Shown: positions 1 through 64,000, counted from the stretch's first letter. The stretch: DNA of 64,000 nt from Chthoniobacter flavus (GCA_945871065.1 CAMBUL010000005.1:1011-65010); one strand, 5' to 3'. Numbers and translations: made by a program. Notes: generated from the sequence alone by a model not told the origin.

Positions 1-249
1 CTGCCCCGCCTCGATCTTCCAGCGCCCCAAATCGCAGCCGCGGTAGACCGCATCAACCTCCAACTGCCTCAGCCATAAGCCAAACAAACCAAGTCCACAA
101 CCAAGGTCCACCACCGGCCCACCGGTTCTGGCCACCACCGCCCGCCCCGCTTCGAAAACCGGATCACTCCCCAACTTTCCCCGCACATAACCGCGCAGCC
201 AACGACTTCCCCCCACCGCATCGGCAATTGTCTCGGCCACCGCGTTCAT
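1..249 (-). CDS. class I SAM-dependent methyltransferase (N-terminal part only; gene runs off the left edge)
   Basis: Not in the ORF track because there is no stop in the window. The reverse-strand ATG at 249 overlaps the stop of the upstream gene (ATGA). The translation MNAVAETIADAVGGSRWLRGYV...GGPVVDLGCGLGLFGLWL carries the motif-I glycine loop (VVDLGCGxG). Confidence 0.55.
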   Translation of the reverse strand, partial: MNAVAETIADAVGGSRWLRGYVRGKLGSDPVFEAGRAVVARTGGPVVDLGCGLGLFGLWLRQLEVDAVYRGCDLGRWKIEAGQ

Positions 250-1604
250 CGGGCACAAGCCTCCCGGATCGCCCCCGCATCCACAACCACCCCGCGCGAC
301 AAGCACGCCGCCGCCTGACCCGCCGCCTGGCCCGTCGCCATGCTTGTGCCGATCACCCGCAGCGCAGCTTGGGCCTCGTGCGTGGCAGAGAAACATCTTC
401 CGGCCAGAAAAACATTGTCCGCATCTTGCGAACGCAAGGCCCGCAAAGGAACGCCGCACGCCGCGCCATTGTCCGGATAAACCAAACGCATGGCCGCCCC
501 CGCCTCGTGCCACTCGAGGGGCCAGAACGAAAAACAAACCGTATCCTCCGGCACCACACCGGACAGCACCTCATTCGCGGTGATAACATGCCGCCCCATC
601 ACCCGCCGGCTCTCGCGGATTCCGATGCGCTCCGGCCAACTGCATCCCTCTGCCTTCTCAAAACCCGCGGCTTCCCGACGCAAGAAATCGGTCAGCATCT
701 CGGCCGACTCCCGCGCCTCCACGGTCAATCGCCGCACCTGCACCTCATCGCAAGGATCGTAGTCCCCACCCCCCGCCGCCAAATCGAGCGTGACCCGCAC
801 CATGCCATCACGACAAGTCGGCCGCACCGCCGCACCGAGCGCCCCGGCGCCGAGACGCCCGTCCCGCACCGCGGCCACGAGTAAGGCAGACCAAGCCAAC
901 CGCGCCGCCGGCGCCAAGGCCGCACTGGCCACCGGCTGGAGACCGAAAATGTAAGCCGGGCGCTGAAGTTCCTGCCGGAGAGCAGACTCGGCAGAAAGGC
1001 TCACCGCCGCAGCCAGATTACCATCGCCGGTGGCCTCCACGAAGGCCGCAGCTTCAATCGTGACCCGTCCGGCCTGCGTGGTGAGGTGCAGGGATTTCAC
1101 CCTCCTCCCCTCCACTTCGCCCCCGGTCACCCGCGCATTTCTCATCACTTCAATGGTCTTGGCTTCCGTCACCCAGTCCTCGCACAGGTGGGCAAAAGCT
1201 TCCGGTTCCTGGAGCAAGACATCGAGCCGGCCGAAACGTCGCGGACCGCAGGCCCCGCCGGACGCGACAAGCCGCCGGGCAAATTCCATGGCCAGGCCCG
1301 TTTGCAACGGCTCGGCCCCGGGGCCCGCCCCGCAGCGATAAAGTCCGCAAATACTGTGCACCTTCGCCGCCCGCACATTCCCGCCCAGACCCGCTTCGCG
1401 CTCGACGAGCAAGACCCGCGCCCCGGACCGTGAGGCCGAGACGGCCGCCGCCACCCCGGCCGGACCTCCCCCCGCCACGACCACATCGAAAGAGCGCGTC
1501 TTCACAGCATCCGCCTCCGGCCGAAGATGATCACAGTCATGGTAAAAATCGCTTGGTCCACTTAGCCTCCCGGCAGTACGCATCATGCGAACGTCGCCCT
1601 CCAC
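246..1604 (-). CDS. FAD-dependent oxidoreductase
   Basis: 452-aa ORF with an N-terminal dinucleotide fold, VVVAGGGPAGVAAAVSASRSGARVLLVEREAGLGGN. The start is uncertain (M at 1604, 1586 or 1583) because the ORF overlaps the divergent gene at 1585. Confidence 0.75.
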   Translation of the reverse strand: MEGDVRMMRTAGRLSGPSDFYHDCDHLRPEADAVKTRSFDVVVAGGGPAGVAAAVSASRSGARVLLVEREAGLGGNVRAAKVHSICGLYRCGAGPGAEPLQTGLAMEFARRLVASGGACGPRRFGRLDVLLQEPEAFAHLCEDWVTEAKTIEVMRNARVTGGEVEGRRVKSLHLTTQAGRVTIEAAAFVEATGDGNLAAAVSLSAESALRQELQRPAYIFGLQPVASAALAPAARLAWSALLVAAVRDGRLGAGALGAAVRPTCRDGMVRVTLDLAAGGGDYDPCDEVQVRRLTVEARESAEMLTDFLRREAAGFEKAEGCSWPERIGIRESRRVMGRHVITANEVLSGVVPEDTVCFSFWPLEWHEAGAAMRLVYPDNGAACGVPLRALRSQDADNVFLAGRCFSATHEAQAALRVIGTSMATGQAAGQAAACLSRGVVVDAGAIREACAR

Positions 1605-2391
1605 GATCCAGTTGGAAAATCCGGAACTGGCGCCCGCGCCGGGGCCGGTCCGCCATCACGTGCCCTATTGGCGGCAGGCCGCCGCCCACCTCTACTTCAT
1701 CGCCGCAGGTCTGCAACTCACTCTCCGTGCCGCACGGCGCGGGCGCCGCACGGCTTACGGCGAGCGGTTGCACCTCCATCGGCGTTTTGCCCGCTACATC
1801 GCGCTCCTCGAGCGCTGGGGCATTATCCAATTGGAATTCTCGGGATTCGAACAAGCCGCAGGATGGAAAGGCTCCGTCATCGCGCCGAATCATCCATCCA
1901 TCCTCGACGCCATCATCCTTTGCTCCCGCCTCCCCGGTCTCGACTGCGTGATGAACTCCCGCCTGCTCCACGATCCCGTCATGTCGGGCACCGCCCATCT
2001 CTGCGGCTTCATCCGCAACGACACCCCGCTTTCCATGGTCCGCGATACCCGCGATCGCCTTCTAGCCGGCCACAATGTCCTCATCTTCCCCGAAGGCACG
2101 CGCACCAAGGGATGCCCCGTTGGTTCCTTCCGCCACGGATTCGCCCTGGCCGCGGCTCGCGCCGGAGCGCCGGTGCGCACCATCCTGATCGAATGCGACT
2201 CCGATTATTTCGGACGCAATTTCAACTTCTTCCGTCCCGCCCCGTGCCCCATCCGCTACCGCCTGACCGCGTCGCAGGTTTTTTTCCCGCAGATTGACGA
2301 AGATGCCCGGGCAACATCCGCGGAAATCGAAGAATTCTTCCACGCCTCTTTGCTGCGCGACGAAAACGGCGTGCGGCGTCGCGCCTCATGA
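1585..2391 (+). CDS. 1-acyl-sn-glycerol-3-phosphate (lysophospholipid) acyltransferase, PlsC family
   Basis: HX4D motif (NHPSILD) and FPEGTRT motif. The stop overlaps the next start (ATGA). An alternative GTG start near 1660 is possible. Confidence 0.8.
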   Translation: MRTSPSTIQLENPELAPAPGPVRHHVPYWRQAAAHLYFIAAGLQLTLRAARRGRRTAYGERLHLHRRFARYIALLERWGIIQLEFSGFEQAAGWKGSVIAPNHPSILDAIILCSRLPGLDCVMNSRLLHDPVMSGTAHLCGFIRNDTPLSMVRDTRDRLLAGHNVLIFPEGTRTKGCPVGSFRHGFALAAARAGAPVRTILIECDSDYFGRNFNFFRPAPCPIRYRLTASQVFFPQIDEDARATSAEIEEFFHASLLRDENGVRRRAS

Positions 2392-3158
2392 TGCCCGATC
2401 CGCACCGCGGGGTCATCATCCCCAGCTACAACTCCGGACCGCTGCTCGAAAGCACGGTGCGCGCGGTGCTCGAGACTTGGCGCCCGGTCGTGGTGGTGGT
2501 GGACGGCTCGACGGATGGCAGCGAGCAAAGGATTCGCGACCTGGCTGCGCGGCAAAAGGACCTCCGTGTCATCTCCCATCCGGTGAACAAGGGGAAAGGC
2601 GCCGCCGTTTTGACCGGCTTGGAATTCGCACAGTCGGAAGGCTGGACCCACGCCGCCGTCTTTGATGCCGATGGACAACATGAAACCTCCGACCTGCCCG
2701 GTTTTATGGAGGCATCCCGCCTGCACCCTCAGGCCATGATTCTCGGACGCCCCGTGTTCGGTCCCGACGCTCCAACCGTGCGGGTGGTCGGCCGCCGCGC
2801 CGGCAATTGGTTCGCCAACCTCGAGACCTGGTGGGGTGGCATCGATGACTCCCTCTTCGGTCTGCGCGTTTACCCCGTCGGTCCGGCTCTGGAAACTTTG
2901 CGTTCGATCCGGGGCGGACGACGGTTCGATTTCGACACCCAACTCGCCGTGCGACTTTATTGGCGCGGTGTGCCGCCGATGAACCTGCCCACCCGCGTGC
3001 ATTATCATGCCGCCAACCTCGGCGGGATTAGCCACTTCGACTACCTGCGCGACAACCTCCTCCTCGCCCGCGCGCATGCCGGACTCCTTCTCCAGTCGTT
3101 TTTACTCGCCCCGCGGCTTGCCCGCTACCGCCCGCGCCGCCCACTCGTCGCCCCATGA
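2388..3158 (+). CDS. glycosyltransferase family 2
   Basis: GVIIPSYNSGPLL, VVVVDGSTDGS and DAD (FDADGQH) motifs. Start and stop overlap on both sides by 4 nt. Confidence 0.8.
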   Translation: MMPDPHRGVIIPSYNSGPLLESTVRAVLETWRPVVVVVDGSTDGSEQRIRDLAARQKDLRVISHPVNKGKGAAVLTGLEFAQSEGWTHAAVFDADGQHETSDLPGFMEASRLHPQAMILGRPVFGPDAPTVRVVGRRAGNWFANLETWWGGIDDSLFGLRVYPVGPALETLRSIRGGRRFDFDTQLAVRLYWRGVPPMNLPTRVHYHAANLGGISHFDYLRDNLLLARAHAGLLLQSFLLAPRLARYRPRRPLVAP

Positions 3159-3928
3159 AGGCGGAACTCCGGCGTCGCCTCGGCTTCACGCTTTCCGGCC
3201 TTTGCGCCGCAGGTGCGGCTGTTCACGCCCTCCGCGGGAATCCGGCCCGCGCCCATCGCTGGGGCATGCTCGCCACCGCAGCTTTTCTTGGCCCGACCCT
3301 CATTCCGAACTGTCCTTGGAATGGACCCGTCCTCCGGCATTTGCGCACCCGCGAGCGTGAAGTCTGGCTGACTATCGATGACGGACCCGACCCGCAAGAC
3401 ACCCCGGAAATTCTCGACGTGCTCGCCCGTCATGACGCTCGTGCCAGCTTCTTCGCCATCGGCCACAAAGTGTGGCGCTACCCCGCAGCGGCCCGCGCGG
3501 TGGTTGCGGCCGGTCACGAGCTGCACAACCACACATGGTCGCACCCCGCCGGTTCATTCTGGGCCGCCTCGCCTTCTTGCGCCCGCCACGAGATGAGCGC
3601 CGCAAGCAACGCCATCCGCCAAGTCACCGCGCAAAATCCGCGCTTTTTCCGCGCCCCGGCCGGATTGGCCAATCCATTCGTCCATACCGCGGCGGCAAAA
3701 GCCGGCCTCCGCGTTGTCGGATGGTCCGCGCGCGGTTTCGATGGCGTGCCGCACGAACCGGATGTCGTGGTGGACCGCATTGTCCGACGCCTCCACGCCG
3801 GAGCGATCATCCTCCTCCATGAAGGCCCCGTTTCCGGACTCCGGCCCGGCACCCGCGCCCGCACCCTTGAACGCCTGCTTGGCAAATTATCCGCCCTCGG
3901 CTATGGCACCGCCTGCCCGTCTGCCTGA
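3155..3928 (+). CDS. polysaccharide deacetylase (NodB homology domain)
   Basis: LTIDDGPDP and HNHTWSHP metal-binding motifs, preceded by an N-terminal hydrophobic segment. Confidence 0.8.
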   Translation: MKAELRRRLGFTLSGLCAAGAAVHALRGNPARAHRWGMLATAAFLGPTLIPNCPWNGPVLRHLRTREREVWLTIDDGPDPQDTPEILDVLARHDARASFFAIGHKVWRYPAAARAVVAAGHELHNHTWSHPAGSFWAASPSCARHEMSAASNAIRQVTAQNPRFFRAPAGLANPFVHTAAAKAGLRVVGWSARGFDGVPHEPDVVVDRIVRRLHAGAIILLHEGPVSGLRPGTRARTLERLLGKLSALGYGTACPSA

Positions 3929-3979
3929 CCAGCACGGCCTTTACTTGACCACTGAAATTCCTAAATTGGGAATCTCGCG

Positions 3980-4249
3980 ATGGCTGAAGTAACAATTGAC
4001 CTTCTCAAAGAACTGCTGGTGGAAAACTGCATGGTTAAAGTCGACCCGGAGACCATCCAAGCGGACACTCCGCTTTTCGGGCCGGAAAGCATCGGGCTCG
4101 ACTCACTCGATGCCCTGCAAATGGCCATCGCGGTTGAAAAACAATACGGGCTCGCCATCGGCGACCCCGCCACAGCCCGCGACGCCCTGCAGAGCCTCGG
4201 CGTCCTCCACGGCTGGATCACCCAGCGGCTCGCCGCCCAGGCCTCATGA
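3980..4249 (+). CDS. acyl carrier protein
   Basis: 89 aa with the phosphopantetheine site GLDSLDALQMAIAVE. Confidence 0.85.
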   Translation: MAEVTIDLLKELLVENCMVKVDPETIQADTPLFGPESIGLDSLDALQMAIAVEKQYGLAIGDPATARDALQSLGVLHGWITQRLAAQAS

Positions 4250-5514
4250 CTCCGCACCGTCAGTCCTACGATGTCGCCATCATCGGCGGTGGCCCGGCCG
4301 GCAGCGCCGCCGGCACCAGACTCGCGCGCGCCGGGCTCCGCGTCACCATTCTCGAAAAGGCAAAATTCCCCCGCTTCTGCGTCGGCGAATCCCTCCTGCC
4401 GCACGGCAATGACCTGCTCAAGGAAATCGGCGTCTGGGACAAACTCGAGCAAGCCGGCTTTCTCCGCAAATACGGCGCGGAATTCAGCACACCCGACGGC
4501 GAACGGCAAAACCGCCTCTGGTTCGGCGAGAACCTCGCCCCGCAGCACGAATACACCTACCAAGTGGAACGCGCCTCTTTCGACCAACTCCTTCTTGAGC
4601 ACGCGCGTGAAAACGGCTGCACCGTGCAGGAGGAAACGCGCGTCACGGCACTGCACGATGCACCCGGCGCGCCGATCACTCTCCACGCCGAAGGACCGGC
4701 GGGACGGACCGAGCTGACCGCTCGTTGGGTCGTCGATGCCAGCGGGCGCTGTGCCTTCGCCGGTTCCCGGGCAGGACTGCGCCGTCGCGGCACGCAAAAA
4801 GTCCGCCGCGTCGCCATCTACGCACATTTTGCAGGCGCCACCCGCCACGAAGGCAAAGCCGAAGGTCATATCACCATCATCCGCACCGCCGGCGGATGGT
4901 TCTGGCTCATTCCTCTGGCCGGTGACCGGATGTCCGTCGGCCTCGTTCTCCCCGCCGGAGAAGTCAAAGGGGAAGGCGATTATAATGACCTCTTCGCTGC
5001 CGCCGTGGCCGCCGCACCCGCTGTCGCCCAACGTCTGGACTCCGCCCGACGCATCACTCCGCTGCGCGCCACCGGCGACTACAGCTGGAAGTTTTCTTCC
5101 TTCGCCACGCGGCGCGTCTTGCTCACCGGGGACGCCGCCGGTTTCGTTGATCCCATCTTTTCCTCCGGAGTCATGCTCGCCCTGCAGTCCGGTCTCCGCG
5201 CGGCCGACCTCCTGGTCAAAGCCGACCGTTGCGGCCGCTCCCTGCGGCCTTGGGAGCGGTGGGCTTATACCCGGAGCGTCACCGGATGGATGAACCGCTA
5301 TGCCCGGCTCATCCGCTCCTTCTACGACCGGGCGGGTTTCGAAGTTTTCATGAGCCCGCAACCCGTCCTGCAACTGCCCCGCAGCGTGGCGCGCCTCGTA
5401 GGCGGGCAGACCGATCCCGGCCTGGCCGACCGTCTCCGCCTCCGTCTCTTCGACACCGTCTGCCGCCTGCAACGCCGCCTCAACATCGCCCCGCCTATCC
5501 CTTCGCTGCGCTGA
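4246..5514 (+). CDS. flavin-dependent halogenase
   Basis: Three motifs are present: GxGxxG (IIGGGPAGSAAG), the Lys-containing KFPRFCVGESLLP, and WxWxIP (GGWFWLIPL). This is the motif set of FADH2-dependent halogenases. Confidence 0.75.
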   Translation: MTPHRQSYDVAIIGGGPAGSAAGTRLARAGLRVTILEKAKFPRFCVGESLLPHGNDLLKEIGVWDKLEQAGFLRKYGAEFSTPDGERQNRLWFGENLAPQHEYTYQVERASFDQLLLEHARENGCTVQEETRVTALHDAPGAPITLHAEGPAGRTELTARWVVDASGRCAFAGSRAGLRRRGTQKVRRVAIYAHFAGATRHEGKAEGHITIIRTAGGWFWLIPLAGDRMSVGLVLPAGEVKGEGDYNDLFAAAVAAAPAVAQRLDSARRITPLRATGDYSWKFSSFATRRVLLTGDAAGFVDPIFSSGVMLALQSGLRAADLLVKADRCGRSLRPWERWAYTRSVTGWMNRYARLIRSFYDRAGFEVFMSPQPVLQLPRSVARLVGGQTDPGLADRLRLRLFDTVCRLQRRLNIAPPIPSLR

Positions 5515-5580
5515 CCGGGCCTTCGGCGCCGCCACTCACGCCAGTTTCCAAGTCCAGTCTCCCGTCTCCCGACCCGCTCC

Positions 5581-8500
5581 ATGGCTCTCCTCCGCTCCCT
5601 GCCGGGCACGCTTTTTCTCGTTGCCGTGGCCGGAGCTGGCCTCTGGGCCGCCCTCACCATCCGCTTCGAAACGGAACTGCTCCCCGCCCTTCCCCCGGAA
5701 CTGCCGAGCGTGCGCGGCCTCGCAGCTTTCACCCGCTTGGCCGCCGGCGAAAACGAGGTCTTTGCCGTAGCCGACCCTCGTCTGCCGCTGGAGGAACGCA
5801 CCCGCTTGCTGGCCGCCACCCGTGCCGCCTTGACCGCCCTGCCCTCCGTCGCCTCCATCACCACCCCGGCGGAACAATTCGAAACCCAGTCCGGCACCCT
5901 CGCCGCTTGGCTTCTGCTCCAAGCAGACTCATCCGTCCTCGCCGGTGTCAACGCCTCGCTGGCGCCCACCGCGGTGGCACAAAGTCTGCAGAGCCTCCCT
6001 GCACAGCTGGCCGGAGCCATCGATCCCTTCGCCATCGTCAGCTTGCAACTCGATCCGCTCGGTCTCCTGCCCGCGACAATCGATCCGCCTGACCAGCCCG
6101 CTCCCGCTTTTCTTGTCATAACGCCTTCGTCACCGCTCGCGGACAGTGCCGCCGATGACGCCTTCATCACCGCCTTGCGTGGCGCCATGCCCGCTGACTC
6201 CTGCGGAAAAGTTTTACTCACCGGACGCCCGGTTTTCAACGCCGACATCTCCCGCCAAATGCGGGGCGACATCATCCTTATGGTGGTCGCCGCGGTCTTC
6301 CTGCTGGCTGTCGCCTTCTGGATTTTCTACCGCACGCTGCGCCCGCTCGGATGGATCATGTTCCTCCAATTGTTCGCCCTACTGGCCGGGCTCGTCGCGG
6401 CCCGTGTCTTTTTCGGCAGCCTCAATGTTATCAGCATCGGATTTGCCTCCATCCTCCTCGGCGTCGGCATGGACTACAGCATTCTGGTTTACCACCACTT
6501 CGGCTCGCCGCATCGCGATGATCAGTCCGTCTGGCGCACCTTGCGACGCGCCATTTGGTTCAGCGCGCTCATCACGGCCGCCGCATTCTACTTTCTCGCC
6601 CTCACCTCGTTCCCCGCGCTGCAGCAACTCGGCGTCCTCGTCGGCACCGGGCTCCTCGTTTCAGCCCTCCTCGCTACATGGCAGCTGCAGATCATCCTTT
6701 CCGCCCGCCCCCCGCACGCCCCACCGATTCTCTTCCGTGCCAGCCGCAGCACTGCCGGATTGGTCGAGCGCCACCGCGGCCTGCTCGCCGGCGGGGCGGT
6801 CTTCCTCGCGCTTACCATCCTTTGGCTGCAACCTTGGTCGTCCTCCTCCGGATTTTACCAACCCGGACTCGACCGCCTCCGCCCCGTCGGCAGCGATGCT
6901 TACACCGCCCAAGAGTGGCTGCAGGAACTTGATCCCGCCGCCAACGATGCGGTCTATGTGCTGCGGGGGGAAAATCATGACGTCGTCCGCGGCGCCGCGG
7001 CCTCCATGGCGGCGCGATTCCCGGACACCGATCCCGCTGCCCTTCTCGCCCGCATCCCCTCGGAATCACAACGTGTAGCGAACCTGCAGGCCTGGAACCC
7101 GGACACCACAACACGTCTGGCCGAAGCCTTCCAGCTTGCCGGTCTCGGTCCCGAATGGTCCGGCCCCACGCTGCAATTCACCACCGCGCTCGACGCCGCG
7201 GCGCGCGGGGACGACCGCGCCTTTGCCGCTCTCCATCCCCTACTCCGCACCACTGCGGGAAAGGATGCTGACGGAGCCTACGCCGTCATCCGCATCCCCG
7301 CCGCGGCCACCACCCCGGTGCCGGAAGATGGTTGGAACATCGCTGACGCTGAAATCCTGCCGGTCAGTTGGATCTCGCTCACTAGGGAAATCACCACCCT
7401 CGCGCAGCACGACTTTTACCGGCTCAGCATCGCCATGCTTGCGGCCATCGTTCTGCTCTGCGCCTTGGCCCAGCGATCCCTCCGCATGGTCGCGCTCAAC
7501 CTGCTCGCCATCGTTCTCTCCGCCACCCTCTTTCTCTGGTTGCTGCGGCTGACCGGCACCTCCCTCAGTCCACTCTCTCTCATCAGCCTGCCCCTGCTGG
7601 TCGGACTCGTCGTCGACTACAGCCTGCACGTCCTCATGGCGCTGAAAAACCAACGCGGCGACCTGGTCAAAACCTACGATCATCTCGCTGCCCCCATCCT
7701 GCTCACCGGCATCAGTGCCTGCATCGGCTTCGGTGCGCCCGCCCTGACCGGACAGCCTGCCCTGCAAAATTTCGGTTTGGTCATGGACTTCGGCATCATC
7801 GCAGCTGTTGTCGCCTGTCTGGCTTTGTTGCCGGTATTTTTCCCCCGCGGCACCAACCGCGATTATCGCGATCACGGATTCTACCGGTTTTTCTACCGCA
7901 AACGCGGATTCGAATGGATTCTTCTCGGTTGGAGATTCCTCGGACGCCGCGGCGCGTGGCTCATTTCGCGGACGCTCGGACTTTTTTACGCCTTGACCCA
8001 TCCCGCCACTGTGCGCGCCGTGCGCGACAATCTTGCCATGCTCGATCCGGCTCAGGCCGGCTTTGCCTCCGCCTGCCGCCTCTTCATGAATCAATCGGAA
8101 AATTTTTCCACCTACGGCCGTCTCTCCACGCGCCCAACCTCGGAGGTGGTCGACATGCTGGGTTTCCGTCAGGGCTTCGAGCACCTGCAGCGGGCACGTG
8201 ATGGCGGCCAAGGCTGTCTGCTCGTCACCGGGCATCTTGGTTTTTTCGAACTGGGCGGACTCGTCATGGCCCAACTCGGCTTTCCCATGACCGCCCTCAC
8301 CCTGCCGGAACCTTCGACCGCGTTGACCGAATGGCGCGCCGACTTCCGCGCGCGCTGGGGCGTCGAAACCATCGTGGTCGGCAATGATTCGTTCTCCGTC
8401 CTCGACATCGTGCGCTCTTTGCAAAACGGCGCCTTTGTCGCCTCACTGGCCGACCGTCCCTACGATGGCAACAGCGTGGCCGTTGACCTGCCGCACGGAC

Positions 8501-8754
8501 GCATCCGCTTCTCCACCGGCCCCGTCTTGCTCGCCCTGCTCGCCGGCTGCCCGATTGTTCCCGTCGGCATCACCCGCCAACCCGACGGTCTTTACCACAT
8601 TGAAGCGCGTGCCTACATCGAACCGCATTGGCAACCCGAAGGCCGCACCGCCACCCTCGAGCTCTACACGCGCGAGGTGGCAGCCGCGCTCGTTCCTCTC
8701 TTTGCCGCCTACCCCGAGCAGTGGTATCACTTCACTTCCTTGCGCTGCGAATAA
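5581..8754 (+). CDS. MMPL/RND-type exporter fused to a C-terminal LpxL/HtrB-type (lipid A biosynthesis-like) acyltransferase
   Basis: 1057 aa with two MMPL half-repeats (GVGMDYSILVYHHF and GLVVDYSLHVLMAL) and many TM segments. From about residue 770 (nt ~7890) there is an LpxL-like domain (LTHPATVRAVRDNLAML; LLVTGHLGFFELGG = HX4E). Confidence 0.75.
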   Translation: MALLRSLPGTLFLVAVAGAGLWAALTIRFETELLPALPPELPSVRGLAAFTRLAAGENEVFAVADPRLPLEERTRLLAATRAALTALPSVASITTPAEQFETQSGTLAAWLLLQADSSVLAGVNASLAPTAVAQSLQSLPAQLAGAIDPFAIVSLQLDPLGLLPATIDPPDQPAPAFLVITPSSPLADSAADDAFITALRGAMPADSCGKVLLTGRPVFNADISRQMRGDIILMVVAAVFLLAVAFWIFYRTLRPLGWIMFLQLFALLAGLVAARVFFGSLNVISIGFASILLGVGMDYSILVYHHFGSPHRDDQSVWRTLRRAIWFSALITAAAFYFLALTSFPALQQLGVLVGTGLLVSALLATWQLQIILSARPPHAPPILFRASRSTAGLVERHRGLLAGGAVFLALTILWLQPWSSSSGFYQPGLDRLRPVGSDAYTAQEWLQELDPAANDAVYVLRGENHDVVRGAAASMAARFPDTDPAALLARIPSESQRVANLQAWNPDTTTRLAEAFQLAGLGPEWSGPTLQFTTALDAAARGDDRAFAALHPLLRTTAGKDADGAYAVIRIPAAATTPVPEDGWNIADAEILPVSWISLTREITTLAQHDFYRLSIAMLAAIVLLCALAQRSLRMVALNLLAIVLSATLFLWLLRLTGTSLSPLSLISLPLLVGLVVDYSLHVLMALKNQRGDLVKTYDHLAAPILLTGISACIGFGAPALTGQPALQNFGLVMDFGIIAAVVACLALLPVFFPRGTNRDYRDHGFYRFFYRKRGFEWILLGWRFLGRRGAWLISRTLGLFYALTHPATVRAVRDNLAMLDPAQAGFASACRLFMNQSENFSTYGRLSTRPTSEVVDMLGFRQGFEHLQRARDGGQGCLLVTGHLGFFELGGLVMAQLGFPMTALTLPEPSTALTEWRADFRARWGVETIVVGNDSFSVLDIVRSLQNGAFVASLADRPYDGNSVAVDLPHGRIRFSTGPVLLALLAGCPIVPVGITRQPDGLYHIEARAYIEPHWQPEGRTATLELYTREVAAALVPLFAAYPEQWYHFTSLRCE

Positions 8755-8755
8755 C

Positions 8756-9373
8756 ATGAATCCCGCCGGAATCTTTCTTCTTTTTGCCGTATTAAGCGCA
8801 ACCGGTCTGGCCAGCGACCTTGCACCGTCCGACACGGTCGTTTTGGAAAAACGCTTTTTCGCCGCCCAGCAAAAAACCCGCACCCTCGAGGCCGCCTTCA
8901 CCCAGACTATCTCGGCGCCCGGTCTCGCAAGTCCCACCATCAGCCGCGGACAGCTTTTTTACCGTGGACCTGACGACCTTCGCATTTCTTATCAAGTCCC
9001 GCCCGGGGAACTCATGCAACTCGACGCCGGAACCTTCACCACCATCCGCACGGGCCGCGCTCCCCTTGCTCGCCCGGCCGGTCATCCCTCCGCCCGGGCG
9101 CTCGGAGCCCTGCGCGACATCCTGCGCGGGACTCGCCCGCCGGGGGATATGCAAGTGTCCGTCACACGTCAGGCTGGGAACTACCTCGTCGTCCTTGTTC
9201 CCTCAACCCCGAGCAACTTCCAACCAGAACGGATCGAGAACACGATCGATGCAGACACCATGCAACTCCGCTCCATGAGCCTGACCTTGCCGCACGGCAC
9301 CGTCATGCGGTTCGATTTTTCCGCGGTCCGACGCAACCATGTTTTGCCCGCCGCCACTTTCCGTCTTCCATGA
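8756..9373 (+). CDS. LolA-like outer-membrane lipoprotein carrier protein
   Basis: An internal ATG at 8756, one nt after the exporter stop, gives a signal peptide (MNPAGIFLLFAVLSATGLASD). Size (~205 aa) and position next to the MMPL exporter match the LolA-like partner of APE-type clusters. The call is weak on motifs alone. Confidence 0.5.
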   Translation: MNPAGIFLLFAVLSATGLASDLAPSDTVVLEKRFFAAQQKTRTLEAAFTQTISAPGLASPTISRGQLFYRGPDDLRISYQVPPGELMQLDAGTFTTIRTGRAPLARPAGHPSARALGALRDILRGTRPPGDMQVSVTRQAGNYLVVLVPSTPSNFQPERIENTIDADTMQLRSMSLTLPHGTVMRFDFSAVRRNHVLPAATFRLP

Positions 9374-9786
9374 ACATACCGCTCACCCCGCACGGACCAG
9401 GCTTCCGGTTCATCGACCGCTTCGTGAAACATGATGCCACCAGCGGCACGGGTTGGAAAACCCTCGACCCCGACTTGCCGTTTTTCGCCGACCATTTTCC
9501 CGGACGCCCCCTCATGCCTGCCGTGCTCCTTGTCGAGTGCGCCGCCCAAGCCGCCGGCGTTCTCTGGATGCAGGATTCCGCGCAACCCGAGACGCCGCTT
9601 TTCCTCGCCGGCATCGACCAATTCCGTGTCCTCGGGCCCGTCGCACCCGGGGAGACCCTTGAAACACACATCACCTTGGTCAAGGAACTCGGCGCTCTCG
9701 CCCAATTCGAAGCCGAGTCCCGCGTGGCCGATCGCCCCGTAGCCCGCGGACGATTCATGATGAGTCGGCAATTGGCCGGCGCGTGA
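9370..9786 (+). CDS. 3-hydroxyacyl-ACP dehydratase (FabZ/FabA-like hotdog)
   Basis: FFADHFPGRPLMPAVLLVECAAQAAG active-site region; 4-nt overlap with the upstream gene. Confidence 0.75.
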   Translation: MNIPLTPHGPGFRFIDRFVKHDATSGTGWKTLDPDLPFFADHFPGRPLMPAVLLVECAAQAAGVLWMQDSAQPETPLFLAGIDQFRVLGPVAPGETLETHITLVKELGALAQFEAESRVADRPVARGRFMMSRQLAGA

Positions 9787-9836
9787 GCAAGAGAAAATGC
9801 CTCCTCATCGCCCCTGCGGTGGGTTGAAATAAAGAA

Positions 9837-11054
9837 GTGTCCGCCACCCCGACTCCCCAAATCGCGATCACCGGCCTCGGCTGCGTCACCGCCTTGGGCG
9901 GAGATGCGACCTCGACCTGGGAAGCACTCCACACCGGTCGTTCGGCACGTGGCCCCCTGACCGCCATCGCCGTCGACGGTTGCCGCGTCACCGAAGGGGC
10001 AGAAGCAAGCCTCCCCTCTTGGCCCTCGTGGCCGGAAAAACGCCTGCGACGACTCAGCCGCTCGACCCGTCTCGCCCTGCCGGCCGTCCGTCAGGCCCTA
10101 AGCGAAGCCCGCTTGCTCGATGCGAATGACCGCTGCCTGCTGCCCCGACTCGAAATGTCGGTCAGCACCACGGCCTGCGGCATGGAAAAGGGCGAAGAAT
10201 TCCTCCGCGCACTCTGGAGCAAGACCCGCACCGGCCAATCCGCGCGCGTCGCCCAATACCAGTCTCAAGCTCAGACCGGCGCGATTCATGATCTCTTCGG
10301 TTTCGACGGACCGGTCATGACAGTGGCCAATGCCTGCGCCGGTGGCGGCAATGCCATCGGCCACGGCGCGGACCTTATCCGCAGCGGGATGACGGATATC
10401 GTCCTGGCCGGCGGCTACGAGGCGCTGAGCGAACTCGTCTTTGCCGGTTTTGACGGACTCCAGTCTCTTGCACCAGAGGCCTGCCGTCCCTTTGACCGCG
10501 GACGCCGTGGACTCATGCTCGGCGAAGGCGCCGCCTTTCTTGTGCTGGAAAATGCCGGCCGTGCGCGTGCGCGCGGCGCGAAGATCCTTGGGTATCTCGC
10601 TGGCTACGGCCAGACCACAGACACCCACCACCTGACCCGACCTGCCCCCGACGGCGCTCCGCTCGAACGCGCCATGCGGCGCGCACTCGAACAAGGCCGG
10701 ATCAACGCGTCCCAAGTCGGCTACGTCAACGCCCACGGAACCGGGACACCTTTCAACGACGGAGCCGAAGCACAGGCTTTCCACCGCGTCTTCGGTGCCG
10801 GCCAAACCAAACTCAGTTCGACCAAAGCCGCTCTTGGCCACACCCTCGGCGCGGCCGGTGCCATCGAGGCCGTTCTTTGTCTGTTTGCCCTGCAAAGCGG
10901 ACAACTCCCGCCGCAGATCAATCTTCTCGATCCCGAACCCCTCGTCGCCACGGCCCTCGTCGGGGTTGGCGAAAAAGCCGACCTCTCCGCCGCAATGAGC
11001 GTGAACCTCGGGTTCGGCGGATCCAACGCCGCAGTCCTTTTCACCCGCGCATGA
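9837..11054 (+). CDS. beta-ketoacyl-ACP synthase (KAS I/II type)
   Basis: GTG start. The Cys-His-His triad is seen in context: ANACAGGGNAIG, NAHGTGTPFND, LGHTLGAAGAIE. Confidence 0.85.
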   Translation: MSATPTPQIAITGLGCVTALGGDATSTWEALHTGRSARGPLTAIAVDGCRVTEGAEASLPSWPSWPEKRLRRLSRSTRLALPAVRQALSEARLLDANDRCLLPRLEMSVSTTACGMEKGEEFLRALWSKTRTGQSARVAQYQSQAQTGAIHDLFGFDGPVMTVANACAGGGNAIGHGADLIRSGMTDIVLAGGYEALSELVFAGFDGLQSLAPEACRPFDRGRRGLMLGEGAAFLVLENAGRARARGAKILGYLAGYGQTTDTHHLTRPAPDGAPLERAMRRALEQGRINASQVGYVNAHGTGTPFNDGAEAQAFHRVFGAGQTKLSSTKAALGHTLGAAGAIEAVLCLFALQSGQLPPQINLLDPEPLVATALVGVGEKADLSAAMSVNLGFGGSNAAVLFTRA

Positions 11055-12019
11055 ACCTTTCCCTCCTCTCCGCGGGCGGCGTCACGCCCGCTGGTCTCGG
11101 AACCGATGCGATCACCGCGCCCTGGCCGGTCACCGCCACGCACTCCCACGGGGGCGTCCCCGTGCAAGCTGGCCTGATCGAACAAAAAGATCCCTCACTC
11201 CTCCGCTGGCAACAGGAACCCCGCCTCCGCCGCGCCAGCCCGATCACCTACTTCATGATCGAGGCCGTCGAGCAGGCCCTTCAAGGCGCTCCGCACCTTG
11301 ACCGCGATCGCACCGGGGTCGTTGCCTCTTTTTTCCTCGGTTGCCTCGTTTACAGCGTTCGTTTCTACCGCCAGATCACCGAGGAAGGACGCCGCTTTGC
11401 CAGTCCTGTCCTCTTTCCCGAAACGGTTTTCAACAGCCCTCTCAGCCATGTGGTCGCCACGCTCGGCCTCGGGGGGCCGGTCTATTCGCAGATCGGGGAC
11501 AAAACCTGCTGGGCCTCCTCCCTCCGCACCGCGCAGTGTTGGCTCGCCAATGGCGACTGCGACCACGTGATCGTCCTCGCCGCCGAGGAGTTTGATCCGC
11601 ACGAAGTCGACGCCTTGCATTCCGGAGGTCTCCTGCGTGGCGGCCTGCAACCGTGTGAGGGCGCCATCGCTTTGTTGCTCGGTCCCTCCGCGAGCGGCCC
11701 CACGATTGGGGCCATCGCCGATGGCTATGACTTTCGCACCCGACAAGAAGTGTTGGAAGCCGCCGAACGTTGTCTCGCCGAATTCTCGCCGCCCACCCCC
11801 CTGCTCGATACCGCCACCGGATGGACCCGCACCGCCGCAGCCAAAATAGGCCGCTCCATCATCGGACCAAAAGCCACGCTTACGGAAGGCTTCACCCTCT
11901 CGGCGGCCGCCGACACCATGCGTGCGCTCGACATCGTGGCCTCCGGGCAATCTCCCGAAGTCATTGTCCCCGTCTGGGGCCTGACCCGGCAGGTCGCGGC
12001 CTACCGCGTTACCGCGTAA
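11051..12019 (+). CDS. ketosynthase-like partner protein (chain-length-factor-like; lacks the HGTGT and GH motifs)
   Basis: The ATG at 11051 overlaps the KS stop (ATGA), so the long upstream extension in the ORF track (10877) is rejected. Thiolase-like N-terminal half (RASPITYFMIEAVEQAL, PVYSQIGDKTCWASS), but no C-terminal His motifs are visible. Confidence 0.6.
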   Translation: MNLSLLSAGGVTPAGLGTDAITAPWPVTATHSHGGVPVQAGLIEQKDPSLLRWQQEPRLRRASPITYFMIEAVEQALQGAPHLDRDRTGVVASFFLGCLVYSVRFYRQITEEGRRFASPVLFPETVFNSPLSHVVATLGLGGPVYSQIGDKTCWASSLRTAQCWLANGDCDHVIVLAAEEFDPHEVDALHSGGLLRGGLQPCEGAIALLLGPSASGPTIGAIADGYDFRTRQEVLEAAERCLAEFSPPTPLLDTATGWTRTAAAKIGRSIIGPKATLTEGFTLSAAADTMRALDIVASGQSPEVIVPVWGLTRQVAAYRVTA

Positions 12020-13590
12020 TCCAAGACCTCGGGCCCCGCAACGACGGCGGGTTCTTCCACCACCTCTTGCTTTCTTCGTCCCCACGAACGCCATCCCTCG
12101 GTCAACTCCAGCCACGCCCAACCGGCCAACCCGCCCGCAATAACTTTGAGCAGATAAGGCACGCGGAAATTGAACCCCGGGAAAAGATCCCGCTGCCGCG
12201 CGTTGCTCCGCCCGAAGGTGCCGTTCCTCCGGCGCTCCCGCGCCATGGCGGCAAAGCGCCGGTTGTAGCCTCGCATCAAGGCAAAGAAAGGACCCGCCTC
12301 CCGCGCCGCATAGGGCGGCTCGGCGAAACCCTCCGTTCCATCGGAAAACACCGGACGCGCGACAAACAGATAGTAAAGACCGATATCCAGCCGGAAAGCC
12401 AAACGCATAATGTCATAGTCGCCCAAGTAGTCGTATTTGTCCTCGTAAAGCGCCTCGAACATGCGGCGGTAGCTCGTCGTAAAATCCCCGTTGTGCTTGG
12501 CCAGCAACGGAGCAAGGTCCTCGCCAGCCCGCCAAGCCCGGATCAAGCGCACCGCGCCGATCGCCGTGAAAGCAATCCAATCCATGCCCGGACTGTAAAG
12601 CGGATCGAGAAAGGCCGACGCGTCGCCAGTCAGGACAAAGCCGTCCCCCGCCTGCAGCCGCGAGCAATAGGGCAGATTGCGCCGGAAATGGACGTCACCG
12701 CCGACGAACTCCGCACCTGCCATCATCTCCCGGGCCGCAGGGTGCCGGCCGAGAAAATCACGCAACTTTTCCCCGACCGGCATCTTGTCTTCCGGCCAAT
12801 CGGCGCAACGCTGGTCCAAGACCACGCCGATACTCGTGTCGCCGCCTTTCAACGCGATCCACCAAGCCCACCACCCGTCACCCGCGATGTGGTTTGTCGC
12901 GGTGCCGCGGATACCGACATACGAACCCTGCCAACCCTCGTGCCGGCCGGTCAGCTCCGCCGCATCCCAGTCCCCGGCCCCGCGCCAACGTGACCACGCG
13001 GAAAGCGTGCGATGACGCGTGTTGGGCTCGAGCCAATCGTTGGCTCTGGCCAGCATGGCCTTGATCCCCGAGGCATCCACCACCCAACGGGCCCGAACCG
13101 TTCGCGCACCGGCCACCGTCTTCACCTCGAGGGTCTGATAACCGCCGGAAGCCAAGGCAACGGACGCCACCGTAGCCGGACGCCAAACCTCCGCACCCGC
13201 TTCTTCCGCCCGCCGGAGCACTTCTTCGTCCACCACCGAGCGGTCGATGAGGAACGATGGAACGGCGGACAAATACCGCCCACCGATTTCCGAACAGTCA
13301 CCGAGATCCTGCGTCTCGCGGTTGGCGAACCAAAAGCGCAGACCGTTCTTGGTCAGCTGCGTCTGCGTGAGAAACTGCGTCAGCCCGAGCACGCGGCACA
13401 AAAAATAGGCACTCACTTCGACCGTTGCCTCACCGACGCGACGCTTGAAAGCCTCGTTCTTCTCGATCACCACAATCCGCAGAGCGGGATCCTCGCGCCG
13501 GAGCAGAAGCGCCGCCGCCGCGCCACTCAGCGCACCGCCGATCACCGCGACGTCACACTCGGTGATCGCCTCTGCCGCTGTCTCTTTCAT
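12001..13590 (-). CDS. FAD-dependent halogenase-like oxidoreductase (tryptophan-halogenase family-like)
   Basis: VAVIGGALSGAAAAL dinucleotide fold, KRRVGEATVE (GEAT motif) and a degenerate WxWxI(P->A) motif (GWWAWWIAL). The start was taken at M 13590; the ORF extends to 13629. Confidence 0.65.
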   Translation of the reverse strand: MKETAAEAITECDVAVIGGALSGAAAALLLRREDPALRIVVIEKNEAFKRRVGEATVEVSAYFLCRVLGLTQFLTQTQLTKNGLRFWFANRETQDLGDCSEIGGRYLSAVPSFLIDRSVVDEEVLRRAEEAGAEVWRPATVASVALASGGYQTLEVKTVAGARTVRARWVVDASGIKAMLARANDWLEPNTRHRTLSAWSRWRGAGDWDAAELTGRHEGWQGSYVGIRGTATNHIAGDGWWAWWIALKGGDTSIGVVLDQRCADWPEDKMPVGEKLRDFLGRHPAAREMMAGAEFVGGDVHFRRNLPYCSRLQAGDGFVLTGDASAFLDPLYSPGMDWIAFTAIGAVRLIRAWRAGEDLAPLLAKHNGDFTTSYRRMFEALYEDKYDYLGDYDIMRLAFRLDIGLYYLFVARPVFSDGTEGFAEPPYAAREAGPFFALMRGYNRRFAAMARERRRNGTFGRSNARQRDLFPGFNFRVPYLLKVIAGGLAGWAWLELTEGWRSWGRRKQEVVEEPAVVAGPEVLDYAVTR

Positions 13591-13652
13591 GCCTTGAGGA
13601 GAATATGTGTCTCGACGTGAAGCACGCAATCGTGCAATTCCCCGCCCTCCGC

Positions 13653-14618
13653 ATGCGCAAACACTGGCTCCTCATCCTCCAAGTCGCGCTATCCTTCTTC
13701 CTGCTCTGGAGGATCTTCGGCCACCCCACCCTGCGCCAGGAAGCGGCGCGGTTGCTCGGGGAGGCCGATCTCGTCTGGCTGCTGGGCGGGCTCTTCACCG
13801 CCTTACTCACCGAGTTTCTCTGCTCCGTGAGGTGGTGGCTCATGCTCCGGATCTTCGGCGTACCCGTCGGATTCGGCAGAACCTGCGCCTTCGCCGGAGC
13901 CGGACTTTTCTTTTCCCTCGGACTCCCCGGTTCCGGCGGGGGCGATGCCTTCCGCATTATCTATGTCATGCGTCTTCATCCGACGCGCAAACTCCGAGCC
14001 GCTCTCTCGGTGCTGGCCGACCGCCTGTGCGGACTTTTCGCCTTGCTGCTCACCGTGGTCTTTCCCGTCTTGCGCTATGCGCAATTCGCGGCGCATCCCG
14101 AATCCTACGCGATCCTTGCCGCCGCCGGTACCGTGCTGGTTATCGCCGCCTTGCTTGTCCTCCTCTGGTGGTTGACCACCTGGCCCAGCCTCCACCAAAA
14201 GTGGATTCATCTCGCCCCGGCCAAGATTCGCCCCCAAGCCGTGCGACTCGGGCACATCTTCGCGTGGATGGGTCGTCGCCCTCAACCGGTTTTCGCCGCG
14301 ATCGCGCTCTCCTATGGCGCCCTCTTGGCCCATTTCACGACCTATTGGTTCAGCGTCCGCGCCTTCGGCCTGCCGCTTTCGCCCGGCGACATCTTCGCCA
14401 TCATGCCGCTGGTCGACACCCTCACCATGCTGCCCGTGACCCTTTACGGCATCGGACTACGGGAAACGCTCTTCGAATATCTGCTGGGCGGACTCTTCGG
14501 CGTCGCCCCGGGGGCCGCCACGCTGGCCTCCCTTGGGGGCTTCTCCCTCCAAGCCGCCGTCGCCCTCCTCGGGGGTCTCCTTATTCCCTTCACCGCTCCG
14601 CGAAAAACAACTGCTTAA
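13653..14618 (+). CDS. flippase-like / lysylphosphatidylglycerol-synthase-TM-like integral membrane protein
   Basis: Polytopic hydrophobic protein (about 8 TM segments by eye). The start was taken at ATG 13653 (MRKHWLLILQVALSFFLLW); the ORF begins at 13605. The family call is from general resemblance only. Confidence 0.5.
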   Translation: MRKHWLLILQVALSFFLLWRIFGHPTLRQEAARLLGEADLVWLLGGLFTALLTEFLCSVRWWLMLRIFGVPVGFGRTCAFAGAGLFFSLGLPGSGGGDAFRIIYVMRLHPTRKLRAALSVLADRLCGLFALLLTVVFPVLRYAQFAAHPESYAILAAAGTVLVIAALLVLLWWLTTWPSLHQKWIHLAPAKIRPQAVRLGHIFAWMGRRPQPVFAAIALSYGALLAHFTTYWFSVRAFGLPLSPGDIFAIMPLVDTLTMLPVTLYGIGLRETLFEYLLGGLFGVAPGAATLASLGGFSLQAAVALLGGLLIPFTAPRKTTA

Positions 14619-16075
14619 ACGCGTCGGACTTTGCCGCTGGCCGTGCGTGGCAACTCACTCACCATCTGGTAGCGCACGGGAATTTTATACCCGGCCAACC
14701 GCCTGCGGCAATGAGCCGACAACTCGCCATCAGTCGGCGGAAAGGTCCCGTCGACCGGCAAAATGTCCGCCACCGGTAACATGCCCCACCGCGCATGCTC
14801 CTCGCCATGAACCCGCGCATCAACCACCCCCTCATGCCGGCGCAACACTTCCTCGATCTCCTCGGGGAAGCACTTGCTCCCGCCGACATTGATCACGGAC
14901 TTCAGCCGGCCGACCAACCGGATACTGCCGTCCGCTTCCTGCCGCGCCAGATCACCCGTGTGAAACCACCCGTCGGCCATGACCTCCTGCCGCGGACACC
15001 ATGGTGACAAATAGGCGTCAAACATACCCGGGCCGCGCAGACACAATCCACCTTCCCTGCCGTTCCCTTCCAACCGCAGTTCGAAATCGTCCGGCCGGCC
15101 GACCACCATGGAGTCTTCACCCGACGTGCTCAACAACGGCAAGCCCGCTTCGATGATGCCGAAGCCCTGCGCCAAGCGGACTCCGTAGCGACGGACAAAA
15201 GCTCCGGCCGTTTCCGGCGCCAACGGCGCGGCGGTCGAAACCGCCAGACGCAACCCGGGCCAATCCCGCTCGGACGCCTCGGCCGCGAGCAACGCCGCTT
15301 GGAACGGCGATCCATAAAAGACCGTCGCCCCGTATTGGCAGGCGGCTGTCAGCAAATCACCGGCCAAGGATCCCTCCGGCAGCACCACGGTCGCGCCTTC
15401 GCGCAAATACAGCAAAATCGACACCGCGAAATGATGCGCCATCGGCAAGGTCCACAACACACGGTCGGTTCCGCCGATCCCCAAGCGCCGGTTCGCGGAA
15501 TCCAAACGCTCGCGCAATGTCCCATGCGATAGCACCACCCCCTTGCTCGCGCCGGTTGTTCCGGAGCTGAAACGAATAAAAGCGGGACAAACGCTCTCGA
15601 AATCCTCCACCGGAAAACATGGCTCTTCCGCCGCCAGGCGTTCCCACCGCAGACCACCGCCGATCTCATGGCGCTCCGACTCGTCGGCCGCCCGCTCCTG
15701 ACCTCCCTGCGAAAGCACGCCGTGCAACGCCGTCGTTCGGGCCAACATCGAGCGCTCGTCCGCCGGCAGTTCCCCGGCCACCGGCACCGCGCACCCCCCA
15801 GCCCTCATCACCGCCAACATGAGCACCGCATGCTGCACTCCATCCGGACAACGCACCCCGATCCGCGCCACACCCTCGGCGGGGAACCCCGGCAACCGCA
15901 CTATCACCGTCGCCCACCTCTCCACTTCGGCCACCAGACGGCCGAAGGATAATTCTCCGTCACGCCCGACAAAGGCCGCCCGCTCTGGCTCCTCCGCCGC
16001 CCGGGCGAAAATCGCCTCCACAATGCTGTCCGATAACGCTTTCACGGATCGCACAGACTGAACCGTCCGCGCCAC
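14615..16075 (-). CDS. AMP-dependent synthetase/ligase (acyl- or aryl-adenylating enzyme)
   Basis: Adenylate-forming motifs FSSGTTGASKGVVLSH, GWFHTGDLA, YKIP and SGKVRR. Confidence 0.85.
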   Translation of the reverse strand: MARTVQSVRSVKALSDSIVEAIFARAAEEPERAAFVGRDGELSFGRLVAEVERWATVIVRLPGFPAEGVARIGVRCPDGVQHAVLMLAVMRAGGCAVPVAGELPADERSMLARTTALHGVLSQGGQERAADESERHEIGGGLRWERLAAEEPCFPVEDFESVCPAFIRFSSGTTGASKGVVLSHGTLRERLDSANRRLGIGGTDRVLWTLPMAHHFAVSILLYLREGATVVLPEGSLAGDLLTAACQYGATVFYGSPFQAALLAAEASERDWPGLRLAVSTAAPLAPETAGAFVRRYGVRLAQGFGIIEAGLPLLSTSGEDSMVVGRPDDFELRLEGNGREGGLCLRGPGMFDAYLSPWCPRQEVMADGWFHTGDLARQEADGSIRLVGRLKSVINVGGSKCFPEEIEEVLRRHEGVVDARVHGEEHARWGMLPVADILPVDGTFPPTDGELSAHCRRRLAGYKIPVRYQMVSELPRTASGKVRRV

Positions 16076-16090
16076 CGCTTCAATCCGCGA

Positions 16091-17392
16091 CTACTGCGCC
16101 CCCAGCAAGTCGGCCCGTATTGCGGACCACATCAAGGCCCGTTCGTCCGCGGACAAAACACCGTCCCGCCAGCAGAGCGAGGCCGTCAACCGCCCCTCCC
16201 GCTCGCTGAAAAACAGTCCTGTCCCCGGCGGTTGCGGCACCGAAGGCACATGCCAACCGTCCACGATCGAGCCACCGCAAAACTCCCGTACCCCCGGCAG
16301 AAATTCTCCGGTGTGGGCGTGATAAAAGGAAGCCAGCTGCCCGGAAGCCTCGCGCCGCAAAAATCGCCGGTAAAGCGGCGCCGGCAAGCGACGCATCCAG
16401 TCGATCATGACGAGAAACGCCCCATCGAACTTGTCACGCGTCATCGCCGCGAATTGTCCGTGTAACGCCCGCGCCGTGTCCTCCACCGAGGCCGGATCCG
16501 GCAGCGGCCGCGCGAAAAACAACTGCGACACCTGATTTTGAAAGATCGGCCCGCGCGCTCCCCTCTTCCGTCCCTGCACCGAAATCGTACATTCCAGCGA
16601 GCCGTTCTCTTGTCCCCGCGCCCGGAACACGGCGGCGTGCGCCCGCATCGTGACCGCGAGAAACCACGGCAAGGCGAAGATCCCGCCCGTCACCGGATCG
16701 GCCCGCCGTTTCATGGCCGCCGTTTCCTCACGGGAGAATCGCACCGCTTCGAAACAAGCCCGGCCCGCGCGCGCCGGCGCCCCGCCCAAAGAAACCACCC
16801 GCTCGGACCGCAAAGACCAATACCGCTCGAGAAAAGGCCGCACCGCGCGAAATTCTTGCCACCATGACCGGTGGCGCGCAAAGGGCAGCGCATGGGAATT
16901 CACCTCCGGCTTGGCCGGCACCTCTTCACCCAACCGCGCCACCTCGGCCAAAACCAATTCCACTCCGCGCGCATCGAGCAGCAAATGACTCCAACTCATC
17001 AGCACGACGAAACCTTCGCTCGCCGGCCACACGTCGAAGCGCAGTCGGCCCGGCCACTGGCCTTGCAAACGCTCTTCGGCCAACCCGCGCCAGTCTGCGC
17101 CGGCGGGATGAATTTCGACCGCCACCTCGGCCGTCTGGTCGCCACGCCACACGGGCACCGCTCCCGGCAGTCCGCGCTGCAACTTGGCGCCAAGGATGGG
17201 CTGACTCTCGGAAAACCTCGCCGCGGCCTCCCTCAAACGCTCCACCTCGAACCCGCGTCCCACCTCCAACACAGTCACCCCGACATGACGGCCCTGCCCG
17301 GACCGCTCCATCAGATCCTCGAGCGCCAGCAGGTAGCAGTCGCACCCGCCCAAGGGCGCGCGCAGCTTGGCGCGGGACGGACTCGGCGTCAT
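16091..17392 (-). CDS. condensation-domain-like acyltransferase (HHxxxDG-superfamily, variant SHLLLDA)
   Basis: 433 aa with MSWSHLLLDARGVE at the position expected for the HHxxxDG catalytic motif of NRPS C / PapA5 / WS-DGAT type enzymes. The start overlaps the ACP stop by 4 nt. Confidence 0.55.
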   Translation of the reverse strand: MTPSPSRAKLRAPLGGCDCYLLALEDLMERSGQGRHVGVTVLEVGRGFEVERLREAAARFSESQPILGAKLQRGLPGAVPVWRGDQTAEVAVEIHPAGADWRGLAEERLQGQWPGRLRFDVWPASEGFVVLMSWSHLLLDARGVELVLAEVARLGEEVPAKPEVNSHALPFARHRSWWQEFRAVRPFLERYWSLRSERVVSLGGAPARAGRACFEAVRFSREETAAMKRRADPVTGGIFALPWFLAVTMRAHAAVFRARGQENGSLECTISVQGRKRGARGPIFQNQVSQLFFARPLPDPASVEDTARALHGQFAAMTRDKFDGAFLVMIDWMRRLPAPLYRRFLRREASGQLASFYHAHTGEFLPGVREFCGGSIVDGWHVPSVPQPPGTGLFFSEREGRLTASLCWRDGVLSADERALMWSAIRADLLGAQ

Positions 17393-17646
17393 GCCGGCGC
17401 GGCGCAGCGCCGCACCATGGCAGCCAGACTGGAAGCCGTGGAAAAATTATCCCGGGTCACCGCGGATTCCGGCACCCTCACCCCGAAGCGTTCCTCGATC
17501 GAAATCATCAATTGCATGATACCCATCGAATCAAGACCCGCCGCGAACAAATCGGTCTCCACCGTCAGCGGTGCGCCGCCCTCAAATAACTTCTCGCGCA
17601 CCAAGCCCAACAGAGCGTCCTCAAGATTCGCGGGTAATCCGTGCAT
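17389..17646 (-). CDS. acyl carrier protein
   Basis: 85 aa with the phosphopantetheine site AGLDSMGIMQLMISIEERFGV. Confidence 0.8.
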   Translation of the reverse strand: MHGLPANLEDALLGLVREKLFEGGAPLTVETDLFAAGLDSMGIMQLMISIEERFGVRVPESAVTRDNFSTASSLAAMVRRCAAPA

Positions 17647-17666
17647 GGTTTCCTTGCTCGCCGATC

Positions 17667-17699
17667 AAGCAAAAGGCCCGCGAGATAAATCCGCGGGCC
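17667..17699 (-). terminator. intrinsic terminator after the pentapeptide-repeat gene
   Basis: 8-bp GC stem GGCCCGCG (17675-17682) / CGCGGGCC (17692-17699) with a 9-nt loop, followed on the minus strand by TTTTGCTT. Confidence 0.5.
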
Positions 17700-17719
17700 C
17701 TGCTTGGAATTGGCAAAAA

Positions 17720-18277
17720 TTATTGCGCTGCTTTGGCCCCCGCCTTGACCGGGTCGAAGCCCGCCGGGAACTTGGTCTTCGCATCGTAGATGGCGTCATC
17801 CCATTCCAGATCGACCATCGGTTGCTTCATTTTCGAAAGATCCGCACCCCGCAGGTCGGCCCGCTGGAAATTCGCCCTTTTGACATCGACCAGATTTTTC
17901 GACCCGCGCAAATCCGCCCCGCGGAAATTCACCGAGTTAATGTGCGCGCCCGCAAAGTTCACGCCCTCGAGGTTCGCGCCATTCATCGTGCAACGGTAGA
18001 AATTCGTCCCCGGACCAAAAACCGCACCTTTCATGTTCGCTCCGGCCAGATCGCACTGCTCGAATGATGCATCGGTGAACTTCATGCCTTGGAAGTTCGT
18101 GCCGTTGAGCCGCGACTGGTGGTAATTGCCGGTCACCTTAGGCTTGCCGGTGAAATCGTGGCCCGAAAACCACTCGCGGACGTATTTGGGGATATCCAGC
18201 GGATTTATCGGTGCTGCTGCCTCTGCCCAAGGGGCGAGGGCAACCACGGAGAGGAGGACGAGAGGGATGGCTTTCAT
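17720..18277 (-). CDS. secreted pentapeptide-repeat protein
   Basis: The internal ATG at 18277 gives a signal peptide (MKAIPLVLLSVVALAPWAEA). Tandem A(D/N)LxG-type pentapeptides follow (ANLEGVNFAGAHINSVNFRGADLRGS...). Confidence 0.8.
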   Translation of the reverse strand: MKAIPLVLLSVVALAPWAEAAAPINPLDIPKYVREWFSGHDFTGKPKVTGNYHQSRLNGTNFQGMKFTDASFEQCDLAGANMKGAVFGPGTNFYRCTMNGANLEGVNFAGAHINSVNFRGADLRGSKNLVDVKRANFQRADLRGADLSKMKQPMVDLEWDDAIYDAKTKFPAGFDPVKAGAKAAQ

Positions 18278-18385
18278 AAGATCTGTTGATCGCACGACAA
18301 CACCCCGCGCGCAACCCATTTCACGGCCGACACAGTTTGCCCACCCCTCTGGGTGGGGCCCACAAAGCATCGAGCTTTCTTCCGA

Positions 18386-19411
18386 TCAGCGGAGCAGCCA
18401 GGTGGCCACGCCAAAGTAAAAGAGCAGCGTGCAAATGTCTGTCAGCGCCAGAGTGAGCGGGCCGGCGGCCACCTTCGGATCAAGCTTCAGAGCGTGAAGG
18501 ACGGTCGGCACAGTCAGACCCAGAAAACACGCCATGCAAAGGGAAAGAAAAATGCTTCCGCCGATCACAAATCCCTCCAATCCCGTGCCGCGCCACGCCC
18601 AGGCAATAAGGCCGACCAAAGCTCCGCAGGCAAGGCCGAGAAGCAACGCCGTTCCCGCCTCACGCCGAAGCGTCCTTGCATACCACTTAAACGAAGGCTC
18701 GGCGGCGCGCAGAACCTGGATAGTGACCGCCACGGACTGGATACTCACACTTTCTCCGAGGCCGAGCACCAGCGTCAGAAAAAAAGCCAGGATCAGGCTC
18801 TCCGCCAGCGTCACTTCGAAAAAACCCGCCAGCACCGCACAAATTGTCCCGCTCACAATCGTGGCCAGCAGCCACGGAAAGCGGTAGCGGAACGCCTGCC
18901 ATGGTGAAGCATCGCGCACCTGCGAAATGCGGAAGCCGATCGATTCGAACAAGGCGTCCGTTTCCTCCCGCTCCGCCATATCGAACGCCTCCTCGGCCAG
19001 CAGCCCCACATCAACCACGCCCAGAATGCGCTTGTCTTTGTCCACCACGGGAAAAGCCAACAACTTGTGGAGGACAAAAGCCTCGCACCCTTCCATGATG
19101 CTGGCCGTCGCGGGAATCGTCAGCACCTTGTGCACCATGATGTCCCGCAAATGCACATCCGGCGCCGAGGTCAGCAAGCGCCGCGTCGGGAGCACGCCGA
19201 CCAAGCGCTCCTCTTCATCCACCACGTAAAAATACACCACCTTCTCCCCCAGCGCCTCACCCCTCCCGCGGATGAAGGCCAGCGCCTCACCCACCGAATC
19301 GTCTTGGTGCAGCGTAGCCACGTCCGGTCGCGCGACCGTGACAATCGGCTCATTCAAATGCTCGGGACCGGAAAACACTCCACGAACTAAAACATCTACC
19401 CTTGTACCCAC
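18386..19411 (-). CDS. mgtE: MgtE-like magnesium transporter (CBS pair + MgtE membrane domain; no N-domain)
   Basis: CBS-pair region followed by MgtE-type TM helices (FPWLLATIVSGTICAVLAGFF...). At 341 aa it is shorter than canonical MgtE. Confidence 0.75.
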   Translation of the reverse strand: MGTRVDVLVRGVFSGPEHLNEPIVTVARPDVATLHQDDSVGEALAFIRGRGEALGEKVVYFYVVDEEERLVGVLPTRRLLTSAPDVHLRDIMVHKVLTIPATASIMEGCEAFVLHKLLAFPVVDKDKRILGVVDVGLLAEEAFDMAEREETDALFESIGFRISQVRDASPWQAFRYRFPWLLATIVSGTICAVLAGFFEVTLAESLILAFFLTLVLGLGESVSIQSVAVTIQVLRAAEPSFKWYARTLRREAGTALLLGLACGALVGLIAWAWRGTGLEGFVIGGSIFLSLCMACFLGLTVPTVLHALKLDPKVAAGPLTLALTDICTLLFYFGVATWLLR

Positions 19412-19485
19412 GCGACCCTATTCGGTCGCCCGGAGACACCAGCCACTCGGTCAGACGTGGCGTTGTTGTCATCCGCCCCCGCCCC

Positions 19486-20721
19486 TCAGCGCGCCATCCT
19501 TACGCCCCTCAAGACGATCAGCCCCCCGACAAAAAAGACCAACGTCGAGAGCACCGCCACGCGCAGATCGAACACATCGGCCAGCACGCCCATGAACAAC
19601 GGCCCCACCACCGCCGCCAATTTTCCGAAGACTCCCCAAAACCCGAAAAACTCCGCCGCCCGTTCCCGCGGCGAGAGCAACGACACCACCGCGCGGCTCC
19701 CGGCTTGGCACGAACCGATGGCCAGCCCGGCCAAGTTGCCGACCAGAAAAAACATTTCTTTCGTTTGGCAAAAATAAGCCCCCACCGCGACGAGACACCA
19801 AAGCAAGAGCGCCGCGGTCAACATATTGACCGAGCCCGCACGATCCTGCCACCAACCGAAAGCCAGCGCGCCCAGAGCACTGCTGATCTGCAGGGAGGCA
19901 AAGAGCACCAGATTCTCCCTCGTGGTGAAACCCAACACCTCTGCCGAATAAATCGCGGCGAACGCCACCACCGCCCCCAACCCGCTCATGTAGAGCAGGA
20001 AGGCCCAGAAAAAACGGAGCAAATCCCGGTGCTGCGGCAAATCCCGGGCCGCCCGCAACACGCCTTCCCACCCCAGTTGCCACCACCTCGCCGCGTGGGG
20101 CTCCGGTTTTTTGCGCTCCCTCAGAAGCAGCAGCACCGGCAAGGTCGCCGCCACCATGAACAACGCCGTGACGACGAAGACCCACCGCACGCCGTCCGGG
20201 GCAACCGACAGTACCAACATGGCTAAGCCCAGCGCACCCAGCCCGCCGAGATATCCGAAACTCCAACCATAACCCGAAATACGTCCGCAATTTTCCGGCG
20301 TGCTCAGTTCGCTGAGGAAACTCGCGCAGAAATTTTCCCCGAAGGAAAATGCCGCGTAGGCCACGATGACCAACCCCGCCGCCAGCGCCAGCGTCCCCGG
20401 TCCCGTCAGCCAAAGCGCCGCGGTCCCCGCCGAGCACACCCACATCATGGAGAGAAGAAACTTCTTTTTCGATCCGGTGACATCCGCCAGCACCCCCAAG
20501 GCCGGACCGAACACCATGACCACCACCTGCGAAGCCGCCAGGATCACGCTCCACAAGGTATTCGCCCCCACCCATCCCGCCGCCACGACCCCGGTGAAAT
20601 ATGGACCATAGACCACGGTAATCACCACCGTGATAAACGCCGAGTTGGCAAAGTCGTAACAACACCACCCGAAAATCTCCCGCCGCCGCGCCGGTTCGCT
20701 CATGCGCTGCGGATTGTGCAC
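19486..20721 (-). CDS. MFS transporter (UMF1/Atg22-like family)
   Basis: 411 aa, about 12 TM segments, with an N-terminus FGWCCYDFANSAFITVVITVVYGPYF typical of this family. Confidence 0.75.
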   Translation of the reverse strand: MHNPQRMSEPARRREIFGWCCYDFANSAFITVVITVVYGPYFTGVVAAGWVGANTLWSVILAASQVVVMVFGPALGVLADVTGSKKKFLLSMMWVCSAGTAALWLTGPGTLALAAGLVIVAYAAFSFGENFCASFLSELSTPENCGRISGYGWSFGYLGGLGALGLAMLVLSVAPDGVRWVFVVTALFMVAATLPVLLLLRERKKPEPHAARWWQLGWEGVLRAARDLPQHRDLLRFFWAFLLYMSGLGAVVAFAAIYSAEVLGFTTRENLVLFASLQISSALGALAFGWWQDRAGSVNMLTAALLLWCLVAVGAYFCQTKEMFFLVGNLAGLAIGSCQAGSRAVVSLLSPRERAAEFFGFWGVFGKLAAVVGPLFMGVLADVFDLRVAVLSTLVFFVGGLIVLRGVRMAR

Positions 20722-20735
20722 CAGCGTATGGGCGC

Positions 20736-21338
20736 CTAAAACCCGTTTTCGATCACGACTTCGTCGTAAGAGAGTTGACCAGGACGTGGCCAGGAATCCT
20801 GCGTCTTTTTGCCGATGGCGATCATGAAGGAGATGACGTGGCCGGCGGGCAGCTTGAGGATCTTGCCGACCGCGTCATAATCGAAACCATCCATCGGGCA
20901 GGAATCATAACCCATCGCCTTGGCGGAGAGCATGAGGGTCTGGCCGGCCATGCCGCAGGAACGCATCACTTCATCGCGCTGCACTTGGGGTTTGCCCTCG
21001 TAATATTGATCGATCGCCGGCACGAGAAAATCCTGCACCGGTTGCGGCGCGTTGCGCCAGTAGCGGGCCGGATCCTCCTTCCAGGCATCGAGATTCCCGC
21101 AAAGGACAATCAACAGCGAGGCGTCAGTGACCTGCGTTTGGTCCCAAGCCACGGCACGGATTTGTTTGCGAATTTCCATGTTACGCACCACAACGAAGCG
21201 CCAATTTTGAATGTTGAAAGCCGTGGGGGAAAGCATGGCCAACTCGAGAAGCTCGCGCTCTTCGTCGGACGTCATCCGGTGGTTGGGGACGTAATGTTTA
21301 ATCGCGCGGCGCGCCTTGATCGCTTCGATAGTGTTCAT
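20736..21338 (-). CDS. NAD(P)H nitroreductase family protein
   Basis: 200 aa with the nitroreductase-fold signatures RRAIKHY, PTAFNIQNWRFVVV and a C-terminal FMIAIGK. Confidence 0.8.
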   Translation of the reverse strand: MNTIEAIKARRAIKHYVPNHRMTSDEERELLELAMLSPTAFNIQNWRFVVVRNMEIRKQIRAVAWDQTQVTDASLLIVLCGNLDAWKEDPARYWRNAPQPVQDFLVPAIDQYYEGKPQVQRDEVMRSCGMAGQTLMLSAKAMGYDSCPMDGFDYDAVGKILKLPAGHVISFMIAIGKKTQDSWPRPGQLSYDEVVIENGF

Positions 21339-21451
21339 CGTCGGCCAGACTGCCCCAGCCCTCCGCGGAACTCAATCCCGTCCGCGCTTCTCCCCGGAGG
21401 ACCGAATCGTGCTGCGGGAGGACCCGAAGAAGGTAGCCGCGCCAAAAATCA

Positions 21452-21480
21452 TTGCAGCGGGACCCAATGCGCGCTTTAGT
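21452..21480 (+). promoter_or_regulatory. candidate sigma70-type promoter for tRNA-Val
   Basis: TTGCAG (21452-21457), a 17-nt spacer, then TTTAGT (21475-21480), ending 16 nt before the tRNA 5' end. Pattern match only. Confidence 0.3.
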
Positions 21481-21496
21481 TTCTACCCGACCCCAT

Positions 21497-21571
21497 GCGC
21501 GGTTAGCTCAGTGGTAGAGCACCTCCCTGACACGGAGGGGGTCACAGGTTCGAACCCTGTATCGCGCACCA
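21497..21571 (+). tRNA. tRNA-Val (anticodon GAC), CCA encoded
   Basis: Cloverleaf folded by hand: acceptor GCGCGGT/ATCGCGC, D stem GCTC/GAGC, anticodon stem CCTCC/GGAGG with loop CTGACAC, variable GGGTC, T stem ACAGG/CCTGT with loop TTCGAAC, discriminator A, then CCA. Confidence 0.95.
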
Positions 21572-21581
21572 CTTTTGTCGC

Positions 21582-22229
21582 ATGGCCCTCTTCGTCACCA
21601 AAAACGGTCAGACCTTCGGGCCCCACGCTCCGGAGGAGGTGGCCATGTTCGTCGCCACCGGGGATTTCCTGCCCGAGGATTTCTGCTGGCAGGAAGGTTG
21701 GGTCGAATGGCGTCCTATTTCTTCCGTTCTTCCGGAACGCCCCGCTCCCGCCGAACCACTGGCTCTGGCTTCAGCGCCTCCCCTGGCCAGCCCGCCGCCG
21801 CCCCAGACTTCCGGACAAATCCCGGGCGACATCACGATCATCGGCACCCTCAAGCTGCCGGACGAGCGCACGGTCACCTGCCGCGTCGAGGGGGAAATCC
21901 ACAGTCCTGCCACGGTCATCATTCCGCGCGAAAACCACGTTAAGGCGCGTATTCAGGCGGAGTCCGTCCTTATTTTCGGCACGGTGGAGGGCGACATCCA
22001 CGTCACCGGACGCGCCGTGCTGAAAAGTTCCTCCACCCTGCACGGCGACATTCATGCCGCGCGGGTTCTGGTTGAAGAAGGAGCTACTTTCAACGGAAAG
22101 TCGCACGTCGCGGGCAAGAGGAGTGCATCAAGTCAGTCCGACAAGACAACGTCCTACTCGTCGCGTAAAAAAGCTACCAGCCCCGCGCCGTCAAACGCAG
22201 GCGCAACGTCTCCCTCGCGCCGGGACTGA
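21582..22229 (+). CDS. GYF_2-domain / bactofilin fusion protein
   Basis: The N-terminus (FVTKNGQTFGPHAPEEVAMFVATGDFLPEDFCWQEGWVEWRPISSV) looks like a GYF_2 (DUF4339) domain. A Pro-rich linker follows, then a bactofilin-type beta-helix repeat region (GTVEGDIHVTGRAVLKSSSTLHGDIHAARVLVEEGATFNGK) and a Ser/Lys-rich tail. Confidence 0.7.
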   Translation: MALFVTKNGQTFGPHAPEEVAMFVATGDFLPEDFCWQEGWVEWRPISSVLPERPAPAEPLALASAPPLASPPPPQTSGQIPGDITIIGTLKLPDERTVTCRVEGEIHSPATVIIPRENHVKARIQAESVLIFGTVEGDIHVTGRAVLKSSSTLHGDIHAARVLVEEGATFNGKSHVAGKRSASSQSDKTTSYSSRKKATSPAPSNAGATSPSRRD

Positions 22230-23064
22230 GCCTCCGCAGCCCCATGCCGTTGTGCACCGCGTCGGGTAGAGCGGACCAAGGCTCCACGCAGTAAAAGTCT
22301 GACTGCCTCGACTCCGTCCATGTCGTCACGGCATACCACGGATTCTCGCCTCCCTCCTCGGTCTGCCAATCGAAGACCACTTCGCGTCCGTTTTTTTGAT
22401 TCCGCAGGGTCACACCCCCGGCCGGTGGCCCGAGATGGAAAAGATCGACCAGATCCGGGGCGGAGAGCGCGCCGCCATCCTCCGGGGCAGGGGCCGGAAC
22501 GATGCGTCCTTCCGCGTCTTGCCGCGCCCATGACTGGAAGGCTCCCTCGAGAAACCAGTCGGCCCGGTCCGCGGCGGGCATTGCGAAGTAAAAATGATTC
22601 CCCACGCTATAAGGCATGGAATCCGTCCCGGTATTTTCCACCGTGAAAGCGACCGACAGAGCCTCTGCTTGCAGCGCGTACTCCACGGTGAGGACGAAAG
22701 GAAACGGCCAAGCTTCGGCCATGCTCCGATCCCATGCGATGCGCATGGTGATGCGATCGACTTTCTGACTGACGACGTCGAACCGAGCGGCCCTGACCAA
22801 TCCGTGCATTGGTGCCGGACGGACCCGGCCTGCAAGGTCCCGCCAAAATCCGATTTTTCCGTCCTGAAAAGTGCGGGCGATGAGGGGAAAGAGGAGCGGA
22901 TTACCTCCCCGGATTTTGGACGGGGCCGACCAGTCCGCGCTCTCGGGCCAATGCAACACAGGACGGCCGGCAACGGACCATCGCATGAGGCGCGCGCCGG
23001 CCGACGGCGCCAATTCCGCCACCGCTGAGGCACTGCGCAGGGTCAGCACAGCAGGAACAACCAC
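22174..23064 (-). CDS. aldose 1-epimerase (galactose mutarotase-like) family protein
   Basis: GGNPLLFPLIARTF and mutarotase-like beta-sandwich sequence. The start was taken at GTG 23064, 2 nt after the upstream stop; the ORF-track extension to 23349 overlaps the YihY gene and is rejected. Confidence 0.65.
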   Translation of the reverse strand: MVVPAVLTLRSASAVAELAPSAGARLMRWSVAGRPVLHWPESADWSAPSKIRGGNPLLFPLIARTFQDGKIGFWRDLAGRVRPAPMHGLVRAARFDVVSQKVDRITMRIAWDRSMAEAWPFPFVLTVEYALQAEALSVAFTVENTGTDSMPYSVGNHFYFAMPAADRADWFLEGAFQSWARQDAEGRIVPAPAPEDGGALSAPDLVDLFHLGPPAGGVTLRNQKNGREVVFDWQTEEGGENPWYAVTTWTESRQSDFYCVEPWSALPDAVHNGMGLRRLSPGARETLRLRLTARGW

Positions 23065-23066
23065 GC

Positions 23067-23972
23067 TTAAGCCCTCCCCTGCTCCGCCTTGGCGGCCATT
23101 CGGGCCCGGCTGAATCCTTCCGTAAAGTAGGCGCCGATGACCAGCACCTGCGCCGAGAAATACATCCAGAACAGCAGGATCATGAATGACGACATGGCGC
23201 CGTAGAACGACTCTGCGCTGAGCCATCCGAGGTAAAGACCCATGCCCAGCTTGCCGATGGCGAAGAGCAGCGCCGTGCCGAACGCTCCGAGCCAAACGTA
23301 ACGCCAGAGGACCTTCGCCTCCGGGAGCGACTTGAAAATCAGCGCACACACCGCCGTCACCATGACAAGAGTGACGCCGAATTCGAGGGAGAAGAGGAAG
23401 GTGCTCGAGTAGGGCAATTCTTCCGGAACGTATTTTTTCATCGCGGCGAGCACGGTGGTGCCGATCAAAGAAACAATGAGGAGCAGCCCCGCAACCAGCA
23501 CGCCGGCCACGGAGACGAGGTAGTGTTCAACCCACATCCACCAAGACGCCTCCCTTAAATGTGACACCCGCCAGATGAAATTCATCGATTCCTTCAACTG
23601 ACGCATCACGCTCGAGGAGGTGTAAAGGAGAACGATCACCCCGATCGACGCGGCCAACCCCGAATCCGCCCGCGAACGCACGCCAACGAGCAAACCTTCG
23701 ATCGTCACCGCGGTTTCCGGGCCGAACATCTCGGCCAGCTTGTCCCGCAATTCCTCGTTGGCCGCCGCCTCGCCGAAAACCCAACCGGCCATCGCCGTGG
23801 CGATGAGGAGGAGCGGCCCGATGGAAAAAACCGCGTAATAAGTAAGGGCCGCACCGTGCGTCATTCCGCCCTCCATGACATAGCGGTTGAAGGCCTCGCC
23901 CAGAATACGGAAGACACCTTTCCGCTTTTCCGATTGGGTCCGCCCGACTGGCTGGTCGACAACTTCCATCAA
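23067..23972 (-). CDS. YihY/BrkB family inner-membrane protein
   Basis: 301 aa with GAALTYYAVFSIGPLLLIA and 6 hydrophobic helices typical of YihY/virulence factor BrkB. Confidence 0.75.
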   Translation of the reverse strand: MMEVVDQPVGRTQSEKRKGVFRILGEAFNRYVMEGGMTHGAALTYYAVFSIGPLLLIATAMAGWVFGEAAANEELRDKLAEMFGPETAVTIEGLLVGVRSRADSGLAASIGVIVLLYTSSSVMRQLKESMNFIWRVSHLREASWWMWVEHYLVSVAGVLVAGLLLIVSLIGTTVLAAMKKYVPEELPYSSTFLFSLEFGVTLVMVTAVCALIFKSLPEAKVLWRYVWLGAFGTALLFAIGKLGMGLYLGWLSAESFYGAMSSFMILLFWMYFSAQVLVIGAYFTEGFSRARMAAKAEQGRA

Positions 23973-24041
23973 GTCCCCCAGTTTAGCGGCTCTCCGGCTT
24001 CTGGCCAGCCGCCTGTTGTCCCCCAGTCGACCGACCCGGCA

Positions 24042-25370
24042 TCACTTTCCGATGCAGAAGCTTCCGAATATTTTATCGAGCACGTCTTCGGTCTCCACCG
24101 CACCGGTGATTTCCCCGATGGCGGCCAGCGCCGAGCGCAATTCCAACGCCGTGAGTTCCGGCGGATCGGCGCGCTGCAAAGACCGCCGCGCTTCCCCGAG
24201 ATAATTTTGTGCCGCGGCCAGACAGTGCCGATGCCGCTCGTTCACCGCGATGACCTCACCGCAACGATCCAGCGTGGACAGATCGGTCCGCGCGATGACC
24301 GCGGCAACCAGATCCTCCAAGCCGCGCCCGTCGAGGCAGCACATGGCCACTTCGTCCGCGCCCGGCACCCACTCGGGCCGGAGGTCGATCTTGTTGAGTA
24401 CCCGAATTTCCCGCGCATTCGGCCGCGCAGCTTCCGCTTGGGCCGTGACATCAACAACCCGCAAGGAGACATCGGCCAGCTCAAGTTCCGCCCGAGTCCG
24501 GCGCATGCCCTCCAGTTCGAGAGGATCCGAGGACTCCCGCAATCCGGCCGTGTCGACCACGCGAAAAGGAATGCCGCGCAGGGTAAGACTTTCCTCGATC
24601 GTGTCACGGGTGGTTCCGGGGATTTCGCTGACCATGGCGCGGTCGTAACCAACGAGAAGATTGAGCAGGCTCGACTTGCCGGCGTTGGGTTCGCCGTGAA
24701 TGACCAGACGCACACCTTCGCGCAGCATGCGCCCTTCGTCGGCCGTGGAAAGCAGGTGCGCCACCGCGCCGTGGAGACGATCGACCCGTTCAAGCAAAGC
24801 CCTGCCGCCCTCCGCATCGATACCTTCTTCCGGAAAGTCGATGAAAGCCTCCAGGTGCGCCACCGCGGTGATCGCGTCCCCGCGTAATGCTTCCACCGCA
24901 CGGCCAAGGCGACCCTCCAATTGCCCAGCCGCCGCCCGGGCCGATGCCTCCCCACGGGCGGCAATCAAATCCATGACCGCCTCAGCCTGCGTGAGATCCA
25001 TTTTTCCGTTGAGAAAGGCCCGCCGCGTGAACTCGCCCGGCGGGGCCGGGTGTGCCCCCGCCGCCAGCACGGCACGCAACACGGCAGCGGCCACCACGCT
25101 CCCGCCATGGCCGCTGATCTCGACCAAATCCTCACCGGTGTAACTGCGCGGCGCCCGGAAGACGGTGAGAAGAACCTCGTCGAGCACTGCACCATCCTGT
25201 TCGACCCTGCCCCGCTGCACGCAACCGGGCGCACTCTCGGGAAGAGATCGCCGACCGCGAAAGACCCGCCCAGCAATTTGCAACGCACCCGGTCCACTGA
25301 CCCGCACAACCGCCAGGGCGCCGGCACCAGCCGGGGTAGCGAGGGCGGCAATGGTGTCCAAACCGGACAT
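24042..25370 (-). CDS. mnmE: tRNA modification GTPase MnmE (TrmE)
   Basis: 442 aa with G-domain motifs (GEPNAGKSSLLN, DTAG) and the canonical C-terminal CIGK. The start overlaps the hisC stop by 1 nt. Confidence 0.9.
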   Translation of the reverse strand: MSGLDTIAALATPAGAGALAVVRVSGPGALQIAGRVFRGRRSLPESAPGCVQRGRVEQDGAVLDEVLLTVFRAPRSYTGEDLVEISGHGGSVVAAAVLRAVLAAGAHPAPPGEFTRRAFLNGKMDLTQAEAVMDLIAARGEASARAAAGQLEGRLGRAVEALRGDAITAVAHLEAFIDFPEEGIDAEGGRALLERVDRLHGAVAHLLSTADEGRMLREGVRLVIHGEPNAGKSSLLNLLVGYDRAMVSEIPGTTRDTIEESLTLRGIPFRVVDTAGLRESSDPLELEGMRRTRAELELADVSLRVVDVTAQAEAARPNAREIRVLNKIDLRPEWVPGADEVAMCCLDGRGLEDLVAAVIARTDLSTLDRCGEVIAVNERHRHCLAAAQNYLGEARRSLQRADPPELTALELRSALAAIGEITGAVETEDVLDKIFGSFCIGK

Positions 25371-26494
25371 CAGCGCACCGCGACCAAGGCGCCGCGGTCG
25401 ACAGCTCCCTCGGCGTCAAGTTGACGCAGGGCCGCGATGAAGGCCTTGTTTTGAGGCATCGTGCCGACCGAAACACGGATCCATTCGGGCAGACCATAGC
25501 TACCCATCGCGCGGACAATCAGTCCGCGACGCAGGAGAGTCTCGAACACCTTTTTTCCGTCACCCACGCGGACGAGGACAAAATTGGCGTGGCTCGGCAC
25601 AAATTCGAGGTTCATCTCGAGGAACTGCGCCTGGAAAAAATTGCGCCCTTCGCGCGTGACCCGACGCGTCGCGTCCATGTGCGCTTGATCATGCAACCCC
25701 GCCAAGGCTCCCGCCTGCGCGATGCCGTTGGCATTGAACGGCTGCCGCGCCTTCTGCAGCACCTCGATGATTTCCGCCGCGGCCAGACCGTAGCCGATGC
25801 GCAAATTGGCCAATCCTTGAATTTTGGAAAACGTCCGTAGCACAACCACATTGCGCCCGGCCCGCACGTATTGAAGCACATCGGGCGGCTCGTCGAGAAA
25901 TTCGTAATAGGCCTCGTCGAAGACCACCATGACATGCTCCGGGACGCGCTCCATGAAACGGTCGATGTCCTCTTGGAAGACCATCGTGCCTGTCGGGTTG
26001 TTCGGATTGGCAATGAAGACTTCTTTGGTCCGCGGCGTGATCGCCCCCAGCATGCCATCAAGATCGGCGATGAAATCCGGATCGGGCACGTCGACAACCT
26101 TCGCGCCGAAGAGTTGAGCCATCAGCCGGTAAACGGCAAAGGAATGCTTCGCCACCACCACCTCGTCGCCGGGCTGCAAATAAGCATGCCCCAAGAATTC
26201 GATGATCTCGTTGGAGCCATTGCCCAGAATGACATTGGCCATGCTAAGCCCCAACTGCTCGGCCACCGCCTCGCGCAGGTAATAGCCTCCGCCATCCGGG
26301 TAAAAGTGTGCTCGATCAATCGTGTCGATCATCGCCTGGCGGGCGGCGGGAGACGGACCAAGCGGGTTCTCGTTCGAGGCCAGTTTGATGATCTCGCCGG
26401 GCGCAAGACCCAACTCCCGCGCCAAGTCCTCGACCGGCTTCCCCGGTTCGTAAGCGACCAGATCACGGAGTTGCGGGTTGGCATATTTCCACAT
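25370..26494 (-). CDS. hisC: histidinol-phosphate aminotransferase
   Basis: 374 aa class-II aminotransferase: KLASNENPLGPSP, the PLP-Lys region VVLRTFSKIQGLANLRIGY, and IRVSVGT. Confidence 0.85.
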   Translation of the reverse strand: MWKYANPQLRDLVAYEPGKPVEDLARELGLAPGEIIKLASNENPLGPSPAARQAMIDTIDRAHFYPDGGGYYLREAVAEQLGLSMANVILGNGSNEIIEFLGHAYLQPGDEVVVAKHSFAVYRLMAQLFGAKVVDVPDPDFIADLDGMLGAITPRTKEVFIANPNNPTGTMVFQEDIDRFMERVPEHVMVVFDEAYYEFLDEPPDVLQYVRAGRNVVVLRTFSKIQGLANLRIGYGLAAAEIIEVLQKARQPFNANGIAQAGALAGLHDQAHMDATRRVTREGRNFFQAQFLEMNLEFVPSHANFVLVRVGDGKKVFETLLRRGLIVRAMGSYGLPEWIRVSVGTMPQNKAFIAALRQLDAEGAVDRGALVAVR

Positions 26495-26559
26495 GCTCCT
26501 TAGATTAGCGGATCCACTGCGGGTTTGCGAGCGCTTCGCTTCGGCCCCAAGATGAACAG

Positions 26560-27000
26560 GTGCGCATCGCGGTCATTGCCGACACCCACAACCACCTTCC
26601 CTCCTCCGTGCGGGCCCATCTCGCCGGAGCGGACGAGATTTGGCATCTCGGTGACATTTGCCGCGAGGACATCCTCCAGGAGCTGCGCGGGCTCGGACCT
26701 CCGGTGCATGCCGTGCGCGGCAATTGCGATCCGCGCGGGCTGGGTCCGGAGAGCCTGATTCTGACCCGCGGAGGCCACACCTTTTTCCTCACCCACGAAC
26801 CGGTCTCGGTGGTGCCATCCGGCGCCCAATTTGCTTTGCACGGGCATACCCATGTGCCCCGCGACGAAACAGTCGGCACGGTGCGGTATCTCAACCCCGG
26901 CACCATCGGCAAGCCGAACCATGGTGCACCACCGTCTTTCGCCTGGCTGGAAATCGGGAGCGATGGACCGCCCTGTTGGAAAATCGTCGCCGTTTCCTGA
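26560..27000 (+). CDS. YfcE/MJ0936-family metallophosphoesterase
   Basis: 146 aa with the motifs MRIAVIADTHN, HLGD, GNCD and HGHTH. Confidence 0.8.
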   Translation: MRIAVIADTHNHLPSSVRAHLAGADEIWHLGDICREDILQELRGLGPPVHAVRGNCDPRGLGPESLILTRGGHTFFLTHEPVSVVPSGAQFALHGHTHVPRDETVGTVRYLNPGTIGKPNHGAPPSFAWLEIGSDGPPCWKIVAVS

Positions 27001-27046
27001 CGCTGGGGATTGAGCCCGGACCGGATTGGCCCCATAGTTAAAGCTC

Positions 27047-27727
27047 ATGAAGGTTCTTCTTGTTCCCATCCTCTTCCTTACGGCAGTCGGAGCGATGCGA
27101 GCTCAGGAGCCGGCACCTGCGGCGACTCCTTCGCCGAGCCCTTCAGGGCAGGAAATCGACGCCGGCGCCAAAGCGTCGGACCCCGCCGCTTTGGCGCCGG
27201 CCCTCCGCGAAGAGGTGAATCTGGCCGACACCGCTGATTCGGAATCCATGGAAATTCCCCCGCCGCCCGATGCCACCGACCCGGATACGTCAGGCCAAAT
27301 CACCGGTCAGCTGCCCGGCGATGAGGAAGTGCCCCAGCGACCGCCTGTCACCGGAACGGTGGAAGTCACTGCGCAAGACAATGGTAAAGTTGTCTCCGCC
27401 GAGCCGGGCAACCTCGTCCGCATCACACTCGAGTCGAACCCCAGCACGGGCTACAATTGGGAATTGCGCGACTTCGATTACGGCGCGGCGGATTTTTATG
27501 CCAGCGACGTGGTGGCACGAAAAGGTGGCAATGTTTTCGTCGGCGCTCCCGGTAATACAGTTTTTACCCTGCAGGCGGTCAAAGCGGGAACTCAGCAGAT
27601 CACCGCGGTTTACCGCCGGCCTTGGGAGGCGCCTGACCAAGTCGCAGCCACTTTCCGCTTCCAGCTGGAAGTCGCGGGCGACAAGGCGGCGCCCCTCGCA
27701 ACCCCCGAGACCTCGCCCGCGCCGTGA
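27047..27727 (+). CDS. secreted chagasin-family (I42) cysteine-peptidase inhibitor with a long low-complexity N-terminal region
   Basis: Signal peptide ([21 protein letters not shown]), then an acidic/Pro/Ala-rich region of about 90 aa, then a chagasin-like domain with [10 protein letters not shown] and the RPWE loop. Confidence 0.7.
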
Positions 27728-28509
27728 ATCCGCCCCTGGTTATTGCGGGACGCACTTTTTCGTCACGTCTCCTCCTCGGCACAGGCAAGTTTGCCTCGAA
27801 CGAGCTCATGCGCGACACGCTCGAGGCCAGCGGCACGGAGATCGTCACCGTCGCACTGCGCCGGGCCGACTTGAGCGGCACCAGCGATCCTTTCGCCAAC
27901 ATTCTTGATTTCATCGATCCGGAAAAGTACCTCCTTCTCCCCAACACGAGCGGCGCCATGAACGCGGAGGAAGCGGTCCGCCTTGCCCGCCTCGCCGCCA
28001 CGGCCGGACTGCCCAAGTGGGTCAAACTCGAGATCCACCCCGACCCGCAGTATCTGCTGCCCGACCCGATTGAAACATTGCGCGCCACCGAAATCCTCGC
28101 TGCCGAAGGTTTCACCGTCCTCCCTTACATCAATGCCGACCCCGTCCTGGCCAAACGCCTCGAGGATGCCGGGGCCGCCACCGTCATGCCGCTCGGTTCG
28201 CCCATCGGGAGCAATCGCGGCCTCGAAACCCGCGCACAGATCGCCATCATCATCGAACAAGCCCGCGTCCCCGTCATCGTGGACGCCGGACTAGGCGCCC
28301 CAAGCCACGCGGCCGAAGCTCTCGAACTTGGCGCCGATGCCGTCCTGATCAACACCGCCATCGCCGTGGCCGAAGACCCGGTCGGCATGGCCCGCGCTTT
28401 CAGAATGGCGGTCGAGGCCGGCCGGATGGCCCGCCAAGCCGGGCTCCCCGCTCAGGAGGACACCGCCGTTCCGACTAGCCCGCTTACCTCCTTCCTCCGC
28501 CATGTTTAA
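27724..28509 (+). CDS. thiG: thiazole synthase ThiG
   Basis: 261 aa with [24 protein letters not shown] and [13 protein letters not shown]. The GTG start overlaps the upstream stop. Confidence 0.9.
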
Positions 28510-30655
28510 GGCTTCTTCCCCGCCCGAGACAACGCTCTGCCCGGGGACCACCAGATCAAGCGCCAGCCATGGCCGCCGGGTTCTTGCCGCTCTTCTTTTT
28601 CCGTTTTTCCTCCTCACTTTTTCTTCCTCCGCCCAACTCTACCAAGGTCAAAAATTGGTCGAAGCCACCCTTTTGGCCGACACCACGGCGATTGTCCCCG
28701 GGCAAACCTTCCGGCTCGGCCTTCTTCTCCGCATGGCTCCCGGCTGGCACACTTACTGGGAAAATCCCGGTGACTCTGGCCTCGCCACCGAATTCGAACC
28801 GCAACTTCCCCCCGGCTTTACGGCCGGCCCCACCGGATGGCCGCTCCCGAAGCGCATCATCGAGCCCGGCGACATCCAAGTCTACGCCTACAAAGGCGAA
28901 GTCCTTCTCGTCCGCTCGATCACCACGCCGGCCGCCGTGGACGCCGCGGAAATCAGCATCCCGGTCAAAGCAACATGGTTGGTCTGCGAAGCAGTCTGCA
29001 TCCCGGGCAAAGCCGACCTGCAACTGACCCTCCCGGTGGCCTCTTCGGCCGAACCAGCCAACCCCGGGCTCTTCGCCAAATTCACCGCACAGCTTCCGTC
29101 CGCGGGCCAGCCACCTTTCGCCATGGCGTGGACCGCCACACCCACCGGTTGGAACCTCGGCCTGCGCGACACCGGTGCCGCGGCGCGGGCCGATTTCTTT
29201 CCTTACGCCGACGACAAACATCCGGTCGGCCACACGGCACCGCGCGATTTGGTCGCAGGCGCCGCCGACCTCGCCATTCCGGCCGCCGGCTCCCCGCCAG
29301 TGCGCGGCATCGTGGTGCTCGAAAACGGGGCACGCAGCGGCTGGGTCGTTGCGAGCGAAACGAACGCCCCCGCCGCAAAAGGCACACCTGCCACGCCCAA
29401 GACCGGCCTCTGGACCTACCTCCTCTTCGGCTTGATCGGTGGCTTCATCCTCAACCTCATGCCCTGCGTGCTGCCGGTCATCTCGCTGAAAATTTTCGGC
29501 TTCATGCGCCAAGCGGGAGATTCGCGCGCCAACATCCTCAAGCACGGCCTCGCCTTCACCGCCGGCATTTTCCTTTGGTTCCTCGGACTCGCCGCCGTCA
29601 TCATCGCCCTTAAGTCCGCCGGGAGCGAAGTCACCTGGGCCTTCCAATTCCAGAACCCGTGGTTCAATTATGTCATAGGAGCAGTCATCTTTGTTTTTGC
29701 CCTGAACCTCTTCGGCGTCTTCGAAATCGTCCTGCCCGGACGTGCCACCCAAGGCATGGCCGAAGCCGGCAGCCATGGCGGGTTGGCCGGTTCCTTTGCC
29801 CAAGGAATCCTCGCCACCCTACTGGCCACCCCCTGCACCGCACCCTTCCTCGGCACCGCGCTCGGCTTTGCCTTCAGCCAGACCTCCGCGGTCATTGCCG
29901 CCATGTTCGCTGCTATCGCGGCCGGGATGGCTTTCCCTTACCTCCTGCTCTCCGCGCAACCGGGCTGGATGCGATACCTGCCCAAACCCGGAGCCTGGAT
30001 GGAACGCCTCAAGCAGTTCATGGGCTTCCCCCTCCTCGCCACCTTGCTCTGGTTGCTTTACGTCGTCGGACAGCAACGCGGCACCGAGGCTGTCATCTGG
30101 GCTGCGGCCAGCTACCTTTGCCTCGGACTCGCCGCGTGGCTCTACGGCGCATTCCTCGGACCCGTCTCCTCAACCCGGGCCAAGACCCTCGCCACGCTGG
30201 GAATCCTGCTCTCACTCTTTCTCGGCCTCGGCTATTTCACCGGCAACCTCTTCGCCCGTTCCGCCGCCATGATGCCGGACAAATCCGCCGCCACACCAAC
30301 GGACGGCATCCCATGGGTCCCGTTCTCCGAAGCCGAACTGCAGCGTCTGCTTGCCGAGGGACGGCCCGTCTTCCTCGACTTCACGGCCGACTGGTGCATC
30401 ACCTGCAAGTTCAACCTACGCACCGCCATCGATACCAAAGCCGTGCGCGAGGCGTTCGAAAAGCTCGGCATCGTGCCCATGCTGGCCGACTGGACGAACA
30501 GCAACCCCGAGATCACCCGCAAGCTGGCACAATTTGACAGGGTCGGCGTTCCGTTCTACCTCTTCTATGCGCCCGGCAAAGCAGACGACCCGATCATCCT
30601 TCCGGAACTGCTCACCGAGCAAATCCTTCTCCGCGCCATCGGCGCACAACCCTGA
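28502..30655 (+). CDS. dsbD: thiol:disulfide interchange protein DsbD-like (N-terminal periplasmic domain, DsbD TM core, C-terminal thioredoxin)
   Basis: 717 aa. The TM core has [13 protein letters not shown] and [11 protein letters not shown], and the C-terminal thioredoxin has [11 protein letters not shown]. Confidence 0.8.
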
Positions 30656-30665
30656 AACAACAACC

Positions 30666-31268
30666 ATGAATATCATCATTAAAACCACCGTCGCCCTCGC
30701 CGTCGCCGCCGGCACGGGCCTCGCCGCGCCGGAAGTCGGACAACCCGCCCCCGCATTCACCCTCACCGATTCCAACGGCCAATCCCACAACCTCGCGGAC
30801 TTCAAAGGCAAGTTCGTCGTCCTCGAGTGGCTCAACCACGGCTGCCCCTTCGTCAAGAAGCACTATGACAGCAATAGCATGCAGAAATTGCAGAAGCAAT
30901 ACACCGGCAAGGACGTTGTCTGGCTTTCCATCGTCTCCTCCGCTCCCGGTAAACAAGGCCACATGAGCCCCGCCGAAACGAACCAAGCGAAAGAAGAAAA
31001 AGGTTCCGCCGCCACTGCAGTCCTCCTCGACGAGGATGGCACGGTCGGCCAACTCTACGGCGCCAGGGTCACACCCGAACTTTACGTCATCAACCCCGAG
31101 GGCGATCTCATCTACTCCGGAGCGATCGACGACAAGAAGTCCGTGGACCCCGCCGACGTTGAAGGCGCCACGAACTACGTCAAACAAGCCTTGGACGAAG
31201 CCTTGGCTGGCCAGCCCGTCTCGACCCCGAAAACCGAACCCTACGGCTGCTCGGTCAAATACAATTGA
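30666..31268 (+). CDS. thioredoxin-fold redoxin / peroxiredoxin-like protein
   Basis: The internal ATG at 30666 gives a signal peptide (MNIIIKTTVALAVAAGTGLAAP). AhpC/TSA-like GQPAPAFTLTDSNGQSHNLADFKGKFVVLEWLNHGCPFV follows. Confidence 0.75.
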   Translation: MNIIIKTTVALAVAAGTGLAAPEVGQPAPAFTLTDSNGQSHNLADFKGKFVVLEWLNHGCPFVKKHYDSNSMQKLQKQYTGKDVVWLSIVSSAPGKQGHMSPAETNQAKEEKGSAATAVLLDEDGTVGQLYGARVTPELYVINPEGDLIYSGAIDDKKSVDPADVEGATNYVKQALDEALAGQPVSTPKTEPYGCSVKYN

Positions 31269-31308
31269 TCGTCACTGCCTCCCCCCGCACCAGCAGGTGG
31301 CGGTCAGC

Positions 31309-32436
31309 TCAGGGCGCGGGAACAGCGGCCGGAGTCAACTGCAAGATGGTCCGGTCCGGACGGACTGCTTCATGGATGGCCACCGGCTTGGCCGGAACGC
31401 GGCTGTCCGGCGCATAAGCAATCCGGCCCGTCACCCCCGCCAAAGCTCGACCGTTCTGCACGCGGTTCGTCAATTTGCCATCCGTGCCCTGCAGGGCCGC
31501 GATGAGCAAACGAGTCGCATCGTAACCCAAGCCGGAAAATGCCCCGGGCACTCCGCCCCGGAAGGCGCGGCGGAAATCGGAGAGCACAGCCGGCCCGGCC
31601 GCCCCCGGCCCCGTCGCGGGAAACGCGTGCGTGGTGAAAAAGACATTACGAGCAAGCGCGTTGCCGCGCCACGCGGAAGGATTGTCATAGCCGTCGCCAC
31701 CGACCACCGGACCGCGGAATCCCGCCGCACGGAGCTTGGCAATGACCGTCTGTGCATCGGAGGCGGTTTCCATCGAAAGAAAGACTGCATCATTGCCGGC
31801 CAAACCGCTCGGCAGCTCAAGTTCGCCGTTTGGACGAACGGCGACCACGTCCGTGATTGTGCCCCCGCGGTTTTCGAACGCAGCGGAGAAGTAGCGTTGG
31901 AGCAGACGCGTGTAAATGCGGCGCGGTTCGTAGAGCACAGCCACCCGACGGGCACCCTTGTGGTGCCACAGCCACTCGGCCGCGGCGGCGGCCTGCACGT
32001 TGTCGCCGAAACACGCCAGAAAGAACCCCCCGCCGACCTGCTTGGGTAACAACGGCGAGGTGGCACCCGAGGTGATGAAAACTTTTTTCGCGCGGCGTGC
32101 TTCCCGGCCGGCCGCGAGGGCCAGCCCGGAATCCGACAGTCCAACAAACCCCGCCACGTCGGGAAACTTGTCGACGATCATCCGCACCGAGGCCGCGACC
32201 GACTCGGCGCTGCTCGCGGTGGGAAGATGGATCAATTCGACCTTTCTTCCGCCTATGCCGCCAGAACGGTTGCAGAGGGCCACGGCTGTGCGGGCACCGG
32301 CAAGGGACGGCAGATCGAGGGGGGCCAGTTCGCCCGAGTCGCAATAAATCGCCCCGATGCGGATGGGCTCCCCCGCAGCCAAAGAAGACACTGCCGCCAG
32401 CAATGCGGCTCCAATGGAAAAGAGTTTGATCATCAT
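31309..32436 (-). CDS. ABC transporter periplasmic substrate-binding protein (LivK/branched-chain amino acid type)
   Basis: 375 aa with a signal peptide and a type-I periplasmic binding fold (IRIGAIYCDSGELAPLDLPSLAGARTAVALCN...). Confidence 0.7.
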   Translation of the reverse strand: MMIKLFSIGAALLAAVSSLAAGEPIRIGAIYCDSGELAPLDLPSLAGARTAVALCNRSGGIGGRKVELIHLPTASSAESVAASVRMIVDKFPDVAGFVGLSDSGLALAAGREARRAKKVFITSGATSPLLPKQVGGGFFLACFGDNVQAAAAAEWLWHHKGARRVAVLYEPRRIYTRLLQRYFSAAFENRGGTITDVVAVRPNGELELPSGLAGNDAVFLSMETASDAQTVIAKLRAAGFRGPVVGGDGYDNPSAWRGNALARNVFFTTHAFPATGPGAAGPAVLSDFRRAFRGGVPGAFSGLGYDATRLLIAALQGTDGKLTNRVQNGRALAGVTGRIAYAPDSRVPAKPVAIHEAVRPDRTILQLTPAAVPAP

Positions 32437-32550
32437 GCCGCGGGGAGTTTAGCGCCCACCCTTCGCAGGGCAAGCAAGGGTACCGGCGCCGCATTCGCCC
32501 TGCCTGCCCGGCAGAGACTCGGCCACCACGGCAAACCCCGCAACCGCCGG

Positions 32551-33279
32551 TTACAAGCCCTCTTTGCCGAGGATTTCGAGGTAGGAGCGCTGGAGCGGTC
32601 GCGAGGCATTATCCGGCGCAAAACTTTCGATGCGCATTTGTTTGAGCATCCACCGACCGTCAATGCGCTGGCCGGATACCACCTCGAAACGGCGCGAGAG
32701 GTGTCCTTGCCAGTCAAAGCCTTCGATGCGCAGCAGCGCACCGCTTGCCTCGTCGAGCCAAACGCGGACGATGGCGAATTCCGATCCTCGTTTGCGCGGA
32801 CGGAGTTCAATTTTCCAGGCAGGCCGCGTGCGGACCGTTTCCTTCCCGAGTAGTCGTGCGTCGGGCCAGTAAAGGAACCCCAACGAAAGATCCTCCACCG
32901 TGACACGGGTGCCCTCTGCCACCGGCTCGCGCATGCCGCGTTGCAAGGGACGGCCTTGGGCATCGAAAACCCCGGAGGTTTCTTCATCCAGCCGCACTTC
33001 ATAAACGCGGGACGGATTCTCGAAGGCGAAACGCATGCGGCCGAAGTCGACCGTCAGCGTAAAAGGCGTGGCATCGGCACCACGGCGCAACCTGCCGCTC
33101 ACCACGGCCTCCTGTTGCGTGGAGGCCAGACGCGCGACCTTGAGCAGGTCTTGCGGATCGGGGCCGTCCGCAGCCGCAATACGGAAGGACGCCATAAGGA
33201 GCAAAACCGCCGCGACCAGAACGGCTCCCGAGCCCCTGCCCTCGACTTGCCGCTCTGAACTCTTCCTGCCTTGTTTCAT
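32551..33279 (-). CDS. putative outer-membrane lipoprotein-sorting (LolA-fold) protein
   Basis: 242 aa with an N-terminal hydrophobic segment. The beta-rich sequence resembles LolA-fold sorting proteins, but the call is low-confidence and by eye. Confidence 0.4.
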   Translation of the reverse strand: MKQGRKSSERQVEGRGSGAVLVAAVLLLMASFRIAAADGPDPQDLLKVARLASTQQEAVVSGRLRRGADATPFTLTVDFGRMRFAFENPSRVYEVRLDEETSGVFDAQGRPLQRGMREPVAEGTRVTVEDLSLGFLYWPDARLLGKETVRTRPAWKIELRPRKRGSEFAIVRVWLDEASGALLRIEGFDWQGHLSRRFEVVSGQRIDGRWMLKQMRIESFAPDNASRPLQRSYLEILGKEGL

Positions 33280-33969
33280 CGGTTTCTTCGTCGGACACTA
33301 CCACATGTGGCACCCAGTCTCGACCAGCAACTGTTTTTTCTGCTTAACGCGGACCGCGGGCGCCCCTGGGCAGACACCCTTTGGGCCGTCTTTTCCAGCT
33401 TGGACTTTTGGCTGCCACTGCTCCTTGTCGCCGGGCTGCTCCTCGTCTGGCGCGGCGGCTTTCGGGGGCGCGCCATGCTCGCTTGCCTGCTTCTTTCCAT
33501 CGGAATCATGGAAGGCGGTATGATCAACCCGCTAAAAAAAATCATCTCGAAACAACGCCCCTCCCACGTTCTGTCCGAGGCGCGCGTAGTCAAACTGGAG
33601 GAAACCACGCCACGCTGGCTGGCGGCCATCCGACCGCCCGTCGTCCGCGCCGGCAATCCCGCGGAAGCCCCCGCCGTCGGCAAGTCCCTGCCTTCGGGAC
33701 ACACCTCGAACATGTTTTGCTTCGCCACGGTGCTGGCCGTCTTCTACCGCTGGCGCGGTGCGTTGTTCTTTGTCCCCGCGACCCTCGTCGCCCTCTCGCG
33801 CGTCGCCACTGGGTCACACTGGCCTTCCGACATTTTGCTCTCCGCCGCCGGATCGGTTGTTGTGACGCTCATCCTTCTCGCCCTTTACAACCGGTTGTGG
33901 CGCACCCTGGCTCCGCGTTTGGTCCCCACGCTGGCCGCCCGCCACCCTCGCCTCACCGCCCCCGCATGA
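33271..33969 (+). CDS. PAP2-family lipid phosphatase
   Basis: All three PAP2 motifs are present: KKIISKQRP, PSGHTS and SRVATGSHWPSD. The protein is polytopic. Confidence 0.8.
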   Translation: MFHRFLRRTLPHVAPSLDQQLFFLLNADRGRPWADTLWAVFSSLDFWLPLLLVAGLLLVWRGGFRGRAMLACLLLSIGIMEGGMINPLKKIISKQRPSHVLSEARVVKLEETTPRWLAAIRPPVVRAGNPAEAPAVGKSLPSGHTSNMFCFATVLAVFYRWRGALFFVPATLVALSRVATGSHWPSDILLSAAGSVVVTLILLALYNRLWRTLAPRLVPTLAARHPRLTAPA

Positions 33970-35450
33970 AAACCCGCGGCCTGCTTTTACTCTCGCTGGC
34001 TTTGCTCACTTTGCTGCGCTGGACGTGGCTGGCCCCGCAAGAACTTCCACCCTCCGGAGCCTATCTGGCATTGTGCGGTCACTCCCCCTCTGTCGCTTAT
34101 TTCGATGGCCCGGGCGCCACCGCCGTGGGCGTCGCTCTCGGCACACGGTGGGCCGGGGCAAGCGCGCTGGGTGCGGCACTGCTTTGGCCGGTCTTCGCCG
34201 CGCTGGCCACCCTGGCCATGTACCTTCTGGTCGCTCCACTCATGGGACGGCCGGGGGCAGCGGCTGCCGCGGTCTTGCTTAATCTCTTGCCCGCTTTCAA
34301 TGCGGCGGCGTTGTACCCAACGTGTGCCATGCCTGTGACCATGTTCGCGCTCGGCTTTGCCGCCTGCGCCTGGCGGGCTCTTGAGACTTCCGCCATCCGA
34401 TGGTGGTTGGGGGTGGGAACGTGTGCCGCCGGTGGTCTGCTCTTCGGTTACCTCGCTTCGTTCTTTCTGCCGGCCTTGGCCGTAATCATGCTCGCCTCGC
34501 ATCGCTGGCGCCCCCAATTCCTCGAACCCGGTTTCTGGCTCGCCCTCATTTTGCCTCTCGCCGTCCTCGCCTCGTTGATCGTTTGGAATATGGAACATGG
34601 ATGGGTCCATTTCATCGGCGGCACTTGGCAAACCGCCACCACGCTCGACCTTCGGCGCGTGCCTCAAGCTCTTGCCTCAGCGGCCTTCGGCGCCTCGCCT
34701 TTCGTACTGCCAGCCCTCGCGGTCGGTCTGTGGTTTGCCCTCAGGCACCTGCCTCACGCCCGTCCCGGAAAATTCCTCGCCTTGCCCGCTTTCTTGGCCG
34801 CTCTCATCGCCGCATACCTTGCCCTCCAAGGTTCTCCCGCGGAGGCTGCCGGTCTGGTGGCCACCGCGCTGGCTATTCCCCTCGTGGTGCGTCTGCCGGC
34901 GCCGCCTGCCGTGGTTGCCGTCCTCTTCTTCGGCGCCGCGCTGTGGACCGCTGGAGGACTCGCGCTGAGGCAACCCTCTCCCCCAGCCGTGACGGCCGGG
35001 GTGGTTCGCGAAATCGAGGCTCTGCGCACCGCCGGGACAACCGATCCCGCCGCCCCCGTCTTTCTCGTCGCACGCGACGCCGCTCTCGCCTCGGCACTGG
35101 CCCTGTATTTGCCCGACACCTCGTTCGTCCCGGCCGGGCACCCTCCTGTCTATGTCGTCGAATCGCCCTATGCGGACAGCCAATTCGCCCTCTGGCCGAA
35201 GTATGACCAATTCGTAGAGGCACCGCAACCGGGGGTCGAGGCGGCCCAGGATCCTTTCACCGAGCAGGACGGAATCAATCCCTTTCTGTGGCGCTCTGCG
35301 CTCTACGTCACGCCGCAAAAGGCCGAAGACCTTCCCCAGGCCATCACTGCGGCTTTCGCCAACAACCGGCTCCTTGCCGAGATCACCACCCCTTCGGGCC
35401 AGATCCTGCGGGTTTATCTCTGCTCGGAATACGAGACAATGCCATTGTAA
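33966..35450 (+). CDS. ArnT/PMT-like (GT39/GT83-type) GT-C membrane glycosyltransferase
   Basis: The ATG at 33966 overlaps the PAP2 stop (ATGA), so the ORF-track extension to 33381 is rejected. About 12 TM segments plus a C-terminal soluble domain. The first-loop region ELPPSGAYLALCGHSPSVAYFDGPG resembles the DEAYY...GYFDHPP region, but with SG in place of DE. Confidence 0.6.
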   Translation: MKTRGLLLLSLALLTLLRWTWLAPQELPPSGAYLALCGHSPSVAYFDGPGATAVGVALGTRWAGASALGAALLWPVFAALATLAMYLLVAPLMGRPGAAAAAVLLNLLPAFNAAALYPTCAMPVTMFALGFAACAWRALETSAIRWWLGVGTCAAGGLLFGYLASFFLPALAVIMLASHRWRPQFLEPGFWLALILPLAVLASLIVWNMEHGWVHFIGGTWQTATTLDLRRVPQALASAAFGASPFVLPALAVGLWFALRHLPHARPGKFLALPAFLAALIAAYLALQGSPAEAAGLVATALAIPLVVRLPAPPAVVAVLFFGAALWTAGGLALRQPSPPAVTAGVVREIEALRTAGTTDPAAPVFLVARDAALASALALYLPDTSFVPAGHPPVYVVESPYADSQFALWPKYDQFVEAPQPGVEAAQDPFTEQDGINPFLWRSALYVTPQKAEDLPQAITAAFANNRLLAEITTPSGQILRVYLCSEYETMPL

Positions 35451-35491
35451 GCGTGACGATGCCGCCCCCAGCCGGTAGTAGTTTCCCTCCC

Positions 35492-37084
35492 ATGTCCAAG
35501 CCCAAAGTTCTCGTTTCCGACCCCATTTCGCAAACCGGCGTCGACGCCCTGGCGGAGGGCGGTCTTCTCGATGTCACCTTTTCACCCGGTCTGCCGCACG
35601 AGGAACTGCTCAAAATTATCCCGGAATTTTCCGCCCTTGTCGTCCGCAGCCAGACCAAGGTCGGGGCTGACGTCATCGCCGCGGCGAAAAACCTTAAAGC
35701 TATCGGCCGCGCCGGGGTCGGGGTGGACAATGTGGACGTCGACGCCGCCACGCAGCGCGGCATCGTCGTGATGAACACCCCGGGCGGAAACACGGTCTCC
35801 ACTGCGGAACACGCCTTTTCCCTCCTCGTTTCTGTCGCCCGCAAGATTCCGCAGGCCGATGCCAGCGTGAAGTCCGGCAAGTGGGATCGTAAAAGTTTTC
35901 AAGGCGTCGAACTCAACGGCAAGACACTGGCCATCCTTGGCATGGGCCGCATCGGCGCCGAAGTGGCCAAACGCGCCCTCGCCTTCGGGATGCGCGTGCT
36001 CGCTTATGACCCCTACCTCTCCGCGGCGCGCGCCAAAACCCTGCAGGTCGAATTGGTCGAAAACCTCGAGGACGCCCTCCCGCAGTCCGATTTCGTCACC
36101 ATGCACATGCCGCTGACCGACGAAACCCGCCACATGCTCGACGCCAAGCGTCTCGCCCTCCTCAAAAAGGGCGCCCGCATTGTCAACTGCGCGCGCGGCG
36201 GGCTGATCGACGAGCAGGCGCTGGCCGAATCCCTTGCCTCCGGCCACGTCGCCGGCGCGGCGATCGACGTCTTCGAGCAGGAGCCTCCCGACGCGGCCAA
36301 TCCGCTGCGCAACGCGCCCAACATCGTCTTTACTCCTCACCTCGGGGCCTCCACCGCGGAAGCCCAGGAAAGCGTGGGCATCGAAATAGCACACGCCATC
36401 CGCGCCGCGCTCCTCGATGGTACAATCAACAACGCAGTCAATGCCCCGAGCGTCGACGCCAAAACACTCGCCGTACTCGGACCCTACTTGCGGCTGGGCG
36501 AAAAACTCGGACGCTTCGTGGCCCAGATCGCGCCGAAACGCTGCGGTACCCTGCGCATCGTTTACAGCGGCAAAGCCCGCGACCTCGACACAACCCCGAT
36601 CACCCGTTCCGTACTCAAAGGATTCCTCGCCAACATCAGCGGCGATGAGGTCAACGAGATCAATGCGCCGGGACTAGCACACAACCTCGGCCTCCAAGTC
36701 GTGGAGTCACGGGTCAGCGACAGCGCGGAATTCAGCGATTTGATTGAGGTCACCGCCGAGGATGGCAACCATCGCGCGGCGGCTGCCGGCACCTTCTTCG
36801 GGCAAAAACCGCGCGTGGTCGTCATCAACGGCCGCCACGTCGAGGCCCAACCCGAAGGCGTTCTCCTCCTCCTCGAAAACAAAGACCGTCCGGGTATCGT
36901 CGGCCATATCGGCACGCTCCTCGGCAAACATCAGGTCAATATCGCAAGCATGTCGCTCGGGCGTGACCAGGCAGGCGGCACCGCCCTCACCGTCCTCAAC
37001 CTCGACTCCGCGCCCGACGAGAACGTGATGAAAGATCTCCTCTCCGACCCCGATATCGTCAGCGCGCGGATCCTCAAACTCTGA
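35492..37084 (+). CDS. serA: D-3-phosphoglycerate dehydrogenase (long form with ASB and ACT domains)
   Basis: The internal ATG at 35492 gives MSKPKVLVSDPIS. GMGRIGAEVAKRA NAD-binding site, catalytic region RGGLIDEQAL...HLGAST, and a C-terminal ACT domain. Confidence 0.9.
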   Translation: MSKPKVLVSDPISQTGVDALAEGGLLDVTFSPGLPHEELLKIIPEFSALVVRSQTKVGADVIAAAKNLKAIGRAGVGVDNVDVDAATQRGIVVMNTPGGNTVSTAEHAFSLLVSVARKIPQADASVKSGKWDRKSFQGVELNGKTLAILGMGRIGAEVAKRALAFGMRVLAYDPYLSAARAKTLQVELVENLEDALPQSDFVTMHMPLTDETRHMLDAKRLALLKKGARIVNCARGGLIDEQALAESLASGHVAGAAIDVFEQEPPDAANPLRNAPNIVFTPHLGASTAEAQESVGIEIAHAIRAALLDGTINNAVNAPSVDAKTLAVLGPYLRLGEKLGRFVAQIAPKRCGTLRIVYSGKARDLDTTPITRSVLKGFLANISGDEVNEINAPGLAHNLGLQVVESRVSDSAEFSDLIEVTAEDGNHRAAAAGTFFGQKPRVVVINGRHVEAQPEGVLLLLENKDRPGIVGHIGTLLGKHQVNIASMSLGRDQAGGTALTVLNLDSAPDENVMKDLLSDPDIVSARILKL

Positions 37085-37257
37085 TCCGGGCGGCGACCTG
37101 AGCTAAACGCCAGCGGGGAGCCTCTGCCCTGCGATGACCTGCGGGTTCCTTCCGCTTCCGAACGCGCTCTGGTGAAAGAGCACACCGCCGACCCCGCTAG
37201 CCCTCGGGGCTGGCCTGTCATCCGCCGTGTGCTGAGCTTGACCGACTTTTTACGGTC

Positions 37258-38532
37258 TCAGGTTTCAAGGTTCGTCTTCACTTCCTCCGCTGCCCGCCGC
37301 CCGCTGTCGATCGCACCGTGCACCGTGCCGCTGTGGCCCCCAAGATCCGTCGCCTCACCGGCAAAGAACAGCCTCCTACCGAGCGGCGCCGCCAGGGCCT
37401 CGCGGTGACGCGGTTCCGTGTGCGCCAACGGAAAGCTGTAGAGTCCGCGCACATACGGCTCCGCCGTCCAGTCCTCCACATGAGCGTCCAGGCAATGATC
37501 CGAGGCAATGCGCCCGCCAAAAATACGGTCCAATTCCCCGAGGGCAAACTCCACCCGGTCCACTTCAAGCTGACGCAGAAAATCGGCCCGTGCGCCACTG
37601 ACAAAGGTCGTGAGCACATGCGCCCGGCCCCCGCGCCCCTTCCCCGGCGTCCAAAACTGCGGCCAAAAAGTGTCAGCGTGTAAAAAATACATATCCTCGG
37701 GCCAGAAGCGGTGGTCGAATTTCAGGACAATCTTCATTCCCCCATCCATTCCGATGCTGGCGACCGCTTCACGCTTCTCGGGGGGAAGGACCGGGAAGAA
37801 TTCCGGCGGCGTATCGCGCAGCACCGCGACCGAACCGGTGTAGATCACCGCGTCGGCTCGCAAATCCTCCCCTCCGGCCAACCGGACCAAGGCCTGCGGA
37901 CCGCCCCACTCGATGCGCGCCACGACGGCGCCGAAGCGGATCCGGTCGCGCACTTGATCAAGGAGCGGGTCGAGTAGTCGCACGTATGGCTGGCGCACCG
38001 TGTAATTTTCCTCGCGCGATTGCCAATTCGGCTCGTATCCGGCAAACCCACGCATCCCGAGACGATCCAGGGTCGTCCCATGCTCCACCCCGAGCCGCGA
38101 ATCGAGGTAATGCCAGGCGCGGCCCGGCACGTGCCGTGCCACCAAGCATTGTTCAACGGTCCAGGCCGGCCCGGAAAAGTTGCTTACCTTGGCAATGAAG
38201 TCGAACGCCTCGCGAAGGTCCTCTCCGGCCCGCGCCTCTCCTAGGGAGACAAGCTTTCCGTCATAGCGGATGTAGTCGTGCGCCGTCTCATGCCGGATCA
38301 AGTCCGCACCGGACGCCTCGACCAAAGGCACGAGGCAATTTTCCAGCCCGTGCACTTCTTCGGCCCCCAGCTCGATGTCGAAATCGGCAAAGCCCTCGAG
38401 ATGGCGAATCCGGCCACCCACGCGACCGCTGGCCTCGAGCACCGTGACCTCCAAACCGTCGGAAACCAGACGCTCCGCCGCGGCCAACCCCGCGGCTCCG
38501 GCGCCAATAACAATCACAGATCGGACACTCAT
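37258..38532 (-). CDS. flavin-containing amine oxidase family protein
   Basis: VIVIGAGAAGLAAAERLVSDGLEVTVLEASGRVGGR and C-terminal FFAGEAT motifs. Confidence 0.75.
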   Translation of the reverse strand: MSVRSVIVIGAGAAGLAAAERLVSDGLEVTVLEASGRVGGRIRHLEGFADFDIELGAEEVHGLENCLVPLVEASGADLIRHETAHDYIRYDGKLVSLGEARAGEDLREAFDFIAKVSNFSGPAWTVEQCLVARHVPGRAWHYLDSRLGVEHGTTLDRLGMRGFAGYEPNWQSREENYTVRQPYVRLLDPLLDQVRDRIRFGAVVARIEWGGPQALVRLAGGEDLRADAVIYTGSVAVLRDTPPEFFPVLPPEKREAVASIGMDGGMKIVLKFDHRFWPEDMYFLHADTFWPQFWTPGKGRGGRAHVLTTFVSGARADFLRQLEVDRVEFALGELDRIFGGRIASDHCLDAHVEDWTAEPYVRGLYSFPLAHTEPRHREALAAPLGRRLFFAGEATDLGGHSGTVHGAIDSGRRAAEEVKTNLET

Positions 38533-38648
38533 GCACAGTCCCTCGGACCGGACCTTCTGCCAACAAATCTGGCGGACGGCAGGAGGGCAAACACATTCGT
38601 GACGATTGTGCTTCCCAAGAGTAGATCTCTTCTGTTCAGTGCCGCCCG

Positions 38649-39749
38649 ATGAGTTCTTCCCGCCCCCTTTGGCGTGACGAGTGGCCCTTGCTCATTGTCT
38701 GGGCCTCCGCACTGGCTTGGTTGCTGCAGGGCAAGGCCTGGATCGACGGTCTCTCCTCCCTTCTCGGCGCCGCTGGTTTCCTCATTTGGGTCTGTCTGGC
38801 CATTTTACTCTCCGCTTTCGCGGTGGTGCGACATGCCGACGTTCTCGCCGAGCGTTTCGGCGAACCTTACGGCACGATGATCCTCACCTTCGCCGTGATC
38901 AGCCTCGAGGTCTTCATGATCTCCGCCCTCATGCTGGAGGGTGGACAGCCCACTTTGGCGCGCGACACGATGTATTCGGTCATCATGATCGTTCTGGCCG
39001 GGCTGGTCGGTATTTGTCTCCTGCTTGGCGGGATCAAATTCCACGAGCAGTCCTTCAACCTGCGTGGCGCCAGTTCTTATCTCTCCATGATCATCCCTTT
39101 GGCTGCCATCGGGCTCGTCCTCCCCGATTTCACCCGATCGTCACCATACCAGGTATTTTCTCCGCCGCACGCCATGGCGCTGGTCATTCTTTCCGTCGCC
39201 ATCTACTCCGTCTTTCTTCTCATGCAAACGAGCCGCTACCGCGGTTTTTTCACCGTTCCCGCCGAGACGGAAGGACTGCACCCGCACGTCGAATCTTCAC
39301 GCTCCAACTTTCTCCACGCTGCGTTGCTCGTCATCTACATGATCCCCGTGGTCCTTCTCGCCAAAAAGTTGGCCGGCGTTCTCGACTTCACCACGGAGGC
39401 CAGCGGTTTGCCCGTCGCCTTTGGGGGCCTGATTGTCGCCACCCTCATCCTCGCCCCCGAAGGCCTCTCCGCGATACAATCCGCGCTTAACAACCAACTG
39501 CAGCGCTCGGTCAACATTCTCCTCGGCTCGGTTCTGGCCACCATCGGCCTGACCATTCCTGCTGCCCTGGCTATTGGGCTTTTCACCGGACAAGAAGTCA
39601 CCCTCGGCCTCGCGCCGGCCGAAGTCACCATGCTTTTGATCATCCTCGCCGTTTCCATGCTCACCTTCGGCCAGGGACGAACCAACATGCTGCAAGGTGC
39701 CGTCCACCTGCTCGTCTTCGGAGTTTATCTGTTCCTGATCTTCGATTGA
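38649..39749 (+). CDS. chaA: calcium/proton antiporter (ChaA-like, CaCA family)
   Basis: 366 aa, about 11 TM segments, with two alpha-repeat-like regions (GTMILTFAVISLEVFMISALM and GGLIVATLILAPEGLSAI). Confidence 0.7.
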   Translation: MSSSRPLWRDEWPLLIVWASALAWLLQGKAWIDGLSSLLGAAGFLIWVCLAILLSAFAVVRHADVLAERFGEPYGTMILTFAVISLEVFMISALMLEGGQPTLARDTMYSVIMIVLAGLVGICLLLGGIKFHEQSFNLRGASSYLSMIIPLAAIGLVLPDFTRSSPYQVFSPPHAMALVILSVAIYSVFLLMQTSRYRGFFTVPAETEGLHPHVESSRSNFLHAALLVIYMIPVVLLAKKLAGVLDFTTEASGLPVAFGGLIVATLILAPEGLSAIQSALNNQLQRSVNILLGSVLATIGLTIPAALAIGLFTGQEVTLGLAPAEVTMLLIILAVSMLTFGQGRTNMLQGAVHLLVFGVYLFLIFD

Positions 39750-39756
39750 TCCGGGC

Positions 39757-39790
39757 AAAAAAAAAGACGCCCCGTAGGGCGTCTTGCATT
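39757..39790. terminator. bidirectional intrinsic terminator between convergent genes
   Basis: 9-bp stem AAGACGCCC (39764-39772) / GGGCGTCTT (39777-39785) with loop CGTA. It is flanked by A9 on the left (a T9 run for the minus-strand transcript) and TTGCATTTT on the right. Confidence 0.7.
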
Positions 39791-39821
39791 TTGGCTGCGG
39801 CGCCAAACCGGCGCCGGTGCC

Positions 39822-40295
39822 TCAAACCACCAGAAGCGATTTATGAATCTTGGCGACGATCTTGTGGATCTGACGATTGTGTCCGTCGGAAACAAGGGGC
39901 TTGTGTCCGTCCCCGGGAAACAAAAAGACGAACAGACCATCCCGCATGGCAAGCAAAGCATCAGCCGCCGCCGGGGCATAGAATTGCAAATCCGCGGCCA
40001 CGTCATAGGCAGCATCCGCACTCAGCTTCTCCGCCGGTGCCCACTCGATCACCTCGCCGCCGCCCAGGATGTATTGCAGGTCGACATATTCCCGGTGCGT
40101 CTCCCACTTGAAACTCTCGCGGGCCCCCGTCTCCCGGCGGAGCACTCTGACGAAAAGTTTGTCGCCGGCAAACTCCACTCTGGTGTCGCCTCCGACATCG
40201 CGGCAATTCCGCAGCCAGGCAAACAGCGGCGCCGGGTCCACACCACGGAAGAGCGGGGCGTAGTGAGGAAGATTGTTATGCGTGTCGAGGATCAT
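39822..40295 (-). CDS. YhcH/YjgK/YiaL family (DUF386) protein
   Basis: The internal ATG at 40295 gives a 157-aa protein (MILDTHNNLPHYAPLF...HREYVDLQYILGGGEVIEWA...PGDGHKP) typical of this cupin-like family. Confidence 0.65.
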   Translation of the reverse strand: MILDTHNNLPHYAPLFRGVDPAPLFAWLRNCRDVGGDTRVEFAGDKLFVRVLRRETGARESFKWETHREYVDLQYILGGGEVIEWAPAEKLSADAAYDVAADLQFYAPAAADALLAMRDGLFVFLFPGDGHKPLVSDGHNRQIHKIVAKIHKSLLVV

Positions 40296-40302
40296 AAAAT
40301 AG

Positions 40303-40722
40303 TCAGAACTGTCGCTCGGGATGATGCTTCCGCACCGTGTCGAGGACATGCCAATAGCTTGTCCGGCTCGCCGGTTTGATTTGCAGCCGGTCACGACCGA
40401 TCATCCGGGCGACAGCTGCCAGCGGCGTCACGACCAGAAAGTAAACCGCGGCCAGGGCAAGGTGCCCGATGGTCCAGGACACGGCATAAACAAAGCCCAT
40501 CCAAAGGAGATAAGCCGGCAGGCCGGCTTTCGATCCGGTCACACCAGTCAAAAAAGCGAAAGCCCCGAAGCCCCAAAGAAACTTTGCCAATCCTTCGCCG
40601 CCGCGGAAAATACCCCACTCAAGAAAATAAAATAGCGAACCGACCAGGCCTAGAGCCGCCGCCAGAAGAACAGCCCACTGCCGCATCTCCCGCGGCGAAG
40701 GACTCCAATTGATGATGATCAT
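40303..40722 (-). CDS. SxtJ-like small membrane protein
   Basis: 139 aa with 3-4 TM segments, positioned after a carbamoyltransferase and a DUF5989-type gene, as in sxtI-sxtJ-sxtK-like triads. The family call comes from context and general resemblance. Confidence 0.5.
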   Translation of the reverse strand: MIIINWSPSPREMRQWAVLLAAALGLVGSLFYFLEWGIFRGGEGLAKFLWGFGAFAFLTGVTGSKAGLPAYLLWMGFVYAVSWTIGHLALAAVYFLVVTPLAAVARMIGRDRLQIKPASRTSYWHVLDTVRKHHPERQF

Positions 40723-40764
40723 AATCTCCAGTTCACCGCTGCGTTCACCGAGACCCGCTTTTTC

Positions 40765-40923
40765 TTAAAACAGGGTGTAAATGAAAGGCGCTGCTTTTGT
40801 CCCACCAAGGATGATCAACGCACCGACGAGCAGCAGGACAATGATGATGGGGGCGATAAAATACGCTTTATTCGACAGGATGAAATCGAACAACTCGGCA
40901 ATAAAGGAGCGGCGACGGGCCAT
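40765..40923 (-). CDS. DUF5989 / SxtK-like small membrane protein
   Basis: The internal ATG at 40923 gives 52 aa (MARRRSFIAELFDFILSNKAYFIAPIIIVLLLVGALIILGGTKAAPFIYTLF) with the characteristic single TM and PFIYTLF C-terminus. Confidence 0.6.
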   Translation of the reverse strand: MARRRSFIAELFDFILSNKAYFIAPIIIVLLLVGALIILGGTKAAPFIYTLF

Positions 40924-41031
40924 GTTCGGGGAAGTGTTCAGTTTTCGGTATCGGGTGTCCAGTACACGATGAACTATCGGCGCTGAGATGCCTGCGGTGG
41001 TTGCCACGCCAACCCCTTCTCCCCTCGCCAC

Positions 41032-42858
41032 TCAGTCGCGGGCCAGAAACCGACGCCGATACTCCTCTGCTCCCGGCATCCTGGGTTGCCCGTCTTTCCT
41101 CATCAAGCAATCGCCGACCACAAGGACATCCATGTCCGTGAACATGAAACAACGGTAGGCATCACCCGGGGAATGCACGATCGGCTCACCGCGGATGTTG
41201 AAACTTGTGTTAACCAGCAGGGGGCAGCCGGTGCGACGCTCGAAGGCGCTGAGAATGGCGTGGAAGCGGGGGGAGCGGTCCGCGCTGACCGTTTGCACCC
41301 GGGCTGAATGGTCGACGTGAGTGACGGCCGGAATATCGCTGCGCGCCGCTTTGAGCCTTTCGAAACCGTGGAGTTTGTCGTTTTCCGGGGCAAGACGCGC
41401 ACGCCGGTCCGGGCGGACCTGCGCGACAAGGAGCATGTAGGGACTCTCCGCGGTCATCTCGAAATACCCGGACTGGCGGCCTTCCAGCACCGCGGGGGCA
41501 AAGGGACGGAATGACTCTCGGAATTTGATGGCCAGATTCATGCGCCTTTGCATATCCGGATCGCGCGGATCACCGAGCAGAGAACGATGACCGAGTGCGC
41601 GGGGACCGAATTCCGCGCGACCGGAGAAGTGACCCACGATCTTCCCCTGAGCCAACTCGGCCGCGATTTCTTCGGCCAGATCTTCCTCCTTGGCATAAAC
41701 CTCGTAGGCCGCGTGCACGGCATCGAGTTCCTCCCGCACCGCTCGTGAGGTGAATTCCGGCCCGAGATACGACCCCCGCTGGGAATCCTCCCGCTTGGGG
41801 CGGCGTGGATTATCCTGCACTTGGTACCAGCACCACAATGCGGCACCAAGTGCTCCTCCGGCATCGCCGGCCGCCGGCTGGATCCAGATGTTCTCAAAAA
41901 GCTCTTCACGGAGAAGGCGGCCATTGGCGACGCAATTAAGGGCGACTCCACCGGCCAGACAAAGATTCTGCAACCCGGTCGCGCGGCGGACATGACCCGC
42001 CATCTTGAGGACAACATCTTCGGTCACCACCTGTATGCTCGCCGCCACATCCATGTGGCGCTGAGCCAACTTTTCGTCCGGCTTCCGGGGCGGCCCGCCG
42101 AAAAGCGCGTGAAAGCGGGCATTGGTCATGGTCAGGCCCTCGCAATAATTAAAAAACCGCTGGTCCAACCGGAAAGAACCATCGTCCTTGATCTCGATGA
42201 GATGCTCGCGAATCAGGTCGGCAAAGCGCGGTTCGCCATAAGGAGCAAGGCCCATGAGTTTGTACTCACCCGAATTGATCTGGAATCCGCAATAAGAGGT
42301 GAAAGCGCTGTAGAGCAGCCCGAGAGAATGGGGAAAGCGGATTTCAGCGCGCAGTTCAATCCTGTTGCCCCGCCCGACCCCCCAGCTGGTCGTCGTCCAC
42401 TCCCCCACCCCATCCATCGTGAGAATGGCTGCCTCCTCGAACGGGCTGGGAAAAAAGGCGCTCGCCGCGTGCGCCTCGTGGTGGCTGCTGAAATAAATTG
42501 GGCCCGCGTAGTCGCCGCCCAAACCCTTGTCGATTTCTCGCGGCAGGTGCAGCTTGGTTTGCAACCACTGCGGCATGGCCCGAAAAAAGGAGAGGAGCCC
42601 GCGGGGGGCAACGGCGAGGTAAGTCTCGAGCAAGCGCTCGAACTTCAGCAATGGCTTCTCGTAGAAAACCACCGCATCCAAATCACCGTTCGTGATTCCG
42701 CCGGCTTCGAGGCAATAGCGAACCGCGCTTTCCGGAAACCGCTCATCGTGCTTCTTCCGCGTAAATCGTTCCTCTTGAGCTGCGGCCACAATCTCCCCGT
42801 CGCGCACCAGCGCGGCCGCGCTGTCGTGGTAGAAGGCGGAAATACCGAGGATATTCAT
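41032..42858 (-). CDS. carbamoyltransferase (NodU/CmcH family)
   Basis: The internal ATG at 42858 gives MNILGISAFYHDSAAALVRDGEIVAAAQEERFTRKKHD, the hallmark N-terminus. About 608 aa with the C-terminal YrdC-like-less carbamoyltransferase domain (NTSFNIRGEPIV). Confidence 0.85.
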   Translation of the reverse strand: MNILGISAFYHDSAAALVRDGEIVAAAQEERFTRKKHDERFPESAVRYCLEAGGITNGDLDAVVFYEKPLLKFERLLETYLAVAPRGLLSFFRAMPQWLQTKLHLPREIDKGLGGDYAGPIYFSSHHEAHAASAFFPSPFEEAAILTMDGVGEWTTTSWGVGRGNRIELRAEIRFPHSLGLLYSAFTSYCGFQINSGEYKLMGLAPYGEPRFADLIREHLIEIKDDGSFRLDQRFFNYCEGLTMTNARFHALFGGPPRKPDEKLAQRHMDVAASIQVVTEDVVLKMAGHVRRATGLQNLCLAGGVALNCVANGRLLREELFENIWIQPAAGDAGGALGAALWCWYQVQDNPRRPKREDSQRGSYLGPEFTSRAVREELDAVHAAYEVYAKEEDLAEEIAAELAQGKIVGHFSGRAEFGPRALGHRSLLGDPRDPDMQRRMNLAIKFRESFRPFAPAVLEGRQSGYFEMTAESPYMLLVAQVRPDRRARLAPENDKLHGFERLKAARSDIPAVTHVDHSARVQTVSADRSPRFHAILSAFERRTGCPLLVNTSFNIRGEPIVHSPGDAYRCFMFTDMDVLVVGDCLMRKDGQPRMPGAEEYRRRFLARD

Positions 42859-42960
42859 CAGATAGCAAAAATAGAGAGGGCCGGAAAACCGCGGCAAATC
42901 TACGGACAACCCTTCATCCGGGAGATTCTTTGCGGCCTGCCGGCCCCTTGGGTTGCCAAA

Positions 42961-43827
42961 TTACTCCACGATGCGGCGCAGATACTGCCCGTAGAAAGAC
43001 TTACCGAAACGGTTAGCGCGTGCGGCCAGCTGGTCTTTGCTCAGCCACCCCTGATGGAACGCGATCTCCTCCAAGCAGGCGATCATCAGGCCCTGGCGCG
43101 ACTGGATAGCATGAACGAACGACGCGGCATCGAGCAACGACTCGGCCGTGCCTGTGTCCAGCCACGCTGTGCCACGGCCGAATTTCTCCGCGCGCAGTGA
43201 TCCTTCATCCAAGTAGCAGCGGGCGAGCTCGAGAATTTCGGTTTCACCTCGATTCGACGGCTTGAGCGATGCGGCAAACTCCGGCGCACGACCGTCGAAA
43301 AAGTAAATTCCCGGCACGGCGTAGCCGGACCGGGGATGCGGCGGCTTCTCCTCGAGCGAGAGGACCTTGCCGGCGTCATCCAGTTCGATCACCCCGTAGG
43401 CCCGCACGTCGGACACATGGTAAGCGAAAAGAGTCCCGCCTTGCGCCGCGGCAGCCGACTTGACGCTTTCGCTCAGTCGCGCGCCATAGAAAAGATTGTC
43501 GCCCAAGACCAAACAGGAAGGAGAACCGGCGAGGAATTCCTCCCCGATAGCGAAGGCTTGGGGCAGCCCCTCCGGCTTGGCCTGCTCAGCGTAGGTGAAC
43601 TCGACGCCGAAGGCCGAGCCATCACCGAGCAATTCTTTGAAGCGCGGCAAATCCCGCGGCGTCGAAATGACCAGAATTTCCCGCATCCCGCCGAGCATGA
43701 GCACGCTCAATGGGTAGTAGATCATCGGCTTGTCGAATACCGGGAGAAGTTGCTTGGAGATGGAGGAAGTGCACGGGTGCAACCGCGTGCCACTGCCCCC
43801 GGCCAGAACGATTCCTTTGCGTTTCAT
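42961..43827 (-). CDS. rfbA: glucose-1-phosphate thymidylyltransferase
   Basis: 288 aa with KGIVLAGGSGTRLHPCTSSISKQLLPVFDKPMIYYPLSVLMLGG. Confidence 0.9.
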   Translation of the reverse strand: MKRKGIVLAGGSGTRLHPCTSSISKQLLPVFDKPMIYYPLSVLMLGGMREILVISTPRDLPRFKELLGDGSAFGVEFTYAEQAKPEGLPQAFAIGEEFLAGSPSCLVLGDNLFYGARLSESVKSAAAAQGGTLFAYHVSDVRAYGVIELDDAGKVLSLEEKPPHPRSGYAVPGIYFFDGRAPEFAASLKPSNRGETEILELARCYLDEGSLRAEKFGRGTAWLDTGTAESLLDAASFVHAIQSRQGLMIACLEEIAFHQGWLSKDQLAARANRFGKSFYGQYLRRIVE

Positions 43828-43880
43828 TTCTCTAAGTTTTCCGTGGTTCAGTGTTCAGTTTTCAGCCAAGCAACTTCTGG

Positions 43881-43904
43881 AGGGCGAGCGTCCCCGCGAG
43901 CCGC
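43881..43904. repeat. 24-nt direct repeat, copy 1 (AGGGCGAGCGTCCCCGCGAGCCGC)
   Basis: Identical to 44598-44621. Extending to 43877/44594 gives 27 of 28 matches. Confidence 0.9.
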
Positions 43905-43916
43905 GACACGAGTTCA

Positions 43917-44318
43917 TCATAGCAACTTGTATGCCGCCACCGAAAGACCGGGCACCGCGGTAAAATGCGCCGGGTTTCGCGTCAAGACCGGCGCGTCCAG
44001 CACCGAGGCGGACGCCGCGATCCACAGATCAGGATAGTCGGGGGCTCTGCCCTTCCGGGCCATGGTCACCCAAAGATCGCAGTAGCGATCGATAGTGCGT
44101 TGATCCAGCGCCAAGCGGAGGAAGCCGCGGTAAAAAGATTCGAGAGCTTCCCGGCCGACGCCTTTGTGCAGCGCCCCGCGAGAAAACTCGGCTTCCGTGA
44201 TCCAAGGCACCACCAACGATGCGCCCCGCGCCTTGCGCACCAGCTCCTCCAACCGCTGCGGCGTCCGGCGATGACGCCACAGGTCGATCAGCACGGTGGT
44301 GTCAGCAATCAGGTCCAC
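43917..44318 (-). CDS. vapC: type II toxin VapC (PIN domain ribonuclease)
   Basis: 133 aa with PIN acidic residues in MDLIADTTVLIDLW... and a C-terminal ...LTRNPAHF. It overlaps the upstream antitoxin gene by 10 nt. Confidence 0.8.
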   Translation of the reverse strand: MDLIADTTVLIDLWRHRRTPQRLEELVRKARGASLVVPWITEAEFSRGALHKGVGREALESFYRGFLRLALDQRTIDRYCDLWVTMARKGRAPDYPDLWIAASASVLDAPVLTRNPAHFTAVPGLSVAAYKLL

Positions 44319-44533
44319 GCCGAAGGAATGTGTTGCCGCCCGGCATTGAGAGCCTGCTCGAGATCGTCGAAATCGGTGGCGGACATGGAAGGCAATTTTT
44401 CGGCCGCCTCGAAAGCCGCCTCGATCGTCCCCTTGGGCGGGATCATCCGCTCGATCACTTCAGAAAAGGTCCTCCCGTCCTTCCAAGAAGCCAGCCTGTG
44501 GTAGGCACTTTCAGTCAGAGAAATCGTCTTCAT
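44309..44533 (-). CDS. vapB: VapB-type antitoxin (PF02697-like, MKTISL..SAYHRL..SFSEVI pattern)
   Basis: Internal ATG at 44533. The 74-aa product MKTISLTESAYHRLASWKDGRTFSEVIERMI... lies immediately upstream of and overlapping vapC. Confidence 0.65.
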   Translation of the reverse strand: MKTISLTESAYHRLASWKDGRTFSEVIERMIPPKGTIEAAFEAAEKLPSMSATDFDDLEQALNAGRQHIPSAWT

Positions 44534-44597
44534 CTGTGTGACACAGAACACAAAACACAGCCTGCGTCAATCCAAAGCGGCTCTCAAACTCCCCTGT

Positions 44598-44621
44598 AGG
44601 GCGAGCGTCCCCGCGAGCCGC
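44598..44621. repeat. 24-nt direct repeat, copy 2
   Basis: Identical to 43881-43904. Confidence 0.9.
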
Positions 44622-44723
44622 CTGATCTGCAGCCTTTGGTTCTGATCGATTGCGCCTCCACCCTCTGCAGAGCCGACAAAAGCCGCAGACCATTTGTCGG
44701 CGAGCGAAACAGGTGCAACGTCT

Positions 44724-44870
44724 CTTACACGCTTCGCCACTCGCTCAATGGCATCATAATCACAGGTTCTGCTCCCCAGCGGGAAACCACAACAGGCTGC
44801 CCCTCTTCAGCAACCATGTCCGAAAGCCGGTCAAAGCTGCTGGTATTTTCCGCGTATGAAAATTTTTTCA
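44724..44870 (-). pseudogene. Phd/YefM-like antitoxin remnant (48 codons, GTG start, no cognate toxin)
   Basis: Hand translation of the minus strand gives VKKFSYAENTSSFDRLSDMVAEEGQPVVVSRWGAEPVIMMPLSEWRSV*. It resembles the N-terminal half of Phd/YefM antitoxins and is below the 60-aa cutoff of the ORF track. Confidence 0.35.
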
Positions 44871-45018
44871 CGAACTGGCGAGCTGAATCAGAAATTTTTG
44901 ACCACAGATATCACGAATGTCACTGATGGTAAGAACAAACTCTGGTTCCACTCTTCCAACCCCCGTCTGACACCATTCGTGCAATCAGTGTCATACGTGG
45001 TCAACTTCATCTGACCAC

Positions 45019-45561
45019 TCAAAGATACTCCGCCATCTCGTAAAGCTGCGGATCCCGCCGCGGCGGCAGCCGGCGACGCAAGGCCCCCGCGGCGCCTTTT
45101 TCTCCCTCGCCCTTCCCCATCCCGAAATCCCCCATCGAATCCTCGTCGAGCACATCGCCGTATTCCGCTTCGAGCTTTTCCGGATCCTCGCCTTTTTCCA
45201 TGCGCGCCAGCATTTCAAGCATCGGCTCGGGCATTTTTTCGCCGGTGATGTCCATCATCTTGCGCATCATGCGCCCCAGTGCGCGCGGGTCCGGATTTTC
45301 CTCATCCATACCGGACATTTCGCCGGCCAGCTTCATCATTTCCGCTTCCTGCCGCGGATCGAGATCCGGCATGCCTTCGCCACCGGGTTCCTCTGTCTTT
45401 TCTTTGGCCCGTCCCGTGATGGCAAATGGTGAGAGCACACGATCCATCTTTTGCCCTTCACCCTCGGGACAGCGCGGCACGACATCCGGACCGACCAGCT
45501 TGCGAGCGTAGAAGCTATAAATCTTGTGCGTATCAGCGGAGTAATATTCGTAAATGGGCAT
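45019..45561 (-). CDS. hypothetical acidic Met/Glu-rich protein with a degenerate FmdB-type zinc-ribbon N-terminus
   Basis: MPIYEYYSADTHKIYSFY...PRCPEGEG resembles the MPxYEYxCxxCG start of the FmdB family, but the first Cys pair is missing. The rest is low-complexity. Confidence 0.4.
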   Translation of the reverse strand: MPIYEYYSADTHKIYSFYARKLVGPDVVPRCPEGEGQKMDRVLSPFAITGRAKEKTEEPGGEGMPDLDPRQEAEMMKLAGEMSGMDEENPDPRALGRMMRKMMDITGEKMPEPMLEMLARMEKGEDPEKLEAEYGDVLDEDSMGDFGMGKGEGEKGAAGALRRRLPPRRDPQLYEMAEYL

Positions 45562-45570
45562 GGGGACGAC

Positions 45571-45663
45571 TAGGGATGTAGGAGGAGACCTGAAACCTGA
45601 GTGATATTGCAGCGGCCGGAGGCCGATAACTTCTTACTCAAGTCTCCGACTCAAGTTTCAGCC
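45571..45663. repeat. ~90-nt intergenic repeat element, copy A
   Basis: Colinear with 55201-55290. Matching blocks are AGGGATG.AGG; GAGACCTGAAAC.TG.GT (16 of 19); a central GC hairpin; and a 26-nt block ACTCAAG.CTC..ACTCAAGT.TCA (21 of 26). Confidence 0.7.
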
Positions 45664-46029
45664 TTGGTTCCTTTGTTTCGTGTTCTTCGACATCGTGACA
45701 AAGATTCGAATCAGCTCATCGGCTTCAGTCCAGACTTTTTCGAGTTCGTCTGAATTCAGCCCGCAATCGTCCCGGAGCAATTCCAGCCAATACTGCGTCT
45801 CGTCGGCCTCTTGGGCGCACAACTCGATCTTGGCAACAAACTCGCTGTCGCTGCGCGCTTTCGAGGCCTCACGGTAATTCGCTCCGACCGAGGTCCCAGC
45901 TCGAAGCATCTGCTTGCCCAGAACGCGCAGTTCCTCCCTCTTTTTATCAAGCGAAACAAAGAACCGCACGACCGAACCCCCGAACCGTTTGGTACGGACC
46001 CGCATTTCATCACTTTTAGACGCGCTCAA
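45658..46029 (-). CDS. four-helix-bundle protein (23S rRNA intervening-sequence protein / Avd-like family, TIGR02436-type)
   Basis: GKQMLRAGTSVGANYREASKARSDSEFVAKIELCAQEADETQYWLELL matches the family signature. The start may instead be the M at 46005. Confidence 0.8.
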   Translation of the reverse strand: MSASKSDEMRVRTKRFGGSVVRFFVSLDKKREELRVLGKQMLRAGTSVGANYREASKARSDSEFVAKIELCAQEADETQYWLELLRDDCGLNSDELEKVWTEADELIRIFVTMSKNTKQRNQG

Positions 46030-46038
46030 CTGCCTTGC

Positions 46039-46064
46039 ACTCAGCTTTCCGACTCAAGTCTCCG
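46039..46064. repeat. 26-nt block of the intergenic repeat, partial copy C
   Basis: ACTCAGCTTTCCGACTCAAGTCTCCG matches 45636-45661 at 21 of 26 positions and overlaps the rmlB stop codon. Confidence 0.6.
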
Positions 46065-47130
46065 CCTTCTCCGCCAGTCCTAATCTTTCCCGCCCGTAGC
46101 TGCGTTCCTCAACCGCCTGGCACCACGTGTTGCTAGCTAGATACCATTCGACCGTGCGGCGGATGCCGGATTCGAAGGACTCGGACGGATTCCAACCCAA
46201 TTCGCGGGTCAGTTTGGAGAAATCCATGGCGTAGCGCAGGTCGTGGCCTGGCCGGTCGGTGACAAAAGTCTTCAGCCGAGTATGCGGGCCAGCCGGATCC
46301 GGACGCAACTCGTCGAGGAGCGCGCAAATCGTATCAACCACATCGATGTTCATCTTCTCCGCCGCACCCCCGATATTGTAGGTCTCCCCGAAGACCCCAC
46401 CTTGCAGCACCGTCCAGATGGCCCGGCAATGGTCTTCGACAAACAGCCAATCACGGATGTTCTCTCCTTTGCCGTAGATGGGCAGCGGCTTACCCTCGAT
46501 CGCATTGCGGATGATCAGCGGGATAAGCTTTTCCGGGAATTGGTAAGGCCCGTAGTTGTTCGAGCAATTCGTCGTCACCACCGGCAGCTTGTGCGTGTGG
46601 AACGCCGCCCTCACCAAAAAGTCACTCGCTGCTTTGCTCGCCGCATAGGGACTGTTCGGTGCGTAGGGGGTATGCTCCGTAAAGGCCGCGTCTCCCGCCT
46701 GCAGGGTACCGTAAACCTCGTCCGTGGAAACATGGAGGAACCGGAACTTCGTCTTCCGCTCATTTCCGAGGTCCTTCCAGTAGCCGCGCACCGCATCGAG
46801 CAACCGCTGAGTTCCAAGAACATTCGTAGTGATAAACGGCTCCGGCGAGTCAATCGAACGATCCACATGCGACTCGGCGGCGAAATTGAGGACGGCGTCA
46901 ATTTGGTTTTCGCGCAATAACTTGGCCACGAGCGCGGCATCTCTGATGTCGCCTTCGACAAACACGTGCCGCGAATCCCCGTCGAGGTCGGCCAGCGAAC
47001 CGCGGTAACCCGCGTAGGTGAGCAAATCTAGATTGACCAGTTTTCCAACTTTCCACCCGGGGGATTGCAAGGCCAAGCGGACAAAGTTTCCTCCGATAAA
47101 TCCGGCGCCGCCGGTGATGAGGAGATTCAT
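46054..47130 (-). CDS. rfbB: dTDP-glucose 4,6-dehydratase
   Basis: The internal ATG at 47130 gives MNLLITGGAGFIGGNFV. YAASKAASD (YxxxK) is present, and similarity to RmlB is visible end to end. The last ~7 codons run into the repeat block. Confidence 0.9.
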   Translation of the reverse strand: MNLLITGGAGFIGGNFVRLALQSPGWKVGKLVNLDLLTYAGYRGSLADLDGDSRHVFVEGDIRDAALVAKLLRENQIDAVLNFAAESHVDRSIDSPEPFITTNVLGTQRLLDAVRGYWKDLGNERKTKFRFLHVSTDEVYGTLQAGDAAFTEHTPYAPNSPYAASKAASDFLVRAAFHTHKLPVVTTNCSNNYGPYQFPEKLIPLIIRNAIEGKPLPIYGKGENIRDWLFVEDHCRAIWTVLQGGVFGETYNIGGAAEKMNIDVVDTICALLDELRPDPAGPHTRLKTFVTDRPGHDLRYAMDFSKLTRELGWNPSESFESGIRRTVEWYLASNTWCQAVEERSYGRERLGLAEKAET

Positions 47131-47180
47131 AAGAAAAGCAACATGTGGATCCGTGACGAGACAGGTCAACCAACGCGGTC

Positions 47181-50100
47181 CTAACTTACCGCAGCCAAAC
47201 GAAGCACACGCCACGCGGCTTCGAGTGAGATGGCCGTGGACATCTTCGAGTCTCCCTCGCGGCGCTCGGTGAAGACGATGGGGACTTCTTTAATCGTGAA
47301 GCCCTGCTTCCACGCGGTGTGGTGCAGTTCGATCTGGAAGGCGTAGCCTTCGGCTTGGACCTTGTCCCAATCGAGATCGCGCAGGACGTCGGCGCGGATC
47401 GCTTTGAATCCGCTCGTCGGGTCGCTCATGGGGAGTGCGGTCAGTGTCCTCACATAAAATCCACCGAACGTGCTGATGAATAGCCGGCTCTGCGGCCAGT
47501 TGAGCACCGAGATGCCGCCGAGGTAACGCGAACCAACCGCGAGGTGGGACCCCTGCTCTAGGGCCTCGAGCAGCTTGGGAATGTCTGTCGGGTCATGCGA
47601 GAGATCGGCGTCCATTTCGACTGCCGCCTGGTAACCGTTTTTGACCGCCCATTGGAATCCACGGCGGTAAGCCGTGCCCAACCCCGCCTTACCTTTACCC
47701 TCGAGCAGGAAAATGCGCTTATTGAACTCGGGGCGGGCGCGAACCACGCCCGCGGTGCCGTCCGGCGACCCGTCATCAACGACCAGAACGTCCGCCTGAC
47801 GCGGGAGTCCGAGGACTAAGTCAATCGCCTTGTTAATCGACTCGCGCTCGTTGTAGGTCGGAATAACCACCACCACCTTGTCAATAGTCCCGACCGGCGG
47901 GGTGATCAGGAGAGTCTGCTTGTTCGCTCCGGTCCACCAATCCTTCCACCGCTTAGGAATGAAAGGCAAGGGCATGATGAGCAACATGCCGAGCACACCG
48001 GCCCACGAAAGGCCGGAAATCCAAACGGCAAGGTCATACCAGCGCGGAGGCGAGAAGACGAATTCGATCGCGCCATTGGTCCGCCCGAGGGGCACGGCCA
48101 TAAGTCCGCCAAAGGCTTTGAAAATCGGAATCTGCGTACCGTCGGAGTAGGCGCGCCAATCCGGGTGCCATGCTTCGGTCACCACCAACCATCCTTCGCG
48201 CGTTCCGAAGGGATCGAAGGACATTCTGGACGGATCTTTCCGCGGCGTGCTGAAGGACACGCGCTGGAACGGAGCGCCCGGACCCTGCGCGTATTTCTGG
48301 GCAATTTGGATTCCGTTTTGCGTCGACCCCGTGCCGGCAAGGAACGGAAAATTGCGTTCGTTCGGTCCGAGTTCGAGCGGCACCGCATTGATTCGTCCTG
48401 CTGCATCAAGAAAGCCCGGCGCCAGCGCCTCCGTGTCCGGGTCCATCGCAATGTATTCCCGCGCGACAAAGGCCGGCGCCAGCGAGTCCTTGTTCTCCAG
48501 CACCCGGATGTATTCCGAGTCGAACCCCGTCGGATAAGCTTGGGCGAAGGCGTTCTGAATCTCCGGTGGCGTGAACGGATCCTTCTTGTCCAGCAGCACA
48601 TGCGAAATCCCCGCCACCCGCATATAAGTCTGCATGGCCCCCGGCGACGAGTTGGCCCCATTGACCAGCCCCCGGATCCCCCGCATCTGGAAATGGCTCC
48701 ACGCTGCCTCGCTATTGATCCCCCGCCCCGACTGCATCGGCGTGCGCAGGTAAAAATACCGTCCGGACATCGGATAGACGCGGCCTTCGATGAGTGATGT
48801 CTTTAAGAAGTCCTGTGAACGATCGAAATCAGTAAAGGTCTGCGCCGGGAGGCCTGGCGCAAAAAACTTCGAAAAATAAGCCGAAGAATCGAGCAAAAGG
48901 ATCACGCCGAGCAGACCAGCGACAACGAGCCGGTCACGCTTCTCGATCAACGAAACAAAAAGCTGCTGCAAAGCAAGCGCCCCCGCCACCGCACCAGCAA
49001 AGAAGCCTACCTCCCAGAAGCCCCACGGTGCACGGATGTCGCGATACATCGGTAACTTCTCCAGCAGCACAAACCCCGGTACGAAAAGGTAGACTAAGAT
49101 GAGCACTGTGGCCCAGATCCCGCGCCGCGGACCCGCCGGCAAAAGGGCATAGATGAGAAAAAACGGGATGAAAGTCATCAACCACATCAACGCCGCAATC
49201 CAATCCGGCGCTTTTTGTGAGCCCTTGAGAAATTCCTGCACCCCGGTGAAGACCGAAAACGGCCCCTGCGAAAGCCACAGCGCCAGCAGCGTCATCCCGA
49301 CAAACAACCGCAGCAGCACGCCATTACGCGTCGCCAGCCACTCCGAGTGCCTGCGCGACCACCAGAACACGGCCCCTACCGCGAACAATGTCACCAATCC
49401 GAGATAAAACTGTCCGCGATCCGCCACAAAATCCGGCCGCATATTGGCGAACAAGCCATTGGCCCGATCGAGCACGGAGGTAAAGTTCTTCAAAGAAAAT
49501 GCCTGCTGCCAGCCAGCGAAGTTGTCGAAAGAAAACGCCGAGACCCACTGGTACTCTCGCGTCAGAGGCAGCAACAGGATAACCGCCATCAAACAAACCA
49601 ACACCAGAGAAACCAGCGTGCCTCTGACGAGAGCGACCCGTCGCTCCGGCTGATCGAGCAAAAGCCAAACAAAGAAGACAGCCGCCATTGGCGCGAACAT
49701 GAAAGTCAGCTTTGCATACGACAGCATCATCGCCGACCAACCGAAGGCCAACCACGCAGAGGCCCGCCAGGAACCCTCCCCGGCAACTTTGAGGAACGCC
49801 CACAAAATCAGCGGCGGGAAGATGTAGGAGTAGCTCCCCATCCAATGCTCGAAGTTGCCGATACGGACGAGCATCTGGCCGCTTAAGACATAGAAAACGG
49901 CGGCAATAGCTCCCGTCCACTCGTTGGACGTGAGCCTCCTCGCGAAGAGGAACATCGTCAGCGCCGCGAGCGGAATGATGAGCAATGCGGCAATTTTGAT
50001 GCCCGCCGGGTCCCCAAAGACAGCCGAACTCATAATACCACAGATCAACGGAACTGCGCAGAGCGCGAAGTTCGCCATGGAATGCCCCTGCATGAAGTTG

Positions 50101-50312
50101 GCGCTCCACCACGGGATGCCGTCGGTCGTCCGGAAGTTGTGCACGACTTCGTTCAAAAACCGTCCCCCCCCCCCATACAACTCCTCTTGAGACGGAGTCT
50201 GCGACAACCAACCGAAGCCTAAGACCACGCAATAGAGCGCCACAAATGTGGCAAGGAAGATCTTGGCCGAGTTTGCCCCAGCGTGCGCTTTGGGTGTGGA
50301 TTTAACTAACAT
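47181..50312 (-). CDS. fusion: YfhO-like GT-C polytopic membrane glycosyltransferase domain + C-terminal polyprenyl/dolichyl-phosphate mannosyltransferase-type GT2 (Ppm1/DPM1-like)
   Basis: 1043 aa. Residues 1 to ~790 comprise many TM helices, a ~280-aa soluble segment ending with the YfhO-type pattern TEAWHPDWRAYSDGTQIPIFKAFGGLMAVPLGRTNGAIEFVFSPP, and a last TM. Residues ~800-1043 carry VVVIPTYNERESI, VVDDGSPDGT, EMDADLSHDP, GSRYLGG, DPTSGFK, GYAFQIE and PIVFTERREGDSKM. Confidence 0.75.
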   Translation of the reverse strand: MLVKSTPKAHAGANSAKIFLATFVALYCVVLGFGWLSQTPSQEELYGGGGRFLNEVVHNFRTTDGIPWWSANFMQGHSMANFALCAVPLICGIMSSAVFGDPAGIKIAALLIIPLAALTMFLFARRLTSNEWTGAIAAVFYVLSGQMLVRIGNFEHWMGSYSYIFPPLILWAFLKVAGEGSWRASAWLAFGWSAMMLSYAKLTFMFAPMAAVFFVWLLLDQPERRVALVRGTLVSLVLVCLMAVILLLPLTREYQWVSAFSFDNFAGWQQAFSLKNFTSVLDRANGLFANMRPDFVADRGQFYLGLVTLFAVGAVFWWSRRHSEWLATRNGVLLRLFVGMTLLALWLSQGPFSVFTGVQEFLKGSQKAPDWIAALMWLMTFIPFFLIYALLPAGPRRGIWATVLILVYLFVPGFVLLEKLPMYRDIRAPWGFWEVGFFAGAVAGALALQQLFVSLIEKRDRLVVAGLLGVILLLDSSAYFSKFFAPGLPAQTFTDFDRSQDFLKTSLIEGRVYPMSGRYFYLRTPMQSGRGINSEAAWSHFQMRGIRGLVNGANSSPGAMQTYMRVAGISHVLLDKKDPFTPPEIQNAFAQAYPTGFDSEYIRVLENKDSLAPAFVAREYIAMDPDTEALAPGFLDAAGRINAVPLELGPNERNFPFLAGTGSTQNGIQIAQKYAQGPGAPFQRVSFSTPRKDPSRMSFDPFGTREGWLVVTEAWHPDWRAYSDGTQIPIFKAFGGLMAVPLGRTNGAIEFVFSPPRWYDLAVWISGLSWAGVLGMLLIMPLPFIPKRWKDWWTGANKQTLLITPPVGTIDKVVVVIPTYNERESINKAIDLVLGLPRQADVLVVDDGSPDGTAGVVRARPEFNKRIFLLEGKGKAGLGTAYRRGFQWAVKNGYQAAVEMDADLSHDPTDIPKLLEALEQGSHLAVGSRYLGGISVLNWPQSRLFISTFGGFYVRTLTALPMSDPTSGFKAIRADVLRDLDWDKVQAEGYAFQIELHHTAWKQGFTIKEVPIVFTERREGDSKMSTAISLEAAWRVLRLAAVS

Positions 50313-50327
50313 GCTGTTGCGGCTTCT

Positions 50328-51164
50328 TCAGAGGCTGGTAAGGAAACCTGTCAAAGTGTCCGAAGACGGTGAAAATCTCCAGCGAGAACAGTCGGATGGC
50401 GCGGCAATGCCCAAAGTTCCGAAATTCGGTACGGGATCAAAAAGGTCGGATCCTCCGAGTTTGTCCGCGTGGACCAAGCTCTCGGAGACCCCCAGCACTG
50501 AGGCCAACCTACGGGCTGCAGCGAAGTAGGAAAAATCGCGGTCTCCCGAGATGTGGAAGGTTCCGGACCGGAAATTCCGAGCCAACTCCGCAAGGGCTAC
50601 GCAGACCTCGACGAGTGGAACAGGGGAAAAAGGGAGCTCTGAAGACGCGGAGACATTGCGCCCCGCGAGCAAACTTTCTTTCCACGTCGCAAAACGCGGC
50701 CCGAGCGTCTCGACCACTTTTGTCAGGCGAACGCAGGCGAATTGCGGCCCCTTTAGCTTCTCCTCCATGCGGGCTTTTTGCCGCCCGTATTCGCAACACG
50801 GCCTCAAGGAATCGCCAGCCGTCGGGAACGGTAGCCTGCCGTCCGAAACCAAGTTCGTGGAAAGCGCAATGACCGATCCTCCAGCAGCGGCGATTTTTTG
50901 CGCGATTTCAACCGCACCCTCGACATTGATCCTCGAGGTTCCCATTGGATCATCCGCGCACTCCCTCAAACCGCCAATTCCTGCGCAGATGACGGCCGTC
51001 TTCACATTTTGCGGAACAGCAAAAGATTCCGGCTGCTCCAAGTCCAGAATGACCGCATCGCGTCGCTGTTTGCGGCTGGTGCCAACCACGGTTTCGCCCG
51101 CCTCAGCCAAAAACCGGCACAGGGCACCGCCGATCAGCCCATCAGTTCCGACGACGAGAATCAC
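50328..51164 (-). CDS. NAD(P)-dependent sugar epimerase/reductase (extended SDR, RmlD-like)
   Basis: MILVVGTDGLIGGAL Rossmann start and YGRQK (YxxxK); 278 aa. Confidence 0.65.
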   Translation of the reverse strand: MILVVGTDGLIGGALCRFLAEAGETVVGTSRKQRRDAVILDLEQPESFAVPQNVKTAVICAGIGGLRECADDPMGTSRINVEGAVEIAQKIAAAGGSVIALSTNLVSDGRLPFPTAGDSLRPCCEYGRQKARMEEKLKGPQFACVRLTKVVETLGPRFATWKESLLAGRNVSASSELPFSPVPLVEVCVALAELARNFRSGTFHISGDRDFSYFAAARRLASVLGVSESLVHADKLGGSDLFDPVPNFGTLGIAAPSDCSRWRFSPSSDTLTGFLTSL

Positions 51165-52333
51165 AAGGCGTCGAGCAGTTTGACCGCGTGAAAACGCGCA
51201 GCGGCGTCGCGATATTTTCCGGCTAACCGCTTGGAAACTGCCGGCGCCATACCGACGAAGACATCCGAGCCTTCCGCAGCGTCACCCGGGGATATAATCG
51301 GGATGCCGAGATGCTTTGCCCCGATGCGGCTCGGATCTTCATCGACGAAAAACTCCACCTCCATATCGGGAGCTCCCGCCAGCCATGTGCCCGCCACTGC
51401 CGTGCCGAAAATGCCGAAGTTGGCGGCGTTCTGACGGAGGGCTTGCGCTTGGTGCCTCACCCCCCGCAACCAGGACAGTCGTTCATCCAGTCGCGATTCG
51501 ACCTCCTCGTCCGCTTTGTTACTCGCAGTGCAATCGCCGCCCGCTCTGGCCAGAAGGGTGAGCTCTTTCGGAACCACTTGACCCGGGGTCACAACCGGCT
51601 CCCATCCCGCCCTACGCGCCACCCGCTCGAGAATCGCGGGGGTAAAGTGGGTGGCGTGATCGGCGATCGCCAAAGCGAAAGGGTTCTCCGACCAGTCCGG
51701 CACCTGAACGAGCAACAGCGCGCCATTGCGCGCACGGCGTCGCAATGCCTCGAGGCACGCCACCGGGTCCTCGATGTGTTCTAACACGTGAACCATCGAT
51801 ATAGCGTCATATTCACCCGATAACTTATCGAACCGCGCCGTCTGGAGCCCCTTGAACCGCGGTAACTGCTGCAACATTCGCGCGTTGCGGTCGTCGAACT
51901 CCGTACCGCTCAGGCTCCACTCCTGGAACTGACCTGTAAACTCGCGCAAGAAAGCTCCCCGCCCGCAACCGACATCCAGCACCTCGCCTCGGGGCGACAA
52001 AAGACCGAGCGAAGCCAGCCATCCGATGATAACGCGCGACCGCGCACTCATTCCATCGCTATCAAGTACTTTTTGTTCCTCGCCACCTGCTGCGGCATAA
52101 GTGTCGTAGTCACGGTAAATTTTTTCCACGCTCCCACGCCATGCTTCGTTGATTGGCGCCTGCACCGCGCTGCAGGCAGGGCACACGAAAATCCGCACCT
52201 TTTCGTTCCATGGCCGGCAATCCGAGGTCACTCCCGATTCAAGCGAGTAAATCGCCGCGGTTGTTCCGGCTTCTGCCGAGCAGTGGTGACACTTCAAGGT
52301 TTCGCAATCCATCGCCTTCCTTCCGTCATCCAA
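51161..52333 (-). CDS. class I SAM-dependent methyltransferase with N-terminal zinc ribbon and C-terminal extra domain (NDP-sugar C-methyltransferase-like architecture)
   Basis: CHHCSAE...CPACSAVQ zinc ribbon, LDVGCGRGAFLREF motif I, and a ~120-aa C-terminal domain. Confidence 0.7.
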   Translation of the reverse strand: MDDGRKAMDCETLKCHHCSAEAGTTAAIYSLESGVTSDCRPWNEKVRIFVCPACSAVQAPINEAWRGSVEKIYRDYDTYAAAGGEEQKVLDSDGMSARSRVIIGWLASLGLLSPRGEVLDVGCGRGAFLREFTGQFQEWSLSGTEFDDRNARMLQQLPRFKGLQTARFDKLSGEYDAISMVHVLEHIEDPVACLEALRRRARNGALLLVQVPDWSENPFALAIADHATHFTPAILERVARRAGWEPVVTPGQVVPKELTLLARAGGDCTASNKADEEVESRLDERLSWLRGVRHQAQALRQNAANFGIFGTAVAGTWLAGAPDMEVEFFVDEDPSRIGAKHLGIPIISPGDAAEGSDVFVGMAPAVSKRLAGKYRDAAARFHAVKLLDAL

Positions 52334-53336
52334 GAAACTCGCCCGCGCGTTCCATTACGCTCCCAGCTTTGGTAATCTGCCGCTCGATTGCTCCCGCACC
52401 TGTTTCTTCGCCGGCAAAGCGGCGCCGCTTTGCGGCGTCATTAGCCGCCGGTCCGAGCAAAATTACCGCCCACTTCGCGGCGAAGAACGGCAGCCATGCG
52501 CGAACCCGGTCGTGCAAATCCGGCCACGCCCTGAGTTCCGCGCACAACCCCGGAAGCAACTTCCAATCCACCGGCTTTTCCGGTTGAAGAAAAATATCAG
52601 CGACCGTTTTCACGGGGTCGTCCCACCCCGAATACTCGAAATCGAAAAACACGATGGTGCCGTCCGCGCCGCGGATGGCGTTGTGCAAACCGAAATCTCC
52701 AGGCGAAAAGATATGTCTACGGTCCATGGAGCGAAACTCTGCTTTGCTATTGGCCGCAAGAGATTGTCGGACCCGCGTAACAAAAGGAGCCAAGCTTGAA
52801 TCGAGAAAATGCGTCAGGACAGGGGCTTGAGACGCGGTGTTTTGGAGCTTGGCAATGCGCCGCTCGAGCAATTGGAAGTGCTCGGCTGTGGAGAAACACG
52901 CTTCGCTTGCCATGAAGGGAACCCCCTCCGCCGGAATCGGTTCGTTGACTCCGGCCAAGAAGCCCGCGACAGCAGCAATCTCTTTATCTCCGATTGATTC
53001 GCCGACCGGTTCGCCCTCGATCCAGCTAAGCAGCGAGACTCCGAGCTGGTGATCACAGTCCAGCAAATGCGGAGCGGCTACATCCCGCTTCGCGACGATT
53101 TCGTAAAAGGCACGCTCTGCGGCAAAACGATCGCGGCGGTCCTCGTAGCCACGATAGTAGACCTTGAGGGCCGCCGATCCGCTCTGGCCGCGAAGTTTGA
53201 AGATCCTGTTGTTTCGTCCCCCTGAGACCCTTTCGGGCTTGGAGTACCCTTTGCTTTCCGCCCAGGCCGCCACTCCCGGCGAAAGATCATCAATTGCTAT
53301 CACTGGTCTAGCAAAAGCCTCGCGACATCTTCCCAA
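52326..53336 (-). CDS. aminoglycoside/choline-kinase-like phosphotransferase (APH family)
   Basis: Catalytic-loop-like SPGDFGLHNAI and FFDFEYSGWDDP. An alternative GTG start at 53303 would overlap the HAD stop as GTGA. Confidence 0.7.
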   Translation of the reverse strand: MGRCREAFARPVIAIDDLSPGVAAWAESKGYSKPERVSGGRNNRIFKLRGQSGSAALKVYYRGYEDRRDRFAAERAFYEIVAKRDVAAPHLLDCDHQLGVSLLSWIEGEPVGESIGDKEIAAVAGFLAGVNEPIPAEGVPFMASEACFSTAEHFQLLERRIAKLQNTASQAPVLTHFLDSSLAPFVTRVRQSLAANSKAEFRSMDRRHIFSPGDFGLHNAIRGADGTIVFFDFEYSGWDDPVKTVADIFLQPEKPVDWKLLPGLCAELRAWPDLHDRVRAWLPFFAAKWAVILLGPAANDAAKRRRFAGEETGAGAIERQITKAGSVMERAGEFLG

Positions 53337-53884
53337 GCGCCAACTCTCTCCGTCCCTCCAAACTCCCCTGCCCCCGATGGACTGAAGTGCAACTTCCTCG
53401 TTTTGGCCGGGAAATCAGGCCGGCCGAGGAACTCGGGCAAATCATCGATGAACACGTCACAACCTAGGGCAGTGATTCGCGCGGCTTTGTCGGCGGCAGT
53501 CTCCTCGAGAAAAACAGAAGCCAATCGATCAATACCCCGATCACGAACCCATTTTTGGGCCGCGGCATGCAGATCGACCGGATCGCCAAGAAACGGCTGC
53601 TTGGTTCGGTGACTGACAATACAGAGTGCGTGGCCGCGATCGCGCGCGCAGGCCATGAATTCAAGCGCGCCCTCGAACGGCTGTGCTCTATCCATTCGCG
53701 ACCCATAGGCCTTTCCCTGCATCAATGTCCACTCGTCCTCGCGATTTTGCTGCCTCAAATAATCCCGAATAGCCTGTTTACCGGCCGAAGCCACATGCCC
53801 AGGCAGCTCAAGCTCCGAGGCGAGACGCTCGAACACCCCGTCGTAGCAGACAATGGTATTATCAAGATCGATCCCGATCAGCAT
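53300..53884 (-). CDS. HAD-superfamily hydrolase/phosphatase
   Basis: DxDxT motif at the N-terminus (MLIGIDLDNTIV), SHRT, and a C-terminal FIDD. Confidence 0.7.
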   Translation of the reverse strand: MLIGIDLDNTIVCYDGVFERLASELELPGHVASAGKQAIRDYLRQQNREDEWTLMQGKAYGSRMDRAQPFEGALEFMACARDRGHALCIVSHRTKQPFLGDPVDLHAAAQKWVRDRGIDRLASVFLEETAADKAARITALGCDVFIDDLPEFLGRPDFPAKTRKLHFSPSGAGEFGGTERVGAWEDVARLLLDQ

Positions 53885-54651
53885 TGTCCGTAAAGGGTCT
53901 TGGAGATCCGACGAATGGCGACGTTTTGCAGCGAGTGAGCAACCGACGCCAGATTTCGCATGGTCAGTGCTTTGGATTCGCCCGTCAGTCGCTCGTTCCC
54001 GTAGACCGGCACTTCCTCGTAGGTCAGGTTTTTGGAGAGCAAGCGAGTCAGTAGGTCCGCCTGGAATCCAAAACCGTGCGAATTCGAGTGCCAGCGGCGG
54101 ACGTAATCGGTGCGCGTGACAAGCAGCCCGTTGTAGTAATGCATCCGATAGCCGCTGATCGCGTTGACCAAAGCCGTGTAGGTTTTCGAAAGCAACCGAC
54201 GAAAGATGCCACGTCCACGAATCTCCACCGTGTAGGGAACCACGACTTCGGTCTTCCCCACCGCCTTGAAGATGGTTTCGAGCGTCTCGACTGGTTCGAC
54301 ATTGTCACCGCAGATCATGCGATACCACTCGCCCTTGGCTCGGAAGGCCGCCTCAGCATAGTTGTTGGCCACGCCCTCATTGTGTCCGTTGAGTAACAGG
54401 CGCACAGGCAACTCTGGATGCTCAGCCATGAACTTCCTGACGCGCGGCACAGTCTCATCCTTCGATGCGTCGTCGACAACGATGATGTCGAATGACGGCA
54501 CCGTCTTCCGCAGGGCTTCAACCAGCGTTTCAAGGGTGCCAATGATGTTGTCTTGCTCGTTGTAGCAGGCGACAAAAAGACTCAAAAACACAGGAGGCTT
54601 CAGCGCTGCCGCCGCAGGCGTCGCTTCTTCCTTGGGACCGAAGGGTATCAT
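53878..54651 (-). CDS. glycosyltransferase family 2
   Basis: LSLFVACYNEQDNI and IIVVDDASKDET; 257 aa. Confidence 0.8.
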   Translation of the reverse strand: MIPFGPKEEATPAAAALKPPVFLSLFVACYNEQDNIIGTLETLVEALRKTVPSFDIIVVDDASKDETVPRVRKFMAEHPELPVRLLLNGHNEGVANNYAEAAFRAKGEWYRMICGDNVEPVETLETIFKAVGKTEVVVPYTVEIRGRGIFRRLLSKTYTALVNAISGYRMHYYNGLLVTRTDYVRRWHSNSHGFGFQADLLTRLLSKNLTYEEVPVYGNERLTGESKALTMRNLASVAHSLQNVAIRRISKTLYGQC

Positions 54652-55193
54652 GGCGCCGAATCAAACTCGCTTTCGCGTCGTAGGACGAACTTTTTCAAGC
54701 CGAAAACCATCTTGGCGACTGGAACCAAGCGCGGGTTCACCAGCTTCCAGCGTCCATTTTCCCGGATGACGTCCCCACCCTCGAGCAAACGCTGGAGCCG
54801 CGCCTCTTTGATCAGCTCGTCGTCGTAAACCGCGCGCAATTCCTCGCGGGTGATGAATCCGCCGCGGTCGTCGCACTCCTTGAAGATGCGGATGCGGATC
54901 GACGCGTGCCCCAGGTTGATAAAGTTGTAAAAGCAGTACGCCAGCATCACGTAAATGGCCGGATTGGCGACGAGCGCCAGAGCCCAGCGGTCCAAATTGC
55001 GCGGAAATACCAGCAGCAACACTGCCTGAAGAGCAAGCACAACCAGCAGACCGACGACAAGTCCGACGACAACCGAGCCAAAAAACTGCTCACCGCGGCG
55101 CAGACGCAGAACGACCGCCTGGACCACGACCATCACCGCCAAAGCCACAATCGGGCTCAGCAAATAAAACCATTCGGGAAAAATAGCTGACAT
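54648..55193 (-). CDS. hypothetical membrane protein (3-4 TM + ~70-aa cytoplasmic C-terminal domain), paralog of 55303-55827
   Basis: The start was taken at ATG 55193 (MSAIFPEWFYLL); the ORF extends to 55235. It is colinear with, and weakly similar to, the neighbouring gene product. Confidence 0.5.
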   Translation of the reverse strand: MSAIFPEWFYLLSPIVALAVMVVVQAVVLRLRRGEQFFGSVVVGLVVGLLVVLALQAVLLLVFPRNLDRWALALVANPAIYVMLAYCFYNFINLGHASIRIRIFKECDDRGGFITREELRAVYDDELIKEARLQRLLEGGDVIRENGRWKLVNPRLVPVAKMVFGLKKFVLRRESEFDSAP

Positions 55194-55200
55194 TGTGGAA

Positions 55201-55290
55201 GAGGGATGAAGGCTGAGACCTGAAACTTGGGTCAAATAAAGGCAGCTGGAGGCTGGAGCAACTCACTCAAGCCTCAAACTCAAGTCTCAT
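55201..55290. repeat. ~90-nt intergenic repeat element, copy B
   Basis: See copy A. It lies between the two paralogous membrane-protein genes, 8 nt upstream of the start codon at 55193. Confidence 0.7.
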
Positions 55291-55302
55291 CCCTTTCTTT
55301 TT

Positions 55303-55827
55303 TTACCCCCCGGATTTGATCGGGCCGAAGACAATCCGCCGGTAGCCTAGGATGACCCGGAAAAATAGATATCGTCCCGCCGACAAACGGTAACCGCTCT
55401 GTTCCTCAATGAAGACGTTGTCTGTCACCAACGCCTTCACGCGCGCCCCTACGAATGGCCGCTGACGGAAGAACTCCTCGATTTCGTCATGCGAAATCCC
55501 TTCGGAGCCCCTCCGATGCAAGTGACGCGTGAGACTCAGCGTCGGACTATCTCCCTCCATTGCGGAGTAAGTGATCACGTAGCAGAACGCAGCCACCCAG
55601 TAGAACAAAGCGAAATAGAGCCATGCAAGCCAAGGTGCGGTTCCCTCATCACCAAACCCGATCCAAGACGAATGCATCGCGACCGCCACCGTCGCCCCGG
55701 CAAAAAACACCATAAAGATCATCAGCAACGCCTTGAGCTGATGCACCGGCACCCGCAACCGCCACAGGCCTAGGTGAAAGAGAAATGCAGCCAAAAGTGT
55801 GGCCACCATCAGAAACAAGACAATCAT
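55303..55827 (-). CDS. hypothetical membrane protein (4 TM + ~70-aa C-terminal domain), paralog of 54648-55193
   Basis: 174-aa ORF with strongly hydrophobic N-terminal two-thirds. The C-terminal part (ISHDEIEEFFRQRPFVGARVKALVTDNVFIEEQSGYRLS) aligns by eye with ITREELRAVYDDELIKEARLQRLLEGGDVIRENGRWKLV. Confidence 0.5.
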   Translation of the reverse strand: MIVLFLMVATLLAAFLFHLGLWRLRVPVHQLKALLMIFMVFFAGATVAVAMHSSWIGFGDEGTAPWLAWLYFALFYWVAAFCYVITYSAMEGDSPTLSLTRHLHRRGSEGISHDEIEEFFRQRPFVGARVKALVTDNVFIEEQSGYRLSAGRYLFFRVILGYRRIVFGPIKSGG

Positions 55828-56268
55828 ACTTTAGTGCATGTCTCTCACGGAGGCACGGGGAGCGCAAAGGCAGGATTCACGGAGGCGAAGCCTTTAACAA
55901 CGCGCGTCAGCGACTAGGTCCACGATGCTACCCGTTTCCAAGCTTTCGGGCGGCCGTAGGTTTCTTCATCCAACGGGAGGGTTTTCATCACGAACATGCA
56001 GACACGAACAGCAGCACGAGCTAAGATGATTCTGGAGGCAATGCTTTCGACTGACTTCGCGCCAAACTCGCCACGACGTGGCAGTGACCCAAACCTGGCT
56101 CTGCCAGACTCTTCCTGTTCCAGCGCCCGCGTGAGCCCCCGTGGGACTGTCCCCCTTCATGGCAGAGTGTAGGTCAACTGGCAGAAGCCAGCCACCAACG
56201 TCAGGCTGGTCGCAAGGAAGACCGACATTCTCGGACCGGGTCTGCTGACGTCCTACGGACGGAGCGAA

Positions 56269-57333
56269 TTACCCACCACTTTTTGAGGTCGTGGATGGAT
56301 CCGGATTCAGGCAACCGGCGTGGGAACTGGCGGTCCCCCCATAGACAGCTTCCACGATGTAGAGAGGACGCAATTTGACCGCCTCATACATTCGTCCGGT
56401 GTATTCGCCGATCACTCCTAGCGCGAGGAGCTGCACCCCGCCGAAGAAGATAACGGTAATCATCATGGCCGGGAAACCAGGAATGAAAAAGCCCGGGTTA
56501 ACCAATTTGATCACAAAGACAATGCCCGCGGCCACGAGCGCGAGGAGAAGGATTCCCAGCGCGAGACAGGTAACGAGCCGCAATGGCACGATGGAGAAGG
56601 ACGTGATCGCGTCGATGGCGAAAGAGATCATTTTTGCGTAGGGATACTTCGACAGCCCGGCAAAGCGGGATTCCCTGTCATAGTAAACCGGCACTTGCAC
56701 CCCGCCGATCCATGCGACCATGCCGCGGATAAACCGGTGCTGTTCTCTCATGCCCCGCAGCACCTTGACCACCCGGCTGTCCATCAGCCGGAAATCACCC
56801 GTGTCCTCAGGGATATGGGTCTTGGTGAGACAGCGCATGAGGCGGTAAAAGGCTCCGGCGGTGAACAACTTCAAGCCCGTCTCCCCACTGCGGTGACGAC
56901 GTTTCCCGTAAGCAACGTCGGCCCCCTTCTCCCACTCTGCCACCATCTCAACAATGACCTCGGGCGGGTCTTGGAGGTCGGAATCGATCAGAACGACAAT
57001 GTCACTTTCCGTGAGATCAAGGCCCGCAGTGACTGCAGCTTGGTGGCCGAAATTGCGCAGGAGATTAACGACTCGAATGCAAGGATCGGCGGCCGCAAGT
57101 GATTTTGCGACTGCCAACGTGCCGTCTCGACTGCCGTCATTAACGAGCAGTATCTCGTGCCGACAGCCGAGAGCAGCGAGCACCTGCTTGGTCCTGCGCG
57201 CGAATTCCGGCAAGCTTTCCGCCTCATTATAGCAAGGCACGACGACGGAAAGTGTCGCCTCGCGTATTGCTCGAGGTGCGCTGTTCAAGGGCGGGAGGGG
57301 CGCGGCCGGCGGCCGACGATGGCGACGTTCCAA
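56269..57333 (-). CDS. polyprenyl-phosphate glycosyltransferase (GtrB/ArnC-like GT2 with two C-terminal TM helices)
   Basis: LSVVVPCYNEAESL, LVNDGSRDGT and DSDLQDPPE, plus C-terminal TM helices (FSIVPLRLVTCLALGILLLALVAAGIVFVI; VIFFGGVQLLALGVIGEY). Confidence 0.8.
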   Translation of the reverse strand: MERRHRRPPAAPLPPLNSAPRAIREATLSVVVPCYNEAESLPEFARRTKQVLAALGCRHEILLVNDGSRDGTLAVAKSLAAADPCIRVVNLLRNFGHQAAVTAGLDLTESDIVVLIDSDLQDPPEVIVEMVAEWEKGADVAYGKRRHRSGETGLKLFTAGAFYRLMRCLTKTHIPEDTGDFRLMDSRVVKVLRGMREQHRFIRGMVAWIGGVQVPVYYDRESRFAGLSKYPYAKMISFAIDAITSFSIVPLRLVTCLALGILLLALVAAGIVFVIKLVNPGFFIPGFPAMMITVIFFGGVQLLALGVIGEYTGRMYEAVKLRPLYIVEAVYGGTASSHAGCLNPDPSTTSKSGG

Positions 57334-58481
57334 CTAAGCGGACGAAGAAAAGGCAGCCACTGGAACAGTTTCCGATCGATCGCTTCGAGGGGCCGGTAGA
57401 TCCGCGCCCACTGGTCGGCCTCATCAATAACCTTTTTCCAGTAGCGCTCCTTGTTCGGGCTTCTGCCTTGCCCCACCGCCATCCAGATGAAGACGAGAAG
57501 CGTCGTGAGCCAGAACCAGCGAACCTCGGCCTGCTCGAACCGGCTAGCGATGGCGCGAACATCACGCAGGCGGAGGGGGTGTTCGTCCGGAGTTCGCACC
57601 TTGGTGGCCAAGGCGCGGTACAGGTTGATGACCGGGTTATATGCCACCGGGTCCCAACTGACAAAGACACCGCCGAGTTTAAGATGTGGAAGCAGTTGAT
57701 CCATCATAGCTTCGATGTCTGCGTGGTGAAGTGTGTTCCCGGTGTAGATGATGTCGAACTGACGATCATGAGGCAGCCCAAGGTCTTCCACCGCGGAGAC
57801 ATGAGTGCGGAGGTTGACTCCGTTGAGTCCTGCGAGCTTTTGAGCCGTGGCGCACATGCCCGGAGAGATGTCGGTCGCAGTCACAGCCGCCCCTTCCAAG
57901 GCGAAATAGACGCTTGCCTCGCCCAGGCCGCAGCCGACATCAAGAAGTTCACGACCACCGAGATCCCCAAGCACGGAACGGATGTGGCGCATCTCCGGAG
58001 CTGTGCATGCCTCGTTGCGACGCCGGATATCGATGGAGGCCACATCCTCACTAGCGGCCCACTCATCGTGAAAATTCTCCTCGGCCAGCTTTCGCCGCTC
58101 GTCGCACGCGGCAGAAGCGCCCCTAGTCGGGAGCCCGGACGCTTTCAGCATGCTTAGAAGCTCCGAATCGAAGAAACTTCGATTAGCCTCCATAACGCGA
58201 TCATCTGCGAAAAGCTGGCCGACAGCCTCTTGATTGACGGCATGCGTGGCCGAGTCACCCCGGGTGTAGAAGCGGGCGGACTTGAGAGTGACGATATGTT
58301 CACCCGGCTGGGGAAAGGTCCAACAGACGCGAACCTGTCTTGGGGCGGGTTGGTCGAAGGCCAACGCCGACATCCAGCGAGCGACTGAATCCGCTTCATT
58401 CCGTGGCAGCCTGTGCTGCAGACGCCAACCGGCAGCGGATAGCTGGTGGACGGCACTTTCGTACAGAATTTTTTTGGGCAT
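57285..58481 (-). CDS. class I SAM-dependent methyltransferase with C-terminal membrane segment
   Basis: LLDVGCGLGEASVYFALEGAAVTATDISPGM motif I/II and a C-terminal hydrophobic stretch RWFWLTTLLVFIWMAVG. Confidence 0.7.
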   Translation of the reverse strand: MPKKILYESAVHQLSAAGWRLQHRLPRNEADSVARWMSALAFDQPAPRQVRVCWTFPQPGEHIVTLKSARFYTRGDSATHAVNQEAVGQLFADDRVMEANRSFFDSELLSMLKASGLPTRGASAACDERRKLAEENFHDEWAASEDVASIDIRRRNEACTAPEMRHIRSVLGDLGGRELLDVGCGLGEASVYFALEGAAVTATDISPGMCATAQKLAGLNGVNLRTHVSAVEDLGLPHDRQFDIIYTGNTLHHADIEAMMDQLLPHLKLGGVFVSWDPVAYNPVINLYRALATKVRTPDEHPLRLRDVRAIASRFEQAEVRWFWLTTLLVFIWMAVGQGRSPNKERYWKKVIDEADQWARIYRPLEAIDRKLFQWLPFLRPLSWNVAIVGRRPRPSRP

Positions 58482-58486
58482 GCCGG

Positions 58487-59722
58487 TCAGTGGGTCGCAG
58501 CCATTTCCAAGGAGCGGCTTTGGCCTGGCAACTCGATGCGTTCCCTCCTCTCGTTGCGGATCCGCTCCGCGATTTCAACCAGCTTCTCGTAGGTGAAAGG
58601 CCATTTCTTGACCGGCGGTGCGGCGAGGAAAAGCTTCACGCGATCCCACTTGGCGGCAAGGTAGCGCATGGCGATCGTCATCTCGGGATAACTGCCGAAC
58701 ATGCATCCTTGGCAGGCCTTCGTCACCCGCAACACCTCGTCACGAAAAACCTTGTCACGGTAGATCTTGGGGAAATCGGCGTCGTAAGTGTGGATCTGCG
58801 AGGGGATGCGGTGGTCGCAACAAGGAGCAAAGTCCCCGTTTGGCAGGACGGCAAAATAAAGATTTGGGCTGTCGCAGACCCCCGCATTCTTCTGCCTCCA
58901 AGTTGTGGGGTCTCCAGCCGCGAAGCGCTTGACGTCATCAAGGTATTGGTCGCTGTCGTAGAGCAGGAACCCTTCGTGCCGCATGGCACGCACTCGCTCT
59001 ACCAAAGTGTTGACATAGGGCAACTCGTCAGGGCGCCATCGTTTGGTCTGGTCGAAAGAACGGAAGCTCATGGGTTTGTCGAAAGTCGTGAGATGGATCG
59101 GCACCAGCGAGGTGAACCAACTGATCTGGGTGCCGAACCGGATGACATCCTCGACGTCGCCTAGGTTGTCGCGCTGGAGCACGCATCCCAGGGAGGCGAA
59201 ACTTCCCTCCTTTGGCAGGAACTGGGTGAAAGAAGCCATGGCTTGGAGCGCGTCATGCCAGGATTTCGTGAATCCACCATTGATTTCATCCTGATTGCCC
59301 GGCCAGAGAGAATCCAAGGATATCGAAATGTCGCGGCCGCCAGCTTCTATGACTTGCTGTATGCGTTCATGCGTGGCAAGGCCGTTTGTCTGCATGCGAA
59401 CATGGACTCCCCTGCTGGTGAACGCACGGATGATCTCGGGCAGATCAAGGCGTGTGAAGGGTTCTCCTCCAGTGAGCAAGACCATCGCCACCCGCATGCG
59501 GGCGAAGTTGTCCGCGATGCGTTTGATCTCATCCAAGGTGCATTCCCGGACGTCGGAATTTGCGTAAATGATGTTGCATTGCTGGCAGGTCAGGTTACAG
59601 CGGGCCGTGATGTAAAACTGGACATAGACCGGGGCGTCCTGAACAAGGGCGGCACGGGCAAGCGTGAGCTTTGAGGAAACAGGGAACATTGGAGGCACTA
59701 CGGTCGCATCGCGAAACGCCAA
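58487..59722 (-). CDS. radical SAM protein with Cys-rich C-terminal (SPASM/twitch-like) extension
   Basis: CNLTCQQCN (CxxxCxxC), GGEPF, and later cysteines (GVCDSP...FAPCCDH...KACQGCMFG). Confidence 0.8.
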   Translation of the reverse strand: MAFRDATVVPPMFPVSSKLTLARAALVQDAPVYVQFYITARCNLTCQQCNIIYANSDVRECTLDEIKRIADNFARMRVAMVLLTGGEPFTRLDLPEIIRAFTSRGVHVRMQTNGLATHERIQQVIEAGGRDISISLDSLWPGNQDEINGGFTKSWHDALQAMASFTQFLPKEGSFASLGCVLQRDNLGDVEDVIRFGTQISWFTSLVPIHLTTFDKPMSFRSFDQTKRWRPDELPYVNTLVERVRAMRHEGFLLYDSDQYLDDVKRFAAGDPTTWRQKNAGVCDSPNLYFAVLPNGDFAPCCDHRIPSQIHTYDADFPKIYRDKVFRDEVLRVTKACQGCMFGSYPEMTIAMRYLAAKWDRVKLFLAAPPVKKWPFTYEKLVEIAERIRNERRERIELPGQSRSLEMAATH

Positions 59723-60576
59723 GTCAACACTGACTGCTCGTCGGGATTCAAAGCCTCACACATGCTGAGCAGCAGCGCCGGCCCCGCCACGATCGGCACT
59801 AGAAGAAGACCGACCGCGTCACGCGCCGCTGAGACGCGCGAGATGCCACGCTTCAAGCGGTAGTAGATATAGTTGTGCCCGGGCATGACGAGGTTAAGCA
59901 GACCTTGAATCCATCCAAACACATTGTAAGGCCAGGAGATCGTAGCGCCTGTGCGCACAAACCCATGGCGGGTGAAAAGTCGATTCAATGAGTCAGGCGT
60001 GAACTGTTGAAGGTGTCCCGGCGGGTCATAGAAAGCATATCGCCGGCCAAGCCAGCGGCACTGCCAGGAAGCAGCATTCGGAACCGAAACAATCACGCAC
60101 CCTCCTCTGGCTAGACGGGTGGAAAGAGTTTCGACCAACTTTTCCAAGGCCGCTGCGGGGAAGTGCTCCAAACTATGCCAAGCCGTGGCGACATCGATGG
60201 GCCCGTCGACGCCGTCGAGACCACCCACAATCTCCAAACCCTGCCGGCGAGCGAAATCCACGGACGGCAGGGATATCTCCACTCCGCAAACACGCTTGAA
60301 GCGGCCGGCCACCGCGATGAGGAAGCGACCCGCGCCGCAGCCGACATCAACCAGAGAGCCATGGCCGCCGTCTGAGAAAGTGGAGAGGACATGGGCTTGG
60401 AATTTCTCCAACCATGAGGGCCGGGAGGCGGTTGGCGACCCAAGGTCGTCATTCACCATAAAGACCTGCTCCTGCCCTGCGACAAGCACTTCGTGGCCGC
60501 AGTTCTCACAGCGCCGGTAGCCGGGAGTTCGCTCGGAAAATCCCGCGCTCCCACAGATGAAACAACCGGTAGTCAC
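59698..60576 (-). CDS. class I SAM-dependent methyltransferase with N-terminal zinc ribbon
   Basis: CFICGSAG...CENCGH and LVDVGCGAGRFL. Confidence 0.7.
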   Translation of the reverse strand: MTTGCFICGSAGFSERTPGYRRCENCGHEVLVAGQEQVFMVNDDLGSPTASRPSWLEKFQAHVLSTFSDGGHGSLVDVGCGAGRFLIAVAGRFKRVCGVEISLPSVDFARRQGLEIVGGLDGVDGPIDVATAWHSLEHFPAAALEKLVETLSTRLARGGCVIVSVPNAASWQCRWLGRRYAFYDPPGHLQQFTPDSLNRLFTRHGFVRTGATISWPYNVFGWIQGLLNLVMPGHNYIYYRLKRGISRVSAARDAVGLLLVPIVAGPALLLSMCEALNPDEQSVLTWRFAMRP

Positions 60577-60579
60577 GGA

Positions 60580-62280
60580 TCAGCGCAAACCGCTCATCAG
60601 CCTTTTCCAAAGCGCCACCGACCATGCGCGAGGTAGCAACCTCGCTGCCAAGGCCATGCCATGGGCTCGAGCAGATACCACCACAGTGCGACTTGCACGC
60701 GGTAATTCTCGCATAATGCGATCGGCGACCTCGCCTGGCTGCATCAATTTTTCCGAATCGAGGCGGCGCACCCCGGCTGTCGCTTGAAAGTTGGTCTGCA
60801 TGCCACCGGGACAAATAGTCAGGATTTCCACACCGCTGCCCGAAATTTCGGCGGCCCAAGCCTCGCCAAGCAGGAGCAGGGCCGCGTTTGACGCAGCGTA
60901 GGATGCCATGCCCGGCAACGGCTGGAACGCAGAGGACGACGAGATAAACACGATCCGCCCGAAGTGCTGGCGTTTCATCGCAGGCAGCGCGGCTTGCGCA
61001 AGGGCCAACCGCGCTTCCAAGTTGACCCGAAACAGCCGGGCGTGGTCCGCCGTCGTTGACGCGTCCACAGTTCCGCGCAGGCCGAGGCCGGCACAAGCGA
61101 TCAACTCGCTCACCGGAAACTCAGTCCACGAGGGAGAATGAAGAAACTCCTGAATCTCTTTCTCGCTCGCGAGATCCAGCACATAGGTGCGAGCATGCGG
61201 GTGCGCGGCTTGCAATTCGGCGATGCCGGCCGCATCGCGGTCGACGAGCAGAATGCGGCGGCGAAGCGGTGCCAGGCGCTCAGCCATCGCCCGCCCCAGT
61301 CCCGAGGCTGCACCGGTGATCACGCACTGGCCAGGCACATCGGTAAGCGGGGCATGCCGGGCCCTCTCGCGGGCAACCACCTCCAGCAATGCTGACCGCG
61401 CCGGCACGCGCAGCTGCCAGCCCAAGGCCCTTAGCGGCGCATCATCCGCCGTAAGCGCCGGCCGGAGCAGCGCTTTCAGTTTGAAGGGAAGCATCCCGGC
61501 CATGGGTTCAAGCCATCCCATCGGCAGCCTGAATGCATCGGGACTCGCCATTTCGAAGACCTCACTCACAGCTACCGGCTCGCCAGAGCAGAAAAATGTG
61601 CGCCCCGCCGCTTCCGGGTGAGTGGAGACGGCGATCACTCCCGCCGCAAGGTCGGTCACATGCACGACGGAGAAGCGACCTGGCCACGCAAACTTCGCGG
61701 GCAGTGCGTTGCGCAGCGCCATCTGCACGAACACAGAAAAATGACTATCGGCGCGCATTTCGCCGCCAACAACCATGCCTGGGCGAACGATGGAAAAAGG
61801 CAACCCAGACACCCGGAAGAGTCGCTCGCACTCGGCCTTGGAGCGCCCGTAAAAAGATGCGGGATGCAGCGGCGAGTCTGCCGACAAAGGGACCCTGCAA
61901 TCATCGCCCGAAGGCCGGTCCACCGCGCCGATGCTGGACACGAGAACAACGCGTTGCAGCTCGGGGCCGGCTGCCTTAGCCGCCTCGAGAATCTTCAGGC
62001 CCCCTTCCACATTGTGCTGTGCCTCCGCACGACTCGACCCGAAGGCAGCGTTCGCCGCGCAGTGAATGATGACCTGAGAACCACTTGCGGCACGCATCCA
62101 ATCACCAGGCAAAGTTACGTCCCCGACGACCTGCTTGACACGAAGCTCGGCAAGCTCCGCGTCAGGCCGGCGAACCAAGCCAGCGACCTCGTGCCCGGCG
62201 GAGCGCAACTGGAGGCAAATAGCGCGACCAACAAACCCGGCTGCTCCCGTGATGAAGAATTTCGGCAAATGTCGGGACAT
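60580..62280 (-). CDS. two-domain SDR fusion: N-terminal extended SDR (epimerase/dehydratase/3beta-HSD-like) + C-terminal classical SDR with YxxxN in place of YxxxK
   Basis: The N-domain has FFITGAAGFVGRAI and YGRSK. The C-domain has CVITGAASGLGRAMAERL, ISSSSA and YAASNAAL. Confidence 0.75.
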   Translation of the reverse strand: MSRHLPKFFITGAAGFVGRAICLQLRSAGHEVAGLVRRPDAELAELRVKQVVGDVTLPGDWMRAASGSQVIIHCAANAAFGSSRAEAQHNVEGGLKILEAAKAAGPELQRVVLVSSIGAVDRPSGDDCRVPLSADSPLHPASFYGRSKAECERLFRVSGLPFSIVRPGMVVGGEMRADSHFSVFVQMALRNALPAKFAWPGRFSVVHVTDLAAGVIAVSTHPEAAGRTFFCSGEPVAVSEVFEMASPDAFRLPMGWLEPMAGMLPFKLKALLRPALTADDAPLRALGWQLRVPARSALLEVVARERARHAPLTDVPGQCVITGAASGLGRAMAERLAPLRRRILLVDRDAAGIAELQAAHPHARTYVLDLASEKEIQEFLHSPSWTEFPVSELIACAGLGLRGTVDASTTADHARLFRVNLEARLALAQAALPAMKRQHFGRIVFISSSSAFQPLPGMASYAASNAALLLLGEAWAAEISGSGVEILTICPGGMQTNFQATAGVRRLDSEKLMQPGEVADRIMRELPRASRTVVVSARAHGMALAARLLPRAWSVALWKRLMSGLR

Positions 62281-62430
62281 TATTCAGGCGTAAGCCTTGC
62301 TACTGAGAAGACTCCGGCTTTTGCTTAGACCCAAGGGGTCAAAATTGACCGAAATCCGCAAGTCCGACTCTCCAATGCCAATCAAGTGTGCTGAACCAGA
62401 CCGGCGGCGAACAAAACAAAGAGGGACCAC

Positions 62431-63969
62431 TTAAGGTGATCCCCGGGGACAAAAAAGCTTGTAGATCATATAGGACTCATCCGTGGAGCCACGCGCTGCA
62501 CCAAGCAAACTTCCTACACTCGAAGGAAGCGAAAGTTCGTATGGAGTGACCAGAATGATGTCCCGCTGATGCTTGGCCATGACATCGCTGACGACTTGCG
62601 ACAACTCTTGCGGCGAAAGCGGTGTCCCCCTGCGCTTCGCGTCAACTTTCGTGAAGGAGCCCATCTCGCCCCTGCTGGCGATATACACTTCTCTTCCGAG
62701 GTAGCCGGACAAGGGAATCATGAGATAATCGGGGTCACCAACGACCACGGTGTCTGGGCCGCCTGTTTCGCTTATGATCCGGGCCGCATCTCGGCTGCCG
62801 GAAAAAGGAACGAGGTGCTCTTGCGCAAGCAAAAGCGCCGCGACAGAAACATGAACAGCGAGGACAGCAGTCAGCACCGACCCGGCCCCTGCTCGAAGCC
62901 ACTCCCTCCAACGAGCACCATCCTCAGCCAATCGACCCATCGCCGAGTCGCGCAGGTAAATCCAATAAGAGAGCACGGCTAGGATGAAATACGGGCCATG
63001 GTAACGCATCGCCGTCCAAGGAAGGTGGCAAAGCAACATCCCGACTCCCAACAAGCCGATCAGAAACAGGAACAACGCGGTTCTCGATGTCGCAATCACG
63101 CAAGCGATCAAGGCTGCAACTCCTATACTAAGAAAGACTTGGAGCCAAGGCCACGGGTCGAGAACCTGTGAATTCCATCTGCCGAAAATCGGAACTGGTA
63201 ACCAGGCACGGATAGGAAACGCGAGACTCTCGCCCAATCGCGCTAGATGCGAGTCTGTGCGGAGGTCCTGCCCGAGAATAATCGGGGTGATCTCGGGCGG
63301 CGGAATCATCGTGGTCACGGCCGCCACGAAACTGACGATGACGACAGCGGTTCCTAGCCACAGTTGGGGATCCCTTAAACTTGATCGAGTCAATCGTCCG
63401 TTTCGCCATGAATCAAAGGCAAAAGTCAGCGCGAGAGCACAGCCCAAGGCCAGCCCAAAGGGATTGGTTTGGAACAGCAAAGCGACAACCACGCAGAAGA
63501 GCAACGGACGCCACTTACGCGAACACAAAACCACGCAGCAGCCGATGCTGAGCGCAAGGATGACGGAATAATCCCGAAGTATCGTCCCATACTCGTAAAG
63601 GGTAAAGTATCCGAATGAAAAAAGGATTTTCTGAAGTCTGCTGAGAGGTGCGTAACGACACAGCAGAAAAACTCCGATGGTGGAGATGAGAACAATGGCG
63701 AACTTGAAAAGCAACAGGCTGTCGTCAAGTTGAACAAGAATCCAAGCGAAAGAGAAATACGCCAGCCGGCCAATGTATTTGATGTGCTCAAAAAATTCTG
63801 CGTAGCCAGATGTGTGTTTGCTAACGACGAGGGGCATCCACTCGTCGCGCCACATCACGTGTCTGGTGGCAAAAAAAAGATTAACTACAAAAAAGACGCC
63901 CGCCGTGCACCAGGCGAAAAGGGCTCCAGCTGGATCCTGCTCTTGTTTGGCTTTTGGTTTGTTTATCAT
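62431..63969 (-). CDS. polytopic membrane protein, possible GT-C-type glycosyltransferase or polymerase
   Basis: 512 aa with about 11 TM helices followed by a ~110-aa C-terminal soluble domain. No diagnostic motif was recognised, and the gene is visibly more A/T-rich than its neighbours. Confidence 0.45.
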   Translation of the reverse strand: MINKPKAKQEQDPAGALFAWCTAGVFFVVNLFFATRHVMWRDEWMPLVVSKHTSGYAEFFEHIKYIGRLAYFSFAWILVQLDDSLLLFKFAIVLISTIGVFLLCRYAPLSRLQKILFSFGYFTLYEYGTILRDYSVILALSIGCCVVLCSRKWRPLLFCVVVALLFQTNPFGLALGCALALTFAFDSWRNGRLTRSSLRDPQLWLGTAVVIVSFVAAVTTMIPPPEITPIILGQDLRTDSHLARLGESLAFPIRAWLPVPIFGRWNSQVLDPWPWLQVFLSIGVAALIACVIATSRTALFLFLIGLLGVGMLLCHLPWTAMRYHGPYFILAVLSYWIYLRDSAMGRLAEDGARWREWLRAGAGSVLTAVLAVHVSVAALLLAQEHLVPFSGSRDAARIISETGGPDTVVVGDPDYLMIPLSGYLGREVYIASRGEMGSFTKVDAKRRGTPLSPQELSQVVSDVMAKHQRDIILVTPYELSLPSSVGSLLGAARGSTDESYMIYKLFCPRGSP

Positions 63970-64000
63970 GCTCGTCGCGAAGCGCGTGAACAGTCCTATA

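Follow-up and report, generated by a model that had tools for sequence, protein, structure and literature searches.

A conserved Verrucomicrobiota protein joining a YfhO-like GT-C domain to a predicted DPMS/Ppm1-type glycosyltransferase

Introduction

Three-component glycosylation systems attach sugars to O-antigens, teichoic acids, lipid A and proteins. To our knowledge, two of their steps are poorly understood, namely the handover of the lipid-linked monosaccharide from the cytoplasmic synthase to the outward-facing GT-C enzyme, and the agent that flips it. The window studied here, a stretch of 64,000 nt of Chthoniobacter flavus DNA (GCA_945871065.1 CAMBUL010000005.1:1011-65010), contains a gene that seems to hold both enzymes. 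According to an earlier note on this DNA, one reading frame joins a YfhO-type GT-C domain to a GT2 domain of the DPM1/Ppm1 type and, if the fusion is real, would channel the donor within a single protein. Is this fusion real, what is each half, and does one half supply the other?

A single reading frame encodes both domains

The proposed ORF was recovered by translation at 47181..50312 on the minus strand, with an ATG start, 1043 aa and zero internal stops. Its product is divided as follows, with the supporting evidence in brackets.

48861..50312 (-), residues 1-484: polytopic membrane core of GT-C type with about 13 helices (AF2 helices, Foldseek, conservation, hydropathy)
48045..48860 (-), residues 485-756: extracytoplasmic mixed alpha/beta domain with a YfhO-type motif at its end (Pfam, AF2)
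47976..48044 (-), residues 757-779: last TM helix, which brings the chain back to the cytoplasm (hydropathy, AF2)
47877..47975 (-), residues 780-812: fusion junction, a basic cytoplasmic linker (K+R content, AF2)
47184..47876 (-), residues 813-1043: cytoplasmic GT-A/GT2 domain, predicted to be of DPMS/Ppm1 type (Pfam, PfDPMS similarity, signature residues)

The last TM helix spans residues 757-779 in the AF2 model and peaks in hydropathy at 761-779. The linker behind it contains a short amphipathic helix (787-794), is modelled with a pLDDT of 81-83, and keeps about 6 K+R per 33 residues throughout the family. The unfused homologues P0115-P0120 terminate 20-30 residues past the last TM helix. 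Automatic annotation labels the whole fusion protein 'dolichol-phosphate mannosyltransferase'.

Homologues were drawn from NCBI, ENA, JGI and Logan assemblies. Among the 131 obtained, more than 110 are full-length (1018-1064 aa, 55-100% identity), and the two-domain layout also appears in about 30 more distant cluster representatives (50% identity clusters). A whole-chain AF2 model built from a 110-sequence alignment reached a pLDDT of 94.1 and a pTM of 0.88, the latter suggesting that the relative placement of the GT-C and GT2 domains is confident; a 5-sequence alignment gave an unusable model (pLDDT 51).

Such an ORF could also arise from an assembly error or frameshift that merged two adjacent genes, and at one locus (L007) the two parts do lie in overlapping ORFs of different frames. 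However, the same continuous ORF occurs in more than 110 independent clusters from the four data sources and at six Verrucomicrobiota genome loci, and the junction is modelled with a pLDDT above 80. An artefact is thereby excluded and this explanation effectively refuted: frame continuity holds across the junction, and the fusion architecture is real and conserved in many Verrucomicrobiota.

The N-terminal domain is a divergent relative of YfhO

The best structural match of the N-terminal part in Foldseek was AftD (6w98; E=2e-9, about 900 alignment columns, 12% sequence identity), followed by STT3 (8b6l_I and 8agc_A, about 2e-7) and DPY19 (about 1e-6), whereas searches of the PDB by sequence and by profile with this domain gave no match. 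The large polytopic GT-C domain postulated earlier is borne out. It has about 14 TM helices in total, those of the core modelled with pLDDT values mostly above 90. The positive-inside analysis is consistent with the topology from residue 221 onward, in line with the expected final TM helix and a self-consistent topology.

The assignment to YfhO stood only in part. As the note had stated, the extracytoplasmic segment ends in a YfhO-type pattern: the strings EAWHPDWRAYSDGTQIPI (residues 713-730) and GAIEFVFSPP (747-756) are both present, and they contain the motif proper (EAWHPDW 713-719, FVFSPP 751-756), in which W719 is invariant and P717 and P756 are nearly invariant across 110 sequences. Pfam YfhO (PF09586) matches residues 705-757 only, corresponding to profile positions 775-827 of 835, and the score of 23.1 bits falls below the gathering score of 28.5. 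Relatives of the fusion fare better. At E<=1e-3, YfhO matches 27 of 53 family members, PTPS_related and PMT_2 matching others; two relatives exceed the gathering score (L075 with 40.9 bits, L046 with 29.5 bits), and a precomputed PF09586 match exists for about half of the close homologues. Since the fusion lies below the threshold that two relatives pass, we describe its N-terminal domain, on the basis of the modelled structure, as a GT-C fold that is a divergent YfhO relative rather than a certified member.

Several polar residues of this domain are conserved. E44, in the first external loop (37-78) and 8 residues past TM1, is E in 84% of the 110 sequences and D in 12% of the unfused ones; further conserved positions are K106, R150, E155, H156, K201, E253, D282, R283, R427 and D475. 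These residues are equally retained in fused and unfused forms, which argues that the GT-C domain is not a decayed anchor.

The C-terminal domain resembles DPMS

Pfam GT2 (PF00535) matches residues 815-980 with E=9.5e-25 and 87.9 bits, well above the cut-off of 23.3. In the PDB, the best match of the domain is the P. furiosus DPMS (5mlz; E=1e-26 by sequence, 4e-12 by fold), with 31-33% identity to the DPMS catalytic domain over the Foldseek structural alignments. In the fold ranking, DPMS structures (5mlz, 5mm1, 9ep0) come first, ArnC next and then GtrB; DPMS and ArnC make up the top ten, while GtrB appears from rank 13, mixed with AftD matches to the N-terminal part. The domain consists of the catalytic core and two interface helices (941-958 and 1026-1042), and it is without a TM helix of its own.

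The signature residues of PfDPMS (PMC5526996) were then located by alignment. E12 corresponds to E822 and D39 to D847; the DXD motif D89-A-D91 is D901-A-D903, and H94 of the DADLQH motif is H906. The acceptor-phosphate triad R117/R131/S135, conserved in bona fide DPMSs (PMC5526996), is found as R929, R943 and S947, and the A-loop residues R202 and K208 as R1017 and K1023. All of these are invariant in 18/18 fused relatives. Two other PfDPMS residues are replaced, Q93 by S905 and K178 by A991. The complete cytoplasmic GT2 domain with the DPM1/Ppm1 motif series described in the note held up.

GT2 is a very broad family, and no NCBIfam equivalog (AglJ, DPhHxTase_Halo, ArnC, PpgS, PgfS) reached its cut-off with this domain: the best was AglJ with 63.2 bits against 325, and the others were far under theirs. 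One may accordingly picture a cytoplasmic GT2 of the ordinary kind, one that lengthens a lipid-linked or soluble glycan, with the GT-C domain acting independently. Against this stand the complete retention of the triad and A-loop residues of bona fide DPMSs and the restriction of the ten best fold matches to DPMS and ArnC, and we consider such a role quite improbable. By sequence, the C-terminal domain is predicted to be a DPMS/Ppm1-type polyprenyl-phosphate glycosyltransferase whose donor is most likely GDP-mannose and whose product is most likely polyprenyl-P-beta-mannose. The sugar is probably mannose. Some members of the family have a TMEM260-like O-mannosyltransferase with TPR repeats as a fusion partner or as a neighbour, which fits a mannose donor.

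Gene neighbourhood and unfused relatives

The fusion gene lies in a cluster that includes dTDP-6-deoxyhexose enzymes, methyltransferases and a carbamoyltransferase. The following neighbours bear on its function.

46054..47214 (-): dTDP-glucose 4,6-dehydratase (RmlB), downstream (TIGR01181, 474 bits against a cut-off of 365)
50328..51164 (-): divergent RmlD-like SDR, upstream, 16 nt away (Pfam RmlD_sub_bind, E=5.8e-19)
53878..54651 (-): small TM-less GT2, 257 aa (Pfam GT2; weakly similar to ArnC and DPMS over the full length)
56269..57333 (-): GtrB-type polyprenyl-phosphate glucosyltransferase with C-terminal TM helices (E=2.6e-88 to sll0501)

The two flanking genes make dTDP sugars, not GDP-mannose. 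The RmlB ORF as listed shares 34 nt with the end of the fusion gene, and RmlB is also found near the fusion gene in L084. The RmlD-like SDR, which scores 62.8 bits with TIGR01214 (cut-off 224), is a conserved neighbour in close relatives, with a homologue in L086 and a similar gene near P0120. In the more distant Verrucomicrobiota loci L002-L008, synteny does not extend beyond the fusion gene itself. The small GT2 is an operon member conserved in fused and unfused relatives (orthologues in L001 and L086), and its sequence makes it a second candidate lipid-sugar synthase. The GtrB-type protein, which matches Synechocystis GtrB (sll0501, 5ekp) over residues 26-332, is a third candidate. With two more candidate synthases in the operon, the fused domains need not pair exclusively; as a conserved neighbour of unfused GT-C genes, the small GT2 could be the real supplier.

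No GtrA-type flippase matched among the operon ORFs, nor was another flippase gene found in the operon, so that the dedicated small flippase (GtrA/GtcA family) of a three-component system has no recognisable counterpart there. Two small TM proteins (54648-55235 and 55303-55827) show no Pfam or NCBIfam match and no detectable similarity to each other, and they are not callable as flippases because they match no family. The only LPG_synthase_TM gene in the window (13605-14618) lies 33 kb off in a ketosynthase/halogenase/AMP-ligase cluster and is probably unrelated to the fusion system. In relatives, the gene immediately upstream of the orthologue is LPG_synthase_TM both in L086, where the orthologue is fused, and in L001, where it is unfused.

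Outside the Verrucomicrobiota, eight Gemmatimonadota/Latescibacterota loci carry a GT-C gene of the family near a stand-alone GT2 orthologue (45-51% identity), on the same strand with the GT-C gene ahead of the GT2 gene except in L063. The gene between the two is LPG_synthase_TM in L042 and L075 and RmlD in L046; in L048, L050 and L066 the two reading frames, scanned stop-to-stop, abut or overlap. For most stand-alone GT2 orthologues (Bacteroidota, Ignavibacteriota and others), no GT-C gene of the family lies within 8 kb, so this type of GT2 can serve other consumers. Two further candidates for a nearby partner were rejected. The 247-aa GT2 beside the unfused L001 relative aligns with the fused GT2 over only 71 residues and is instead an orthologue of the window's small GT2, and the 244-aa gene upstream of the unfused P0150 (L082) is not a DPMS-type GT2.

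Proposed function and alternatives

We think it reasonably probable that the fusion is a bifunctional inner-membrane glycosyltransferase in which two parts of a three-component extracytoplasmic glycosylation system are combined. The membrane domain would hold the GT2 domain at the cytoplasmic face, where, judging from homology and conserved residues, the latter would move a sugar from a nucleotide sugar onto polyprenyl phosphate. The lipid-linked sugar would next be flipped to the outer leaflet; the gene that relatives keep beside the system, LPG_synthase_TM, is MprF-flippase-like and may serve this step. In the periplasm, the YfhO-like GT-C domain, as its fold and conserved residues suggest, would use the lipid-linked sugar to glycosylate an acceptor, likely a surface glycan built by the surrounding cluster. 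Fusion would keep both activities at a 1:1 ratio in the same place, and it would supply a membrane anchor to a TM-less synthase. The producer-consumer relation that the earlier note had proposed is plausible in this form, with functional coupling inferred, and it gains support from the eight loci of other phyla in which the parts are nearby separate genes. Donor channelling within a single protein, however, was overstated: the lipid-linked sugar must cross the bilayer, relatives keep a candidate flippase gene, and fusion cannot replace flipping.

Alternatively, the fusion may mainly tether a TM-less DPMS-type synthase to the membrane, its product joining a common pool for several GT-C enzymes while the YfhO-like domain may be supplied by a different synthase, for example the small GT2 or the GtrB orthologue. 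Precedents are M. tuberculosis Ppm1 D1::D2, human DPM1 with DPM3, and GacJ-GacI. Mycobacterial Ppm1 shares the membrane-domain-first order and a patchy fused/split distribution, and its D1 is no consumer (PMC3485146); GacJ-GacI fusions occur naturally and are active only in the membrane-partner-first order (PMC10821137). In the GT-C tree, fused forms are interspersed with unfused ones, the unfused L001 relative adjoins the small GT2 and LPG_synthase_TM rather than a DPMS-type GT2, and the window holds other GT-C candidates. Yet a PfDPMS truncation without its TM domain is still membrane-bound and active (PMC5526996), so that anchoring alone would be a weak selective reason. The GT-C-then-GT2 gene order is moreover repeated in two other phyla, and in the GT2 tree the fused domains fall mostly into one clade that stays with this GT-C family. 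A mainly anchoring role is possible, but we regard it as less likely than the bifunctional reading.

Finally, the protein could be a self-contained synthase-translocase-transferase in which the polyprenyl-P-sugar is handed to the GT-C domain and moved across the membrane along it. This would explain why the operon, unlike those of relatives, lacks an LPG_synthase_TM or GtrA-type gene, and, if true, it would provide a single-protein model for the unidentified flipping step of Dol-P-Man and Und-P-sugars. We give it little credence.

Under the bifunctional reading with a separate flipping step, the fusion is an uncharacterised variant, made as one polypeptide, of a surface-glycosylation system that normally consists of several proteins. 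In the literature searched, the coverage of which was incomplete, we found no description of a GT-C::DPMS fusion. As a natural 1:1 complex of synthase and GT-C enzyme, it is open to cryo-EM and reconstitution. It also serves as a 'Rosetta stone', linking a divergent YfhO-like GT-C family to a TM-less DPMS-type GT2 that is widespread, while the conserved neighbours point to LPG_synthase_TM proteins as candidate flippases for these lipids. In addition, it extends the scant knowledge of surface-glycan biosynthesis in Verrucomicrobiota.

Comparison with known systems

One close parallel is CsbB/GtcA/YfhO, the three-component teichoic acid glycosylation system of Bacillus subtilis, Staphylococcus aureus and Listeria (PMC8035078, PMC5836110). 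There, a cytoplasmic GT2 makes a C55-P-sugar that a YfhO-type GT-C enzyme transfers outside, as proposed for the fusion, and the YfhO C-terminal motif and last TM helix are common to both. The fusion differs in having both enzymes in one polypeptide, in a GT2 of predicted DPMS/Ppm1 type without TM helices instead of the CsbB/GtrB type, and in its Gram-negative Verrucomicrobiota host. Its Pfam YfhO similarity is marginal, and relatives have LPG_synthase_TM where a GtrA-family flippase would be expected. The GtrA/GtrB/GtrC and ArnC/ArnE-F/ArnT systems follow the same logic of synthesis, flipping and GT-C transfer, but with separate proteins, synthases that carry their own C-terminal TM helices, and GT-C enzymes of other families.

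In architecture, the fusion recalls M. tuberculosis Ppm1 (Rv2051c), in which a TM-less DPM-like polyprenyl-P-mannose synthase is C-terminal to a polytopic domain, the D1 and D2 parts being adjacent genes in related species (PMC3485146). The note was correct that this synthase is fused to a different membrane domain: mycobacterial D1 has six TM helices, is unrelated to GT-C and does not consume the product (PMC3485146), whereas the N-terminal domain of the fusion is of GT-C type, with about 14 TM helices and intact conserved residues, and is not of the D1/Ppm2 type. In GacI/GacJ and WpsA/WpsB, a TM-less DPM1-like GT2 likewise depends on, or is fused behind, a membrane protein, but that partner is a small three-TM activator and no glycosyltransferase (PMC10821137).

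Each half also has its own counterpart. DPMS (5mlz; human DPM1/DPM2/DPM3) and the fusion have in common the DXD motif, both interface helices, the acceptor-phosphate triad and the A-loop residues (PMC5526996). C-terminal TM helices as in types I and III are absent from the fusion, as are separate DPM2/3 partners of the kind found in type II, and its membrane attachment is instead the N-terminal 14-helix GT-C enzyme. AftD (6w98) resembles the N-terminal part in that an extracytoplasmic domain follows a large GT-C core, but it bears carbohydrate-binding modules, uses decaprenyl-P-arabinose and is not fused to a synthase.

The fused reading frame and its gene row

The fusion gene (47181..50312, minus strand) begins with an ATG and encodes 1043 aa, its coordinates in the ORF listing being exactly as first claimed and its translation containing zero internal stops. 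Among about 5.8 billion proteins searched, 131 were homologues, more than 110 of them full-length (1018-1064 aa, 55-100% identical) and drawn from NCBI, ENA, JGI and Logan assemblies. The ORF was also continuous in six Verrucomicrobiota genome loci (L002-L006, L008), and AlphaFold2, run with a 110-sequence alignment, modelled the whole chain, junction included, with a mean pLDDT of 94.1 and a pTM of 0.88. Frame continuity at the junction was thus borne out, and an artefactual fusion is excluded. In one MAG (L007, 7884-11101), two overlapping ORFs, each in its own frame, encode the GT-C and GT2 parts, which points to a frameshift error or else to a recent fission.

A profile built from the first 800 residues matched 1878 of 1.84 billion cluster representatives at E<=1e-3, with 116 of these relatives reaching E<=1e-30. 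The best 150 relatives included about 27 full-length representatives (980-1080 aa) with the same C-terminal GT2 and a comparable number of 750-830 aa proteins ending right after the last TM helix; Pfam also placed a C-terminal GT2 in the homologues P0148 and P0135. The domain-architecture survey proposed in the earlier note therefore showed the fused layout to recur in Verrucomicrobiota loci and cluster representatives. Database copies already number hundreds, with the JGI name 'dolichol-phosphate mannosyltransferase'.

The fusion ORF lies in a tightly packed, co-directional gene row, 16 nt from the end of the RmlD-like gene on its upstream side, and the RmlB gene start, as listed, falls 34 nt inside its 3' end. 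The surrounding glycan cluster contains RmlA, RmlB, SDRs, four methyltransferases, a radical SAM enzyme, a carbamoyltransferase and GT2s.

Genes accompanying or interrupting the dTDP-sugar genes
41032-42909 (-): carbamoyltransferase
43917-44318 (-), 45019-45561 (-), 45658-46029 (-): three small ORFs breaking the sugar-gene row between rmlA and rmlB
51161-52333 (-): fourth class-I methyltransferase, further downstream
58487-59722 (-): radical SAM enzyme, flanked in the row by three class-I methyltransferase genes (coordinates listed with it: 57285-58481, 59698-60576)

The radical SAM, methyltransferase and carbamoyltransferase genes that accompany the dTDP-sugar genes suggest that the cluster makes a 6-deoxyhexose glycan with heavy methylation and carbamoylation. 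By eye from their translations, the rmlA-rmlB interrupters look like a PIN/VapC-like, a zinc-ribbon-like acidic and a 23S-rRNA-IVP-like four-helix ORF; in L084, the locus of a relative, rmlB has an IVP gene 3' of it as well.

The C-terminal domain is a DPMS-type GT2

Pfam GT2 covered residues 815-980 (E=9.5e-25). The best PDB sequence match was the P. furiosus dolichyl-phosphate mannose synthase (PfDPMS; E=1e-26, residues 812-1036), with ArnC next at about 4e-8, and the fold search ranked DPMS above ArnC and ArnC above GtrB. DPMS, ArnC and GtrB are each polyprenyl-phosphate glycosyltransferases. We mapped the PfDPMS residues, with roles as defined in PMC5526996, from the PDB sequence alignment, in which chain numbering equals native numbering + 22.

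PfDPMS residues and their counterparts in the fusion protein
E12: E822
D39: D847
D89 / D91: D901 / D903
H94: H906
R117, R131, S135 (acceptor-phosphate triad): R929, R943, S947
R202, K208 (A-loop): R1017, K1023

All these counterparts were invariant in 18 fused relatives of 36-82% identity, and two other PfDPMS positions were changed (Q93 to S905, K178 to A991). TM helices are absent from the domain; in the AlphaFold2 model, its helices 941-958 and 1026-1042 are the counterparts of the two PfDPMS interface helices. With DPMS best by both sequence and fold and the signature residues present, the DPM1/Ppm1 type assigned earlier was supported. None of the NCBIfam equivalog cut-offs was reached by the domain, and mannose is our best guess for the sugar transferred.

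The N-terminal domain is a divergent YfhO-like GT-C

Sequence searches of the N-terminal domain against the PDB gave zero matches. In the fold search, its model matched AftD (E=2e-9, about 900 columns), and further matches were STT3 and DPY19, all three being GT-C enzymes. Pfam YfhO covered only residues 705-757 of the fusion protein, scoring 23.1 bits where the threshold is 28.5, and the YfhO-type strings quoted earlier were located at residues 713-730 and 747-756. Among 53 family representatives, 27 matched Pfam YfhO (best E=2e-10), six PTPS_related and three PMT_2, and the relatives in L075 (40.9 bits) and L046 (29.5 bits) exceeded the YfhO threshold. The GT-C fold of the earlier claim was thus upheld, strict Pfam YfhO membership was not, and we call the domain a divergent YfhO-like GT-C because the fusion protein is sub-threshold while relatives match, two of them above threshold.

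Polar residues conserved family-wide are E44 (in the first external loop), K106, R150, E155, H156, K201, E253, D282, R283, R427, D475 and E535. Their conservation is equally strong in fused members and in unfused ones, whose gene ends after the last TM helix, an argument for catalytic competence of the GT-C domain in the fusion protein.

Family-wide K+R clusters (residues 1-17, 222-230, 320-329, 391-397, 455-461 and 780-812) place loops 257-305, 348-369 and 419-436 and domain 485-756 outside the cytoplasm and put the linker and GT2 domain on the cytoplasmic side, helix 757-779 being the return pass. The self-consistent topology proposed earlier accordingly holds from residue 221 onward; for residues 79-220, parity fits only with one of six predicted helices non-spanning, most likely segment 131-153, which is broken at 143-144.

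Probable linkage of the two domains and other candidates in the window

GT2 orthologues also occur widely as stand-alone genes (45-54% identity), in most cases without a family GT-C nearby. At eight Gemmatimonadota/Latescibacterota loci, a GT2 orthologue and a family GT-C gene (HMM E 1e-29 to 1e-36) lie a few kb apart. At seven, the two share a strand and follow the order of the fusion; at the eighth, L063, about 3 kb separate the GT2 gene from a GT-C gene on the other strand. Between the two genes lies an RmlD gene in L046 and, in L042 (4559-5833) and L075 (8195-9241), a gene for LPG_synthase_TM, the MprF flippase-type domain. LPG_synthase_TM also lies directly upstream of the fused orthologue in L086 (5883-6995; 6-nt gap) and upstream of the unfused orthologue in L001 (6992-7969), which makes its product a candidate for flipping the lipid-linked sugar. 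The gene is missing from that position beside the fusion gene in the window, which L086 otherwise matches in gene order (small TM protein, small GT2, HAD, APH kinase, RmlD-like). From this comparative basis we infer a functional link between the two domains.

One clade of a rough NJ tree takes in nearly all fused GT2 domains, and fused and unfused GT-C domains interleave. This pattern suggests that the fusion is old and has been split repeatedly, with the caveat that some 'unfused' gene calls may be truncated. The same GT-C family is also fused to a second GT-C (TMEM260-like/PMT_2 O-mannosyltransferase) and TPR repeats in proteins of about 1550-1600 aa (P0224, P0258, P0262), and in L082 (759-6070) YfhO-like GT-C and TMEM260-like genes are adjacent with a 4-nt overlap. 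Such partners fit a polyprenyl-P-mannose donor.

Other synthase, membrane and GT-C candidates in the window
5581-8754 (+): MMPL::LpxL-type acyltransferase fusion, 1057 aa
33381-35450 (+): second GT-C enzyme, 689 aa (Pfam PMT_2, 54 bits)
53878-54651 (-): small TM-less GT2, 257 aa, weakly similar to ArnC and DPMS over its full length
54648-55235 (-), 55303-55827 (-): two small membrane proteins, each with about three hydrophobic segments and a soluble tail, by eye from translations
56269-57333 (-): GtrB orthologue (Synechocystis GtrB, sll0501, E=2.6e-88) with C-terminal TM helices
62431-63969 (-): 512-aa protein heading the glycan gene row, polytopic in appearance and soluble in its C-terminal part

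By sequence, the GtrB orthologue is a separate polyprenyl-phosphate glucosyltransferase in the fusion gene's row, and the small GT2, whose position next to HAD and APH-kinase genes is kept in L001 and L086, may be a second lipid-sugar synthase. The two small membrane proteins had no Pfam or NCBIfam matches and no detectable mutual similarity; a homologue of the 54648-55235 protein is kept in L086. The 62431-63969 protein, with zero Pfam matches, may be a further GT-C-like enzyme or else a polymerase. Adjoining the MMPL::LpxL fusion, 9837-16075 holds ketosynthases, a halogenase-like flavoprotein, an AMP-ligase and an LPG_synthase_TM gene (13605-14618), and together they look like a separate lipid or aryl-polyene-type cluster.

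Proposed mechanism

We propose that the GT2 domain would make polyprenyl-P-hexose on the cytoplasmic side, that this would be flipped across the membrane, and that the GT-C domain would then transfer the hexose to a periplasmic acceptor, probably the glycan that the neighbouring genes build. Fusion would fix the stoichiometry of the two activities, bring them together and anchor the synthase in the membrane. The single-protein channelling suggested earlier would be at best partial because fusion cannot bypass flipping. In the main rival explanation, the fusion would serve as a membrane anchor, by analogy with M. tuberculosis Ppm1 D1::D2 (PMC3485146) and GacJ-GacI (PMC10821137), but this is weakened by the finding that PfDPMS deprived of its TM domain remains membrane-located and active (PMC5526996). 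Three observations speak against exclusive pairing of the fused domains: the many stand-alone GT2 orthologues without a family GT-C nearby, the two other synthase candidates in the operon and the flanking genes, which are dTDP-sugar makers.

Comparison with known systems

Our literature search found zero papers describing a GT-C::DPMS fusion, and we regard the protein as a real, conserved, uncharacterised architecture. Its working logic is that of CsbB/GtcA/YfhO, GtrABC and ArnC/ArnT. Unlike these systems, it carries synthase and GT-C in one chain, its synthase is of the DPMS/Ppm1 type rather than the GtrB type, and the association is with LPG_synthase_TM rather than a GtrA-family flippase. 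M. tuberculosis Ppm1 is alike in layout but differs in the nature of its membrane domain.
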